64,000 bases of DNA from Tetramitus jugosus (GCA_937625935.1 OW569353.1:62001-126000), one strand, 5' to 3'. Positions 1 through 64,000 are shown, counted from the stretch's first letter. Program-made: numbers and translations. Notes: generated by a model not told the origin, from the sequence alone.

Positions 1-1210
1 ATGAGGAGTGACCGATGGTTCCACCTGTTGACGCGATGCAACACTCTCAAACTGAACAGTCACAGAAAAGGTCTCAGGGTACTTTTTGTTGTGCTTTGCA
101 TCCTTGTAAATCTTGTCCAATTCCAACTTTGGCAGAGTAATCGTATAATCGTCAATAAACTGAGTGTTCAACCAGAATTGACCCAACTTTTTATACTTTG
201 CCCCATCTTGCTTCATCAACATAATCTTAAAGTCATCACTGACCACCGTGTTACACTTCATTTCAACGCTTGCATCAGTGACATCATATGCGACACCTTG
301 AGTATGATTGGACGACTTGGCATCATCACTCTCATGATACTCATAAGTCACCTTGAACTCTGAATTGTAGACGCGGAAACTTAGTTTGGCTTTGAAGAGT
401 GGAGCCGGATGCAGAGTAATCTTCTTGATGCGGAGTGCTTGATTGTCCGGATGGGGCGTCTCGAAATGACCATCCCAATTCACATCCTTGTTCAACTCGA
501 GAACACGTCCCAAGTAGCGCACATAGCGTTGTTGACTAGGGATCGTTACGCCCTTCTTGTTCAGAGTTCTCGCAATGGCATAGAACTGTAGTGAATCAGT
601 TGCAGTGGGCTGCATCTTTGAAAATAGCATGTAGGCGCAAATCATGACACCTGTTCGACCCTTTCCAGCCTTACAATGAATCACACCAATGTGTTTCTCA
701 TTGTCCAACAACCATTTGTGAACATCTTGACAGAATGGAACAACAATGGACCATTTGGGTGCTTCATGATCATAAAATGAAAATGATTCTTCTACTCTAC
801 CAAAAAATCTCTCCTTTTTATAGTGTCTCTCTGCACATAGATTATAGAGCTTGTAGCAGTCATTGTGTCTCGTGTTGAGAAATCGTTGAACTTCAGGCAT
901 TGGATTTCTGAATAATCGTTCATAGTTTTCACTTGGAAAACCCATGGCAATAATATTATCAGTTACATCTATACATACATACATACATATATATATTATT
1001 CATCAAATATATCATCATTATTATGGATACAATTGAGGGATACATGTGAGTTGCGTGTCAGTTGGTTGTTTTGTCAATTATTAGATGATTATATGATGAT
1101 TATATGATGATGATAGGATACACACAAGTTAAATCTAGGTCAAAACCATGTTCATTGTCTTGATATCGTTTCTTCTTCTTTGATACGAGCCTCCTGAGTA
1201 CAATGGACAT
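1..1210 (-). CDS. PTEN: PTEN-like phosphatidylinositol 3-phosphatase, 3'-partial. Exon 1 is 1210-1126, intron 1125-969, exon 2 runs from 968 off the window start.
   Basis: Manual splice (GTGTGT...TAG) gives [41 protein letters not shown]...FYDHEAP...VIHCKAGKGRTGVMIC...GVTIPSQQRY. This is the PTEN N-terminal PIP2-binding motif plus the HCKAGKGR catalytic loop. The gene is not intact in the ORF track. Confidence 0.95.
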
Positions 1211-1965
1211 TTTTCTTTGAGAAAATATAAATAGAGCTGTTTGCTTGCTGTTGTTGTTTGTTGCTGTTTGGTTTGTTTTGACTGTGCAGTGTCTGTCAAA
1301 AAAGTGCTGTCTATATCTCAAAGTGGGTGGTGCCTATCGTCTTGGAAGTGCTCTCTTTTTTGTTTGTTGTTTGCACGGTAAACAACCCGAATACGGTTTG
1401 GGAATTTTTTGGTCTTTGGCCAGAGTATTGAGAGGAGAGCTCTCTGTCCGCTGTTGGGAAATGTTGATGGATGATATGTTGTAAAAAATGGATTGCAACG
1501 ACATGAAAGGAGGCGGCGTTAGGAATGTCAAAAACAAGAAGAGACCAATAGGGAACAACAAGTAACAATGAAAGCCACAAGTTGACGAAGCGCAAATAGT
1601 TGATTGCCAAGGTATCGCCTGGCAGGGATAGCACTGGTGGAAGGAAGAACGTCGCAAAGTTACTCTTGACCGGCAACATTCATTTTCGGTTGAATGGCCA
1701 GCTTGGTCGGTGTTCACTTTTCAAGCGATGTGACATGTGATGGCTTCATATTTTCGATCAGGCACAAACAACTGCGTATTGTCGATCCATTACAAATAGA
1801 TGCTTCTCTTTTGGAGCACAGTAAGGATGTGGTGCACCAGCAGGACAGCATTTCATGTGTTTCTCTTGCCCTTCCATCAGTATCAAAGTTTTTACTCTTA
1901 CGGCACTTCCAGCAATTGATGGAACCGTAGCTCACCGCTTGATTCCCGCCACCACCAAAACAAGC

Positions 1966-3615
1966 ATGAAAGAAACAGCAACACACGCATTTTGGACGAC
2001 ACAACCAGTGCCTCAATCCACACAGGATCAACAGCAACCAAACACAAGCAATCCCTTCTTTCTCCTCACCTCCACTCCCAACACCAACAATCAATCATCA
2101 ACATCATCATCATCATCAACAACTACCCTTCCATTCATTCAACCAATCCTTATCTCCACTACTGAAACCACTACTAACCCACAATCTACCAATCATAACA
2201 ACAACAACAACAATAGTAATCATGATTACATGACTACTCCTCCAACACCTCTCCCATCTCTTGACTATGAATGGAAAACGATTGATTTTTTCAGTCAAAA
2301 CAACAACAACCATCACAACAATGATCATTTGAATCAAGTGTTTCAACTCTTGAGAGATCACTATGTAGAGGATGATGATGAACAGTTTCGATTTGCCTAT
2401 CCAGAATCATTCCTAGAGTGGGCACTCAGTGCACCTAATAGTCGACCAGAGTGGTGCCTAGGATTGTATGTTCGGTCATCATCATTATCACTATCAGGAG
2501 AACAAGAAGATGAATTGGTCGATATCAACATTGAACAACAGAAAAAATTGATTGGATTCATATCGGGCATACCTCAAACCATTCAATTTCAAGTCAGGCC
2601 TACTGAGGCTACGACTACTACGACTGCGAATGATGAGATTCAGAGTACTCAAGTAGGAGAAGTCATGGAGAAAAAGTTGGTGATGCCAATGTGCAATGTG
2701 AATTTTTTGTGTGTAAACAAGGCGTATCGAAACAAGGGATTGGCACCATTGTTGATTCGAGAGTTGAGAAGAAGATGTGCTGTTCATGGGCAGTATCAAA
2801 TAGGTGTCTATACGAGTGGTACTTTGCTTCCGACACCGGTATCGAGTGCGACTTACTATATTCGTGATTTAAATGTTCGAAAATTGATTGAGATTGATTA
2901 CTCGAGAGTGCCCTATTCCGTACTTGTGCAGGCTAGAGAGTTGATCATGAGTCGTAGTCGTAATCGTGGTGGTGCTAAAGATAATGATGCTGGATGTGCA
3001 GTGAATGAACATGAAGTTGCAATTTCACTGTATGAATCTGTGATGCGATTGCCTAATGAGACATCTCAACCATATGTCACATTCAATCCAGAGAAACACA
3101 CTGACGCGTTGCAGGTTCTGCTTGATCACTACCTAGAACAGTTTCAATTGTCGCCAGTGTTTACGAGAGATGAAGTGAAGCATTGGTTCACGAGCAGGCC
3201 AAATGTCAACTACACATTTGTTCAAGAAAGTGATAGCAATGATGGAGAATTGTTGAGTGTCATTTCATTCTTTGTGATTCCGTCTTCAGTGATCGAATGT
3301 GAAAAGTATGACAACATGAAGACAGCATACAACTTTTATTCCTTCTCGAGAGAGTGCTTGAGTGGTGGTAGTGATGAATTGAACGATGAATCCACTTATG
3401 TGAGTCGGAGGATTCAATTAGTGAGAGATACACTGATATTGGCACGGAATCAAGGCTGCGACTGTTTCCACATGCTCAACATTCAGAACAATATCGATTC
3501 ACGTGTCACGAAAGAATTGAACTTTGGTGTCGGCTTTGGACACTTGAACTATTACTTGTTTGGTGTCAAGTGTACAAAGCTCGATCCAAAGCAAATTGGT
3601 CTTGTCATGCTATGA
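1966..3615 (+). CDS. NMT: Glycylpeptide N-myristoyltransferase, divergent, with low-complexity insertions
   Basis: HAFWTTQPV, HYVEDDDEQFRFAY, NVNFLCVNKAYRNKGLAPLLIREL, GHLNYYLF and C-terminal IGLVML are NMT signatures. First in-frame ATG is at 1966. Confidence 0.92.
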   Translation: MKETATHAFWTTQPVPQSTQDQQQPNTSNPFFLLTSTPNTNNQSSTSSSSSTTTLPFIQPILISTTETTTNPQSTNHNNNNNNSNHDYMTTPPTPLPSLDYEWKTIDFFSQNNNNHHNNDHLNQVFQLLRDHYVEDDDEQFRFAYPESFLEWALSAPNSRPEWCLGLYVRSSSLSLSGEQEDELVDINIEQQKKLIGFISGIPQTIQFQVRPTEATTTTTANDEIQSTQVGEVMEKKLVMPMCNVNFLCVNKAYRNKGLAPLLIRELRRRCAVHGQYQIGVYTSGTLLPTPVSSATYYIRDLNVRKLIEIDYSRVPYSVLVQARELIMSRSRNRGGAKDNDAGCAVNEHEVAISLYESVMRLPNETSQPYVTFNPEKHTDALQVLLDHYLEQFQLSPVFTRDEVKHWFTSRPNVNYTFVQESDSNDGELLSVISFFVIPSSVIECEKYDNMKTAYNFYSFSRECLSGGSDELNDESTYVSRRIQLVRDTLILARNQGCDCFHMLNIQNNIDSRVTKELNFGVGFGHLNYYLFGVKCTKLDPKQIGLVML

Positions 3616-3831
3616 ACTCGTCGCACAAACTCCTGTCGATGCACAATTGGGAGCGAATATAAGTCTCATTTTTTTATTTTTACAAGATAATAAATTGATA
3701 GTACAAGTGAGTGATGATTCTCTCATCTGATCAACAATGATGAACATGCAGCATGAAAAATAGAAGTTTGCTGTCACTGTCGATCATTTGTGATTCTCAT
3801 TGAGATGATATCACATCCACATCCACACAAC

Positions 3832-4338
3832 TTACTTTTTTCCTCTCTTACCAGATGTCTTCTTCTTCTGAACTTGTTGTTCCTGCTTCTCCTTTGCTCT
3901 CAACTCTTGTTGCTTCTTCTGTTCACTGTCTTGAGCCTTCTTTATTCTCGTGTCAATATTCGGTATCAATCGTGCAATTTCCTCCAATAGCTTTCTCTTT
4001 GTTATATGATTGTTGTTGTTGTTATTTTTGTCGTCATTCTTTAATTGAACCTTGACACGTCCTTCGACCCATGGATCTCTAGAGTACCTCTTGTCCAATT
4101 CGATTGTGCTCTTGAGTTTCAAATGTCGACACACTGCAAAAATTTCTCTTGCTGTTGGTTCTTCGACACATTTGGACTTGCCGATCCTTCGTCCTTCAGC
4201 CACAGTTTTTGTAGAGTCAATGTAACTTGGATAAATACTTTGCCATGATTTGACATTGTCCAATTCTGTAGGAAGCAATGGATCTTGTTTAAACAGGTTG
4301 TTGGTTGATGTTGGTTCTGCTGTGGTGGTGGTGGCCAT
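3832..4338 (-). CDS. SRP19: Signal recognition particle 19 kDa protein
   Basis: WQSIYPSYIDSTKTVAEGRRI...PTAREI...KRYSRD...GRVKVQLK plus a basic tail. The likely start is the ATG at 4338 (MATTTT). Confidence 0.93.
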   Translation of the reverse strand: MATTTTAEPTSTNNLFKQDPLLPTELDNVKSWQSIYPSYIDSTKTVAEGRRIGKSKCVEEPTAREIFAVCRHLKLKSTIELDKRYSRDPWVEGRVKVQLKNDDKNNNNNNHITKRKLLEEIARLIPNIDTRIKKAQDSEQKKQQELRAKEKQEQQVQKKKTSGKRGKK

Positions 4339-4729
4339 TTTTTGAATGATTGTTTGTTTGTTGTTGTTGGATGAGAAAATGTGTGATTGGGGTTGTTTTT
4401 GATTTTCTTGTCTCGACGACGGAAAAAATGATCGATAATAACCCGATGTAGAAACAAGAAAAGGTGACTTCTGTCTAAGAGAATATCTTACTTTACATTG
4501 AGTGTCACATGCATTCATGTGATGAAAAAGAAAGGGGATAGGGGCTGTACAACAAGTCCTAAAAGGGGTTAAAGTGTTTCGTGTTCCACACGTAGGAGAG
4601 CCGTGGGAAAATGAAGACGAATTACAGAAGGAGGAGCACTATTCTTCTCCTCTCTGTCTGTTTGTCTCTGTGTTCAAATTGGGATGAGCTACGTGTGAGT
4701 GTGATTGTATGCGACAATGAGCTGGTCAG

Positions 4730-5719
4730 TTAGGCAACAGCAGATTTGCGCTCCTGGAGATCCTTCAATCTCTGATAATTCCTCCTGTAAACACTATTGT
4801 TCGGTTGTAGCAAATGCGCCTTCTCAGCGTCATTCACTGCCTCGGGTAGCATCTTCTTATACTCGTGAACCATAGCTCTATTGTTGTATGCGATTGAGTC
4901 TGTGGGATCCAATTCAATTGCTTTTGAGAAATCGTAGAGAGCTTCAGTGTACTTTTGAAGAATCTTGTACGAGTTGCCTCTAAAGTAATAGGCAACAGTG
5001 TTGCTTGCATCTAGTTCGATTGCTTTTGAATAATCTTCCACAGCTTCCTCATACTTTCTCAAATTGTAGAACGAGTTTCCTCTGCCACTGAATGCTGTTG
5101 ACTTTGTGTGACCCAACTCAATCGCCCTATTATAATCCTTGATTGCTTCCTCGTAGTGCTGCATGGCACGGAGCGAGTTGGCACGAGAGTTGTATGCCAC
5201 ACCGTTCGTCGGATCAATTTCAATCGCTTTGGAATAGTCCGCTACGGCCTCCTTGTACTTTAGTTGAACCTTGTATGAGTTGCCACGATTAAAGTAGGCC
5301 ATGACTGATTTTGGATCCAGTTCAATAGCTCGCGTATAATCCTGTATTGCCTCCGTGTACTTTTTCTGGTAGTGATAGGCATTGCCTCTGCCATTGTGAG
5401 CTGTGGCATTCGATGGATCGAGCTCAATGCACTTGGTATAGTCTCTGATGGCATCTTGATACCTCTGTTGATTGTAGTAGGCGTTGGCTCTGGATTTGAA
5501 TGCATTGGCATCACCTTCATCATCAATCAGATAGTCGTTGATCAAGTGCTGAACAATGGAGGTTTGTTGCTTGCACAGCCATTGGACCTGAGGTTTTTCC
5601 AAGGTGGAGCTTCTTGACAGGTTTCTGCTGCTATTGTTCCTTCTGTCGTGTTGGAGGAGAACATTGTCAACGGCTGTTGGTGATTCTCCAGAGCTGTGTT
5701 GCATCGTTGAGAGAGTCAT
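4730..5719 (-). CDS. Tetratricopeptide repeat protein (about 7 TPRs)
   Basis: Tandem 34-aa units of the form AYxNRGNxY...YxEAIxDYxKAIELDP. Confidence 0.9.
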   Translation of the reverse strand: MTLSTMQHSSGESPTAVDNVLLQHDRRNNSSRNLSRSSTLEKPQVQWLCKQQTSIVQHLINDYLIDDEGDANAFKSRANAYYNQQRYQDAIRDYTKCIELDPSNATAHNGRGNAYHYQKKYTEAIQDYTRAIELDPKSVMAYFNRGNSYKVQLKYKEAVADYSKAIEIDPTNGVAYNSRANSLRAMQHYEEAIKDYNRAIELGHTKSTAFSGRGNSFYNLRKYEEAVEDYSKAIELDASNTVAYYFRGNSYKILQKYTEALYDFSKAIELDPTDSIAYNNRAMVHEYKKMLPEAVNDAEKAHLLQPNNSVYRRNYQRLKDLQERKSAVA

Positions 5720-6215
5720 TTTTCTTTGTTGTTCAAAGTGTGTGGGTTTTTTTTATAGCTTTTTTATTGTTGTGTTGTATGCGTGGACAATAAGCTTTTG
5801 GCTGATGATGATATTCACCTGGTGGGACTGTTTTTATCAAGAAAAGAGCTTGGCTAATTGTTTTTTGAACTTGTTTCTGCTGAGTTCCTATTTCAAGGGC
5901 GTTTTTTTGGTTGGATAAAAAGCTTTCGGGGGTTGACCAAGCTTTCGAAAAAACTGCTTCCAGAAAAGCTAAATTCAGAATGGTTGTTGTTGCCTCATCA
6001 ACAGGATAACTGTCAACAAATGCAGAAAAACCAAAAGATCTTGAGGTTCATTGGAGTGGAACATCTGGTAGTAAAGTTTCCAGCATCACATCCAGCAATG
6101 CAGAAATTGAATTGCCACTCTCTTGACAAGATCAACAAAAAGGGTTGCGCAAAAATAATAACCCCGATTCTACGACAAACTGAATTCCCATTGGTCACAA
6201 ACCGATCTCAAAATC

Positions 6216-9200
6216 ATGTGGTCAAAGCACATGACAGAGTCTAGAGCCAGCTCGAATAGCTACTATTCAATGATTAGTGATGTTCCGTGGTCTATCACAT
6301 CCAGTATGATGCCTCCCAGCAGATCTCCTTCGCCGGAGAAGTTGGCTGCAGACAAGGCTTCTCTTCGTGAGGAGAACTACAAGTGGAATGATGTTCAATC
6401 AAAGTATATCACTTCTCGAAAGGCAGCAGAGCTTCAAGCAAAGATGGCCGCTGCTCTCAAGGATCTGAACGAAAGCTCACACAAGAAAGATGTGGAAACG
6501 GCTGATCAGATGGATCTGCTTCGAGAATTCGTATCAATGGATGAACAGGTAGATATTGGTAAACTCGTACAGAAAAACAAGGCAAAAGTGGATGAAATCC
6601 TAAGTGCATATAACAATATCAGTCAGAGTCGAATAACTCTGCTTCGGGAGCTCAAACATTGGTTCGATAACGCAAATGAACGGGACGATGAACTGTCAGA
6701 ATCTGGCCAAGATCAGATGGATATTCAGAAAGAACAAGAACAAGTACCAGATGCCACACGATTGGGATTTGAAGATTTTTTCACTCAGTTTAAGTACTCT
6801 TCGGATAAGTTGCACAGTATGCGAGAACACATTCTGGAAGTCGGTACGATCATGGATCATCTAAAAAATAATGATGTCGTGCCGGTGAATGTTTTGCGTA
6901 GTTCGATATTTAATGTTGAGTCGATACTATCTCGGATGAACAAAGATATGGAAGAGGCAGTGAAACGGTACAGCGAGGCAGAAACTCGAGTGAAAGTATT
7001 GGAGGAGATGCTTTTAGAGGAGCATTCCAAGGAAGTTAGAAAAAAAAATAAGCGAAGACATGCAGCAATATCGGAACAGAAAGAAAGAGAGTATATAGCA
7101 AATCTGAAGAAAATGAAGATTGATATGGAGAAGGCGAATGTTGGTTTGCTAAATGAGAGGTTTGACAAGAAAAATTATGCTCAATATGCCAGCCAACTCA
7201 AATATGAGATAGAAAAGAGGGATAAGTTTATAGAGGAGAACACGGGAAAGGTGTTTGAAATCAGTCGAAAATTTTCTGACCTAGAGGATGAGATAGAACA
7301 GTTGAAGAGTGATTGTGAAGCACTCAGACGACAGAGAGATATTCAAAAGGTTGTGTTGGATCGAAAAATTGAGGAAATACAGGAGTTGAAAAGAGAGAAT
7401 GTTCAGAAGGAGTTTGAGATCATTCAAACACACGTTAATGATATCAAAGAGGAGACTTTTACTTTCACAGTTCATCAAACAACTCAAACAGATGAAGTGC
7501 CTGAACCTACAAGAAACGATAAAGAATTGAGGAGCTCTCAGTCTCTTAAGATTGTGTCAGGTGAAGATAGTTTTGTGTCTGGAGATCTTTCCAACCAATC
7601 GGAGGGATATTGGCTGAATAGACTTAACGCGATAACAGAATTGCTGTTACCAGATCCATTATCAGTAATCGACATCCGCATTGCTCTTAGCATCGTCAAT
7701 GAATTGAAGGAACAAGCAATTAAGGATATGATGAGTCGATCGAAGCAACCAAAAGCAGATCCAGCAAGAGGAAATGAAATTTTGGAGATGGAAAACATGA
7801 ATCTGCAGAAGCAGATTGTCAAATATCATAAAACGATAGAAAAACTAACAGATCGACTATCAGAGGAAGAGGAGGCAAGTAGCCAAAAGATAAAGAAACT
7901 GAAAACCTCAGTGAAAACGCTTGAGAAAGAAGACAAGAGATCCAAAGAGGAGATAGCGAAACTACGATCTGAGTTAGAGAAGGCAAAGAAACCTCAAGTA
8001 GTAAAAACTAAAGAAGTACCCCAAGAGAATAAGAAAGTAACGAAAAAGAAGGTCGAAACCGTCCCAGTTGCCAAAGTTGCTAAAAAGGATCCAGAGACGA
8101 ATACTCGAGCGACTTCTCCACTCAAGGAAATTTTGGGCAGGAGAAGTAGTCCCATCGCTAGCTTCGGATGGGAAAGTGATACAGAGTATCCAATGGACAT
8201 TTTGGAGTTCTCGAAGACATCCCGGAAACCAAAGAGAGACGAAGAAAAGAAAGTGGATTTTTCTCGAGGAGTTGCCGTGGGTGTTCAATGTAAAATTCTC
8301 GAAGCTAGTGACCCACCCATCAGACGCTTGACTTCAGATAGTCATATTCAAACCGAACCTTGGATCCCAGAGACGCAAGGTGAGTTTTACAAGGATTTGG
8401 AAAAACGAGCTCGAAAATATGTCGAACAAGACTATAAGCATCAGATTAAGAATTTAATGTCTGATATTCAAGCATACAAGTATGTTTCCTTAACTCTATT
8501 GAGAATTTGAGAACCATTTCTTAATCTATTTCTTTTCAATAGGATGGGTCATGCCTTCTTTCACAACAAGATTGAGTCGCATTTGATGGAGATAACGAGA
8601 GAATATTCACTACCAATTGCAAAGTTAGATGAAGAAGATGAGAATGACTTACAGTATCAATTTGAGGAAAACTATCTGAGTAAACTAAATGACTCTAGTT
8701 CATTCCCCAGATCAGAACTCGTGCTTGACAGCGCTCAGAGATTGAAAGTGTTAGTCAAGACAATGAAACTTTTCATTGACGATATATTTGATTCTAAGAG
8801 TGGCCAACTTCAGGAGAATAACATTAGCCAAAAGATGTACAAGTTGAGATCATCTCATGAGCGGCTGTTGGCCGAACATGCAGTCCTAAAATCTCAGCCT
8901 GAGAGTAGGAATGTCAGTCAACAAGGAGAACGAAAAATGTTAAACATTTCGCCAGTTGATATCGCAAAGCGAACTGCGGAGCAGTTAATCAACTCGAACA
9001 AGTTGTTGAAAGAAACAAAGGCTGGTCTTTCGTTTAGGAAAATAATGGAGAGGAACAAACTCGCTCAACTTCAAGCAGAAATTTACTCTCTCAAGCAGGA
9101 AGGAGCCCATCCACGCTTGATCAACTTTATGCACAAACGAGAGAAGAAACAAAAGGAGGTGTTAAGTGAGTTTGAATTGAAAAGGCGAGCAGTACAACGT

Positions 9201-9560
9201 CAGATCTCGACGAATATCGAGAAAGCTCTATCCGCATTGAATTACATTATTTACAACCCTACCGAGAATGACGAAGACAATAGTGATCACATTGCGAGGA
9301 AGAGGAGCTCTCTGGCTTTGGACTTGAGGATATCCCCAAGAACGTCTATCCCTAATCTCTTTATCACCTCCTTCAACAAACAACAGCATCAAACAGTCAC
9401 AACGACACACAAGATGACATTTGCGGATGGAAGTATGACAGCGAGAAAGAATTTGGGAAACCCTTACTTGAATTACAAGTTGGATGCATCGTACAAAACG
9501 AGGAGTAGCAAACCTCAGAAGAGCGATCTTCTCACATTTCCTAAACTGCAGCATAAATAA
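6216..9560 (+). CDS. Large coiled-coil protein of unknown function; one intron at 8480-8542 joins the 764-aa and 338-aa ORFs
   Basis: GTATGT donor at 8480 and pyrimidine tract/TAG acceptor ending at 8542 join the ORFs in frame (...AYK|MGH...). The protein is E/K-rich with heptad character. Confidence 0.75.
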
Positions 9561-9614
9561 CCATTTCTCGATTTTATTCTGAAGGATAGTTTAGAGAACA
9601 GATCAGCTGATTCA

Positions 9615-12600
9615 TTATTGTGGTCGGTAGACATTCTGAATGGATGGATTCGAGTCATGACCAAGTTTCTGACGCTTGCTGGTTTCGTACGTGTATTGGA
9701 ACTGTTGGGCCTCATTATCAGTTCGTCTGTTTGAGATGATGCTCCGGTAATCCTGAAGAGCAATTGTCATATCATGGAGAAGACGATCGAACCTGAAAGC
9801 AATACCATACATATCTTGAAGTTTTTTCAAGGCCTCAGTATTTCTTTCGAGATAAGAAGCGATGGATTCTGTCTTGGAGATATCCATATCTCCAAAGTAA
9901 CATTGTGCCTTCAGTTGAGACAATAGAAATTTGCACACAGTGGACACGTAGTGAACACTTAATGGACACAAGTAAAAGTTTGTAAACCGCTCAATTTTTC
10001 CAGTCAACTCCTTGGCGAGTTCCAATGCCTCATCAATTTGCAACCTCTCACTCAACAGTTGAATCTTAGCGGCAGTGAAGCTCAAATCAAAAGAATTGCT
10101 CAAGAATCGGACAAATGATAATGACTCCTCGCTGACACGATAGTTCAACTGCTGCACCATGGCAATCTTTGCCTTGTCCAAAAATTCAATCGTCTCCTGA
10201 CTTTGGACCGTGCTCATCATATCAACCTTTTTGGACATGCGTTTATAAAACTTGAGTGCACTGCGATATGCTTGGTCCATGTTGCATGCAAAGCTGGGAG
10301 AGATCCCTCCAGTTGATTCATTACTGCTGGTCGGTGTGGCAGTGCGAGCTCTATCTGTCAAAGAATCACTTGAGCCATCAGAAGATGAACTCGTATCACC
10401 CAGACTACTCGTGTTGAGCACACCGCCATAGCTACCATAGAAGTGATGTGATGTAGTCGATGATACTGTAGCAATGCTGGAAGTAGAGAGTCTATTGCTT
10501 CTGTCCCTCTCTTCACCACTGTCACTGTTACCACTACCATCACTATCTTTCACTTCACGATCCTCCTCTCCCGAGTTCAGAGTCACCTGCTCCGACAGAA
10601 ACATGATTTGGGTCATGTACCGTTGTACGAAACCCATCTTTAATCTCTCCTCTGATGTCAAGTCCCTTGCCTTCTTGAGCATTGTAAAGTACATGTTGGC
10701 TTGAGTCATGAGAAAGGTGACACGGAAACTACCCAAATCACCAATCTCTGCCAACGAATAATAGCACAGTAAAATGCAACCACATGCCATATCGACCATA
10801 TCGGATGACCTTGTTTGTTGCAAGTGAGTGTTCATCCACTCGAGTTCCCTATTCAACAACAACCACGCATTCTCAAAGTACTCCAATGCCAATTTGCGCT
10901 TTCCCATTCTCTGTAAACTAAATGTCATGATGGCAAAGAAGAGAATCATGCGCGAAAAACTGCCACTACCTTTTCCACTACCACTGTTATTACTACTACT
11001 ACTACTACTACTACTCGCATCAGAAGTCAGTGATGCAGGAATAATCATAATATTTGGTTGCTGCTGTTGTGCAGTACTACTGGAAGATGAAGATGCTGCC
11101 AAGAGATACTGTGGACAATAGAATGGAGTCGCCTGAGGCACAAACCGATCCAATGCTGCATCTTCATCCTCATTATGACCATCAAAATAGGGAAAATCCA
11201 TGGATTGACAACTGAGTTGAAAAATGATGCTCCGAAGAACGGATTTACTGAGCATGGGCATACCAAATGACACATATTGATGATAAAAATCGGACAATTG
11301 AGTCAAATTGAGCTGAAATTGCATCATGTCACTCAATGATTGAATTCTGTTGTTGAACATGAGTGAAGGAACAATCATTCGAGTATTCATAGTTGAGTCA
11401 TTCACTTTTTGTTGTTGTTGTTGTTGTTGAGTTGATACACTGCCTTTTCTCTTTCCATCATTATTGTTGTTGTTGTTGTTGTTAGTATGGACAGAGATGG
11501 ATTGAACTTGTTGTTGCAGTTGTTGTTGTAGATGATGATGATGATGAGGATATGATGGTTGTGTCATGGAAGGTGAAGATAACGATGATGAAGCATACAG
11601 TGGTTGTTGTTGTTGAGATGTTTGGCTATGGTGGTGCATTTCTCTCATGAGATCCAACAACTCTTGTTGCTTCAAATTCAACAAGTCTTCCTTTTGTTTC
11701 TGTACTTGAGATTGTTCCTGTATTCGATATTGTACATTTTGAAGTTGTTGTGAATAGGATGGTACAATAGGTTGAGATGGATGTGGTAATGTTACATTCA
11801 CAGATGATCGTTCATTGTTATTAGTGGTAGTGGTAGTAGTATGATTGTCTAGTAGAATCAGGTTGTTGTTGTTGGATGATATGAGTGGTCGTCCTATGGT
11901 AGCAGTTGTTGATGATGTTGTGATGGTTGATGATGGTACTACTACTGTTGGTAGTTGAGTGACTTGCACCAAGTTGTTGTTGTTTATTGGTTGTTGTCGT
12001 TGTAATGGAGAAGTAGCTCCATTGTTGTTGCTATGATTACTATTGCTCCTTTCTCTACTACTACTACTACTACCACTATTGATGTGCTTGCTATTGTTCA
12101 TCAACAATAAAGCTTTCATACTGTCATTGTTGTTTGTTGTTCCTAGGTTGTTGTTATTGTAACTATAGTATGACGATTGTGGCAAGTGTTGTTGTTGTTG
12201 TGGGTGCAATGAGGGAGATGATTCGAGCAGAGGCAGTAGCTCTTGTTGTTGTTGTGCAGCAGAAAAAATGAGGTCATAATTGATTGATGGTTGTTGTTGT
12301 TGTTGTTGAGGAGGTATGAACATGTTGGTTGCATAGCTATCGAACACCACTGGTTGTGGTTGCAGCTGCTGCTGAGATTGTTGAAACAAGGGTTGCTGTT
12401 GTTGTTGATCATTGTTGTAGGAGCAAACATTGGAGGTTGTGGTGCGTGTGGGTGAAGCAATGGCTACAGTGGTGGCAGGAAAAGCTTGAGAGTAGGCAAA
12501 TAGCGGGTGTTGTTGTTGTAATTGTTGAGTTTGAGTTTGTTGCTGTGTCGTTGGAGAGTAGGCAAAAGTCAATGGCTGTGGTGGTTGCTGTTGCTGCTGA

Positions 12601-12824
12601 TAAAAGAGCTCTGGAGAAAAAAGATTGCTGTTTGGTGGAAATTGTGGCAGCTGAGGTAGTGTCGGATAATTTGTTTGTTGCAGTAACTGTGTGAACGAAA
12701 ATGGAGAAGCCCTCGTGTTGTTATTACTGTTGTTGGCCGCTGCCGTTGTTGTGACTTGGTCTTGGGACGCTCCATCAAAGGATGGAGACGATTCTGAAGA
12801 TGAGGGAGATAACTTCCTTTTCAT
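9615..12824 (-). CDS. Q/N/S-rich protein with a helical C-terminal domain, possibly a transcriptional regulator
   Basis: Long open frame of over 1000 aa. First ATG is at 12824 (MKRKLSP, NLS-like). The N-terminal half is poly-Q/N and the C-terminal half is hydrophobic and helical. Confidence 0.7.
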   Translation of the reverse strand: MKRKLSPSSSESSPSFDGASQDQVTTTAAANNSNNNTRASPFSFTQLLQQTNYPTLPQLPQFPPNSNLFSPELFYQQQQQPPQPLTFAYSPTTQQQTQTQQLQQQHPLFAYSQAFPATTVAIASPTRTTTSNVCSYNNDQQQQQPLFQQSQQQLQPQPVVFDSYATNMFIPPQQQQQQPSINYDLIFSAAQQQQELLPLLESSPSLHPQQQQHLPQSSYYSYNNNNLGTTNNNDSMKALLLMNNSKHINSGSSSSSRERSNSNHSNNNGATSPLQRQQPINNNNLVQVTQLPTVVVPSSTITTSSTTATIGRPLISSNNNNLILLDNHTTTTTTNNNERSSVNVTLPHPSQPIVPSYSQQLQNVQYRIQEQSQVQKQKEDLLNLKQQELLDLMREMHHHSQTSQQQQPLYASSSLSSPSMTQPSYPHHHHHLQQQLQQQVQSISVHTNNNNNNNNDGKRKGSVSTQQQQQQQKVNDSTMNTRMIVPSLMFNNRIQSLSDMMQFQLNLTQLSDFYHQYVSFGMPMLSKSVLRSIIFQLSCQSMDFPYFDGHNEDEDAALDRFVPQATPFYCPQYLLAASSSSSSTAQQQQPNIMIIPASLTSDASSSSSSSSNNSGSGKGSGSFSRMILFFAIMTFSLQRMGKRKLALEYFENAWLLLNRELEWMNTHLQQTRSSDMVDMACGCILLCYYSLAEIGDLGSFRVTFLMTQANMYFTMLKKARDLTSEERLKMGFVQRYMTQIMFLSEQVTLNSGEEDREVKDSDGSGNSDSGEERDRSNRLSTSSIATVSSTTSHHFYGSYGGVLNTSSLGDTSSSSDGSSDSLTDRARTATPTSSNESTGGISPSFACNMDQAYRSALKFYKRMSKKVDMMSTVQSQETIEFLDKAKIAMVQQLNYRVSEESLSFVRFLSNSFDLSFTAAKIQLLSERLQIDEALELAKELTGKIERFTNFYLCPLSVHYVSTVCKFLLSQLKAQCYFGDMDISKTESIASYLERNTEALKKLQDMYGIAFRFDRLLHDMTIALQDYRSIISNRRTDNEAQQFQYTYETSKRQKLGHDSNPSIQNVYRPQ

Positions 12825-13233
12825 TTGACGTATTGGTGGTGAAACAACTTTGTTTGTTTGTGTGTTGTGGTTCGTGCTGTTGTTCGTTTGTGTGGGGTGA
12901 TGTGGATTGTTGAGAGCCAACACCGTTGTTTGCCAAAGTGGATTGACAGGAGAACTTCTTCCCAGGCAAAATCAGAACAGGTTGCGTTATGAGGGGGTGA
13001 GTAGGGCGGAAAAGGAATGCGCAGTTGCCAGATTCAAGTAGTTTTTCCGCACGTTACTGAACTCGACCACGTTACAAGTCCAAGCATGGTGCGATAATCA
13101 CAGTCGTGGTTTTGGGCGTCAAGAGCTTTGTCTACTTTGAGACAAAGCAGAATCCCGTTGGCGGAATGAAAGCGTTGGGAACGATTCACCCAAGTTTGAT
13201 TTAATCGAATGCAAAGCTTGAATTTTCAAGTGA

Positions 13234-15285
13234 TCAGCAGGCAACTGCTTGTTTTTTAGTCTCGTTAGTCGATGCTTGTTCAGTTTGGGGCTCCAATTCA
13301 TCTATCTCTTCTTCCATTAGGGTGATCCAATTCATGATTCGTAGGCCATCGTCGCTTCGGCCGTCGGTTTGCATTTTGGTTGCTTTTTGTTCACATTCTT
13401 CGATTCTTGAATTGAGGGAACCAACATGGGTCTTCATATTTTTGTTCTTTTGATACTTTTTCAGTTTGAGTCGAATCAGCTTGAGTGACAGATTCAAGTG
13501 ATCTCTCACCTTAGTCTTTTCGGGAGACAGTGGCTGTGTTTCTTTCTTTAGTTCGTTGAGTTCATACTCTATGACCTTCACACTTTCAACCGGTATGTCT
13601 GAAGCTTGAGGGAAAGCAACATGTTGTTTTTGGGGCTGTGACTTCTCTTCATTGACAACCTGTTGAACAGGTGCAGGTTCCGATTCTTCTTTTGGAGAAG
13701 TTTCTACCGGTTGCTCTTTGGACGGAATAACATCAGGTGTCGGTTGTCTTTCCTCTTTCTTCTCCTGTGGCAGTTCCTCCGTATTTACAGTTTGAGTGAT
13801 GGGCTCTGGATTCGCTTGGGTACTGACTGGTGCAGCTGTTGTTGCTTCTGCCTTTGTCTCAAGCGATAGATTACTTAATTCTTCCAACAATTCTTCTTCA
13901 TCGAATTCTAGCTCGGATACTGCTCGAATCTGTTCCATTCCCATGCTCATCACCCGTTGGACATCAGAAAAGTCTGTCATCGATTGAGCCACTTCATCCA
14001 GTGTGGATTCTACATCCATATTCGTCAAATTTTCGTTCATTATGTTCAAACATTGCGAGCCTTCTCGCAATGTTTGCAACACTTCCTGATCAGTGTTTGA
14101 TTGCTCAATCTGAGACACCAATTGATGAATATTCAACAAATATTTCTCTCGCTTCTCAGCCACCTTCTCCAACAGCTTTTTCCGAGTAATGGCATACTTG
14201 GCTTGACTTCTTTGATTCTTCTTAATGAGATCAGTTGCCTCCATTGTCAATTCATGGACAGTGTCTCGCAACCGTTGTTGTTGCTTCTCCAACATGTTCA
14301 ATGTTTCCTTGAGTTGAATAATGCCTCTGTAAGATTCTTCAAATCGCTGGTTGCTAGCCATAATTTTCGCATCACTCGTTCGATCTGCCGGTGAATCATA
14401 CAATCTCAATCCTCTTCTATTATCTGACAGATGGATCACTGTTCCTGGTCCCTCGCGTGTAATATAATTCAAAATGAGATGAATGTTCGATGTAGACAGT
14501 TTGAATCTCTCTGAAAAATAAAGTTCCTTGAGCTCAGAAGGGCACAACATCAAATCCAAATAGCTCGTCTTGTTCCGATACACCTTATTCACCAGTCCAT
14601 CCACCAACGAGATCAACTGTTTCATCACAACAAACGATTTGTCATCTTCAATACTGAGAGATGATGAAACGGAGGAAGAAGCACTCATGGCAGTGCTCTG
14701 TGCACTGGAGAATGAGCCATTGGAAGCAGAGGACTGATTGGACTGAGAGGAGAACATCCATGACGCTGGCTTAATGAGTACATTCTTGATGAACCAACCA
14801 CCGATACCTTGTTCTTGACCATCGGTTGCATACAGTGATTTAAACTCTGACAACTCAATCAAATTTCCCATTTTTTGCATTTCATTCTAAAGTATACAAT
14901 CAACCAACAACACAAACACAATTTGTTAACAAATTCAATCAATCACAATAATAAAAAACCAAAATCAAAAACAAAATTTTTTGACATCACATACAATAAC
15001 AGTCATCCAACCAAGTGGAATCTCAGTGGATTGAAGCTTATTGGGATCTCTCGAAGTTCTTGTCATGTACATTCTCAGTTGCGACATTTTCACGACCATG
15101 ACATTCTTGTATTCACATGCTTCGTGCACCACTCGTTCCCACAAGTGAATTTTCGTGTCCCATTCATGCGGGTTCACTGAACGAGACGGTCTAAAGTTGG
15201 TCATGTAGAAAAACATGTTCTCATCACTGGACCACTCGGGTATCACAGTCTCAAGATGCCTGTCAAGATCATTGATCAACACCAT
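13234..15285 (-). CDS. CHMP7: CHMP7-like ESCRT-II/III hybrid protein; intron 14994-14887
   Basis: Exon 1 (FRPSRSVNPHEWDTKIHLWE...IPLGW) splices through GTATGT...TAG in phase 0 to a winged-helix region and a Snf7-like coiled coil (AKYAITRKKLLEK...LLNIHQLVSQIEQSNTDQEVLQTL...FDEEELLEEL). Confidence 0.85.
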
Positions 15286-15420
15286 CTTTTTTTCCTTTGT
15301 TGTTATTATGTTGTTATGTTGTTGTGATGTAGTTTTTTTGTTCGAAAATGCCAGAGGATCAAAAAAGGATAATAGTCCGGCCGAAATATTTGATTGTCAT
15401 TTTTTAATGAGCTGCTTTGC

Positions 15421-16203
15421 TTATTCTGTCGGCTTGACAGGTTTCTTGTTCATGTATTGCTTGAACTTTCTCTGTCCTTTGATAAACACTCCAGAGAGTG
15501 CTGCCTCACGCGGTACTTGTTTTCCCTTTGTGCTCTCAAAGCTAATTGGCAATCCCATATTTTTCATTGCGAGTTGCTCTGGTGTGAGCTTGGCATCTTC
15601 TATTCTCTTCTTCTCCAGTTCTAGCTCTCTAATACGATTTGCTTCAGCTTCCTCTTCTTGCTTCTTCTTTTCCTCCAAGAGCTTTTTTCTTTTGGCTTCT
15701 TCTTCCTCCAAATCTCTACCATACTTTTTACGTGATCGATCAATAGTGTCCTCTGGTTGGTGTGCTCTGCCTGATCTTCCCACAGTGGCTTGTGACCTAC
15801 TGTTTCTGTGATCATGAGACTCATCTCTGTGTGAATGAGCGCTTCCTCTGCTACGATACTGCCCGTCATTTTCTGGCCTCCTATTTCTCCGATCTCCGCT
15901 TCTTTCGTCATCCGCAGTAGTTCCTCTTCTGTAGTGTGACTGTCTGCTGTTGTGATCATCATTTCGACCACTACCACCACCACCACCACCACCATGATAG
16001 CCATCTCTTCTTGTCGTATGCCTGCTACTGCTTTCACTGTAATGATGATCACTGCCTTCATCTAAACGCCTTCTCTTTCGATCGTCGTGTCTCTCGCGTT
16101 GTTGTTGTTGTTCATTGTGTGAATCATGATGAAAATCTCTTCGTTTTCTATTGTTGTTGTTATCATTGCTGTGATCATATCGTCGATGATGAGAATCTGA
16201 CAT
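15421..16203 (-). CDS. SNRNP27: U4/U6.U5 tri-snRNP 27 kDa protein
   Basis: R/D/S-rich N-terminus and C-terminal MKNMGLPISFESTKGKQV...RKFKQYMNK motif. The likely start is the ATG at 16203. Confidence 0.85.
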   Translation of the reverse strand: MSDSHHRRYDHSNDNNNNRKRRDFHHDSHNEQQQQRERHDDRKRRRLDEGSDHHYSESSSRHTTRRDGYHGGGGGGGSGRNDDHNSRQSHYRRGTTADDERSGDRRNRRPENDGQYRSRGSAHSHRDESHDHRNSRSQATVGRSGRAHQPEDTIDRSRKKYGRDLEEEEAKRKKLLEEKKKQEEEAEANRIRELELEKKRIEDAKLTPEQLAMKNMGLPISFESTKGKQVPREAALSGVFIKGQRKFKQYMNKKPVKPTE

Positions 16204-16524
16204 TGTTTGTTGTTTTTTTTCTTTTGTTGAAGCTTGATCGTTTTGGTTTGGCTTCAACGAAGAGACTGGACTGCTGAGGTCAGCCAACAAGAAATTGAGA
16301 TTCAATCAAAGGATAAGAGTTTCTGTGTCAATATCTGATTTGGAACGCGAAATTAACTCCTTGATCCAAGGAATGCCACACGAAGCATTTACCGGATGCT
16401 GTAGAATGTCCAATTCAATTTATTCTCTGGTCTTCAGTAAATACATGTATCAAATTGTTCGGCTTCTTTACTGTAGTTGAAAGAGCGCAAGGAATCAACG
16501 GCTCCTTTTCTCAACGGCTTGCTT

Positions 16525-16782
16525 TCACTCTTGCGCTTTCTGGGATGTATCCGCTCTGGAGCGATTCTCTCCCTTGAAGTACACGTATCCTTTTGGGTCA
16601 ACTGTAGTGCTATGAGGGGCATCACTGGGTTTTGGTGACGGTTGACTGGGGTCTGGAGTTGGGTTTGGATACGGATGCGCTGTGGTGCTCTTGAGAGGGG
16701 GTTGAACAGTTGGAATAGGGGCCTCTCTGAACCGGCGCACATAGGAACCCAGTTGGGTCTTGATTCGATTGAGCAAACTCAT
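16525..16782 (-). CDS. Possible small proline-rich protein (85 aa) with a basic amphipathic N-terminus
   Basis: ATG-initiated ORF, MSLLNRIKTQLGSYVRRFREAP..., in an otherwise gene-free gap. No recognised domain. Confidence 0.3.
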   Translation of the reverse strand: MSLLNRIKTQLGSYVRRFREAPIPTVQPPLKSTTAHPYPNPTPDPSQPSPKPSDAPHSTTVDPKGYVYFKGENRSRADTSQKAQE

Positions 16783-17564
16783 GTCTTTTCGTTTTGCGAT
16801 TTCGGATCGGCAATAATGACTTTTTGGTTGGTGGTATTTTCACGCGGTTATTTTGAGTGAAATGACCTTTTCGACCACTGTGTGAAACAAGGATTGCGCC
16901 GCTTCAGGGTATGTCAAGAAGTATCCTGCAACGTTGGAAGGATCGTGGTGGCCCCTCTACACGCAAGACAATCACCAACGTTGGGCTTATTCAATAACAG
17001 CGAGGTGAATTACCCACCGTGTGATGCCTATTCATGAATGCTTGCTTGGATCGTTCTATCCGATTGCGCTCTAATGTTTCACATGAAAGCGGAAGCTGGA
17101 CAGCTAGATTCTTCGTTTTTCTTCTCCATGCAAATCTGTTGTTTCACACACCGATTGGACTTACCAAGAAACCTTTTTTTAGATTATAAATGGATATCGA
17201 AACCAAAAGGTGCATGATACTGATATCCAGTCGATTGAAGTTGATGCAAGACCCCTTACTTGTTCTTTTATGGTGGTGGTGCGTGGCGAATGCGGGTGAC
17301 CCTCTACTTCAAATTATCACAACACGACACTTGACGCATGCCAGCCATAATTCCGTTTAGACAATTAAATCTCCTTCATCCATTGCCTTTTCACACGGAT
17401 TGCTCGGATACCCACCCTTCCGCTGATGGTTGGGTGCCTCATATTTCAGCACGGTTCAACAATCCGTTCTCACTGCCTCTTTTGCTCTAAAAACACAACA
17501 AAGTTCCAATAAGCAGATTTCAGCCATAACATTATAAAGTCTTCCCACGCATTTATATTGAGCT

Positions 17565-20500
17565 ATGTCAACAACAAGTATTGCTCTCAAAGCTTGCTTG
17601 TTAGTGTTGTTGATCCTGAACACTCTCGTGTTAACTCAACAACAACAAGATGTTCAATGCTTTGGCATTGCTTCATCTTCTGCTGCAACAGTGTGCTCAG
17701 GACACGGATCCTGTTCTTTCACTGACGTTTGCTACTGTGAGCCATTCTATGGTGGATCTCAGTGTCAATTGTATCTGGGTAACGCACTAGGTGCTTCTTC
17801 CTCCAATCCTGGTAAATCCTGTTTCCATGTTCACAGAGCCAATTATACGTTGCCCTCTGGTGTCTACTGGATCAGTCCTAGCGGTGTGTCATCCTCTTCG
17901 TTCAGAGTGTATTGCGACATGAACGACAAGGATGAGTTTGGTAATGCTGGTTACACTGTGATTCAAAGAAGAGAACCATCGACTGCAAGTCAAAATTTTA
18001 ATCAAGATTGGGCGACTTATGCTGCGGGATTTGGCGCCATTGGTAAGTCTCACTGGCTCGGTAATGACAAGATTTCACTCTTGACCAAATCAGCATCTCA
18101 CATGCTGAGAATTCAAATGGTGTACAAGGGTGTGGGTTACAAGGCCAATTATCGTCAATTCTCTGTGGGCGACAGTGTCGCAAATTACAAGTTATCTGTT
18201 TCTGGCTACAGTTATGATGATCAATACTGGACATCTACTGGCTACATTGAAGGGGACTCTGCTGTTCCAGTTCTAGGTTCATGTGGTCAAAAGTTGGATG
18301 GTCTTGATCCAAGAGACAGTTTCTCTGTTCAGAACAATGCCCTGTTCAGTACCAATAATAGGGACAATGATTTGTATTCTTATCAACATATGGCAAATTA
18401 TTATGGTGCTGGTTGGTGGTGGAGCAGTGGAAATGTTTACTCCAATCTCAACGGAGTTTACAAGAATGGAACATACACTGGTGTTGCCAATGGTATTGTC
18501 TGGGTAGGCAGAGAGAACACTCTTTCTTACTCTATTCCAGAGGTTACCATGAAGGTCCGTTTGGCTTCATACACTTGCAAGAATAGAACTGTTTCATGCT
18601 CTGGTCATGGTATCTGTAATGAGTTGGATCAGTGCGTTTGTGATGCTGGATTCCTCGGATCCGACTGCTCAGATCATGTCGATAGAACTTGCAATGGAAT
18701 TTTGTCCACTAATGCAACTGTTTGTGCTGGTCACGGACAGTGCGTTGGTCATGACAAGTGCAACTGTGACTATGGGTATGGTGGATCGTTTTGTGCAACA
18801 AGATTGACGTTGGGTGCTACTGCTGATTTCCCTGGAAGACACTGCTTCCAAATTCACAGATCTAACAACGCACTCCCATCTGGAATTTATTGGATCAATC
18901 CAAAGAATGTTACTGGTGGTGCATTCCAAGTGTATTGTGACATGGATGACAAGGACTTGTTTGGCAATGCTGGATGGACTGTCATCCAAAGAAGAGAGCC
19001 ATCAACAGCTTGTTTCGATTTTAACCAACATTGGAATTCTTACAAGACCGGTTTTGGTAACTTAAACACGTCTCATTGGCTCGGTAACGAAAATATTTAT
19101 ACCATTACCAGTTCAGATTCGTTCGAGCTTAGGATTGACATGCAAAGACGTGGTGTTTCTTACAAGGCAAATTACAATGTTTTCTCTGTCGGTAGTCAAG
19201 CAACTTCGTATAGACTGACCACATCTGGTTATTCGTACGATACTGTCTACTGGGCAGGTAATGGCTACTACATCTCTACGAACCCATTGAATCTGGATAA
19301 ACAGATCCACCAACAGTTGGACAGATGCGGAACTGTGCGTGATGGTGTTGATCCAAAAGATGGTTTCTCTGCTCACACTAATGCCATGTTCAGTACATAC
19401 GACAAGGACAATGACGGCTATTCTTATCAGAATATGGCTAGTTACTATGGTGCAGGTTGGTGGTGGATGAGCAGCGGTAATGTTTTAGCCAACTTGAACG
19501 GTGTTTCCAAGAATGGAACATACTCTGGTGTTACAAATGGTATTGTCTGGAATTCTGACAATAGTTACTCGATGAATGACGTGGTGATGAAGATTAGACC
19601 ACGTTCATACAAATGTAAGAATTCTGCTGTCAGTTGTAGTGGTCATGGATCTTGTGATGGTTATGATACCTCTGTTCCTCCACAAAACACCACTACCTGG
19701 TCGGATACCTGTACTTGTGATGAAGGTTTCTTTGGTGCTGATTGTTCAGATAGAGTTGATCGTTCTTGCCATGGATACTCAGCTACTCACAAGTATGTTT
19801 GTTCCACAAGAGGTACTTGTGTTGCTCAAGACACTTGTAAATGTCGACTAGGAGCAGCAGGAAAGCGATGCGAGAAAGTGATCGAATTGGGAACAGATCC
19901 ATCTTTCCCTGGTTATGATTGCTTCCATATTCATCGAGCAAACCCTGCATTGGCTTCAGGTGTCTACTATGTAAATCCTTCCAACACTACTGATGGTGTA
20001 TTTAAAGTGTACTGTGACATGGACGACAAGGATCAAAATGGTTATGCTGGTTGGACAGTTATCCAAAGACGTGAACCAGATACCGCTTGCTTTGATTTTA
20101 ACCAGAACTGGATTAATTATAGAGACGGTTTTGGTTCATTACAATCATCTTTCTGGCTCGGTAATGAACAAATCTATAATTTGACCAACAAGGCCTCTCA
20201 TGAGCTCAGAATCGACTTGGAGTTCGGAAAGAAGCTTTACAAGGCCAACTATGCTCAATTTTCAGTTGATTCAGCAGCCACTAAATACCGTTTGAAGGTT
20301 AGTGGGTACAGTTACGACACTATGTATTGGACATCTGCTGGCTATACCATTTCAAGCAATCCTATGAAGTTGGATTCTATCTATCCAAAAATGGACCAGT
20401 GTGGTGTTAATTTGAACGGAATGGATCCAACAGATGGTTTTGCCGTTCAGAATGGAGCAATGTTCAGCACAAAGGACGCAGATAATGACGGCTATTCGTA

Positions 20501-23500
20501 TCAACACATGGCAAACTACTATGGCGCTGGTTGGTGGTGGATGAGCAGCGGTAACGTTGCATCCAATTTGAACGGAGTGTACAGAAACGGAACTTACAAA
20601 GTGGATAGCCTCTTGTGGCCAAGTTTCTCTACTTCATCAACATTCTCAGTAATGAAGATTAGACGTAATTCATACTCTTGTAAGAATAGAACAACTTCTT
20701 GCAGTGGCTATGGAGATTGTGATAGATATTCTACTCTCGTCACACCTGAGAAGATTTCTGTTTTCCAAGATATCTGCGTGTGTGATCTCGGTTTCTTTGG
20801 TGATGATTGTTCCGACAACTATCAAAGATCATGCAATGGAATTGAGGCCAAGGATCCAAATGTTTGCTCTGCCAAAGGCAAATGTGTGGCCCATGAAAGA
20901 TGCTTGTGTGATGTTGGATACGGTGGTAAAGCTTGCGAGAAGAAACTCAAACTCGGAACGGATCCTACTTTCCCTGGAGAGCATTGCTTCCATATTCATC
21001 GTTCTGACAGAACCCTTCCATCTGGAGTGTATTGGGTCAATCCAAACAATTCCACCGCTTTCCAAGTGTACTGTGACATGGATGATGTAGATCCTTCTGG
21101 TAATGCTGGATGGACTGTCATCCAAAGAAGAGAATCAGCTTCTTCTTGCTACAACTTCAATCAACCGTGGGTCGCCTATAGAAATGGATTTGGTTCGTTG
21201 TATACTTCTCACTGGCTCGGCAATAGACAAATCAATCTATTGACCACCACTACTGCTGGAATGGAGTTGAGAATTGATATGACTTATGGGTCAGATTCAT
21301 ACAAGGCTAACTATTACACTTTTGCGGTAAATAGTGAAGCTAATAGATATGGCCTCACCATTGGAGGTTTCAGTTATGATAGAGAGTACTGGGTTGGAAG
21401 CGGATACTTCGCAGCTACAAATCCAGTTAATTTGGACAAACAAATTCATCAACAACTAGACTCCTGTGGAGGTGTGATCGATGGATTGAGTCCTAATGAT
21501 GGTTTCGGAGCGCAAAATGGAGCTTCGTTCAGTACCAATGATAGAGACAATGATGGTTACTATTACCAACACATGGCAAACTACTATGGTGCTGGTTGGT
21601 GGTGGAGCAGCAGTGGAAATGTTTACTCAAATCTCAACGGCGCTTACAAGAATGGCACATATGCTGGAATCACCAATGGTATCATTTGGCCAGCATTGAA
21701 GAACACTGCTTCATATTCGATGCCATACACTGTGATGAAGATTCGACCTCGTTCATTCAACTGCAAGAACTCTACTTTCAGTTGCAGTGGACATGGTGAT
21801 TGTGATGCTTTAACCGACTGGATAAGTCCAAGCTACATGACCAAATGGAGAGACATGTGCATTTGTGATGAAGAAGCTGGATACTTTGGTCCTAACTGTG
21901 CCGATAGAAAGTACAGAACATGTGATGGTGTTGCCGCAAACAGCACTTGTGTTTGTAACGGGCATGGTGCATGCGTTGCTCAAGACACATGTAAGTGTGA
22001 AACAGGATATGGAGGCCTTTACTGCGAAGTTCGACTAGTATTAGGAGGAGACCGCACATTCCCTGGATTTGATTGTTTCCACATTCACAGGTCGAATCGA
22101 ACATTGTCATCTGGAGTCTATTGGATCAATCCAAAGAATGTTACTGGTGGTGCATTCCAAGTGTATTGTGACATGGATGACAAGGACTTGTTTGGCAATG
22201 CTGGATGGACTGTCATCCAAAGAAGAGAACCATCTACTTCATGTTACAACTTCAATCAGAATTGGGTGAATTATAGAGATGGATTTGGCGCCCTCAATTC
22301 ATCATTCTGGTTAGGTAATGAATACATTTATACTCTGTCAACCTCGGACCGCGCCAAGATGCAGTTACGTGTCGATATGGAGTACAAAGGAAGATTGTAC
22401 AACGCCAATTATGACACCTTCTCTTTGGGTAATGAGGCCAGCAAATACAAGTTAACAATCGGAGGTTACAGCTACGATCAACAGTATTGGACTGGTGATG
22501 GATATCATATTTCAACCAATCCATTATCGCTAGACTATGTTCATCCAGAGTTGAATGCTTGTGGTGCTCTTGTCGATGGTTTGAATCCCAAGGACTCTTT
22601 GTCATTATCAACCGGGGCATTATTCAGTACTAGAGATGCAGATAATGATGGATATTATTATCAACACATGGCAAACTACTATGGTGCTGGTTGGTGGTGG
22701 ATGAGTAGTGGCAATGTGAATGTAAATCTGAACGGTGCTTATCGCAATGGAACATATGCTGGCGTCTCGAATGGTATCTCATGGCAAGCACTTGAAGGAA
22801 CTTTGAACTATTCTCCAACGTATGTGTCCATGAAGGTTCGATCTAGATCATACACTTGCAAGAATAGAACTGTGTCTTGTTCCGGCAATGGAGATTGTGA
22901 TTACTACCTACAATCGTTAACTGGTAATTATGTTTCGTCGTGGAAAGACGTTTGCGTTTGCGATCCTGGTTTCATGGGAGACAATTGTGCTGATAATATC
23001 AATAGGATGTGTGGAGGTCTTCCATCAAGTAATCCAAACGTGTGTTCAGGAAATGGACAATGCATCGGTCAAGACATCTGCTCGTGTAATTTGGGATACG
23101 GTGGGGATGTTTGTGAGACCAAACTACAATTGGGAACAGAAAAGTCGTTCCCAGCTTCCCACTGTTTCCAAATTCACAGATCGAATCGCACACTCCCATC
23201 TGGAATTTATTGGATCAATCCAAAGAATGTTACTGGTGGTGCATTCCAAGTGTATTGTGACATGGATGACAAGGACTTGTTTGGCAATGCTGGATGGACT
23301 GTCATCCAAAGAAGAGAACCATCTACTTCATGTTACAACTTCAATCAGAATTGGGTGAATTATAGAGATGGATTTGGAGACTTGGATCTCTCTCACTGGT
23401 TGGGTAACGAAAAGGTGAATCAAATGACAACAACCTCTTCCATGAGCTTGCGAATCGATATGATTTATGACAAACAACTATACAAAGCAAACTATGCCGG

Positions 23501-26500
23501 ATTCTCAATAGCTAGTGAAGCTAGTCGCTACGCCCTGACAGTCAATGGTTTCTCTTACGACTCAAACTATTGGATAGGTGACGGTTTAATTTCAACCGTT
23601 AACCCTCTTGGTTTAGACTCTGTCCACCCGCAGTTGGATACTTGTGGAAACAATCAAGACGGTATGAATCCCAAAGATAGTCTCGGAAATCAGAATGCTG
23701 CTTCATTCAGCACCTATGATAGAGACAATGATGGTTACTATTACCAACACATGGCAAACTACTATGGTGCTGGTTGGTGGTGGAGCAGCAGTGGAAATGT
23801 TTACTCAAATCTCAACGGCGCTTACAAGAATGGCACATATGCTGGAATCACCAATGGTATCATTTGGCCAGCATTGAAGAACACTGCTTCATATTCGATG
23901 CCATACACTGTGATGAAGATTCGACCTCGTTCATTCAACTGCAAGAACTCTACTTTCAGTTGCAGTGGTCATGGTGATTGTGATCAATATTTAGACAATG
24001 TTTCGGCTCAATCCATCTCTGAATACAAGGATAAATGTATATGCCAAACAGGATTCAATGGCACTGATTGCTCCGATCATGAAGAAAGAACCTGCAATGG
24101 AATATCTTCTCAATCCACCAGTGTTTGTTCAGGAAAGGGACAATGTTCTGCCTACGACTCATGCACATGTGTATCTGGATACGCTGGTGCTTGGTGCGAG
24201 AGATCTATTTCTCTCGGAACGGATAGTACTTACCCTGGTCTAACTTGCTTCGATATTCATCGAGCAAATGTGTCATTGCCTTCTGGAGTGTATTGGATCA
24301 ATCCTTCCAGAACAGCCACTCCATACCAAGTGTATTGTGATATGGACGACAAAGATGTTAATGGCAATTCTGGTTGGACTGTTGTTCAGAGAAGAGAGCC
24401 AAACAGTGGCTGCTTCAGTTTTAATCAAGTATGGAACAACTACAGAGATGGATTTGGTGATTTGTCTAGCTCTCACTGGCTCGGAAATGACAGATTGTTT
24501 GACATCACTCAAAATGTTCCTTCACAATTAAGAGTCACGCTCTTGTACAAAGGTAGTTTATATAGCGCTGACTATCGTACCTTCGCTGTCGGTGCACAAG
24601 CTACGAAGTATAGATTAACTATCAGCGGATACTCGTACGAAGGATCACAGAATCCGAAGGACGGATTGAGCGCCCACAACGGAGCGTTATTCAGTACAAC
24701 AGATGCGGATAATGATGGATATTATTATCAACACATGGCAAACTACTATGGTGCTGGTTGGTGGTGGAGCAGCAGTGGAAATTTTTACTCCAATCTCAAT
24801 GGAGCTTACAAGAATGGAACATACACTGGAGTGACCAATGGTGTAGTCTGGTCCGGTTTTGGAACGAATCTCTATTCAATTCCTTCAGTTGTGATGAAGG
24901 TTAGACCAAGATCAGTGTCAGGCGTTTACGCATACAATTGCATGAATTCTACTGTATCATGCAACGGTAACGGTTTCTGTAACTCTGCTGATTCTTGCGC
25001 ATGTTTCGATGGATATTCTGGATCTTCTTGCAATACCACAAGAACATGTAATGGAGTCGTGTTTAAGGATAGTTCAGTATGCTCTGGTCGTGGCATATGT
25101 GTCGGCTTAAATCAATGTTCTTGCTCATCTCCCTTCGCTGGTGTCAATTGTGAGCAACAGGTATCATGTTTTGGTGTCCTGGCAAACAGTTCAAGCGTTT
25201 GTTCTGGAAAAGGATCTTGCGTATCTCAGGACAATTGTGCATGTTCCTTTGGATATAGTGGAGCGGATTGTTCCGCTGGTCAATGTTACAATGTTTCAGC
25301 AACAAGCTCTTCGGTATGTTCTGGTAATGGTCGCTGTGTAGATGGAGCTTGTCAATGCAATGCTGGTTATACCAAGGACCAATGTGAGGAAGTGATTTGT
25401 CATAACCAACACGCATCTAATCCTTTGGTTTGCTCTGGAAATGGTGTATGTACTTCTCCTGATGTCTGTACTTGTACTCTGGGATACACTGGATCAAACT
25501 GTGATGTTTCTACATGCCACGGTTTGGAAGAATCAGATATTCAAGTATGCAGCGGAAATGGAATCTGTGTATCAGCTGATACCTGCTCATGTGCAGATGG
25601 TTTCTCAGGCTCCAACTGTGAAATCATCAGATATTGTGATGGAATTGCTTTCAATAATGGTTCAGTTTGCTCTGCTCATGGAAGTTGCATCCATAACGGC
25701 AGCTGTTCTTGCTTGCCTGGATACTCAGGATTGAACTGTGAGCTTAATGTTTGCTTCAATCTGACAAGTAATGATCCACAAGTGTGTTCAGGTCATGGAT
25801 CTTGTGTAGGACCAAATACATGCGCATGTCAACCAGGTTTTGGTGGTTCCTGTTGTGGTGCCGCTAGAACATGTGGTGGTATTTTATTCACTGATCCAAA
25901 TGTCTGTGCAGGACATGGAGTTTGTATCAAGGAGGATATTTGCCAGTGTGAAGTAGGCCACGAGGGAAGATTCTGTGGTCGCACCAGAACTTGTGGAGGT
26001 TACAATTTCACTGATCCTGAAGTATGTAGCGGAAGAGGAGAGTGTGTAGCTACTGACATTTGTTCTTGTTCCGATGGATACAAGGGATTCTCATGTGAAC
26101 TTCCGGTATGTTTCAGTAAGGCTAGTGGTGACTCCAATGTTTGTTCTGGACGAGGAACATGCGTAGCACCTAATGTTTGCGAGTGTCTTCCTCAATACTC
26201 TGGAATGAACTGTGAACTGACCAAATGTTATGGAAAGAACAACACAGATCCTACTGTATGTTCTTCTAGAGGAACCTGCAAGACACCAGATACTTGTGTA
26301 TGCAATTCTGGATATGATGGAGATGAATGCGAGCTGATACTCTGTAACGGTATTGGTCATGACAATGTTGAAGTTTGTAATAGTAGAGGAAACTGTACTG
26401 CGCCAAACAAGTGTTCTTGTGATCCATCTTTCCGCTATGCAGGAAACGATTGTGAATCAGCAATATGCTACGGTAAATTCGGTAGTGGAGCCTGCAGTGC

Positions 26501-29500
26501 CCATGGTGTATGTGCTTCTCCAGACAATTGCGAGTGTAGTCAGGATTATAATGGTTATGACTGTAGTGTCCCACTCTGTTTTGGTTTGAATGCTACTGAT
26601 TCCGATGTTTGCTCTGACCGAGGTACATGTGTTCGTGCTAATACATGCAGTTGTAATGCTGGATATGGAGCACAGGACTGCAGTCAACCTGTTTGTTATG
26701 GAATCTTGGCAACTAGTTCTGCCGTGTGTAGTGGTGTGGGTTCATGTGAATCACCAAACAACTGTACTTGTACAAATGGATACTTCGGTGATCGATGTGA
26801 GCAGACAACATGTTTCGATATTCACTATCGCAACGAGTCAGTTTGTAGTTCTCATGGATCGTGCGTTCAGCATGATAGATGCTCTTGTAACTTTGGTTAC
26901 GTTGGTACTGAGTGCGAAACCTTAACTTGCTACGGTCTGAATTCAACAGATGAGCGAGTGTGTAGTGGTCAGGGAGCCTGTGTAGCACCTAACAAGTGTG
27001 AATGTTCTACAGGATACACTGGAGCAACTTGCTCCAGTCCAATTTGTTATGGAGTTGCAAGCACTTCGAGTGCTGTGTGTTCAGGTCATGGCTCATGCTC
27101 TTCTCCAAATCAATGCGAATGTATTTCGGGATATAGTGGAAATCAATGTCAATTCCCAAGTTGCTTCGGAAAGAACAGTACGGATTCTAATGTTTGTGAT
27201 GGTCACGGAGTTTGCGCTAGCAAGGACTCTTGTGCTTGCTCTCCCGGTTTTATTGGCTCTAATTGTGATCAAATGGCTTGCTTCCAAGTTGCAAGTCAAA
27301 GTGCAGGAGTTTGTAGTGGCAATGGAAGATGTATCGGTCCTAATACTTGTAAGTGTGATGCAGGATTCGCTGGAGCCAATTGTGAATCGATAACGTGCTT
27401 TGGAATTAATGAACGAAGTCCTCTGGTCTGTTCGGGTCATGGATCATGTGCAAATTTCGACTCTTGTGTCTGCCGCCCAGGTTTCTCTGGAGCAGACTGC
27501 AGCGTTGTTCAATGTTTCGGAGTAAACTCCACAGATAGTAATGCTTGCTCAGGAAGTGGAACTTGTTACGGTCCTAATACTTGCAGTTGTGCAACAGGAT
27601 ATCAAGGAGCAGATTGCTCCTATCCTGTATGCTTCGGTAGAAGATCAGACTCTATCAGAGCTTGTGGTGGTCATGGTGTTTGTGTTGGTGTTGATCAATG
27701 TGTGTGCCATCCATTCTACTCTGGTAAGGATTGTTCAGTAACGACATGCTCCTCGACCGCATCCAACGACTCATCAGTGTGTTCCGGACATGGTCAGTGT
27801 GTCGCCCATGATACATGTTCATGTGCCGACGGTTATTCTGGAAGCAATTGCGAAGAATTTTCTTGTAATGGATTGAAGCCAAATGATTCGAATGTCTGCG
27901 GAGGTCGAGGAACTTGTGTTGGAATTGATGAATGCCAATGCCACAATGGTACTTATGGAGACAATTGTCAATACCATTACTGCCAGGTACAATCTGCTCC
28001 TACTGCTTCCTACTGCTCCGGTAGAGGAAACTGTTCCCAGGATAATGTGTGTGACTGCTCTGGAGGATACTTCGGAGGTAATTGCGAGCACACCACCTGC
28101 AGGAACGTCAATTCCACTGATTCTGCTTCTGTTTGTTCTGGTCAGGGTAAATGCACAGCACTTGATACTTGCACTTGCAGAAATGGATACCTCGGAGGTA
28201 ATTGTGAAGTCCCTGTTTGTTTCGGAAAGTCGAATATAACTGACGCTCAAGTATGTGGTGGCAATGGTGATTGCACCAGTGCTAACAAGTGCTCTTGCTC
28301 TGAGGGTTACTCCGGACTTGAATGTGAGTATCCTGTGTGTTATGGAATAGAAGCTGATGAACGTTCAGCCTGTTCGGGTAGAGGATCATGCTCCTCTCCA
28401 AACAACTGCGAATGTGATGCTGGCTGGATTGGTCCTGATTGTTCTATTCCAACCTGTTTCAACATTAGCTCGACATCTTCGTCTGTTTGTTCTCGACACG
28501 GTCAATGTGTTGCCAAAGACTTCTGTTTCTGTAATTCAGGTTACACTGGCGCAGAATGTCAAATTCCAGTCTGCTATCATTGGCCAGCCAATGATCCTTC
28601 TGTTTGCTCGGCTCACGGAAATTGTACTGCTCCAGATCATTGTGTTTGCGAGGAAGGCTACTACGGTGATGACTGTTCAAGTGGAAATTCTTCCAACGAT
28701 ACTTACTGCTATGGTATTGAGAGCATCGATTCTCAAGTATGTTCTGGTAATGGTTTGTGTGTCGATAGTGACGTTTGTAACTGTTTCGAAGGATTCACTG
28801 GAAGTCAATGTCAAGAAGTAGTATGCTATGGATTGAGTCAGAATGATCCCGCCGTTTGTAACCAAAATGGATATTGTGCAGCTCCAGACACATGTGTCTG
28901 TACTTCAGACAACTTTGGTGGTGCTAATTGTTCAACACCAATTTGTAGTGAACGTCTGGCTGATGATCCATTGGTATGCTCAAGTAGGGGATCTTGCCTC
29001 GGTCCGAATGTGTGTGAATGTAATGAAGGTTACACGGGTGCAAATTGCGAGGAGTCAGCCTGTTCTGGTTGCTCTGGAAATGGATTCTGTGTCGCACCAT
29101 ATACTTGTGAGTGCTATGTTGGATGGGTGGGACAGGAATGCGATATTCCAGTATGTCACGGTTTGAATGCTTCTGATCCTGCTGTTTGTTCTGGTTTTGG
29201 TCGTTGCTCGGCCAACGGTTGTAATTGTTCCGATGGTCATGCTGGAGAGCAGTGTGAGCAAGTTGTTTGCTATGGCGAGAGATCAGATAGTCCAACCAGC
29301 TGTTATGGACATGGCATCTGTGTGGATGTTGATGTATGCCTCTGTGAAGAAGGATGGGTAGGAGATTGTTCAATTCCTGAATGCCATGGTGTGGATTCTC
29401 TCAATGAAACCTCATGCTCTGGATCTGGAACATGTATTGCACCTGATACTTGTAGCTGTAATTCAGGATTTGGAGGAAGTAGTTGCGAATATCCAATCTG

Positions 29501-32500
29501 TTTTGGTTTCAACTCTTCAGATGCTCGAGCCTGCTCTTCACACGGTACTTGCTCTGCTCCTGGAGCTTGCATTTGTATTGAAGGATGGAGTAGCCATGAT
29601 TGTAGTGTTCCTATTTGTCATGGAGTAGTGGCAACTGACTCTTCTGTTTGTAACGGTAATGGATCTTGTCTCGCTCCAGATATGTGCGAATGCAACTCAG
29701 GATATGCTCCAGACAACAATTGCCAGCAACCAATTTGTCATGGAGTAAATAGTGGTAATAGCTCCGTGTGCTCGGCTCATGGTTCTTGTATTAGTCCAGA
29801 TAACTGCGCATGTAGTTATGGATGGGTAGGATCTGATTGCTCTACTCCAATCTGCTTCCACAGAAATGCAACTGATGGTTTGGTCTGCAGTGGAAATGGT
29901 GTCTGTCAGTCGGTGGACAATTGTGAATGTGGAGAAGGATACTCGGGAACTGAGTGTTCAGTCCCTGTTTGCTTCGGCTTTAATGGTTCTGACTCTCAAT
30001 CATGCTCTTCTCACGGATCATGCGTTGAACCAAATAAGTGCTTATGTGAAGAAGGATATACAAACCTAGATTGTAGCACTCCTGTTTGCTTTGGTGCTGA
30101 ATCAACCAACTATTCCGTATGTTCTTACCATGGAGCGTGTGTCGATAAGGATACCTGCGATTGTGTAGAAGGATTCACTGGACAGAAATGTGAACTACCA
30201 GTTTGCTTCTCCAAGACCCTCTTGAATGACACTCTATGTTCCGGTCATGGAAACTGTGTTGAGCCAGACCTATGTCAATGTGAACAAGGTTTCACCGGAA
30301 TTGAATGTGAGTTGCCTGTATGCTATGGATTGTCTGGAGAAGGAGCTTGTTCTGAAAGAGGCTCATGTTCCGCACCAGATCAATGTACGTGCTCAGAAGG
30401 TTTCACTGGTGATCAGTGTGAATTGATAATTTGTCATGGATTGGACACATCAGATGCTAGCGTTTGCTCTGGTCATGGCGTGTGCTCCTCTCCCGATTTG
30501 TGCGAGTGCTCTGCTGGGTACAGAGGTGCTAATTGCTCTTTGCCTGTCTGTTTCAGTTTAGATAACACTCAGGACGGAGTTTGCTCGAACCATGGAACTT
30601 GTGAGTCTCCTAATACTTGTACTTGTGAAGAAAACTACACCGGAACGAATTGTCAGGTTCCAATATGTTTTGGATTCAATGCTACCTCCCCACAGGTTTG
30701 CTCAGGAAATGGTCGCTGTATATCTGCTGATCAATGCGTGTGCATGCCTGGTTACACCGATGTTGATTGCGATGAACCAATATGCTATGGACTCAATCAA
30801 TCTAATCCAAACTGCTGCTCAGGAAATGGTTTTTGTAACGCCCCAGACACTTGTATCTGTAATGATGGATACTATGGTCACGATTGCTCCCAATTCGATT
30901 GTTTCTATGTTGCGGGTAATTCATCTCGTGTCTGCAGTACTCACGGAAGCTGTGTTGACAAGGATACTTGTGTTTGTGAAGAGTTGTACTTCGGCGAAAA
31001 TTGTGAACAAACAACTTGCTATGGAATTAACTCCACAAATCCTAGTGTTTGTTCATCTCACGGTAGCTGCAAATACTTCGATTCTTGCCTGTGCTTGAAC
31101 GGAAGTTATACAGGTGATCAATGTGAACAAAGTATTTGCTTCGGTAAGAACTCTTCCGATAGCTCTGCATGTTCATCCCATGGAGACTGCGTTGCACCAA
31201 ACAATTGTCAATGCCACGAAGGATACATGGGTACAAAGTGCGATATTCCAATATGTTTCAATATTTCAGCTACTGAGGAGTCGGTGTGCTCTGGTCAAGG
31301 AAACTGTGTGTCTCCAAACATGTGTGAATGTGACACCGGTTATACTGGCGACCAATGTCAATTGAGTATTTGTTATGGAATCAACCAAACAGATCCTTCT
31401 GTTTGCTCTGGACACGGAGCTTGTATTGACCGTGACAACTGCTTATGTTCAAACGGATATGGATACACAGGAAGTCGATGTGATGTTCCAATTTGCTATG
31501 ATTTCTCAGGTTCTGATCCATATGTTTGTTCATCTCACGGAACTTGTGTTTCTCCAAGTCACTGTGAGTGCAAACCTGGTTACACAGGAAAGAATTGCCA
31601 ATTGAACATTTGTTATGGAGTCAACCAAACAAGTTGTGCTGTTGTTTGCTCTGGACATGGAGAATGCATAAGACCGGATACTTGTTCTTGCTCAAACGGA
31701 TATACAGGAATGGAATGTGAATCTCCTATTTGCTATGATGTCTCGAGCTCAGATCCAAATGTTTGTTCATCTCACGGAACTTGTGTTTCTCCAAATCAAT
31801 GTGAGTGCAAACCTGGTTACACAGGAAAGAATTGCCAATTGAACATTTGTTATGGAGTGAATGAAACAAGATTTGCAGATGTTTGTTCTGGACATGGAAA
31901 CTGTGTGTCTCCAAATAATTGCGAGTGCAAATCTGGTTACACCGGAAAGAATTGCCAATTGAACGTATGCTATGGAATCAATCAGACCAGTTGTTCAGTT
32001 TGTTCTGGACATGGAGAGTGCATCAGACCAGATACCTGCTCTTGCTCGAACGGATACACAGGATCTGACTGTAGTGTTCCAATTTGTAATGGTGTACTAG
32101 GAAATAGTCCAAACGTGTGCTCATCGCACGGTTCTTGCCAATCACCTGATAATTGCTCCTGCCGATCAGGATACACTGGAAGAAACTGTGAACTTGTCAG
32201 TTGTTTCGGTGTTGCTTCTGATAACGCTTTAGTATGTTCAGGTCAAGGTCAATGCATGAATCCAAATCAATGCGAGTGTTCTTCAGGATGGACAGGATCT
32301 AAGTGCGATATTCCGATATGCTACGATATCAATGGCACAAGTATTAATGTTTGCTCGGGTCATGGTCAATGCATGAATCCAAATCAATGCCAATGTTCTC
32401 CAGGATGGACAGGATTGAAGTGTGACATTCCAGTGTGCTATGGTATTAACGGTACAAGTTCATATGCCTGTTCAGGTCATGGTCAATGCATGAATCCAAA

Positions 32501-33911
32501 TCAATGCGAGTGTTCTCCAGGATGGACAGGATTGAAGTGTGACATCCCAATATGTTACAACATCAATGGTACAAGTGTTAATGTTTGCTCCAGCCATGGT
32601 CAATGTATGAATCCAAATCAGTGCCGATGCTCTCCAGGATGGACAGGATTGAAGTGCGACATTCCAGTGTGCTATGGTATCAACGGTACAAGTGTTAATG
32701 TTTGCTCGGGTCATGGTCAATGCATGAATCCAAATGAGTGCAAATGTTCTCTCGGATGGACAGGATTGAACTGTGACATCCCAATATGCCATGGTGTCAA
32801 CGGAACAAGTGTTAATGTTTGCTCCACTCATGGTCAATGCGCATATCCAAACCAATGCGAGTGCTCCCCAGGATGGACAGGATTGAAGTGCGATATTCCA
32901 GTGTGCTATGGTGTAAACGGCACAAATTCTAATGCTTGTTCCAGTCATGGTCAATGCATGAATCCAAATCAATGCCAATGTTCTCCAGGATGGACAGGAT
33001 TGAAGTGCGACATTCCAGTGTGCTATGGTCTCAATGGAACGAATTCTAATGTTTGTTCCGGTCATGGTGTTTGTGTGGGTCCTGACACCTGTCAATGCAC
33101 TCCTTACTGGGAACTAAACCAATGTCAGCAACAATCTTGCTATGGTCAAGTGTTGTCTGAGCCTTCACTAACTGCTTTGAACTCGGTAACAAACTCAAGC
33201 TGTGTTGGAAAGTATGATAACGACCCTATCCAGCTCTTGGCATCTCTTTCTCACTCGAACTTCTCTGTTAGTCTCTTTGAATGGAGAGATGAGAGAGGTG
33301 TGCTTGTCAGAAGTACTTTAGGATTCTCAGGTACGGGATCAACATTGTTGACACCTCAGTTGCGTCCAACTTGTGACACATCCTACACCGCTCTTGCCAA
33401 ATTGGAGCACAGATGCTTTGGACAAAGATCGTTGAACGCTACAGTGTTCGTCAAGGTCGCTGAACGTCCTCAACTTTCAATCAGTCCTTCTGGATGTGTT
33501 ACGAGAAGAAGCGGTTTTGATTCTACTGTTCGTTTAACTGCGACTCTCCCAAAGAAATCTAGCTTTGTAACAAGTTTCAAATGGGTTTCATCCTCAGGAG
33601 AGACGTACACCACTCAGACGATTGATGTCGCTCCAACAAGCACCACGACATACACTGCGGTATTAACTTATCAGAAAGACTGCTTCAACCGTGGTACCAT
33701 CTCAGTATCCACTGTTGTTAGAGTAGTTGACGTGTCTTGTGGCAAGAAGAAGGTCACAGTGTGCAAGGTTCCGCCAGGAAACCCTAGAAACGCTCATGAA
33801 ATTTGTGTTTCGGAGAATGCTGTTTCTGCACAATTGTCAACTGGCTCTTATGTCGGCCCATGTTCATTGTCCTACACTGATTGTCCGAGAAGTAGCGAAC
33901 GAGACTGCTAA
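17565..33911 (+). CDS. Giant secreted protein (5448 aa): signal peptide, 7 fibrinogen C-terminal (FReD) domains separated by EGF pairs, about 70 tandem EGF-like repeats, 2 Ig-like domains and a C-terminal cysteine motif
   Basis: Hydrophobic signal peptide. Seven copies of SGVYWI...F.VYCDM...GWTVIQRR...FNQ.W..Y..GFG....HWLGN...FST.D.DND...GAGWWW...NLNG at about 17810-24910. 39-aa C..VCSGHG.C...C.C..GY.G..C repeats at about 24930-33140. No transmembrane segment seen. Confidence 0.93.
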   Translation: MSTTSIALKACLLVLLILNTLVLTQQQQDVQCFGIASSSAATVCSGHGSCSFTDVCYCEPFYGGSQCQLYLGNALGASSSNPGKSCFHVHRANYTLPSGVYWISPSGVSSSSFRVYCDMNDKDEFGNAGYTVIQRREPSTASQNFNQDWATYAAGFGAIGKSHWLGNDKISLLTKSASHMLRIQMVYKGVGYKANYRQFSVGDSVANYKLSVSGYSYDDQYWTSTGYIEGDSAVPVLGSCGQKLDGLDPRDSFSVQNNALFSTNNRDNDLYSYQHMANYYGAGWWWSSGNVYSNLNGVYKNGTYTGVANGIVWVGRENTLSYSIPEVTMKVRLASYTCKNRTVSCSGHGICNELDQCVCDAGFLGSDCSDHVDRTCNGILSTNATVCAGHGQCVGHDKCNCDYGYGGSFCATRLTLGATADFPGRHCFQIHRSNNALPSGIYWINPKNVTGGAFQVYCDMDDKDLFGNAGWTVIQRREPSTACFDFNQHWNSYKTGFGNLNTSHWLGNENIYTITSSDSFELRIDMQRRGVSYKANYNVFSVGSQATSYRLTTSGYSYDTVYWAGNGYYISTNPLNLDKQIHQQLDRCGTVRDGVDPKDGFSAHTNAMFSTYDKDNDGYSYQNMASYYGAGWWWMSSGNVLANLNGVSKNGTYSGVTNGIVWNSDNSYSMNDVVMKIRPRSYKCKNSAVSCSGHGSCDGYDTSVPPQNTTTWSDTCTCDEGFFGADCSDRVDRSCHGYSATHKYVCSTRGTCVAQDTCKCRLGAAGKRCEKVIELGTDPSFPGYDCFHIHRANPALASGVYYVNPSNTTDGVFKVYCDMDDKDQNGYAGWTVIQRREPDTACFDFNQNWINYRDGFGSLQSSFWLGNEQIYNLTNKASHELRIDLEFGKKLYKANYAQFSVDSAATKYRLKVSGYSYDTMYWTSAGYTISSNPMKLDSIYPKMDQCGVNLNGMDPTDGFAVQNGAMFSTKDADNDGYSYQHMANYYGAGWWWMSSGNVASNLNGVYRNGTYKVDSLLWPSFSTSSTFSVMKIRRNSYSCKNRTTSCSGYGDCDRYSTLVTPEKISVFQDICVCDLGFFGDDCSDNYQRSCNGIEAKDPNVCSAKGKCVAHERCLCDVGYGGKACEKKLKLGTDPTFPGEHCFHIHRSDRTLPSGVYWVNPNNSTAFQVYCDMDDVDPSGNAGWTVIQRRESASSCYNFNQPWVAYRNGFGSLYTSHWLGNRQINLLTTTTAGMELRIDMTYGSDSYKANYYTFAVNSEANRYGLTIGGFSYDREYWVGSGYFAATNPVNLDKQIHQQLDSCGGVIDGLSPNDGFGAQNGASFSTNDRDNDGYYYQHMANYYGAGWWWSSSGNVYSNLNGAYKNGTYAGITNGIIWPALKNTASYSMPYTVMKIRPRSFNCKNSTFSCSGHGDCDALTDWISPSYMTKWRDMCICDEEAGYFGPNCADRKYRTCDGVAANSTCVCNGHGACVAQDTCKCETGYGGLYCEVRLVLGGDRTFPGFDCFHIHRSNRTLSSGVYWINPKNVTGGAFQVYCDMDDKDLFGNAGWTVIQRREPSTSCYNFNQNWVNYRDGFGALNSSFWLGNEYIYTLSTSDRAKMQLRVDMEYKGRLYNANYDTFSLGNEASKYKLTIGGYSYDQQYWTGDGYHISTNPLSLDYVHPELNACGALVDGLNPKDSLSLSTGALFSTRDADNDGYYYQHMANYYGAGWWWMSSGNVNVNLNGAYRNGTYAGVSNGISWQALEGTLNYSPTYVSMKVRSRSYTCKNRTVSCSGNGDCDYYLQSLTGNYVSSWKDVCVCDPGFMGDNCADNINRMCGGLPSSNPNVCSGNGQCIGQDICSCNLGYGGDVCETKLQLGTEKSFPASHCFQIHRSNRTLPSGIYWINPKNVTGGAFQVYCDMDDKDLFGNAGWTVIQRREPSTSCYNFNQNWVNYRDGFGDLDLSHWLGNEKVNQMTTTSSMSLRIDMIYDKQLYKANYAGFSIASEASRYALTVNGFSYDSNYWIGDGLISTVNPLGLDSVHPQLDTCGNNQDGMNPKDSLGNQNAASFSTYDRDNDGYYYQHMANYYGAGWWWSSSGNVYSNLNGAYKNGTYAGITNGIIWPALKNTASYSMPYTVMKIRPRSFNCKNSTFSCSGHGDCDQYLDNVSAQSISEYKDKCICQTGFNGTDCSDHEERTCNGISSQSTSVCSGKGQCSAYDSCTCVSGYAGAWCERSISLGTDSTYPGLTCFDIHRANVSLPSGVYWINPSRTATPYQVYCDMDDKDVNGNSGWTVVQRREPNSGCFSFNQVWNNYRDGFGDLSSSHWLGNDRLFDITQNVPSQLRVTLLYKGSLYSADYRTFAVGAQATKYRLTISGYSYEGSQNPKDGLSAHNGALFSTTDADNDGYYYQHMANYYGAGWWWSSSGNFYSNLNGAYKNGTYTGVTNGVVWSGFGTNLYSIPSVVMKVRPRSVSGVYAYNCMNSTVSCNGNGFCNSADSCACFDGYSGSSCNTTRTCNGVVFKDSSVCSGRGICVGLNQCSCSSPFAGVNCEQQVSCFGVLANSSSVCSGKGSCVSQDNCACSFGYSGADCSAGQCYNVSATSSSVCSGNGRCVDGACQCNAGYTKDQCEEVICHNQHASNPLVCSGNGVCTSPDVCTCTLGYTGSNCDVSTCHGLEESDIQVCSGNGICVSADTCSCADGFSGSNCEIIRYCDGIAFNNGSVCSAHGSCIHNGSCSCLPGYSGLNCELNVCFNLTSNDPQVCSGHGSCVGPNTCACQPGFGGSCCGAARTCGGILFTDPNVCAGHGVCIKEDICQCEVGHEGRFCGRTRTCGGYNFTDPEVCSGRGECVATDICSCSDGYKGFSCELPVCFSKASGDSNVCSGRGTCVAPNVCECLPQYSGMNCELTKCYGKNNTDPTVCSSRGTCKTPDTCVCNSGYDGDECELILCNGIGHDNVEVCNSRGNCTAPNKCSCDPSFRYAGNDCESAICYGKFGSGACSAHGVCASPDNCECSQDYNGYDCSVPLCFGLNATDSDVCSDRGTCVRANTCSCNAGYGAQDCSQPVCYGILATSSAVCSGVGSCESPNNCTCTNGYFGDRCEQTTCFDIHYRNESVCSSHGSCVQHDRCSCNFGYVGTECETLTCYGLNSTDERVCSGQGACVAPNKCECSTGYTGATCSSPICYGVASTSSAVCSGHGSCSSPNQCECISGYSGNQCQFPSCFGKNSTDSNVCDGHGVCASKDSCACSPGFIGSNCDQMACFQVASQSAGVCSGNGRCIGPNTCKCDAGFAGANCESITCFGINERSPLVCSGHGSCANFDSCVCRPGFSGADCSVVQCFGVNSTDSNACSGSGTCYGPNTCSCATGYQGADCSYPVCFGRRSDSIRACGGHGVCVGVDQCVCHPFYSGKDCSVTTCSSTASNDSSVCSGHGQCVAHDTCSCADGYSGSNCEEFSCNGLKPNDSNVCGGRGTCVGIDECQCHNGTYGDNCQYHYCQVQSAPTASYCSGRGNCSQDNVCDCSGGYFGGNCEHTTCRNVNSTDSASVCSGQGKCTALDTCTCRNGYLGGNCEVPVCFGKSNITDAQVCGGNGDCTSANKCSCSEGYSGLECEYPVCYGIEADERSACSGRGSCSSPNNCECDAGWIGPDCSIPTCFNISSTSSSVCSRHGQCVAKDFCFCNSGYTGAECQIPVCYHWPANDPSVCSAHGNCTAPDHCVCEEGYYGDDCSSGNSSNDTYCYGIESIDSQVCSGNGLCVDSDVCNCFEGFTGSQCQEVVCYGLSQNDPAVCNQNGYCAAPDTCVCTSDNFGGANCSTPICSERLADDPLVCSSRGSCLGPNVCECNEGYTGANCEESACSGCSGNGFCVAPYTCECYVGWVGQECDIPVCHGLNASDPAVCSGFGRCSANGCNCSDGHAGEQCEQVVCYGERSDSPTSCYGHGICVDVDVCLCEEGWVGDCSIPECHGVDSLNETSCSGSGTCIAPDTCSCNSGFGGSSCEYPICFGFNSSDARACSSHGTCSAPGACICIEGWSSHDCSVPICHGVVATDSSVCNGNGSCLAPDMCECNSGYAPDNNCQQPICHGVNSGNSSVCSAHGSCISPDNCACSYGWVGSDCSTPICFHRNATDGLVCSGNGVCQSVDNCECGEGYSGTECSVPVCFGFNGSDSQSCSSHGSCVEPNKCLCEEGYTNLDCSTPVCFGAESTNYSVCSYHGACVDKDTCDCVEGFTGQKCELPVCFSKTLLNDTLCSGHGNCVEPDLCQCEQGFTGIECELPVCYGLSGEGACSERGSCSAPDQCTCSEGFTGDQCELIICHGLDTSDASVCSGHGVCSSPDLCECSAGYRGANCSLPVCFSLDNTQDGVCSNHGTCESPNTCTCEENYTGTNCQVPICFGFNATSPQVCSGNGRCISADQCVCMPGYTDVDCDEPICYGLNQSNPNCCSGNGFCNAPDTCICNDGYYGHDCSQFDCFYVAGNSSRVCSTHGSCVDKDTCVCEELYFGENCEQTTCYGINSTNPSVCSSHGSCKYFDSCLCLNGSYTGDQCEQSICFGKNSSDSSACSSHGDCVAPNNCQCHEGYMGTKCDIPICFNISATEESVCSGQGNCVSPNMCECDTGYTGDQCQLSICYGINQTDPSVCSGHGACIDRDNCLCSNGYGYTGSRCDVPICYDFSGSDPYVCSSHGTCVSPSHCECKPGYTGKNCQLNICYGVNQTSCAVVCSGHGECIRPDTCSCSNGYTGMECESPICYDVSSSDPNVCSSHGTCVSPNQCECKPGYTGKNCQLNICYGVNETRFADVCSGHGNCVSPNNCECKSGYTGKNCQLNVCYGINQTSCSVCSGHGECIRPDTCSCSNGYTGSDCSVPICNGVLGNSPNVCSSHGSCQSPDNCSCRSGYTGRNCELVSCFGVASDNALVCSGQGQCMNPNQCECSSGWTGSKCDIPICYDINGTSINVCSGHGQCMNPNQCQCSPGWTGLKCDIPVCYGINGTSSYACSGHGQCMNPNQCECSPGWTGLKCDIPICYNINGTSVNVCSSHGQCMNPNQCRCSPGWTGLKCDIPVCYGINGTSVNVCSGHGQCMNPNECKCSLGWTGLNCDIPICHGVNGTSVNVCSTHGQCAYPNQCECSPGWTGLKCDIPVCYGVNGTNSNACSSHGQCMNPNQCQCSPGWTGLKCDIPVCYGLNGTNSNVCSGHGVCVGPDTCQCTPYWELNQCQQQSCYGQVLSEPSLTALNSVTNSSCVGKYDNDPIQLLASLSHSNFSVSLFEWRDERGVLVRSTLGFSGTGSTLLTPQLRPTCDTSYTALAKLEHRCFGQRSLNATVFVKVAERPQLSISPSGCVTRRSGFDSTVRLTATLPKKSSFVTSFKWVSSSGETYTTQTIDVAPTSTTTYTAVLTYQKDCFNRGTISVSTVVRVVDVSCGKKKVTVCKVPPGNPRNAHEICVSENAVSAQLSTGSYVGPCSLSYTDCPRSSERDC
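32247..33065 (+). repeat. Seven near-identical 117-bp tandem EGF-coding units
   Basis: The GGTCAATGCATGAATCCAAAT-like start recurs at 32247, 32364, 32481, 32598, 32715, 32832 and 32949 (period 117). Confidence 0.9.
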
Positions 33912-33974
33912 AGTGGTTACATCCCAATAAAGTACCCTTATTAACTAATCTCGATTGTTCGACGAAATTAACAC

Positions 33975-35849
33975 TCATTTTATTTTGTACACCTTCCATG
34001 CCATGATATACCGCTCATCAGACAAACGACGCAGGAAACTGTGAACGTCTGAAGATGACTGAAAAGGCACTGGATTCTTAAGATTGGAGTCGTGGTTGAA
34101 CCAACAAAAATACTTTCGATTCTTAATCGAAGAATTGCGGGACGAGTCGTGACTTGTCATTGTTGTGGCACTGTCATCCCCTGTAGGAAATGGTTGTGTT
34201 ATCATATCCGTTTCTTCTACCAATTGAACCTGCTCAGATGAAGCTGGCTGTTGACTTTCGATATTGTGTTCATTGTGAGGAGTCGAACAACTAAAGGTTG
34301 CGTCGGACAATGTACCTGATATTTGTCGATAGTGATTCTTGTGTTCGTCCATTGTTTGTTTGCAGTGTAGCACCGATGATGGTGCTTCCCTGTTGAGATC
34401 ATCTTCTTGACTAGGTCCAGATTGAGCAAACACTTTACCAATGGAGAACCAGTGTCCACCTACTGCTGCCTGAACATACTCATCCTGCTCTGCCTTGGCT
34501 GTCACTTGACTGTTGTTGTCCATACTTGGTTGTGCACTCTCAGTACTGGCATAGATGTTCTTTGTCTCATCTGCCGGAGCAGAACATGTGATGCGTCGCC
34601 ACAGAGACCAAACATAATGAGAGAATGAAGTGGAAGAAGACGACGACAAAGACGAAGCTACATGATCCCTATTCATCTGACTTCTCCTCATTTTTCTCAT
34701 TTGCATCTGGTTGACCACAATTCCAATCATATTTTCATCATTCCAATCACAGTGTTGCTGCTCCTGACTCAAATGCAACCGTTTCATTTCATATCCATTC
34801 TGTCTCAACGCTTCATCAATCACTTCAAACGAATAGTTGCCAAACGATCCCAACAAGAATCGTTTCGACCTATGTTGATTCTTAATTTTTACAGTGTAAA
34901 TGGGTTTCTTCTGCTTCTTATTCCTTCCTCTCGTGCATGAACCAAATGGCGACAATAGACAAGAGAACCACGAATACCCATCATCATCACCACCTTCATC
35001 ATCTTCATCGTCGTCCTTACTATTCTCCTTCTTTGTACATTCTTCTTCGCAAACAATCATCACATCATCATCAACTGTTATCACATGAGATTCGGAATCA
35101 TTCGATGATCCATTTCCACAATGTCTCGCACAATCATCTATCGATCCATACTCACTCTTCCTATCCTTCTTACTTGTTGTTTCTGTCTCAACAACACAAA
35201 ACAATTCTTGTTCTCTTCTGTGCATCTCATCTGCCAACTGATCCAAATGTTCAATTTCAATTTTGGCTCCAGGATCCAATTGCAACAGATTATTGATGCA
35301 ATGAAGTCCACAGAATTGTCTATATTGTTTCTCATGATGCACCTGAATCGCTGTCGATGTTGAACATACTCTATTCGTAGTCTTATTGTTGCTATTATTA
35401 TTATTATTATTATTAGTGATAGTATGAGTAGCTATTGGTTGTTTTGTTTTGTGTTGTAGACGACGAGTGGTGTTGACTACATGATGATTCAGCATGGGTG
35501 GTTTGAGTGGACCCTCGAGTGAAGGTTCCAATCGCATTGATTGAGTTGTTGTAATGAGATCATGATGATGATGTTCTTCAGTTGACCTCGTGGGAGAAAA
35601 TGATGGTCCAAGCTCTCGATTGTGAGGAGCTGTGGCAGAGGTGAGAGAAGATGTTGTTTGTCCATATTGACGCAACAGATCTTGCGGTTGTTCGTCATGG
35701 TAGTTGTCTGCCGCCAAGAGTGGAACTGTAAACGACGTTGTCGTGGTGCGAATTTTATTTCGGCGCTTATGTTTTCTTTTGTCGGCGTTTTGATGGTTCC
35801 GATGGTAAGCGGACTCTGGCCCATATGCAGGTGGTGGTTGATGGGTCAT
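33975..35849 (-). CDS. Josephin-family deubiquitinase with large low-complexity insertions
   Basis: HHEKQYRQFCGLHCINNLLQ (catalytic Cys), GNYSFEVIDEAL, GGHWFSI (His) and WFNHDSNLKNP (Asp). First in-frame ATG is at 35849. Confidence 0.85.
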   Translation of the reverse strand: MTHQPPPAYGPESAYHRNHQNADKRKHKRRNKIRTTTTSFTVPLLAADNYHDEQPQDLLRQYGQTTSSLTSATAPHNRELGPSFSPTRSTEEHHHHDLITTTQSMRLEPSLEGPLKPPMLNHHVVNTTRRLQHKTKQPIATHTITNNNNNNNSNNKTTNRVCSTSTAIQVHHEKQYRQFCGLHCINNLLQLDPGAKIEIEHLDQLADEMHRREQELFCVVETETTSKKDRKSEYGSIDDCARHCGNGSSNDSESHVITVDDDVMIVCEEECTKKENSKDDDEDDEGGDDDGYSWFSCLLSPFGSCTRGRNKKQKKPIYTVKIKNQHRSKRFLLGSFGNYSFEVIDEALRQNGYEMKRLHLSQEQQHCDWNDENMIGIVVNQMQMRKMRRSQMNRDHVASSLSSSSSTSFSHYVWSLWRRITCSAPADETKNIYASTESAQPSMDNNSQVTAKAEQDEYVQAAVGGHWFSIGKVFAQSGPSQEDDLNREAPSSVLHCKQTMDEHKNHYRQISGTLSDATFSCSTPHNEHNIESQQPASSEQVQLVEETDMITQPFPTGDDSATTMTSHDSSRNSSIKNRKYFCWFNHDSNLKNPVPFQSSSDVHSFLRRLSDERYIMAWKVYKIK

Positions 35850-36083
35850 GTTGGTTTTGATGATAATCGCTCTATCTTGTTGTTCTTTTGTTGTTGTTGT
35901 GTTGCTGTTCAATTTTCCCTTTTGATTGTTCAGTTGCTTTTTGTGGTGGAATTGGAACTTGGAACGACACAGGTCGAACCGGAGGTTAAATATGGCAAAG
36001 AAATTTCAAGGAAAGCAAGACAGTTACAAAGAAAATTTGTTGTTTGTTGTCCAAAACGAACTATCGGTGAGAAGGTACCTGTT

Positions 36084-37010
36084 CTACAGCAGATAGGGTA
36101 TGATCGCCTTGCGATTCTTTGGATAGGAAGATCCAAATTTTTCATGGTACCACTTGTGTTGACTGAGAGCTCTGGGCAATAGATTCAGAGGTGTCCAAAT
36201 GGCAAACACAATAGCGGCACAGTGGCCTGTCAGTACCGCATAGCCAATCCATTCGATCATCTCACCAAAATAGTTGGCACAGGTAACTAATTCAAAGTAT
36301 CCTCCACGTGGTATCTTGTACTTTTCTCTTGCGTGATCCCTTGCTTCTTCTCGTTCTGTTGACCTCGTTCTTCTCAGATTGAACAAAATCTCATCCGATG
36401 TATAGTTGATATAGAAGCCATAAAAGAACAAGAACAGTCCAACTACAATCCGAACCATGTCTCCATAACCTCCAATCGCACCACCCTGATCCGCGCTCTC
36501 GATCGCGTAATGTGCATTGAGATATCCATTGGTACAACAAAACATGAATCCACACAAAGTAATCAACAGAGTTGAGTCACTCATGGACACACAACGGAAC
36601 CATGTATAAATAATAGCTCTGTGAATGTAATGGAACTGAAATAGTGCAAAATAGAGCCAATGTCTCCAATTGGGATCAAAACCCTGTTTGCCATACACGG
36701 CACTCAAGAACGTGACACCATACATGAGAAACGAAGGAGACTCCTGAAAGCACCAAGCCCACTTGCCAGGTAAGGAACAAAACTCGATCAACTGTTGCAT
36801 GGGATCTCTCTTCTCGTTCCCTTTCGATTGTTGTTGATCTCTGTTACTAGTGGAAAGTTTGCCATAGGGAGCTGCTCTGAAAAACAGAGTAATAAATGTG
36901 ACGATCCCGAGCCAAAACTGAGTGGCGATCAACACTTCACTCAAGTTGTTTTCTGATAAGAAGAGAATTGTTTTCGCACAATGGATGACACTCGCACAAG
37001 TGTTTAGCAT
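36084..37010 (-). CDS. 3-oxo-5-alpha-steroid 4-dehydrogenase (SRD5A/DET2 family)
   Basis: APYGK, AWCFQESPS, FQFHYIHRA, SDEILFNLR, YKIPRGGYFELVTCANYFGEMIEWIG, NLLPRA..HKWY.EKF..YPKNRKAIIPY. The likely start is the ATG at 37010. Confidence 0.93.
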   Translation of the reverse strand: MLNTCASVIHCAKTILFLSENNLSEVLIATQFWLGIVTFITLFFRAAPYGKLSTSNRDQQQSKGNEKRDPMQQLIEFCSLPGKWAWCFQESPSFLMYGVTFLSAVYGKQGFDPNWRHWLYFALFQFHYIHRAIIYTWFRCVSMSDSTLLITLCGFMFCCTNGYLNAHYAIESADQGGAIGGYGDMVRIVVGLFLFFYGFYINYTSDEILFNLRRTRSTEREEARDHAREKYKIPRGGYFELVTCANYFGEMIEWIGYAVLTGHCAAIVFAIWTPLNLLPRALSQHKWYHEKFGSSYPKNRKAIIPYLL

Positions 37011-37086
37011 TTTCACAAACTTCTCGGAATTTTTGGTGGCTTGTGGAAAGTGGTTGTGTTGTTTTATGTTTGCGATCTCGAGATTT

Positions 37087-39102
37087 TCAGATCGTTGCTG
37101 CCTGTTGATCGATTTGGAAGAGATGCGACATCCGGTGACCCAATTTTCTCCTCTTGGCGTCATTGAGCTCTTCCGTTTCTTCTTCTTCTTCGAGAATTGT
37201 TAGTTCCTCACGCATGTCCTGGTTCATTTTATCGATTAGAGTTTGAGCTGTTTCAAGCATGGACAACTGTGCAAGAAGAGTCTCATTCTTGAGCATCAAT
37301 TCATCATAATGGTTCTGGAAAGTTGCTTGCATTTCTTGTATTTCTTTCCTCAACGATTCATTCTCTTCAACCATACTAATCTCCTCCAAGATGAACTTTT
37401 CCATTTGATAGCAGTTCATATTGTCCTTCTCAAAACACTCTGGAAGAGGTTCAGGAACATAGGGCTTCTCCGATGTTTCTTCTCGTTTCATCTTCTTCAA
37501 GTGGCTCTTCTTGGGCACTCTTTTCTTGACCGGAACAATTGGGACAGGCTCTGTTCTTTGTCCATATCGAGTTTTCGACTTGTTTGTCTTACGTCTTGCT
37601 TGTTCTCTCTTCATCTTTTCCTCCAATTCTGCAGAATCACCATTGAATTTGACTCTCTTTCCCACTCGAATCATTTGAGTCGGAGGAGCAATCGTTGTCA
37701 CATTTACTCCCTGAGTGGAATGGTTGACTTGAGTGTTCTCTTCCATCGAAACAGAATTCAATGCTTGAGAAGTTGGATCTGACGTCCTGATAACATTAAT
37801 CTCACCACTGGCCCCAATTGCAGCTATTACGAACACAGTTTGATCCTTCTTACCATCTGAAGAAGTCTTCGGTTTCTGTTCTTGATCAACCATTGGCCTC
37901 CAGATACGCCTCCGAGCATTGATAAACCAATTATTGACTTGTGTCAGAGTGAGACCAGTCATCTTACTGAGTTCATCCTTTTCTGCATCACTCGGGTAGG
38001 GATGGGTGAAGTGATCTTGGAGCCACGACTTTAATAGTTCGACAGACTTTTTGGGTAAGTTGCCTCTGCACATGACAGCATTGACTGCTTGAGCTACGTT
38101 GTTCTCATTGCTATTGTTGTTCGGCAAAGACAGTGTAGCATCACCAGGTGCCTGATGAGAAGTATTATGAGGATGAAACATGTGAGAATTTGAGTTTGGT
38201 GTTGGCATTGAAGGATGATGATAGTGAGTTGTAGTATTGGGTGATGCAACTTGTGGACTCGAATTCAATACATCAATGTTGCCACCTCCACCTACCGTAG
38301 TTCCAAACGATTGTTGATGTTGAGCATGAGAAACATTGGAATGGAACACGTTGGATGATATGGATGGCTGGTGCTGTGGTTGTGATGGTGGTTGTTGTTG
38401 TTGAGAAGAAGATTTAGGTGATGAAAGAAGAAGTGAATTGATGGGAGATGACGATGATGTGGGTGCGTTATGAGTAGGTGAAGCTCTAAAATAGGAAATT
38501 TCACCACCAAAGGATTGAGACGATTGTGGCATGTTTGTTGTTGGTGAATAATGAGAAGAGGAGTTGGATGGTTGACCATGAGAATGATAGAGCTGTTGTG
38601 CTGGTGCTTGAGGTGGGTGATGTTGTTGTTGATGTTGGTGATGGTGATGATGAATGATAGGTGAATGATGTGAAGGAGATGGTTGATAGTACATGGCTTG
38701 ATGGGAATAGTGAGTACCATTAGAGCTTGCATTGTGTTCATTGTTGTTGTTGTTGTTGTTATTGTTGTTCATTGTCATCATCATCATATTGCTATTGTTA
38801 CTGGTGTTGTGATACGTAGAATACGTATTGTTGCTGCTGTTGTTCATCGAGTGATTGCTTCGTGGAGAATACATTGGTTGGTTGGATGGATGATTGTTCA
38901 ATGGAGTGAATGTATGATTATTATGGTTGTTCTCAGAGTAAGGAAATATTGGTTGTGAGCTTTGATGATTGTGATTGGCAAAGAGTAGAGCTTCATAGGG
39001 TGGAAGACTGACTTGTCTTGACTGTGGCGAAGAATCGTTGGTTGGACCAAGGTTGCTGAGAGGTTGATGAGGATTGTTGTTCATAGAGGTGGTGTTGTTC
39101 AT
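37087..39102 (-). CDS. TALE-class homeodomain transcription factor
   Basis: RGNLPKKSVELLKSWLQDHFTHPYPSDAEKDELSKMTGLTLTQVNNWFINARRRIWRP has the PYP loop extension and WFIN. N/H/Q-rich N-terminus and coiled-coil C-terminus. Confidence 0.93.
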   Translation of the reverse strand: MNNTTSMNNNPHQPLSNLGPTNDSSPQSRQVSLPPYEALLFANHNHQSSQPIFPYSENNHNNHTFTPLNNHPSNQPMYSPRSNHSMNNSSNNTYSTYHNTSNNSNMMMMTMNNNNNNNNNNEHNASSNGTHYSHQAMYYQPSPSHHSPIIHHHHHQHQQQHHPPQAPAQQLYHSHGQPSNSSSHYSPTTNMPQSSQSFGGEISYFRASPTHNAPTSSSSPINSLLLSSPKSSSQQQQPPSQPQHQPSISSNVFHSNVSHAQHQQSFGTTVGGGGNIDVLNSSPQVASPNTTTHYHHPSMPTPNSNSHMFHPHNTSHQAPGDATLSLPNNNSNENNVAQAVNAVMCRGNLPKKSVELLKSWLQDHFTHPYPSDAEKDELSKMTGLTLTQVNNWFINARRRIWRPMVDQEQKPKTSSDGKKDQTVFVIAAIGASGEINVIRTSDPTSQALNSVSMEENTQVNHSTQGVNVTTIAPPTQMIRVGKRVKFNGDSAELEEKMKREQARRKTNKSKTRYGQRTEPVPIVPVKKRVPKKSHLKKMKREETSEKPYVPEPLPECFEKDNMNCYQMEKFILEEISMVEENESLRKEIQEMQATFQNHYDELMLKNETLLAQLSMLETAQTLIDKMNQDMREELTILEEEEETEELNDAKRRKLGHRMSHLFQIDQQAATI

Positions 39103-39295
39103 GGAGGAAAGTCTTGATGAAGTGTTTTTCTCTTTCAGCTGTTGGATGTACTGCTTACTTGGAAATTGAATTGTTTTTTTGATTAGTGAACAGTTGAAGG
39201 CTGACTGTGAACATCGCTTTCAAACGTTTTACCGTAATGATCACTGATTTTCCGCCGCTGTGTTGCTGAAAAAACGCGCCAAAACCAAAAACAAA

Positions 39296-39976
39296 ATGCA
39301 GAGCTTACTGTCGCACTTTGATGCCATACATGTCATACCGCATCAAGCTCACGGATCCCAACCAAAACCACCCATCAAACAGTCTCAGATCCTAACCATC
39401 ACTCCCACCTCAAAACTCTCCTCTCAATGGTCATCACTCATCAACATGAATCACATTGAAAAAGGAATCATACCACCTACTCTTCTCATTGCTCAATACC
39501 ATGGATCTCTGATTCAACTGATTCAATTGTTGAATGAAGCTGTGAGTGGAGAGGAAGAAGATGCACTCACGTTCAGTCTCGAAGATATTCACATTGTTCC
39601 CACTCAACAAAAGAAGTCGAAAGAAGAAGAAGAAGCATCAGACGATGATGACGATGATGATGACTCGGAAAGTTCGTTGAATAAGGATTCGAATAATAAT
39701 GGTGATGATTGGCCAGGTCTAGATCTAACGACAGTCAGAAAGCCGACTAGTGTACGAGAAGAACATCACGTGTCCAATATGAACAGACTGAAATTGTTGT
39801 TGCGAGAGAGATTGCAAGCGATTCATGCAAAACCGACACATATGACTCAAACATTTGTATTTTATATTCTGATGCAATTGCATGGAAGAGTGGCTATGCC
39901 AACGCATCACATGCCAAGTGTGTTCTCTGATCCCACCATGAGTGCGAATGAAATATTTTTGCGATCCAAGTTGTAA
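39296..39976 (+). CDS. Hypothetical protein with an acidic tract
   Basis: ATG at 39296 follows an A-rich leader. The 226-aa ORF fills the gap between the homeobox gene and XRN1. Confidence 0.55.
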   Translation: MQSLLSHFDAIHVIPHQAHGSQPKPPIKQSQILTITPTSKLSSQWSSLINMNHIEKGIIPPTLLIAQYHGSLIQLIQLLNEAVSGEEEDALTFSLEDIHIVPTQQKKSKEEEEASDDDDDDDDSESSLNKDSNNNGDDWPGLDLTTVRKPTSVREEHHVSNMNRLKLLLRERLQAIHAKPTHMTQTFVFYILMQLHGRVAMPTHHMPSVFSDPTMSANEIFLRSKL

Positions 39977-40009
39977 GCAAAAGTTAGGATAATACCACTG
40001 GATGATTAT

Positions 40010-43000
40010 TTATTGTTGATTTGGTTGTTGAGGTGGAGCAGATCCGTCATTGTTGGTTGGTTGGTTTGGCAGTGGCGGTTGTTGCTGATGTGGAGGCATG
40101 AATCCCATTGGCATCAGTGGTCCATGATGTGGAGGATAACCTCCATACATTGGCTGCTGAGGGAAAGGGAATGGCCCAGGATAGAACATCATTGGATGTG
40201 GCATTGGTGGTTGCTGCTGTTGTGGCATTGGAAGTGGTGGTTGTTGCTGCTGTTGAGGCATTGCAGGTGGTTGTTGTGGCAGTGATTCATTCAGAGCTCT
40301 GCCTGTTCCTGGAAAGCGCTCAGCTGGCTGTTCGTTGCTCTTGTTGTTCTTACCTTCTCTTGGCTTACGTTGCTGCTGTCCCTTATTAAACTTACTGTTC
40401 TTTCTGTTTTGATTATGAATGGCCTGGAACTCTTGAGCAGGATTGTACTGAGACTGAGTATTCACAGTGGAACTCTGCTGGAACTTTTGCAACAGTTGAG
40501 TAGCTTGATCACGGCACTCATCCAACGTAGCAGCTGTGTTGGCAGTGAATGCCTTTCTAGCTTGTTGCTCCTCGTGTCCCTTCTTGATGGCTTCAATGGA
40601 GCTGCTTGGTTGACCACTGGAATAGAAATGCTTCTCATAAGGCATATTTCCAAACTTTGCTGCGTTTGTTCTCTTAGAGGCCTGATTCTGTTGTTGCGCT
40701 TGTTGTGGTTGTTGTGGTTGCTGTTGTTGCTTTGGTGCCTTCTCTTCAGGTTGCTTGCGGAGTGGCTTACCATTAGGTCCAATATCAAGATTCAAAACAG
40801 AGATCAATGGACAGACACCACCTCTTCTCGTCTTCAATCTACCATCGAGTGTTGTACCACCAATAAATTCAGTGTCGAACACAATCATGGCATGCTCACC
40901 CTGAATACCAACAATAATACCTCTCATGCCAAATGGAACGTGACCAGTGTAACCCATAGTGATGACTCTCTGTCCAATTGAGAACTTGTCTCTTCTGCAC
41001 AAGTTGGTTGGGAAAGGATCACCAGCCTTATAAATCATGGAAGGAGTAGGAATCACGGTTGAAATGGTCTTCAAACCATCCTTATTCTTTGCTTCAAAGT
41101 CGATTGAGGCTGCTTCGATATCAGAGAGAACATCAGATGGGAACAAATCTGTCTCATATGTCAAGAAGGGCAAACTCAAGTGACCATTTGAATGAACCCA
41201 GTTTGAGATTGTGCTGATACGATCGGCATACTGTTTCTTTGCTTCATCGAACGGCAAGTTCATCTCTTCAATATCTGGAAACAGGGCAGCGGCATGCATT
41301 TTTCCAGAATCTTCCTTTGCTTCCAACACCTCAATGAGATCAGGGAACTGAGCCTTAAATCCACTCAATAACTTGACTGCCTTGTCAGAATATTTCCAGC
41401 CAAATGTCTTGTTGGTCGAAAATAGCCCATTCGTTGGCTTGTCAAGAGAGAGACCAGATTGATTGTTCAGATAGTATGTTTCGTCCAGATTCTGAGCATT
41501 GTAGTCCAACTTGGCGTAACCAACAATTCTCTTGTTGTCTCTCGTGTTTCTCAATCTGAGACCAATATTGTGTTTGGCGAGTCTGCCATCAGGCAATTCG
41601 ACCTTGATTGATCCCAGGAGCAAGCCAATAAGACGTGGAGAGATGCCCACCTTCTTTGAAACCTCACCTGCGTGATAGTATCGAGAAGAGGTGTACTTGT
41701 TGATATCTCTTGGATATTCAGGCTGGTAGTTGCTTGGTGGAACTTGAAGCTCTACTCTCAATTTGACATTAGGACCTCTCTTGTCATAACCAATAACCTT
41801 ACCACTGGCACCATAGTTTTCATCTCCGACACAGACCACTTGAGCATCAACCTTGTACTCATCTTCAATATCAGGAGTTCCGCGCTCCACAAATCTTGGA
41901 TCTGGGACAGGATCGTACTTTTGAGGAACAAGCTGAACTGGGTATGCAAACTCTTCACTGTAGAAGGTCTTCACAGTGCTTCCGTTCTTTCCCTTGCCCA
42001 TTCCCTTGAACAACCTTACAAAGAGCAAAACATCAACCTCTCCAACATCGATACCAAACTTCTTTAACAAAACTTGTCTGTGGAAGCCACATTCACGGCG
42101 GAAGCTGTCTCTCTCCTTCTGGTCATGTGAATTTGAATGATTAGGAGAGTCTTCATAAATGCTAGTAAATTCATCACACAAGCTCGAAACATATGCCAAT
42201 CGTGGATAAGGATAACCCACATAGACAGTCTTACCAAGCAAGTGCTTGTATTGTGCTGCAGTATCAACAACTCTTTCACTCTCTTGAGGAACCAATTCCT
42301 GAATCTCTTCATCTGATGACTTGTTGTTTCTTCTGTACTCTTCGACATCCAAATGGAGAACTACAGTTGGTGCTTTGCTTGGCTGAGCATACAAAGAGAC
42401 ACCGACTGTTCTTTGCTCAGCAATGATCTCTCGTGAGAAGAGGGATGGGAATCCCTCGAGACCATTGACACCCATCTTAACACCATCACACAGGGCAGGA
42501 ACAAACTTGCCATTTGGAGGTGCAGGGATGGTGAAAGGTTCAGCCTTGACATGGGAATTTGGAACATCAGGCAGATCACCAGGCAAGGTCGATGTGAATG
42601 TTTCACTCACTGATGTGTCATACTTGAAGATGGAAGGCTGACCGAATGAGTTTCTAAAACGTTCGTGATCTGTCAATCTCGATTGATCAATCTTGGCGAC
42701 AGCAGCCAACAATCTATCACTATCGATAAATGGAAGAAGGACAACTCCTTGCCAATCGTATTTAGTTCCCTCTCTGTCAATAATGATCTCTTCTGGATAG
42801 AAATCAGAAATATCAGAGCCCAAGTTTAAGATAAGCTCACTGTATGGATCTGGTAACAGCTTGCTACTCTTTGGTGGCAACACACCCAACAATTGCTCGA
42901 ATGGGTAGAATGGAGTACCTAAGGTGAATTCAACCTTCTTACTGAGTTCCTCCAAATTGATCAAATCTGAAGCGATTGGAGTGTAGTGGTATGGATAGTA

Positions 43001-44802
43001 CCACTTCCATGAGATACACTGATGATAATAGTAATTGTACATCCATATCAATGCTTCGACAAAGGACAGTCTAAGAGCATCCATCTCCTCCGAATTGTGA
43101 ATATCAATATTCATCTTCTTTTGATAGTAATTCTTTCTCCATAGTTCGAAGCTAAAATCGCCACTCTCTTGATCCACAGCACTCATCAAAATATCATCAC
43201 CATTCTGTGCTGCTTCCTCCAATGGTTCATCGATTATATCACCAACAAATTGGAATGGCAAGAGAGAGTCATCTAGACCATAATGACCCTCGATTGGTTC
43301 AGCAAAATCCATCACATTCGACATTGCCAGAGCTGCATCTAATCCTTCCACGCCTGACGTATCCTTCTTCAAATTATTCTCTTGCATATCAATCATCTCC
43401 TTCATCTCTTGAGCTGATAGCGTTTGTTGAGGCATAAAGGAGCTAGCCTTAGAGCTGATTGATACTGCATCGAACACGCTGGACAAACTATCAATGTGAT
43501 TGGCCTTACTGGCTTGAGATTGAGTCTCAGATGCAGGAGACACCTGTGTAGACTGTGGTGACTTCTTGTGCTTCCTCTTGCCGCCCTTTGACTTTTGCTT
43601 AGAGTTCGATGTGAATCTCTGGCAGAGGATAGAGTCCTCCAATTGTGCAAACTCGTTCACAAATGGTTGCACACGGTTGAAATGAATCGTTCCTTTGTCC
43701 GTTAGATAACCGTCCAAAGTAGGCAAAACCTTCTTGTAGACTTCAAAGAGAGCAGTAATGGCTCCTTCGTGAATATCAAGTGTTGGCATGTGTGGCAAGA
43801 AATCGTTACCACAGAAGAAACACATTAAAATAAAGTCGTCAATAATTCTCTCCAAATCGAATCCAAACGACAGCTTGTCTTTCAAAGTTTGGAACTCCAA
43901 TAAAAAGTATTCTCTCAGTGCACAAATGTGCAGCAAGTGGAATTTCTTCATCAGTGGTTTCGTATCTTGTGCAGGCTCATTCTTTTCCTTGCCAGTCGAG
44001 TAAGTCTGTGTAAACACGTCTTCTCTCAACAGAATGAAATGAGGTTCGTGAACAACGAGACCCAACATGATCAAATCAGCATCCAAACCGTACAAGCAGT
44101 GAACTTCGTTTGGATCGTAACCTGGTTGTGCCTTTCTTCCTCTCACAAACTCCATAATCTTGTGTTCTCCCTCACCTGGTACATCGTGACCAGAGAAAAT
44201 GACCTTGCATCTTCTCCATCTAAGATCATTCTCCATCTTCTTATGGATCATGTATTGAAAATGCCTCGACAGTTCAGCCATAAACTCCGTACCAGGTGTA
44301 ATTGCATTCGAATCAAAAATTTCCTTGTCATCAGGAACAATTTCACCATTCTTGATCATTGCTTGACGTGCTCGGTCAGCTTCCATTGCAGATCTGAAAC
44401 GACGTTGTCTCTGTTGGTTCATCTTGGCTCTTGGTGCAACACCTATTGTCATTGAAATGAATCGAGTTAATCAAACTGTTGCAACAGTCGAGAAAAAAAA
44501 ACGTAGTGATCAACCAATATAGCAAACAAACAAAAAAACAACATACCATCGATAGCCATGAAAAAGTATTGTCTTGGTTGGATCAAGTTAAACAACTGAT
44601 CAATGTATTGGAACACTCTTAGCACAAGTTCCTTTTGAGTCAATAATCGCTTCACTCCTTCATTGTTGTGTGTACAGTTGTGAATAATACCGTTCATATC
44701 CAAGTACAAGTTATCTACAGTTGGAATTGTTGTTTCATTGACTGGCGCAATGGCACATGGATATCTCTCTGAGAGCCATTTAAAAAATCTAGGAACACCC
44801 AT
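40010..44802 (-). CDS. XRN1: 5'-3' exoribonuclease 1; intron 44546-44443
   Basis: MGVPRFFKWLSERYP...DNLYLDMNGIIHNCTH...MAIDG|VAPRAKMNQQRQRRFRSA, FDSNAITPGT, VPGEGEHKIM, YGLDADLIMLGL and GNDFLP, plus the XRN1-specific C-terminal domains. GTATGT...TAG intron. Confidence 0.97.
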
Positions 44803-45337
44803 ATTGTCTTATGTGCTTATATATATCGATTGATCAAAATAGTGATCTCTTTTATAATATGTTATTTAAACAAAAAATTGAAAAAGAGAGACTCTTTTTG
44901 TGTTAATGTTGTTTTGTTGTTGTGATTTGTGCTTTTGTGTGCTTTTGATTCTCAAAGAGTCCAAAAAGCTTTTTACTGGGCCAGGATGCAATGGGAAATT
45001 CGGTGGCTGAGCGAACTTTGGAAGAAAAGAGATGCGACGAATGTTTTGTCGGTTACAAAAAAAATTGCACTCCTCACATTTGGCCGTGCGTTTTGGAGGT
45101 TGATCCTGTTCTTCCAAAAACTCACAATCCTTCGAATAATCACAATTTGGTGATGGCCACAATTTAGCATGAAAATGCAAGATCTTATCTGTCGTACAGA
45201 ACGTGATCGGTCGGAGTAACGGAGCAATTGATGTGTTGAACGGATCAAATCAGTCAATAAAGAAGTCTTCTTGGCAGCAACCCAAAAACGTGACCATCTC
45301 TCAACACAACTTGTAAAAACCAACAACAACTACAAAG

Positions 45338-46852
45338 ATGTCCTTTGATAACAGCCAATTTATGCACTTGATCCCACCACAGGATGAGTTGTGCCACTTT
45401 ATCAACAATGAATTCATCCACAATATCGATGGTGCCAATGCCACATTCGATGTTATCCAACCAAACAATGGTCAAGTGATGTGTCAAGTTGCCTCCGGTA
45501 CGTCCAAGGAAGTTGATTTGGCTGTCCAAGCCGCCGTGGATGCTTTCAAGAAAAACTCCGAATGGCGCCAAATGAGCATCGCTCAGCGTAGAAATATTTT
45601 ACTCCGTCTTGTACGATTGTGGGAGGAGGAAGTGGAAGAGCTTGCAAAGCTCGAATCGCTCACCAACGGATCTCCCATCACACTCAGTGACTACATTATC
45701 AAGGATCTTGTCAATGAGTGGCACTATCACATTGGATGGATGGATAAGACTGCTGGTCGATTAGCTCACGATCCAAATCACAATGACAACAGAGTGACCA
45801 TGGTGAAGCGTGAGCCTATTGGTGTCTGTGGTGTTATTGTACCATGGAATGTTCCTCTCTGGTGCCTCATTGTCAAGATTGCTCCAGCTCTGGCAATGGG
45901 AAACACACTGATTGTCAAACCATCAGAGTTCTCTCCATTGAGTGCATTGAGAGTGGCAAAGCTGATCAAGAGAGCTGGTTTTCCAAAGGGCGTGTTCAAC
46001 ATTGTGCAAGGTTATGGTCAGAATGTAGGTGAACCACTCGTGACGCACCCGCAAGTGCGCAAGCTCGCCTTTACTGGATCTACCGCAACGGGTCGCAGGA
46101 TCATGAAGGCTGCAGCCGACTCCAACATGAAGCAAGTTCAGTTGGAGCTCGGTGGCAAGTCTCCTGTGATCGTCTTCTCAGATGTGAATGTTCCAGAAGC
46201 TGTTCGCATCTGTAACTTTGCCGTATTCAACAACAATGGTCAACTGTGCACTGCTGGTTCCAGAACATTTGTTCATGAGGATATTTATGACCAGTTTGTG
46301 CAGGAGGCTGTGAAACAGGCCAAGGAGATGAAGGTTGGATCTCAGATGGACCCAGAGACCAAGGTTGGTCCACTTGTCAACAAGCTCCAGTTTGAAAAGG
46401 TGTTGGGATACATTCAGACAGGTGTGATTGAAGGTGGTAAATTGCACTGTGGCAGTCCAAAGCCAGCATTCCCAGAAGGTTACTTTGTTCAGCCATGTGT
46501 GTTCACCGACTTGCCTCATTCGTCATCAAAGCTAGCATGCGAGGAGATTTTTGGCCCTGTGATGACCATTTTCAAGTTTAAGACTGTGGAAGAAGTGGTC
46601 GAGATGGCCAACTCTAGTGAGTATGGATTAGCTGCTGGTATTTTGACAAAGGACGTCAGAGTTGCATCCACAGTGGCAGATCTACTTGAGACAGGCACTG
46701 TATGGATCAACCACTATCACGGAGCAATGGTAACAGCAGAGTTTGGAGGATACAAGATGTCTGGATTTGGCAGAGAAGGTGGTGAAGAAAGTGTGCTCGG
46801 ATGGACTCAATCTAAGAGTGTCTTTATTGACATGAACAATAGAGCTATCTAG
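45338..46852 (+). CDS. NAD(P)-dependent aldehyde dehydrogenase (ALDH1/2-like)
   Basis: IVPWNVP, KPSE, FTGSTATG, LELGGKSP, GQLCTAGSR (catalytic Cys), EEIFGPV and FGGYKMSG. Confidence 0.95.
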   Translation: MSFDNSQFMHLIPPQDELCHFINNEFIHNIDGANATFDVIQPNNGQVMCQVASGTSKEVDLAVQAAVDAFKKNSEWRQMSIAQRRNILLRLVRLWEEEVEELAKLESLTNGSPITLSDYIIKDLVNEWHYHIGWMDKTAGRLAHDPNHNDNRVTMVKREPIGVCGVIVPWNVPLWCLIVKIAPALAMGNTLIVKPSEFSPLSALRVAKLIKRAGFPKGVFNIVQGYGQNVGEPLVTHPQVRKLAFTGSTATGRRIMKAAADSNMKQVQLELGGKSPVIVFSDVNVPEAVRICNFAVFNNNGQLCTAGSRTFVHEDIYDQFVQEAVKQAKEMKVGSQMDPETKVGPLVNKLQFEKVLGYIQTGVIEGGKLHCGSPKPAFPEGYFVQPCVFTDLPHSSSKLACEEIFGPVMTIFKFKTVEEVVEMANSSEYGLAAGILTKDVRVASTVADLLETGTVWINHYHGAMVTAEFGGYKMSGFGREGGEESVLGWTQSKSVFIDMNNRAI

Positions 46853-46909
46853 AATTTTTTGTATATCCCAATTGAAGTAAAAACAATTATCAATTTTCTG
46901 AATGCAGTT

Positions 46910-48628
46910 TTATTCAGATGCAGACGGAACAGTCGTATCACTACTCACTGAAGCAGTATTGTTTACAACTGCTGGAATAGCACTAGAGCTCGTATTGTCG
47001 TTCGTACTTTGGGTATTGGCAGCATTATCTGCTTGCTGATTGTTTTGCTGATTCTTGTTGTTCTTTTTCTTGTTCTTATTCTTCCACTGTTGCTTATTTT
47101 TCCACTTGTTCTTGTTGTCCTTCTTGGACGATGTGTTCTGAGCATCTGTGTTCTCCGGTTGTGGCTTTGTTCTCACGAGTCCTGGTTGCAATAAGTCAGT
47201 CTGAAGTGTTCGCGGCAGTATATAGAGCCATCTGGACATTGTTTGAAGATCACTCTCTCTCTTCACAATGTTGTTGACAATAATTTGCTTAAAAGCAGAA
47301 ATCTTGGGTTTCAAATCCTCATCGTTCCAATCAAATTTGCCATGGATCGCTCCAAATTTGTCATTATAGTGATCAAAGTACAGCTCATCCAACAACAATC
47401 CAAAACCGGGAACCATTGGCACATAATATCGCTGATTCTTGTGCAAGGCCACCTCAAAGTCACTCTCTGCGATATGACCACGAGCAACCGCAACCACAAA
47501 GCCAACCATTTTTCGAATTTGATTCAGTACAAAGCTCTGTCCCTCCACTGTTAACACCACGTGCTCCACAGACTGTGGATCACTCTCATTGACAAACGGT
47601 TCACTCACCGTAAAGTTTGTCACATATCTCATGGTTGCATCCGGATTTGTCTTTGCTCTCTGCGTAAAATTGTGATAACACTTTGTACCAATGTACTTTT
47701 TGAAGAGAGCTCTCACTTGTTCCAATCGTTCTTGACTGAGCCTGTATCCTTCAATAAACGATCGAGAGTCCAACAACTCTTGCATCGTTACCACTGACAT
47801 TTGTTCCTCCAGTTTCACAAACTTTTCAGCATCGGTCCACTTTTGTTGTTCAGTCAATTGAGCAATAGGTTCAAATGCAAACGTCGGTATCACATATTGA
47901 TACTTTCTACCGTTGCAACTCCTCTTTGGATCATAGGACGATGTGACTCTTAGGCTCTGATACACGTTCACAGGTGACAAATTCTTTTCTTTGACAATAC
48001 GGTCCAACTCTACATTCAATTTCTGAATAATGTCAGGCAACATGATCATTCGCAAGCAAACAACGTTCAACACTGCACTAACGCCCTTGTCTGTTCGACT
48101 CGCTCTACCCCACGCAATCTTTTTCAAGTTTGCATTCTCCTGAGAGACACCACCTGATGCGACAAGTGCTTCCAACAAAACATCTTCAATGGTAGTGACG
48201 AGTGGATTGGTCTGGAGTCCATTGTACTTGCTACCGTCGTAACCAATGATGAGTGCAACTTTTCTCTTTGGTGTCTTATTACCACTACTACTACTACCAC
48301 CATCATCATCATCATCATTTTCTTCTTCTTCTTGTTGTTTGTTTTGTGGAACAAGAGGTGTTGTTGTTGTTGTTTTTTGTCGTTTGGGAGATGGTTCGAC
48401 TACTACATCTGCAGTAGTAGTAGTAGTTGGTATTTCTTCTGAGGATGATGATGACGATGATGTTGTTTGAGCTTGTTGTTCATTGTTGTTGTTGTTGGTT
48501 GTTTCTTCTTGTGTTGTGGATGATTGATCGATGAGAGGAGATGATGAAAATTCAGAGAATGATCTCTTGTTGTTCACGTTCACATCCATGTGTGTTGCCT
48601 CATTGGTTGATGTCTCTTGATTCGTCAT
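46910..48628 (-). CDS. PUS1: tRNA pseudouridine synthase, TruA family (PUS1-like)
   Basis: KRKVALIIGYDGSKYNGLQ, RASRTDKGVSA (catalytic Asp), YIGTKCYHNFT and GQSFVLNQIRKMVG. Confidence 0.9.
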   Translation of the reverse strand: MTNQETSTNEATHMDVNVNNKRSFSEFSSSPLIDQSSTTQEETTNNNNNEQQAQTTSSSSSSSEEIPTTTTTADVVVEPSPKRQKTTTTTPLVPQNKQQEEEENDDDDDGGSSSSGNKTPKRKVALIIGYDGSKYNGLQTNPLVTTIEDVLLEALVASGGVSQENANLKKIAWGRASRTDKGVSAVLNVVCLRMIMLPDIIQKLNVELDRIVKEKNLSPVNVYQSLRVTSSYDPKRSCNGRKYQYVIPTFAFEPIAQLTEQQKWTDAEKFVKLEEQMSVVTMQELLDSRSFIEGYRLSQERLEQVRALFKKYIGTKCYHNFTQRAKTNPDATMRYVTNFTVSEPFVNESDPQSVEHVVLTVEGQSFVLNQIRKMVGFVVAVARGHIAESDFEVALHKNQRYYVPMVPGFGLLLDELYFDHYNDKFGAIHGKFDWNDEDLKPKISAFKQIIVNNIVKRESDLQTMSRWLYILPRTLQTDLLQPGLVRTKPQPENTDAQNTSSKKDNKNKWKNKQQWKNKNKKKNNKNQQNNQQADNAANTQSTNDNTSSSAIPAVVNNTASVSSDTTVPSASE

Positions 48629-49145
48629 GATGTATTGTTTGTTGTTGCTGTTGTAATTTCACCGCTTGTTGTGAATTTTAAATGTCCGATTCACAAAAGT
48701 CACACGCCCCGATAAGCATCAAAGGAAAAAACAGCGATACAGTCCCTGTTTGCCACACAACAACACATCACAACGAAAAAAGCTCACAGCCAAAAAACAA
48801 AACTATCCAATCGACATATTTATTCCAGATCATTTGTCAATCGGCTAGTTATCCCCTATTACCCACACAACTTCCCATCTCTCGTTTTTGACTTTCAGAA
48901 AAATACGCACTCACATCATCACACAACACCAGCTACCACCACCAGCTACTACCACCAGACCCAAAGCACTCAACGAACATTGCAACTTTTTTTTTATTGT
49001 GTGAAGCGGTTGGAGCACACGACAGAATACCCCCATTTTCACATCACACACAACTCTCTCTCCATCAAACAACAATAACAACAATAACAAAACTAATAAG
49101 AGACCCAATCACACATCTTCATAATCCAAAAAGAAATTAACAATA

Positions 49146-51202
49146 ATGAGCACTTCCACTAGTAACACAACAATGAATTCAACAACAAGTGAAAACAATC
49201 AACAACAACAAGAAACAAGGCAAAATTTGTTTCATAATCTCGTGTTTTACATTAGTGGTTCACTGCTTCAAATGAAACAATGTGAAATGAATGATTTATT
49301 GATTCGACATGGTGCTACTGTCATTAATCATTCAACAAACAAGGTAAGCTACAACATATGACATATTTTTTTTTGTAAGGATGATCATCGTGACTCACGC
49401 GCTCAAAATTCCAATTTTTTGTCAACCAGAATTTTTGTCATGTGACCCATGTGTTAGCTACGGAAAAGACATACAATAGACAAACTGTAGCGATTCGACG
49501 GGCAAAAGCTCATCCTCATATTCATATTGTGCATGAGTCATTTGTGTATGATTCAGTGAAGAAGAATCAACTTCAAAACGAAAAATTGTATCAATTCGAA
49601 AGCTATGCCAACAACATTAGTGAACAACAACAACAACAATCACCAGTGATATCAACATCATTGTCTTCCACCTCATCTCCATCATCTTCAACAACAACAA
49701 CGACAACAACAACAACAATACCAAGTATCCCTCCATATAGTGCTTCTAGCTTGCCAATTCAAACTTATAATCCGACTAGTGGTCCCTATCCTCCTAGTTA
49801 CTACACTGACGTGCATAGTCAAACTCAAAATCTAAATGCAAACAATAATAACAATCCTATCGATAATAATAATAATAATAATATGACGAATAATAACAAT
49901 AACAATAGTACTACTAATAATATTACAAGTAACCTCCGCACAGTGAATAGTGTTAGCAGAAACACCCCAGCAACAGTAACAGCAACGAGTAGTAGCAGTA
50001 GTGGTGGTACAAGTACCCATGGTAGAAATGGTAGCGCTAGTAGTAGTACGAGTAGTACTAGTAATGCTAGTCGTATGAGACCCGTGGCTCCAGAACAACG
50101 AAAACAACCAGCAACAACAGACAAACTACTCGTGTCCAATGTGATCATGATGCTACAGGAGCAAGTCCAATGTCAATCAAGTCTATTGAGACAGAGAGAT
50201 GAAACAATTGAAAATTTGCAAAGAGAACTCATTGTCAGAAAACGAAAGAGAGATCATAGATCACCATCTTCGTCCTCAAAAACAGGGAAACAACAACAAG
50301 TGAATCATCATCTTCATGTCCACCTTCGAATTTCCAATTACGACAAGGATGGAGGAATGAAGACTTTAGGAGGAGACAGGATGGAAGATGAAGAAGAGTG
50401 GCGTGTCGCTCATGAATTCAACAGTGACAGCGATGATGATGATGTATTTACTACTGATGATGATGATGACAATGAGGGAGACGACAATGATGATGAGAAG
50501 GATGAAAAAGATGGAGTGACTTGCTCACCCAACAAACTACCTCGACTCATTACACAGTTGGATGATGAACTCGTTTCAACATTCTTCTGCTCGCATCGCA
50601 TTGATGATTTATATGATTGGCAAGTGCATGACTCAAGCAAAGACATTTATTATAAGATGGTGACGTGCAACAGAGCGCGTATACAGCCCATTAGTAATAT
50701 TTGTTATGAGGATGAGATGCAAGTGTCCGCATTGGCACTTATTTGCAAAATGGAACAGAGTTTGGCCCATCCAACGATACGGAATAGTACATTGCCTGTT
50801 TGGTATCCGTTCATGATTGTTGCGCGGTCTGAATTGATTTCACAGAAGCACATGTCACTGAAGAACTTTGTGTGCACAGAAAAGAGAATATTACGCTTAA
50901 TGCAGATATCACTCGGCGTACAAGACATATGGAGCCCTCAATTCAAGCGCATTGATGACCACGAATGCTTGTTCTTGGAGGACAATGCAAACTCGTCGGA
51001 CGAGCTTCACAAGAAGGAACGCCAACTTTTGATCAAGGGTGGTAATGAACTGAAGAGGAAGTGTTCAATTATGTTTGAGATTACATTCCCTTGTGACTAT
51101 GTACGGTTTCCACACTTTATCGGTGGTGTTCTGGAAGAGGATCAACACATTATTGTCGGTGCCTTCTGCACAAAGTATGCAGCACCACAAAACACAAACT
51201 AG
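49146..51202 (+). CDS. BRCT-domain protein with a low-complexity middle and an unknown C-terminal domain; intron 49344-49429
   Basis: LFHNLVFYISGSL...DLLIRHGATV...NK|NFCHVTHVLAT...IHIVHESFVYDSVKKNQLQNEKLY is a BRCT fold once spliced (GTAAGC...CAG, phase 0). Confidence 0.8.
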
Positions 51203-51409
51203 GACTGGGTAACATTCAATCAATCACATAAAGAGGGAACGGGACAAACGAAAGTCACAACAAGCTGATATCATCGACATGACCAACTAATCGGTCGAGT
51301 GTTCGTGAGCAATATATCACAAGTAATAAATTTATGGATTGTTGTGCCATATGTAAACCTGATGTGCCTCAAATAAGTTATCATTGGGGGATACAATTGG
51401 TACAGCTCG

Positions 51410-52060
51410 TTACTCAACAAGAATAGACGCTGGTTCTCTGATCCACAAAATCCACCGCACGACATGCAGCACCATACACAACAGAGCCACACTCTGTGTG
51501 AACACCAATGAACCTGAATAATAGATGACAATGAAAATGTCGTAACCCTTATTTTTGCTCGTGTGAGTCGCCAGTCCCTTGATTGAAAATACGAGCGAAG
51601 ATATCGTCGAGGCTGCCTGGAGTGCCGCATACATGACCAGTGCCAACACGGCACACACGGACCACATCCACTTTTGTTTTCTGTTCTTGGCCAATGAACT
51701 TGCACAACCAGTTACTCCCACCGTGAACATGACCACCACGCACACATAATAAATGACACTGAACGCAATATCCACCGGTTGTAATCCTCCTTTCTTGGCT
51801 TGCGATGCCACAATTAAGCTAATCGTACTCCACAGTGTGCTCATGAAGCAACCACCCATAATAAACATACTAATGGCAAGAATCGCAAATCCTACATAGT
51901 CTGATGCAACCAACGGACGACTCTTTGACCTCTTCTCACCACCACTAGCATCGACAGTACTGTCCATTGCTTCAGAATCGTCCCATCTCTTGCCTGCATT
52001 GGCTTCGTCTGTTGTAGTAGTTGAGGAACTACTGGGGATATCTTCGTATGCTTCGTTCAT
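51410..52060 (-). CDS. Membrane protein with about 4 transmembrane helices
   Basis: Four hydrophobic segments follow a hydrophilic N-terminus. Confidence 0.7.
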   Translation of the reverse strand: MNEAYEDIPSSSSTTTTDEANAGKRWDDSEAMDSTVDASGGEKRSKSRPLVASDYVGFAILAISMFIMGGCFMSTLWSTISLIVASQAKKGGLQPVDIAFSVIYYVCVVVMFTVGVTGCASSLAKNRKQKWMWSVCAVLALVMYAALQAASTISSLVFSIKGLATHTSKNKGYDIFIVIYYSGSLVFTQSVALLCMVLHVVRWILWIREPASILVE

Positions 52061-52396
52061 TTCAGATTCTCAACTAGAAGTTTGCTTTTGAGCACCAATT
52101 TTGTTTTGTTCGTCCAAGTGTGAGCAGTTTTTGGGACGGTGTGGAGGAGAAATCTTTTGGAGGAGTTTTTCGGGATGGGAACATGAAAGTTCTGGGCTGG
52201 TTCTACTGTGGTAGTGGAGCTGAGTGCAGGAGTCTATGTTTTTCTTTTGAAATCAAGTTACAATTGGTGTCCATGTTTGTCAATACAACAATCTTCTCGA
52301 GTTCTGTTTTTGAGTGAAGTTCAATCTGGAGTTTGTTCACAAAAACAAGAGAACAACATTCACACGAAGCAAAAACAACTGACCGAGAGTAGGATT

Positions 52397-53593
52397 ATGC
52401 AAGTTGATCAAAGTGATGCCCCCTCATCGTACTACAAGGGATACGGTAAAATGAGTGAATCGACACAAGCCTGGAATCTGTCTCAACAGGAGCACAACCA
52501 GTTATTCAACAAGACGCAATGGGTCGTTACGGAGAAGCTGCATGGAGCCAATTGTAGCTTTGTGCTGAATGCAAAGTCTACCCCGAGTGTAACAACCGAT
52601 AACAAGTTGCAATTCATTGTTCATTGCGGCAAGAGAAGATCACTCTTATTGAGCAATGAAGAGTTCTTTGATGTGCAGAGCATTATGCCACAGATGACAC
52701 AAAAGTTGAACGAGATACATGAATTGATACAGTCTACGGATCCATCTGTCTTGCAACTCAAGCCTGATTGGATCACAGGTTATCACCATTTGTATGTGTT
52801 TGGAGAGTTGTTTGGTGGATATTATCCCAGTGTGGAACAAGGCAAGAAGAAGGAGTCTGATGCGATACAGAGTGGAATTTGGTATTCTCCCAATATTGAA
52901 TACTGTGCATTTGACATTGCCATTCAACTCGAATGTGGTACGCAATACTTTTTGGATTACAGTGTGATACAGTTGCTTTTTGGGCGAGTGAACATGATGT
53001 ACAATGAGCCATTGTTTATCGGCAAGTTTGAGCAGTGTATGGACTATAATATTCACTTTGTTACCAAAATACCTGATATGCTGAGTCTACCTCCTATTGA
53101 GGGCAACAAGGCCGAAGGTGTTGTCATTCGTCCCATGAGAGAACTCGCGGTCAATACGAAGAAAGGCATGGTTCGTCCATTGATGAAGAGAAAGATTGAA
53201 GAGTTTTCTGAGGCTAGGTTCGATATGAAACAAAAGCAGAGCTCTGGTGTCAGCAGCAGCTCCTCTTCGTTCGACAATGGTATCAGCGCTGCAGTCATGT
53301 GTGAGTACGAAATGCAAGGTTTGGTTACAATGAATAGATTGAACAATGCTATATCAAAGCTTGGAAAACCTGATGCAAACAATAAGGCACAGAACGTGGA
53401 ATTACTCGAATTGTACGTATCGGACGTCTTGGAAACCTTGGCTGACGACGGAGACAGCGGACCATTGTTCCATTCGCTGACGGAACAGGAGAAACATGAA
53501 CTGAGAGATAAGACTGTGATCCAATCAAAACAAATCATTTATGAATACTACAAGCAGCAACAAAAGGCCGCCAGACAATCAAAATCAACCTAA
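52397..53593 (+). CDS. ATP-dependent RNA ligase, Rnl2 family
   Basis: Motif I TEKLHGAN, III VFGELFGG, IIIa YCAFDI, IV AEGVVI, V MKRK..FSE, plus the C-terminal VTMNRLNNAISKLG domain. First likely ATG is at 52397. Confidence 0.9.
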   Translation: MQVDQSDAPSSYYKGYGKMSESTQAWNLSQQEHNQLFNKTQWVVTEKLHGANCSFVLNAKSTPSVTTDNKLQFIVHCGKRRSLLLSNEEFFDVQSIMPQMTQKLNEIHELIQSTDPSVLQLKPDWITGYHHLYVFGELFGGYYPSVEQGKKKESDAIQSGIWYSPNIEYCAFDIAIQLECGTQYFLDYSVIQLLFGRVNMMYNEPLFIGKFEQCMDYNIHFVTKIPDMLSLPPIEGNKAEGVVIRPMRELAVNTKKGMVRPLMKRKIEEFSEARFDMKQKQSSGVSSSSSSFDNGISAAVMCEYEMQGLVTMNRLNNAISKLGKPDANNKAQNVELLELYVSDVLETLADDGDSGPLFHSLTEQEKHELRDKTVIQSKQIIYEYYKQQQKAARQSKST

Positions 53594-53617
53594 TTAAACT
53601 TATTCAAACATTTTTAC

Positions 53618-54811
53618 TCAATCATTTGGATTGATTTCGTTGGCGGCGTTGTAACAATAAAGATAAAGGAAAACTAAAGCAAATTCAATTTTTGTAAGTA
53701 TATTTTTATTGCTATCATCGAGTCCAAGATTGACAGAAGTGACTGCATATCCTTGATTCGATGACCGCACGCCATATTGCTGTCTAATTGGTGTCAATTG
53801 TTGTTCATGTTCTCGTGCTACTGCTGCAGTAGTGCCCATTTCACGTGAAGTGGCAGTTGAAGTCGTTCGACTCACATTGCTCTCTTGACCTTGATTGTTT
53901 GGTTTCATGATAGGAGCTTCTTGTTCTTGTTCTTCTACTTCATTTTCTTGTTCTTGAGCTTCTTCATGAATGATGAAGAAGGATGATGATGATGGTTCAG
54001 TGTACATTGGAGATTGATGAGCTTGTTGTTGATGTTGATGTTGATGTTGCATCATCTCAAGCTCTAGCTCTTGCAATTGTAACTGCAAATTTTGGAGCTG
54101 TAGTTGATGATAATGATAGTCGCAGTGAGGAGATTGAGGATGTTGTTGAGATGATGGGTAGCTCATTGAGTGATGATGATACATTTCAGCACCACACTCA
54201 CAGTCATCATCCAATTGAGCAAACATGTCATCTTCTTGTTGTTGTTGTTCATATTCATATTCACTCATGTAGCTCTCCTCTTCATCAAAGTCCTCCACAA
54301 CTTCATCTTCATAGTAACAACATTGTTCTTGTTGTTCTTGTTGTTCTTGTTCTTGAGCTTGTTCATAGTAAAACTCTGCTTCTTGTTCTTGTTGTGTGGT
54401 GGAAGAAGCTTGTATCACAGTGCTAGTCATGTAGTCCATGACGTACAAGAGTGAATGAAGCTTTGGGTTGGACATGGCAATGGAGAGAGCGGATTGTAGC
54501 TCTTGTTCATTGACCATTTGGCCTAGGAATGGAAGTGCATATTGTAGCTTGAAAAGGAGCTCTTGTTCTGCACTCATCATCATTTCTTGTTGTTGTTGTT
54601 CTGGTTGTTCTTCAGGTTGTTCTGGTTGTGCTTGTTGTTGACATTCACTTTCAACACCACCACTCAAGCTTTCTTCATCACTGCTGTAGAAGAAGTCTTC
54701 TTGTTGTTGATAGAATTGGTGGTGTTGTTGGTGTTGGTGTTGTTGTCGTGCAATGAGCTCTTGTTCGAGCTGTTGTTGCTGTTGTTGATGGGGGAACCAC
54801 AGTTCATTCAT
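53618..54811 (-). CDS. Q/E/H-rich hypothetical protein
   Basis: 397-aa ATG-initiated ORF, mostly low complexity. No recognised domain. Confidence 0.6.
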   Translation of the reverse strand: MNELWFPHQQQQQQLEQELIARQQHQHQQHHQFYQQQEDFFYSSDEESLSGGVESECQQQAQPEQPEEQPEQQQQEMMMSAEQELLFKLQYALPFLGQMVNEQELQSALSIAMSNPKLHSLLYVMDYMTSTVIQASSTTQQEQEAEFYYEQAQEQEQQEQQEQCCYYEDEVVEDFDEEESYMSEYEYEQQQQEDDMFAQLDDDCECGAEMYHHHSMSYPSSQQHPQSPHCDYHYHQLQLQNLQLQLQELELEMMQHQHQHQQQAHQSPMYTEPSSSSFFIIHEEAQEQENEVEEQEQEAPIMKPNNQGQESNVSRTTSTATSREMGTTAAVAREHEQQLTPIRQQYGVRSSNQGYAVTSVNLGLDDSNKNILTKIEFALVFLYLYCYNAANEINPND

Positions 54812-55184
54812 TTTGTGACAAAATAGGTGTGTTTGTTTCAGCGAGTACTTTTAACACTATGTGTGTTTGTTGTTTGTTGTTTTCTGTTGGAGGATCATCT
54901 GGAACAAATCGAAGGTTTACCCACTTCAGGAACGTACTGAGATACCGCAGCCAAGTGTCCTGTTGGCGTCAGAGTTGAACCGATAACTCCTGAGTTGCGC
55001 ACGTGTCTCCAATGAGGCGTGGGAGATTTCGTACTTCCACGTGGGAATTGGAGTTCCAAAAAACAACGCAATCCCGTAAGACTCCGCGATTTTTGCGCCG
55101 TTGTGGAAGCATGAAAAGACCCTTCCAACATTCTAAGAGGATTGGCGCAGGTATGACTTTTGTGCCACAATTGATGTTGGTGTT

Positions 55185-55188
55185 AAAA
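55185..55188 (-). terminator. Pol III terminator (TTTT) of tRNA-Tyr
   Basis: T4 run 3 nt downstream of the discriminator base on the minus strand. Confidence 0.7.
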
Positions 55189-55191
55189 GGT

Positions 55192-55264
55192 TCCTCCGAG
55201 CGTGACTCGAACACGCGACCACAAGATCTACAGTCTCATGCTCTACCATCTGAGCTATCAGAGG
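55192..55264 (-). tRNA. tRNA-Tyr (anticodon GUA), intronless
   Basis: The minus strand reads CCTCTGA TA GCTCAGATGGTAGAGC A TGAGA CTGTAGA TCTTG TGGTC GCGTG TTCGAGT CACGC TCGGAGG A. This is a 73-nt cloverleaf with the C1-G72 and A73 Tyr identity elements. Confidence 0.96.
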
Positions 55265-55307
55265 TTCGTGTCTGACTTTCTACATTTCGAGAATATTAAT
55301 CTAAAAA

Positions 55308-55320
55308 TAACACAAGAAAG
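55308..55320 (+). repeat. Left target-site duplication of copy 1; right copy at 56336-56348
   Basis: TAACACAAGAAAG is exact at both ends. It is extendable by up to 5 A on the left (ambiguous with the poly-A) and 1 A on the right. Confidence 0.92.
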
Positions 55321-56335
55321 ACGCAACCTAATGACATCATCAAAAGGCTGTTCAAGGTGGGAATAGGTCTGAGGAGCCAATTGACAGTGGGTGGAAAGTG
55401 GATCAGGCATAGAGAACTGGTCAAAAGACACGGAAACTTTGGGATTAGTTCTCGCAGATACAAGTACTTGACTAGTGATCTCGAAATGTTAAAGTGCAAT
55501 GGTCAACATGAGCACTCAAACGTCACTACACCAAGGCTAATGTACAATGGTAGTTTTGAGGTCGTAGAGAAGGAACAGTTGTGGAGAGTCTTCTTGCGGC
55601 GACATAGAGATAGGGTGAAAGAGGAGAAGTTATGGTGGATACAGTCGAAATGTCTAGGAGGTGAGGTAGATTTTAAATTTATGAGATGCCCTTTCAGGGT
55701 TGATCGTGCTCTGGAATGGTTCGTTGCTCAGGTGAAAAGTCACACAATTCACACTAGAGCCGTTATCCAACATCTCTATGGAGTAGTGGACATGGACACG
55801 CTATGCCCCAAATGCAAACTTGAACAGGAAACTGTGTTACATTGTCTCGTTCGATGCCCGGTGGCGATAATGGCCAGAAGGCAGTTGGTGAAGGAAGTTT
55901 CCACCAAGCTGAGTAAAATGGGTCTTCACAAAGACCAAAGTGTAGATATGTGGTTCGACAATCGACGATGGTGCAACGGCGCGTTGCAGGTCAATAAGAG
56001 GAGGAAAACAAGCAAGGAATACATGCTTGGCATGTTGGGTATTGAAACAAGGGCGCTGAAACAAGTGATCAAAGGACTGACGAAGAGTGGGATGGAGAAG
56101 AAGAAGGCGATTGTGAAGGCCCAACAATTTGTCGATCATACAAAGAGGAGGTGTGTGGAGGTGATGCGACGCCTCTTCACGAGTTCAAAGGAGATTGCTG
56201 GTTGCTAATGCTCTACGAGCATTTGCAACTACTTAAATCAATAGTGACGGCATTCTGCCGTCACGAAACTGATACAGAGAATCAACAAAGAAGTAAAATG
56301 AGCAACCAATGGTTGTATTTAAAAAAAAAAAAAAA
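55321..56335 (+). mobile_element. Non-LTR retrotransposon copy 1: about 1 kb, 5'-truncated, inserted upstream of tRNA-Tyr
   Basis: The frame is open from the junction to TAA at 56208 and encodes the ORF2 C-terminus with a zinc knuckle (CPKCKLEQETVLHCLVRCP). The 3' UTR ends ATGGTTGTATTT followed by A15. It is flanked by the direct repeat (AAAAA)TAACACAAGAAAG(A). Confidence 0.93.
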
Positions 56336-56603
56336 TAACACAAGAAAGAAACCATCAACTGTTCCCGTCAACCAAGGAGAAACAGAAACAATGACCTCAT
56401 TGGGAAAAATTATACAGATAACCAGGGCCATAGAGCGTTGGCTATTGCAAACGAAAGACAAAAAAAAGAAATTGAGGAAGAGGCAAAACGGAGTTATAAA
56501 AAGCAAGCAGGATGGTGGAAGCTGCATTGCGCTCTGTCAAGGGTCCTATATGGTTTGAGGATGTTGTGTACGAAAGTGGAAAGATACAACCATCGGACGC
56601 AAA

Positions 56604-56723
56604 AGCCTACATTACTGAGGGTTCTCGAGTAGTCTCCTATCTCAATACTAACTCAGCCAGATGGTGCTTAACTTCTCTATTCGAAATGGGAAGAGGTGGT
56701 TCCACCATTGTATGAACGTAGAC
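56604..56723 (-). rRNA. 5S ribosomal RNA gene
   Basis: The minus strand reads GTCTACGTTCATACAATGGTGGAACCACCTCTTCCCATTTCGAATAGAGAAGTTAAGCACCATCTGGCTGAGTTAGTATTGAGATAGGAGACTACTCGAGAACCCTCAGTAATGTAGGCTTTT. It is about 120 nt with a GTCTAC/GTAGGC terminal helix, box A (AGTTAAGC), loop E (TTAGTA), box C (GGAGAC) and a T4 terminator. Confidence 0.95.
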
Positions 56724-56756
56724 AGCTAACTTATTTTTTCACATACTTTGGCCGTT

Positions 56757-56772
56757 TCGGCCGGACTAATTC
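56757..56772 (+). repeat. Left target-site duplication of copy 2; right copy at 60039-60054
   Basis: TCGGCCGGACTAATTC is exact at both positions. Confidence 0.95.
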
Positions 56773-59700
56773 AAGGTCGCCACTGTTGACGAAAGGGTTT
56801 CATATTTGTTCCCGAAGAACAAAAAGGAACAGAGATGGATACTATACGGCCAAAGTGTAGTGAATGAATTGGAGAGTGGCGATGTCGAGAACATAAAAGA
56901 TGTGGACAGGCAATGCGATGCGATTACAACCACAATACTGAAACACGCACAGTCGTTCCGCAAAACTGACAGTCCGAATGTTTGGAGACACAACAGAGCA
57001 GTTCGTAGGCTTTTACAACATAGGACCATACTAATGAAATATTTGGAGGGGCATGTGTGGAGTTCGAAGCTTGAAGCGCTGTGCATTAATTGTGAAGGTG
57101 CATCTAGATTGAACAAAGTGTTGGAAACGCTCTGTCAAGTTAACAAAGTTCTGCACCATAACAGAGCCATGAAGACTAGAGAAAGGTTTCGGAAATGGGA
57201 ATGGATGGCTAGAACTGCGGAATTCAGCGACCCAACCAAGTTCTTCTCGGCGGCCTCGGCTAAAAAGAGTTGCAGAGTCAGACTGGCAAGAGTCACTAAG
57301 GAAGGAATGGAACATACTGACCCAGTTACTGTAGGAGAGGTGGCTGCCAAGTATTTCGAGCAAGCGTTCAAAAGGGAGGAAGCCGACATGGGGTTCCTGA
57401 GGAGTTTGGAATATCATGGTGACAAGAGAAAGATGCGGGAAGCATTTGTCCCATTTGTGACAGAGGAAGTGGTAACGGCCGTAAAATGGTTGCGGAACAA
57501 GAAATGTCCAGGAGCAGACGGACTGCACAATGAAATGCTCAAACTGCCTCAGACTAAGGAAAGAGACTATAATTTTGCGCTGGCTGAAATCCTGTGTGGG
57601 TTCTTCAACAACGTGACCTCCAGTGGGTGCTTCCCTAAGGCGTAGAAAGAGTGTATCATCATCCCTGCCTACAAGAAAGGGGATGTGACCAACCCGGAGA
57701 ATTACCGACCGATTTGTCTGCTGAGTTCCTTGTCCAAACTGTATACCAAGCTGCTTAATATGAGAGTTTCTAAAGCTGCGGAGGTAAGTGGAGTGTTCAC
57801 CAACGTGCAAGGTGGAGGGAGGAAATTCCGTGATATTAGAGAAAAACTTTCGATTATCAGAGGAGTGATTGACTCGGCCAACCGGCATGACAAACAACTG
57901 TATCTGTTGTTAACCGACATCTCTAAAGCCTTCGATTCGGTGCCACATAATGCAATCGAAGCAGTGTATAGGTTTTTTGGCTTCCCGGAAGGAATCGTAA
58001 GACTTGTGAGTGGAATGGTCAGAGACAATTTTGCGCGAGTGCTCACGTCATCCTTGTCACGGAGGTTCCATATGGGAAAGGGAACGAGACAGGGTGATTC
58101 CCTCTCTCCAACAACATATGTATTGGTACATCAAACAGTGCTGATGTATGTTAACAAGAGAATGGATGGATACAGGGCTAGGTCACAGAGGCTGTGGAAC
58201 GCAGCGTATGTAGATGACTGCAACTTGTTTGCTGAGTCTAGAGCAGACATAGAAAGAGCTGCAGAAGCAATGTCTGCAGTTCTCGGTTCACTTAGGATGA
58301 CCATGCATCCTGACAAGCTGGAACTGTATGTGAGAAAGTCCGAAGACGACAATTGCCATGACATCGCGGTGAATGAAAAGTTGGTGAAAGCGCGAAATCG
58401 GAGAGAAGGGTTCAGAGCTCTAGGTCTGTTCACCAATCTTCAAGGTGATACCATGAAGCAGCGTGAGCAAGCTTGGCAGAAGGCTCAAAGGGTGGTAGTT
58501 AGGCTGAAGTTGATGAAACTGACATCAAGACAAGTGAGCAGAGTTGTCAATACTTGCATTCACCCGATATTCTCATACGCCTCAGAGTTCACAGACTGGT
58601 CATCAGAGTGGTTGAACAAAGTAAATTTGCTGGGCAGGAGCCTAGTGAGGCATGGATCTACTGCAATGCCGCGATTTCCAGTGGATCTTCTCTCAGTAGG
58701 AGACGATAAGGGGTTGATGGGATTGAAAGACATCGAGGAGACTATCACGACCCGTACGTCATGGTTCGTGTACTCGATGATACTTGGGAAGAGGGACACA
58801 GAGGCCAGACAACTGTTTCGTGGCACGCTTGAGGAAATCAAGCAAACACAAACATTCCAGAACGAGAATGTATTCCAGTCACGAAACAGGATTGAAGTTG
58901 TCAGGCACTCTTACCTCAAGTGGTGTGCTAGCAGAATGCACAAACATAAAATACGAGTCACCAAAACAAATAGCTCCTGTGATAGTTGTTGCTTGGCCAG
59001 GTATGTACCGAGTGCAATTCTCAAGAAGCTCTACAAGGCAGGTATCACAAGCCGTGCGCAACTTATGGTGGATGAACATCCTCTATGTCTGAAGGAATTT
59101 AAGCATATTTTTCCCTCCTGCAAGGTCGGAGCAAGGTCGTATGAGGTGCTGAAAGTGTTAATATCCCAAATGGATGGATGTGGATGTGGAGGGAAAAGGT
59201 CCACCGAAGGTGCAGAACCGGCATTGTACAAAGGAAATCTGCATGTGGAAAGTAGATCGCATCTCCAGTCGTTGTTTGATCAAGAAAGAAGTGCAAGAAT
59301 AGATGAAGACGAGCGATGTTGGCTACAGAGGGCAGCAAATAACAGTGGTGCAGATTTTAGCTTCATCAAATACCCACATGGTATAGACAGGAAGCTGGAG
59401 TGGTTCCATGCACAGGTACGCAGTGGCACACTCCACACAGCAGAAGTTGTACGATATATGTACAACACTGGTGAGGAACAGGTCAATTGCAGCTGGTGTC
59501 AGAAGGAGCCCGAAAGTGTGCTGCATTGCTTGATAAGGTGTCCAAGGGCCATTATGGTTAGAAGGCAATTGGCTGTGAAAGTGGGACATGAGCTCAAGAA
59601 GATGGGAATCCCCGAATCTGCCTACGTCGATGTCTGGTTCGATGAGGTGCGACTGAAGGAAGGAAAAGTTGTGAGGCAACCGCTCAAAAAGTCTAGCCGT

Positions 59701-59898
59701 GAACTGCTGCAAGGAATGATGGGTATAGAAACGGACGCCATCATGGAAGTCGCTGAAGGCCTTGTGTCTGGAGGAATGAAGAAGACGCTGGCACAGAAGA
59801 AAGCCAAAACATATGTGAACAGTGTCAAGAGGAGATGTCTCAAGACTCTCCACCACCTGTTCATTACAACGAAGGATAAATGTAATCAACGGCAATGA
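56773..59898 (+). pseudogene. Truncated ORF2 (linker, reverse transcriptase, CCHC zinc knuckle) with one in-frame TAG at 57643-57645
   Basis: One frame from the junction. Motifs: KCPGADGL, FPKA*KECIIIPAYKKGD..NPENYRPICLL (stop at the conserved Trp), DISKAFDSV, GTRQGDSLSP, YVDD and CSWCQKEPESVLHCLIRCP. No endonuclease domain is retained. Confidence 0.92.
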
Positions 59899-60038
59899 CG
59901 CTTTCCGGCGTCATTGCCTACCAACTGGAAGCTAACCAGGCCCACGCTCTTCGAGCGTAGGCAAGTGAATAAGCAAAGATAATAAAAAGAGCAACGGTTG
60001 CATAAATGAAATGGTTGTATTAAAAAAAAAAAAAAAAA
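56773..60038 (+). mobile_element. Non-LTR retrotransposon copy 2: 3.27 kb, 5'-truncated, L1/TRE-like, inserted upstream of the 5S gene
   Basis: RT-bearing ORF2 fragment. The 3' UTR ends ATGGTTGTATT followed by A17 (60022-60038). It is flanked by an exact 16-bp direct repeat, TCGGCCGGACTAATTC. Confidence 0.96.
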
Positions 60039-60528
60039 TCGGCCGGACTAATTCCTTGTAAACTGAAGGTTATGCGAGAAGAAGAAACTTCTCTTCCCAT
60101 CTTAAGAAAGTGAGATTGTATTGAATATTTCAAGAGTTAAATAAATAATCCTGGATCAATAGTCGTACACGGAAAGGAAGGAGACTTAAAGGAGGAATTC
60201 CTGGACGAAATGAAACTCTCTAGCTGGGGATGGCTTTCGTTTTGGAGACTTATTGCTTGATACCACTCTTTAGCTTCTGGTTGCTTGTTTCACTTTTTGT
60301 GTTTCAACACCGCCTTTGACATGCTAATAGTAGTGAGTAGACTGCTGATCCTCTACTTGTTGTGGAAAGCGAGATCGGAGGAGTCCAAAAGGAAAATGCT
60401 CCTGCTGTAAGTAATGACCGAAATAACATCCGTCACTTTCGCAGGACCTCTCCTTCAAAATTTCTGTTGTTCATAGGTTGGAGCGAGAAGAAGTAAACTG
60501 ACAAAACCTTTAACAAAGCAAGTATCAA

Positions 60529-61224
60529 ATGACTAAACACGTATCTATTGATGTTCAACTTGTGGCCACAGGACTAAACTGTACTGACAGGGCACTTGGT
60601 TATGTTTGTGTCGTTGATGAACAAGAGCAAATCCTTTATTCTTCTTATGTAAAGCCACACACTGCCATTACAAGTCTATTTACCCCTCATTCAGGAATTA
60701 CAAACTCGGAGATGGAAAGGGGCGCGACTGAAGAGGAAGCCATCCTCAAGGTTAAGGCCATACTCGATACTGATACCATTATTGTCGCTCAAGGTGAACG
60801 AGATCTAGTCAAGTACCTGAAGTTGTCTAAGGGTCAAGATTATAATGACACCATAGAACTGTCGCACTGGTTCAAACACAAGAATTATGATCACAAATCC
60901 TGTAAATACGGATATCAATTCTGGACATTGGAACATGAGGTGAGATGGTTGTTGGGTATCGACATTCAGCATGGAGTACAGTCTCCCAGCGACAGAGCGA
61001 AGTATTCAATGCAATTGTTCAACAAGTACAAAAACAACCAACAAGAGTTGCCTCAAGCTCAACAAACTTGCCGCGATCATCAAAAGGATACCGTACCAAA
61101 GTTGTTCAACAAGTCTCCTCGTTTCGAGGGTGTTTGCACAGGACATATTGGTTCTGGATATCAAGGAGTATCTTGTGCTTGTGGCCAACAAACTCGCAGG
61201 AATCAATACTGGGCCAAGAAATAA
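60529..61224 (+). CDS. DEDDh (REX4-like) exonuclease-fold protein with degenerate catalytic motifs
   Basis: VSIDVQLVATG...VCVVD..EQILYSSYVKP...TPHSGIT...IIVAQ...LLGIDIQHGVQSPSDRAKYSMQLF, with a C-terminal FEGVC...CACG. Confidence 0.75.
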   Translation: MTKHVSIDVQLVATGLNCTDRALGYVCVVDEQEQILYSSYVKPHTAITSLFTPHSGITNSEMERGATEEEAILKVKAILDTDTIIVAQGERDLVKYLKLSKGQDYNDTIELSHWFKHKNYDHKSCKYGYQFWTLEHEVRWLLGIDIQHGVQSPSDRAKYSMQLFNKYKNNQQELPQAQQTCRDHQKDTVPKLFNKSPRFEGVCTGHIGSGYQGVSCACGQQTRRNQYWAKK

Positions 61225-61363
61225 GTATCAAGGTTCCTTCATCCGTGGGATTGATGAACGACATCCACTGCACCGAATAAATTGTGAATAGAAGCAGCAT
61301 CCTCCAATTTTTCTTGAAGCGAAAAAACACATTTCTCCTCGCTGAGAGAGAAACAAAGAGAAA

Positions 61364-62224
61364 ATGACAACGAACCAACAAGAAGATTTTGCAGTCAGGC
61401 TGTGTGAACTCTATGAACAAGTCACCCAAAACAATAACAACAATCATCAATTCACCTTGTTCGTGAATCATGCTTACCGTACCATGCAAGCTCTCACTGA
61501 CCCATTGATTGATGCCATGGACGATGAAGAAGACATCTTGTCCTATCAACAGAGCAAAGATCGAGTGCAATCACTCACTGAGTCCACCCTTGCTCAATTG
61601 CAGCAGCAGCAATCATCCTCCTCCTCCTCCTCCAACAGTTATGCCATGTTGTTCTTGACGGCCTATGTCCAAATGAGTATGGCTCAAGTGTTGAACCAGA
61701 GTACAAACGATGATGATGTGATTCAGGAGAATTTGACTCGGGTCATTCAAGAGTGGAACCAAGTGATTGAATCACTAAGCAAGGATGAGAAGGGAGACAA
61801 CAGTAGTGCAATTGTGTTGTCTCAGTTCTATCGTGCAGAAGCAAATCGAATGCTTGTTGATCGTGGGTTAGATGTTGAATCTGCGGGCAAGGAAGCAGAA
61901 AAGGACTATTTGGCAGTGATTGAAAAAGTGCCTCAATTCTCGTATGCCTACGAGTCATTGAACCATGTTTATACTGGTATGGGATCAGGTGATGAGAATA
62001 AGGCTCTTGCTATTTTGAGTAAGGGCATTGATTTTGGTTTGTTGTCTGCATCGAACATGTCTCCTCTCGACAAGAGCATCTTGTACTTGGCCAGAGGATT
62101 CTACTATGCGTATGAGGACGGAGATACGGAGCAAGCTCTCGTCGATTACAAGAATGCATTGGAGTGTGACGCTTCCTGTGCCAACAAAATACCAAAGAAG
62201 CTCTATCAACAACTCAATCCATAA
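61364..62224 (+). CDS. Helical/TPR-like protein
   Basis: Degenerate TPRs, e.g. LYLARGFYYAYEDGDTEQALVDYKNALECD. Confidence 0.7.
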   Translation: MTTNQQEDFAVRLCELYEQVTQNNNNNHQFTLFVNHAYRTMQALTDPLIDAMDDEEDILSYQQSKDRVQSLTESTLAQLQQQQSSSSSSSNSYAMLFLTAYVQMSMAQVLNQSTNDDDVIQENLTRVIQEWNQVIESLSKDEKGDNSSAIVLSQFYRAEANRMLVDRGLDVESAGKEAEKDYLAVIEKVPQFSYAYESLNHVYTGMGSGDENKALAILSKGIDFGLLSASNMSPLDKSILYLARGFYYAYEDGDTEQALVDYKNALECDASCANKIPKKLYQQLNP

Positions 62225-62458
62225 AGCAAACGCTCGTTGTCGCTTTGTCAGATGTCGATCTCACAGGGTAACCTTTTCTCCGTCATATTCCTCGTTTTTC
62301 TGACCAGTTGAAAAGTCCAGTTTTGTCTCGACAACTTGCCGTGCGACTTAAATGTCTGTCATCACCACTCACTCAACATCACCACACGAACTAACACAAC
62401 AACAAGAGTAACGCACTCAACAAACTGCAACAAATTAATTGTAAGTACCACCACCAAA

Positions 62459-64000
62459 ATGTCCTCCACAACGACCAACAACCACACAAGTGATGACTTT
62501 GAGAGACCAAGACGTTCACGCAGACCCCCTGCCTACCTCAACGACTATGAGCTGCACTTTAATTTCCGAACAGCCAACACAGTCGCTCGTCAATATAGAC
62601 AACAAGCCCAACTGAACCAGAACACGCAAAGAGCACAGAGAGCAACAAGACAAGCACAACAAACAAGGCAACGCAGAGCAAGCACCGTTGCTGCTTCAAG
62701 AAGAAGTAGTGATGACGACTCTGATGACTATACTCCAGCTGCCCCAACAACAACAAGGACAGCTTCTACAAGAGCTACAAGAGCTTCCACCAGAAACAAT
62801 AACAACAACAACAACACGGCAACAACAAGAGCTACGACGAGAGCAGCTACCACAGGAAGAGCGACAAGAGCTGCTGCTAGAGCTACAAGAAACACGACAA
62901 CCGTAACTGCCACTAACACTGCAAGAAATACCAACTCTAGGACAACAGCTGTTCAAGACCATGGACCTTCTCCAGTTCAATTGGAAATTTTCCGTTCAAA
63001 ACTCACTCCAGCAAGTCAATGCAAGCACAATTGGGCCATTTCGGAACACGAAACCAAAGAAGCAGTCTTTTACACAAAGACAAAGACGGAAAGAAGACTC
63101 ACAGTCGAAGAATTGCTTAATTCATGTCGTTTCCACCCTGGATTGTTGCACGATACGGGAAAGAAGCCAGCTGTTGAGATTGTCTTCTCATTTGATACGA
63201 CAACGAGCATGTTTCCTGCCATTAGTGAACTCAAGAAGAAGTTGAGTGACCTATTGAAGCAATTGTTGAGAGATTTGCCCGATATTCGTATTGCGATTAT
63301 TGCTCATGGTGATTACTGTGCCGCAGATCGCTTCTTTGGCAGTCAGTGCTACCCTGTCATGTACAAGCTCGATTTCACAAATGATTTGGACACGTTGATG
63401 AACTTTATTTATTGCATCAAGGGCGGTGGTGGATTGGACTTGCCAGAAGCTTATGAATTCTCGCTTATGGAATGTGGGAGATTAAATTGGTTCAAGAATG
63501 ATCTGACAAAGGATGAATATGATGACGATATCTCAAGAGTGTTGGTGATGATGGGAGATGATCAACCTCATGGTGCAGATGATTACTTTAAGATCAATTG
63601 GAAGACACAATTGGAAGCTCTGCACAACAAGATGTTGATCAAGGCTTATGGTATCAAATGTCTGAACAAGACTTACTCTCATGAGTTTTATCAGGAGTTG
63701 GCTGATTCGACATATGGTACCAAATTGGATCTGAGCAACTTTAACAAGATGCACGAACTGGTTCTCGGTCTATGTTATAGAGAAGCAGCTGAACATGCAT
63801 CGATTCAATATGCAAATCGGTTGGAAGCCGAGGCATCACAATCTTCATCAACAGATGTGACAATAGATGCTCCAGCTGCTGCAACAAGCACAGTTCCGGT
63901 TGAAGGAACAGAGCAAAGTGACGATGGATTGAGCGATGCAGATACATTGGCTGTTCACTCTGCAATTCATGACGCTAACCAAAGCTCTGTAACAGTTCAA
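62459..64000 (+). CDS. VWA-domain protein, 3'-partial
   Basis: The frame is open from the ATG at 62459 to the window end. A T/R/A-rich linker precedes VEIVFSFDTTTSM...IRIAIIAHGDYC...GGGGLDLPEAYE...VLVMMGDDQPH...FYQELA. The gene is absent from the ORF track. Confidence 0.88.
   Translation, partial: MSSTTTNNHTSDDFERPRRSRRPPAYLNDYELHFNFRTANTVARQYRQQAQLNQNTQRAQRATRQAQQTRQRRASTVAASRRSSDDDSDDYTPAAPTTTRTASTRATRASTRNNNNNNNTATTRATTRAATTGRATRAAARATRNTTTVTATNTARNTNSRTTAVQDHGPSPVQLEIFRSKLTPASQCKHNWAISEHETKEAVFYTKTKTERRLTVEELLNSCRFHPGLLHDTGKKPAVEIVFSFDTTTSMFPAISELKKKLSDLLKQLLRDLPDIRIAIIAHGDYCAADRFFGSQCYPVMYKLDFTNDLDTLMNFIYCIKGGGGLDLPEAYEFSLMECGRLNWFKNDLTKDEYDDDISRVLVMMGDDQPHGADDYFKINWKTQLEALHNKMLIKAYGIKCLNKTYSHEFYQELADSTYGTKLDLSNFNKMHELVLGLCYREAAEHASIQYANRLEAEASQSSSTDVTIDAPAAATSTVPVEGTEQSDDGLSDADTLAVHSAIHDANQSSVTVQ

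What the first reader, a model, noticed from the sequence alone, without database searches (positions are those of the whole stretch)
55192..60054. Position-specific LINE family targeting RNA polymerase III genes (tRNA-Tyr and 5S rRNA)
Seen in sequence: two independent poly(A)-tailed, TSD-flanked non-LTR insertions, each directly upstream of a Pol III gene with its 5' end facing the gene's 5' end. Copy 1 starts 56 nt upstream of mature tRNA-Tyr and copy 2 starts 49 nt upstream of 5S +1. The TSDs (TAACACAAGAAAG and TCGGCCGGACTAATTC) share no sequence. No other transposon was recognised in the 64 kb. Established knowledge: Dictyostelium TRE5-A is an L1-like element that inserts about 50 bp upstream of tRNA (and 5S) genes in this orientation via TFIIIB, and yeast Ty1/Ty3 also target Pol III genes. 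Inference: this is a Pol III-machinery-tethered safe-harbour retrotransposon in a compact genome that does not look dictyostelid, probably heterolobosean. It may be an undescribed, convergently evolved targeting system. Two insertions is a small sample.
Basis: partly seen in the sequence, partly recalled or inferred. Interest (0 to 1): 0.93.

Follow-up and report, generated by a model that had tools for sequence, protein, structure and literature searches.

The report
LINEs aimed upstream of Pol III genes
A free-living amoeba (probably a heterolobosean) carries a family of jumping genes that land about 50 bases upstream of tRNA and 5S rRNA genes, always head to head. Until now this safe-landing behaviour was described for such elements only in Dictyostelium and its relatives.

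Summary
tRNA-Tyr and a 5S rRNA gene each have a 5'-truncated, poly(A)-tailed, TSD-flanked non-LTR element upstream, head to head.

The pattern holds genome-wide. In 40 loci chosen only by similarity to the elements, I mapped 28 TSD-flanked insertions. All have the element's 5' end 38-58 nt upstream of a tRNA or 5S gene, on the opposite strand. There is no shared target motif, and new copies repeatedly hit the same position, even inside older copies.

Working from the genes instead, 11 of 34 tRNA and 8 of 40 5S genes have an element tail within 6 kb upstream head to head. None has one on the same strand; about 0.02 per gene is expected by chance.

An intact 5.3-kb copy encodes ORF1 (tandem RRM plus coiled coil) and ORF2 (APE, RT, Cys-His motif). 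Several families form one isolated RT clade with no database relative above 31% identity. Near-identical copies point to recent activity.

The distances match Dictyostelium TRE5. Tethering to TFIIIB is inferred, not shown. The host looks heterolobosean from one marker. Descent from TRE5 versus convergence is unresolved.

The scan had already noted this system in other windows of this genome.

The parts
55192..55264 (-). tRNA-Tyr(GTA) gene without intron; target of copy 1
   Evidence: ARAGORN; Rfam RF00005 62.2 bits
55308..55320 (+). Target-site duplication of copy 1, gene-proximal copy (TAACACAAGAAAG); covers about -44 to -56 from the tRNA 5' end
   Evidence: Sequence; TSD search
55321..56335 (+). 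Copy 1: 5'-truncated non-LTR element (1015 bp). Holds the last 283 codons of ORF2 (55357-56208), a 3'UTR hairpin (56244-56264), the terminal motif GGTTGTATTT (56311-56320) and poly(A) (56321-56335)
   Evidence: 98% identical to a copy on contig C40 and over 319 nt to the L008 copy
56336..56348 (+). Target-site duplication of copy 1, distal copy
56604..56723 (-). 5S rRNA gene; target of copy 2. It is one of at least 40 dispersed, 100% identical copies (138 candidates)
   Evidence: Rfam RF00001 100.4 bits
56757..56772 (+). Target-site duplication of copy 2, gene-proximal copy (TCGGCCGGACTAATTC); covers -34 to -49 from 5S +1
56773..60038 (+). Copy 2: 5'-truncated non-LTR element (3266 bp). ORF2 remnant 56776-59898 with an in-frame TAG at 57643-57645, an RT domain about 57676-58332 and a Cys-His motif near 59497-59550. 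3'UTR hairpins at 59891-59918 and 59939-59963, terminal GGTTGTATT 60013-60021, poly(A) 60022-60038
   Evidence: 100% identical over 885 nt to the copy at a tRNA-Phe gene on contig C2
60039..60054 (+). Target-site duplication of copy 2, distal copy

Best explanation
These are two dead, 5'-truncated copies of a multi-family group of APE-type non-LTR retrotransposons (LINEs). The group integrates position-specifically, not sequence-specifically, about 50 bp upstream of RNA polymerase III genes (tRNA and 5S rRNA), always in the opposite orientation.

Shown: the anatomy and the distribution. A full-length element is about 5.3 kb. ORF1 starts within the first 1-13 nt and encodes tandem RRM domains, a coiled coil and a disordered basic tail. 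ORF2 is in the -1 frame, and its ATG overlaps the ORF1 stop (ATGTTGA). It encodes an APE endonuclease, a reverse transcriptase and a C-terminal Cys-His motif. The 3'UTR has conserved hairpins and ends in GGTTGTATT(A)n. TSDs are 9-19 bp.

Inferred: integration is by target-primed reverse transcription. The first nick falls at the gene-proximal TSD edge (about -38, on the gene's sense strand). The second falls about 15 nt further out (about -50). The site is set by tethering of the element's RNP to the Pol III pre-initiation complex. TFIIIB is the most likely partner. It is the only factor common to type 1 (5S) and type 2 (tRNA) promoters that sits upstream of the start site, and its upstream edge coincides with the insertion window. 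By analogy with TRE5-A the adaptor would be ORF1p, but ORF2p is not excluded. The result is a safe harbour in a gene-dense 26-Mb genome.
For: Window anatomy.

Element-centred sample:
- 40 loci were chosen by DNA similarity only.
- 25 hold a tRNA gene and 6 more a 5S gene or its 29-nt 5' remnant (L030).
- 24 exact TSD pairs plus 4 with one mismatch put the element's 5' junction 38-58 nt upstream. The median is 51.5 for tRNA; the range is 38-51 for 5S.
- Every mapped insertion with an intact annotated gene upstream scored head to head; L007 fits once its tRNA half is recognised.

Repeated hits at the same position, including inside an earlier copy: L013, L031, L006, L010/L009.

No target motif: at most 0.34 bit per position at either TSD edge.

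Gene-centred sample: 11 of 34 tRNA and 8 of 40 5S genes have the exact tail motif within 6 kb upstream on the opposite strand. None has it upstream on the same strand. About 0.023 per gene is expected.

Tail motif: 201 genomic hits against 2 for the reversed control.

An apparent exception resolves. The L007 insertion sits at -54/-55 of a 5' half of a tRNA-Gly(UCC)-like sequence. That sequence has 9 other genomic copies, and one of them also has an element tail upstream.

Environmental contigs join the 5S 5' end to five different truncation points of the copy-2 family.

Intact copy L034:502-5853 with APE and RT. ORF1 fold.

The distances match those published for TRE5: 40-54 bp from tRNA and 37-41 bp from 5S (PMC5911963). 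There, ORF1p binds TFIIIB.
Against: No protein interaction was tested. I could not fetch the host's TBP, Brf1 or Bdp1 sequences, so the tether (TFIIIB, TFIIIC, Pol III or a chromatin feature) is inference.

Four of 40 loci (L001, L016, L028, L038) show element fragments with no recognisable Pol III gene. Five more have their 5' ends outside the DNA I hold.

The two U6 and the three of the four SRP RNA genes that lie on contigs covered by the printed tail list have no exact tail motif nearby. Targeting of all Pol III genes is therefore not shown, though at 20-30% occupancy five genes say little.

The sample is about 40 of at least 200 copies. Only the first 100 of the 201 tail positions were listed.
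Confidence: 0.85

Rival explanations
1. Same targeting, different tether. The RNP recognises TFIIIC, Pol III itself, or a chromatin feature such as the edge of the nucleosome-free region upstream of Pol III genes, rather than TFIIIB.
For: Nothing here separates these options. All are present at both tRNA and 5S genes. Yeast Ty1 uses a Pol III subunit (AC40; PMC7459421, listed).
Against: The window is narrow (about 20 nt) and has the same offset from the start site at type 1 and type 2 promoters. That fits a factor fixed upstream of +1. TRE5-A, with the same geometry, binds TFIIIB through ORF1p (PMC5911963).
Confidence: 0.25
2. The family is a lineal relative of dictyostelid TRE5 (common descent or horizontal transfer), so the targeting is inherited and not convergent.
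For: Same ORF2 order (APE-RT-Cys/His). ORF2 is in the -1 frame. The offsets at tRNA and 5S genes are the same (PMC5911963). Among solved structures the APE is closest to L1-type endonucleases, and TRE5 is filed under L1.
Against: In an exhaustive search of 1.84 billion representatives, no hit exceeds 31% identity apart from fragments of the same family. The one dictyostelid hit seen (P. violaceum, APE-RT-RNase H) falls elsewhere in the RT tree, while the amoeba's families form one clade on a long stem. ORF1 has no detectable relative. There are no A/B/C-module UTRs.
Confidence: 0.2
3. Insertion is random, and only copies in harmless places upstream of Pol III genes survive selection.
For: The genome is gene-dense, so selection against other sites would be strong.
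Against: Survivorship cannot produce a 20-nt window, 100% head-to-head orientation, zero copies upstream on the same strand, or nested re-insertions a few nt apart.
Confidence: 0.02
4. The endonuclease is sequence-specific and recognises a motif that happens to lie upstream of Pol III genes.
For: Some LINEs of the Tx1 group insert sequence-specifically into multicopy RNA genes (from memory, not checked here).
Against: The 23 reconstructed empty sites share no motif at either nick, at most 0.34 bit per position. Some new copies landed inside older element sequence at the same distance (L013).
Confidence: 0.02

Closest known systems
Dictyostelium discoideum TRE5-A (DRE), a tRNA-gene-targeted non-LTR retrotransposon
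   Same: It inserts 40-54 bp upstream of tRNA genes and 37-41 bp upstream of 5S genes, in the opposite orientation (PMC5911963). Here the values are 42-58 and 38-51. Both have two ORFs, with ORF2 = APE-RT-zinc-finger-like in the -1 frame, an oligo(A) tail and frequent 5' truncation. Both occupy a sizeable share of tRNA genes in a compact genome.
   Different: The host appears to be a heterolobosean, not an amoebozoan. There is no modular 5'UTR; ORF1 starts at nt 1-13. Dispersed chromosomal 5S genes are natural targets. The 3'UTR carries hairpins plus a fixed GGTTGTATT end. ORF1 is a tandem-RRM protein with no detectable homologue. No sequence affinity beyond generic LINE RT was detected.
Polysphondylium pallidum NLTR-B
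   Same: A non-LTR element unrelated to the TREs that also sits 39-64 bp upstream of tRNA genes. It is the published precedent for convergent gain of this preference (PMC5006619; PMC5911963).
   Different: NLTR elements carry an RNase H domain after the RT. This family has none. The P. violaceum APE-RT-RNase H element found here is not its neighbour in the RT tree.
Yeast Ty3 (LTR retrotransposon)
   Same: It targets Pol III genes through TFIIIB and hits the whole class of genes rather than a sequence (PMC5006619).
   Different: It is an integrase-based LTR element that inserts 1-4 bp from the start site. The chemistry and the distance are entirely different.

Membership tests
TRE5-like behaviour (position-specific non-LTR upstream of Pol III genes) | [quoted passage not shown] | tested here: met
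   24 tRNA-linked TSD-mapped insertions at 42-58 nt; median 51.5 for the 20 with exact TSDs
TRE5-like behaviour (position-specific non-LTR upstream of Pol III genes) | Element transcription orientation opposite to the target gene | tested here: met
   All mapped insertions are head to head. 0 of 74 sampled genes have a tail upstream on the same strand
TRE5-like behaviour (position-specific non-LTR upstream of Pol III genes) | 5S rRNA genes also targeted, slightly closer than tRNA genes | tested here: met
   Four TSD-mapped 5S insertions at 38-51 nt, plus a 5S remnant in L030 and environmental contigs
TRE5-like behaviour (position-specific non-LTR upstream of Pol III genes) | Target defined by position, not sequence | tested here: met
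   No motif at either nick; re-insertion into element sequence at the same offset
TRE5 family proper (Dictyostelia, L1 clade) | RT/ORF2 groups with TRE5/TRE3 in a phylogeny | not testable with these tools
   I could not obtain a TRE5 sequence. Indirect evidence: no close relatives at all, and isolation in a tree of the 104 best database hits
TRE5 family proper (Dictyostelia, L1 clade) | Modular UTRs (A and B modules at the 5' end; B and C modules at the 3' end) | tested here: not met
   Three full-length copies begin 1-13 nt before the ORF1 ATG. The 3'UTR is about 130 nt with hairpins
TRE5 family proper (Dictyostelia, L1 clade) | ORF2 = APE + RT + zinc finger, in the -1 frame relative to ORF1 | tested here: met
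   Exo_endo_phos and RVT_1 hits. CX2CX8HX4C motif with a weak zf-RVT hit, E 0.039. ORF2 is in the -1 frame with ATGTTGA overlapping the ORF1 stop, so reinitiation rather than frameshifting is possible
TRE5 family proper (Dictyostelia, L1 clade) | ORF1 protein binds TFIIIB subunits | not testable with these tools
TRE5 family proper (Dictyostelia, L1 clade) | Dictyostelid host | tested here: not met
   The best named hits of the window's ALDH are Acrasis kona 54%, Willaertia magna 50% and Naegleria fowleri 49%. This rests on a single gene; NMT was uninformative
NLTR-A/B (dictyostelid RNase H-bearing non-LTRs) | RNase H domain downstream of the RT | tested here: not met
   No RNase_H hit in the intact ORF2, whereas the P. 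violaceum element has one
L1 clade LINE | ORF1p of the L1 type (coiled coil, then RRM, then CTD; Pfam Transposase_22) | tested here: not met
   No Pfam hit. The model shows two RRMs before the coiled coil
L1 clade LINE | APE and RT closest to L1 ORF2p | tested here: inconclusive
   The APE's best solved matches are L1 endonucleases (E 4e-7). For the RT, R2 (E 2e-27) scores better than L1 ORF2p (E 6e-21)
Sequence-specific LINEs of RNA genes (Tx1-group type) | Insertion at one defined sequence inside the target repeat | tested here: not met
   Insertions lie in unrelated flanking sequence upstream of the gene

The most novel reading that the evidence does not exclude
Pol III-complex-tethered LINE integration arose independently in Discoba. 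The adaptor would be a new tandem-RRM/coiled-coil ORF1 protein, or ORF2p, that contacts TFIIIB. All families of one old, isolated LINE clade have kept this preference. If so, the same 50-bp solution was reached at least three times by non-LTR elements (TRE5, NLTR-B, this clade) across two eukaryotic supergroups. The elements would also mark Pol III genes and their remnants that standard annotation tools miss.
Probability: 0.5. Interest if true: 0.75.

Novelty: new member of a known kind. Interest (0 to 1): 0.62.

Why it matters
Every non-LTR element so far described as targeting Pol III genes comes from dictyostelid amoebae (PMC5911963 Table 1). [quoted passage not shown] A second, sequence-unrelated system with the same geometry in a distant, compact-genome protist gives an independent case for asking what makes the -50 position special. 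It would also show which contacts with the Pol III machinery are reinvented, and whether a LINE can be steered to a safe harbour by a small adaptor. An intact copy is in hand. The many near-identical insertions suggest current activity, so experiments are feasible if the amoeba can be grown.

Tried and rejected
1. Only 40 of 76 planned loci could be fetched.

2. I looked for other Pol III genes in the gene-less loci with Rfam. Nothing reached gathering score, and only chance-level hits appeared near L007.

3. I looked for U6 and SRP RNA targeting. The 2 U6 and the 3 SRP RNA genes on contigs covered by the printed tail list have no exact tail motif nearby. The sample is too small to conclude anything.

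4. I looked for empty-site alleles in four metagenome runs. None was clear. The contigs showed instead other 5S and tRNA loci with differently truncated copies. Contigs cannot show expression.

5. Two metagenome scans found nothing: one for the tRNA-Gly-like half, one for relatives of the ORF2 C-terminus.

6. The short contigs that carry related fragments (L041, L043-L045) hold no flanking Pol III gene.

7. Host identification by N-myristoyltransferase was uninformative; all hits were 26-35% identical.

8. ORF1 has no Pfam family, no Atlas neighbour at 0.9 or above, and no similarity to the ORF1 of the P. violaceum element.

9. RNAalifold found only an invariant 5-bp terminal helix. The hairpins further upstream show stem differences between families when read by eye and by script, but I did not test them formally.

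10. I did not attempt complex prediction for ORF1p with TFIIIB, because no host TFIIIB sequence was available.

11. A clade-level RT phylogeny with named references was not possible.


Full report
**Observation**

The window holds one tRNA gene, tRNA-Tyr(GTA) at 55192-55264 on the minus strand (Rfam). It also holds one 5S rRNA gene at 56604-56723 on the minus strand (Rfam, 100.4 bits, full length).

Upstream of each gene, on the plus strand, lies a poly(A)-tailed element flanked by a perfect direct repeat:
- Copy 1 spans 55321-56335, with TAACACAAGAAAG on both sides.
- Copy 2 spans 56773-60038, with TCGGCCGGACTAATTC on both sides.

There are 56 bases between the tRNA 5' end and copy 1, and 49 between 5S +1 and copy 2. 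Copy 2 is one long reading frame with a single TAG at 57643-57645 and a reverse-transcriptase domain. Copy 1 is the last 283 codons of a related ORF2, 36% identical to copy 2. No other copy is present in the window.

**Genome-wide test, starting from the elements**

The window is part of a 26.35-Mb assembly in 56 contigs. DNA searches with the two copies found at least 56 and at least 46 places. Only 40 candidates are scored per search, so these are lower bounds. The choice was by similarity alone.

- 25 of the 40 loci contain a tRNA gene. Six more contain a 5S gene or its 29-nt 5' remnant.
- A search for direct repeats that bracket an element ending in poly(A) gave 24 exact TSD pairs and 4 more with one mismatch.
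- In all 28 cases the element's 5' end lies 38-58 nt upstream of the gene. For tRNA genes the range is 42-58 nt; the 20 with exact TSDs (42-57) have median 51.5. For 5S genes the range is 38-51.
- TSDs are 9-19 bp, median 15.
- In every mapped insertion with an intact annotated gene upstream, the gene is on the opposite strand; L007 fits once its tRNA half is recognised.

Several loci are stacks, where a newer copy has landed at the canonical distance and pushed older copies outward (L006, L010/L009, L027, L031, L040). In L013 a second insertion landed 7 nt inside the first copy, at -52 against -45.

The 23 reconstructed empty sites share no sequence at either nick; information is at most 0.34 bit per position.

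**Apparent exceptions**

L007 holds a 2.7-kb copy with a 15-17-nt TSD but no annotated gene. The flank, starting 54-55 nt from the element, is a 37-50-nt sequence that reads as the 5' half of a tRNA-Gly(UCC): acceptor, D arm and anticodon arm up to UCC. It has nine other near-identical copies in the genome. One of these, at C1:358837 on the minus strand, also has an element tail about 240 nt upstream on the opposite strand.

L030 has nt 1-29 of a 5S gene at the expected place.

Four loci (L001, L016, L028, L038) show fragments with no recognisable Pol III gene. Five have 5' ends outside the fetched DNA.

**Genome-wide test, starting from the genes**

All families end in GGTTGTATT(T)(A)n. The pattern GTTGTATTWAAAAAA occurs 201 times in the genome, against 2 for the reversed control.

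I took the genes returned by genome searches (40 5S genes; 63 tRNA matches) and kept the 34 nuclear tRNA genes on the contigs covered by the listed tails. The counts:

| Configuration | tRNA (n=34) | 5S (n=40) |
|---|---|---|
| Tail within 6 kb upstream, opposite strand | 11 | 8 |
| Tail within 6 kb upstream, same strand | 0 | 0 |

About 0.023 per gene is expected for each configuration. Occupancy of 20-30% is a lower bound, because degenerate tails are missed.

The two U6 and the three SRP RNA genes on contigs covered by the printed tail list show no nearby exact tail. That sample is too small to read.

**Independent data**

Contigs of four environmental metagenomes (hot spring, groundwater, soil, freshwater) hold the families. 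Some contigs join the 5' end of a 5S gene, after unmatched spacer letters, to five different truncation points of the copy-2 family. One joins a tRNA-Tyr 5' end to the last 65 nt of the copy-1 family. These are other loci with independent insertions. I saw no clean empty-site allele.

**Anatomy of a full-length element**

L034:502-5853 is an intact copy, 50 nt upstream of a tRNA-Val gene. Its TSD is AGCCGGAGAC, and a 37-nt A-rich stretch precedes its 5' end.

- ORF1 (463 aa) begins at the element's first base. In two other full-length copies it begins at nt 3 and nt 13, so there is essentially no 5'UTR.
- ORF2 (1273 aa) is in the -1 frame, and its ATG overlaps the ORF1 stop (ATGTTGA). It carries an APE-type endonuclease, an RT and a C-terminal CX2CX8HX4C motif with a sub-threshold zf-RVT match. 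There is no RNase H.
- ORF1 has no Pfam family. An AlphaFold model (pLDDT 78-89 over residues 15-220) shows two RRM-like domains, then a 37-residue helix, then disorder and a basic helix. Its best structural matches are tandem-RRM proteins and the RRM-RRM-coiled-coil DBHS proteins.
- The 3'UTR has GC-rich hairpins whose stems differ between families while staying paired. An invariant CAAC...GTTG helix abuts the tail. I did not test covariation formally.

**Diversity and age**

At least five or six families share the 3' end. Their ORF2 proteins are 48-71% identical. Their RT domains form one clade (SH-aLRT 100) on a long stem (0.94 substitutions per site), apart from the 104 best database hits. 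All families sampled sit at Pol III genes, so the preference probably predates their split.

Copy 2 is 100% identical over 885 nt to a copy at a tRNA-Phe gene on another contig. Copy 1 is 98% identical to two others. Together with the intact L034 copy, this points to recent activity.

**Relatives and host**

An exhaustive HMMER search of 1.84 billion representatives found only fragments of the same families: 44-91% identity on short metagenome contigs, and one at 61% in NCBI assembly GCA_037189345.1. Below those come generic LINE RTs at 31% identity or less, from arthropods, an alga and unnamed metagenome proteins.

One hit is from the dictyostelid Polysphondylium violaceum. It is an APE-RT-RNase H element (the NLTR type) and lies elsewhere in the tree. 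Among solved structures, the APE is nearest to L1 endonucleases. The RT scores slightly better against R2 than against L1 ORF2p. I could not assign a clade, and I could not obtain a TRE5 sequence.

For the host, N-myristoyltransferase was uninformative. The best named hits of the window's aldehyde dehydrogenase are three heteroloboseans: Acrasis kona 54%, Willaertia magna 50% and Naegleria fowleri 49%. Earlier notes of this scan describe a Naegleria-like mitochondrial genome. I did not check that.

**Mechanism**

Shown: the geometry. Inferred: the rest.

In target-primed reverse transcription the primer strand is nicked at the TSD edge that ends up next to the poly(A) copy of the repeat. Here that is the gene-proximal edge in the empty site (median -38.5), on the gene's sense strand. 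The second nick is about 15 nt further out.

tRNA genes (TFIIIC then TFIIIB) and 5S genes (TFIIIA, TFIIIC, then TFIIIB) share only TFIIIB and the polymerase upstream of +1. The 5S offsets are up to about 10 nt shorter, which is about the length of a tRNA leader. The window is therefore best described as about 40-50 nt upstream of the transcription start, at the upstream edge of TFIIIB.

This is the published geometry of TRE5-A: 40-54 bp from tRNA genes, 37-41 bp from 5S genes, opposite orientation, with ORF1p binding TBP, Brf1 and Bdp1 (PMC5911963).

Rivals:
- A tether to TFIIIC, Pol III or chromatin remains open.
- Random insertion with survivorship is contradicted. So is a sequence-specific nuclease.
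- Co-mobilisation of the Pol III gene with the element is excluded. The TSDs bracket the element alone, and the spacers differ between loci.

**Novelty**

The 2018 review lists TRE5, TRE3, NLTR-A and NLTR-B, all dictyostelid, as the only non-LTR elements that target Pol III genes. The 2016 survey found none in Physarum, Acanthamoeba or Protostelium. Full-text searches found no paper that links such elements to Naegleria or Heterolobosea.

The behaviour is therefore of a known kind, found in a new and sequence-isolated family in a distant host. Whether it is convergent is open.

This scan had already noted the same system in many other windows of this genome, and one was followed up. My scores rest on the tests above.

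Noticed in passing
L007:6698-6734 (G000:C3, about 412780-412816): A 37-50-nt sequence that reads as the 5' half of a tRNA-Gly(UCC) is repeated at 9 other genomic places at 94-100% identity. In L007 the 3' half is missing, yet a LINE sits at -54/-55. The other 9 are probably normal tRNA-Gly genes. ARAGORN and Rfam call nothing in L007.
   Followed up: partly
genome-wide; window 56604-56723: 5S rRNA genes are dispersed singly over many contigs. There are at least 40 copies 100% identical over 120 nt (138 candidates), not a tandem array and not linked to rDNA.
   Followed up: partly
L034:465-501: The intact full-length copy has a 37-nt A-rich stretch (AAAGA(n)GC) between the proximal TSD and the ORF1 ATG. 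It may be untemplated or template-switch sequence at the 5' junction.
   Followed up: no
window 55192-55264: tRNA-Tyr(GTA) has no intron, which is unusual for a eukaryotic nuclear tRNA-Tyr gene.
   Followed up: no
G000 contigs C54 and C56: These two contigs carry tRNA genes at identical coordinates (941, 12773, 14364, 14438, 44585). They look like the same, probably mitochondrial, molecule assembled twice.
   Followed up: no
window 56754 joined to 59940 in run X4: One groundwater-metagenome contig follows this 5S gene's own upstream flank to 56754 and then continues in the last 100 nt of the element. This may be an allele of the same locus with a much shorter copy or an internal deletion.
   Followed up: no
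window 17565-33911 (+) and 52208-53593 (+): The first is an uninterrupted 5448-codon ORF. The second is a T4 Rnl2-type RNA ligase gene (RNA_ligase plus T4_Rnl2_C). Neither was examined further.
   Followed up: no
L014:2688-2807 (-) and 3553-3668 (+): Two divergently oriented 5S genes lie 745 bp apart with an element fragment between them. The second 5S copy is only 96.7% identical to the others.
   Followed up: no
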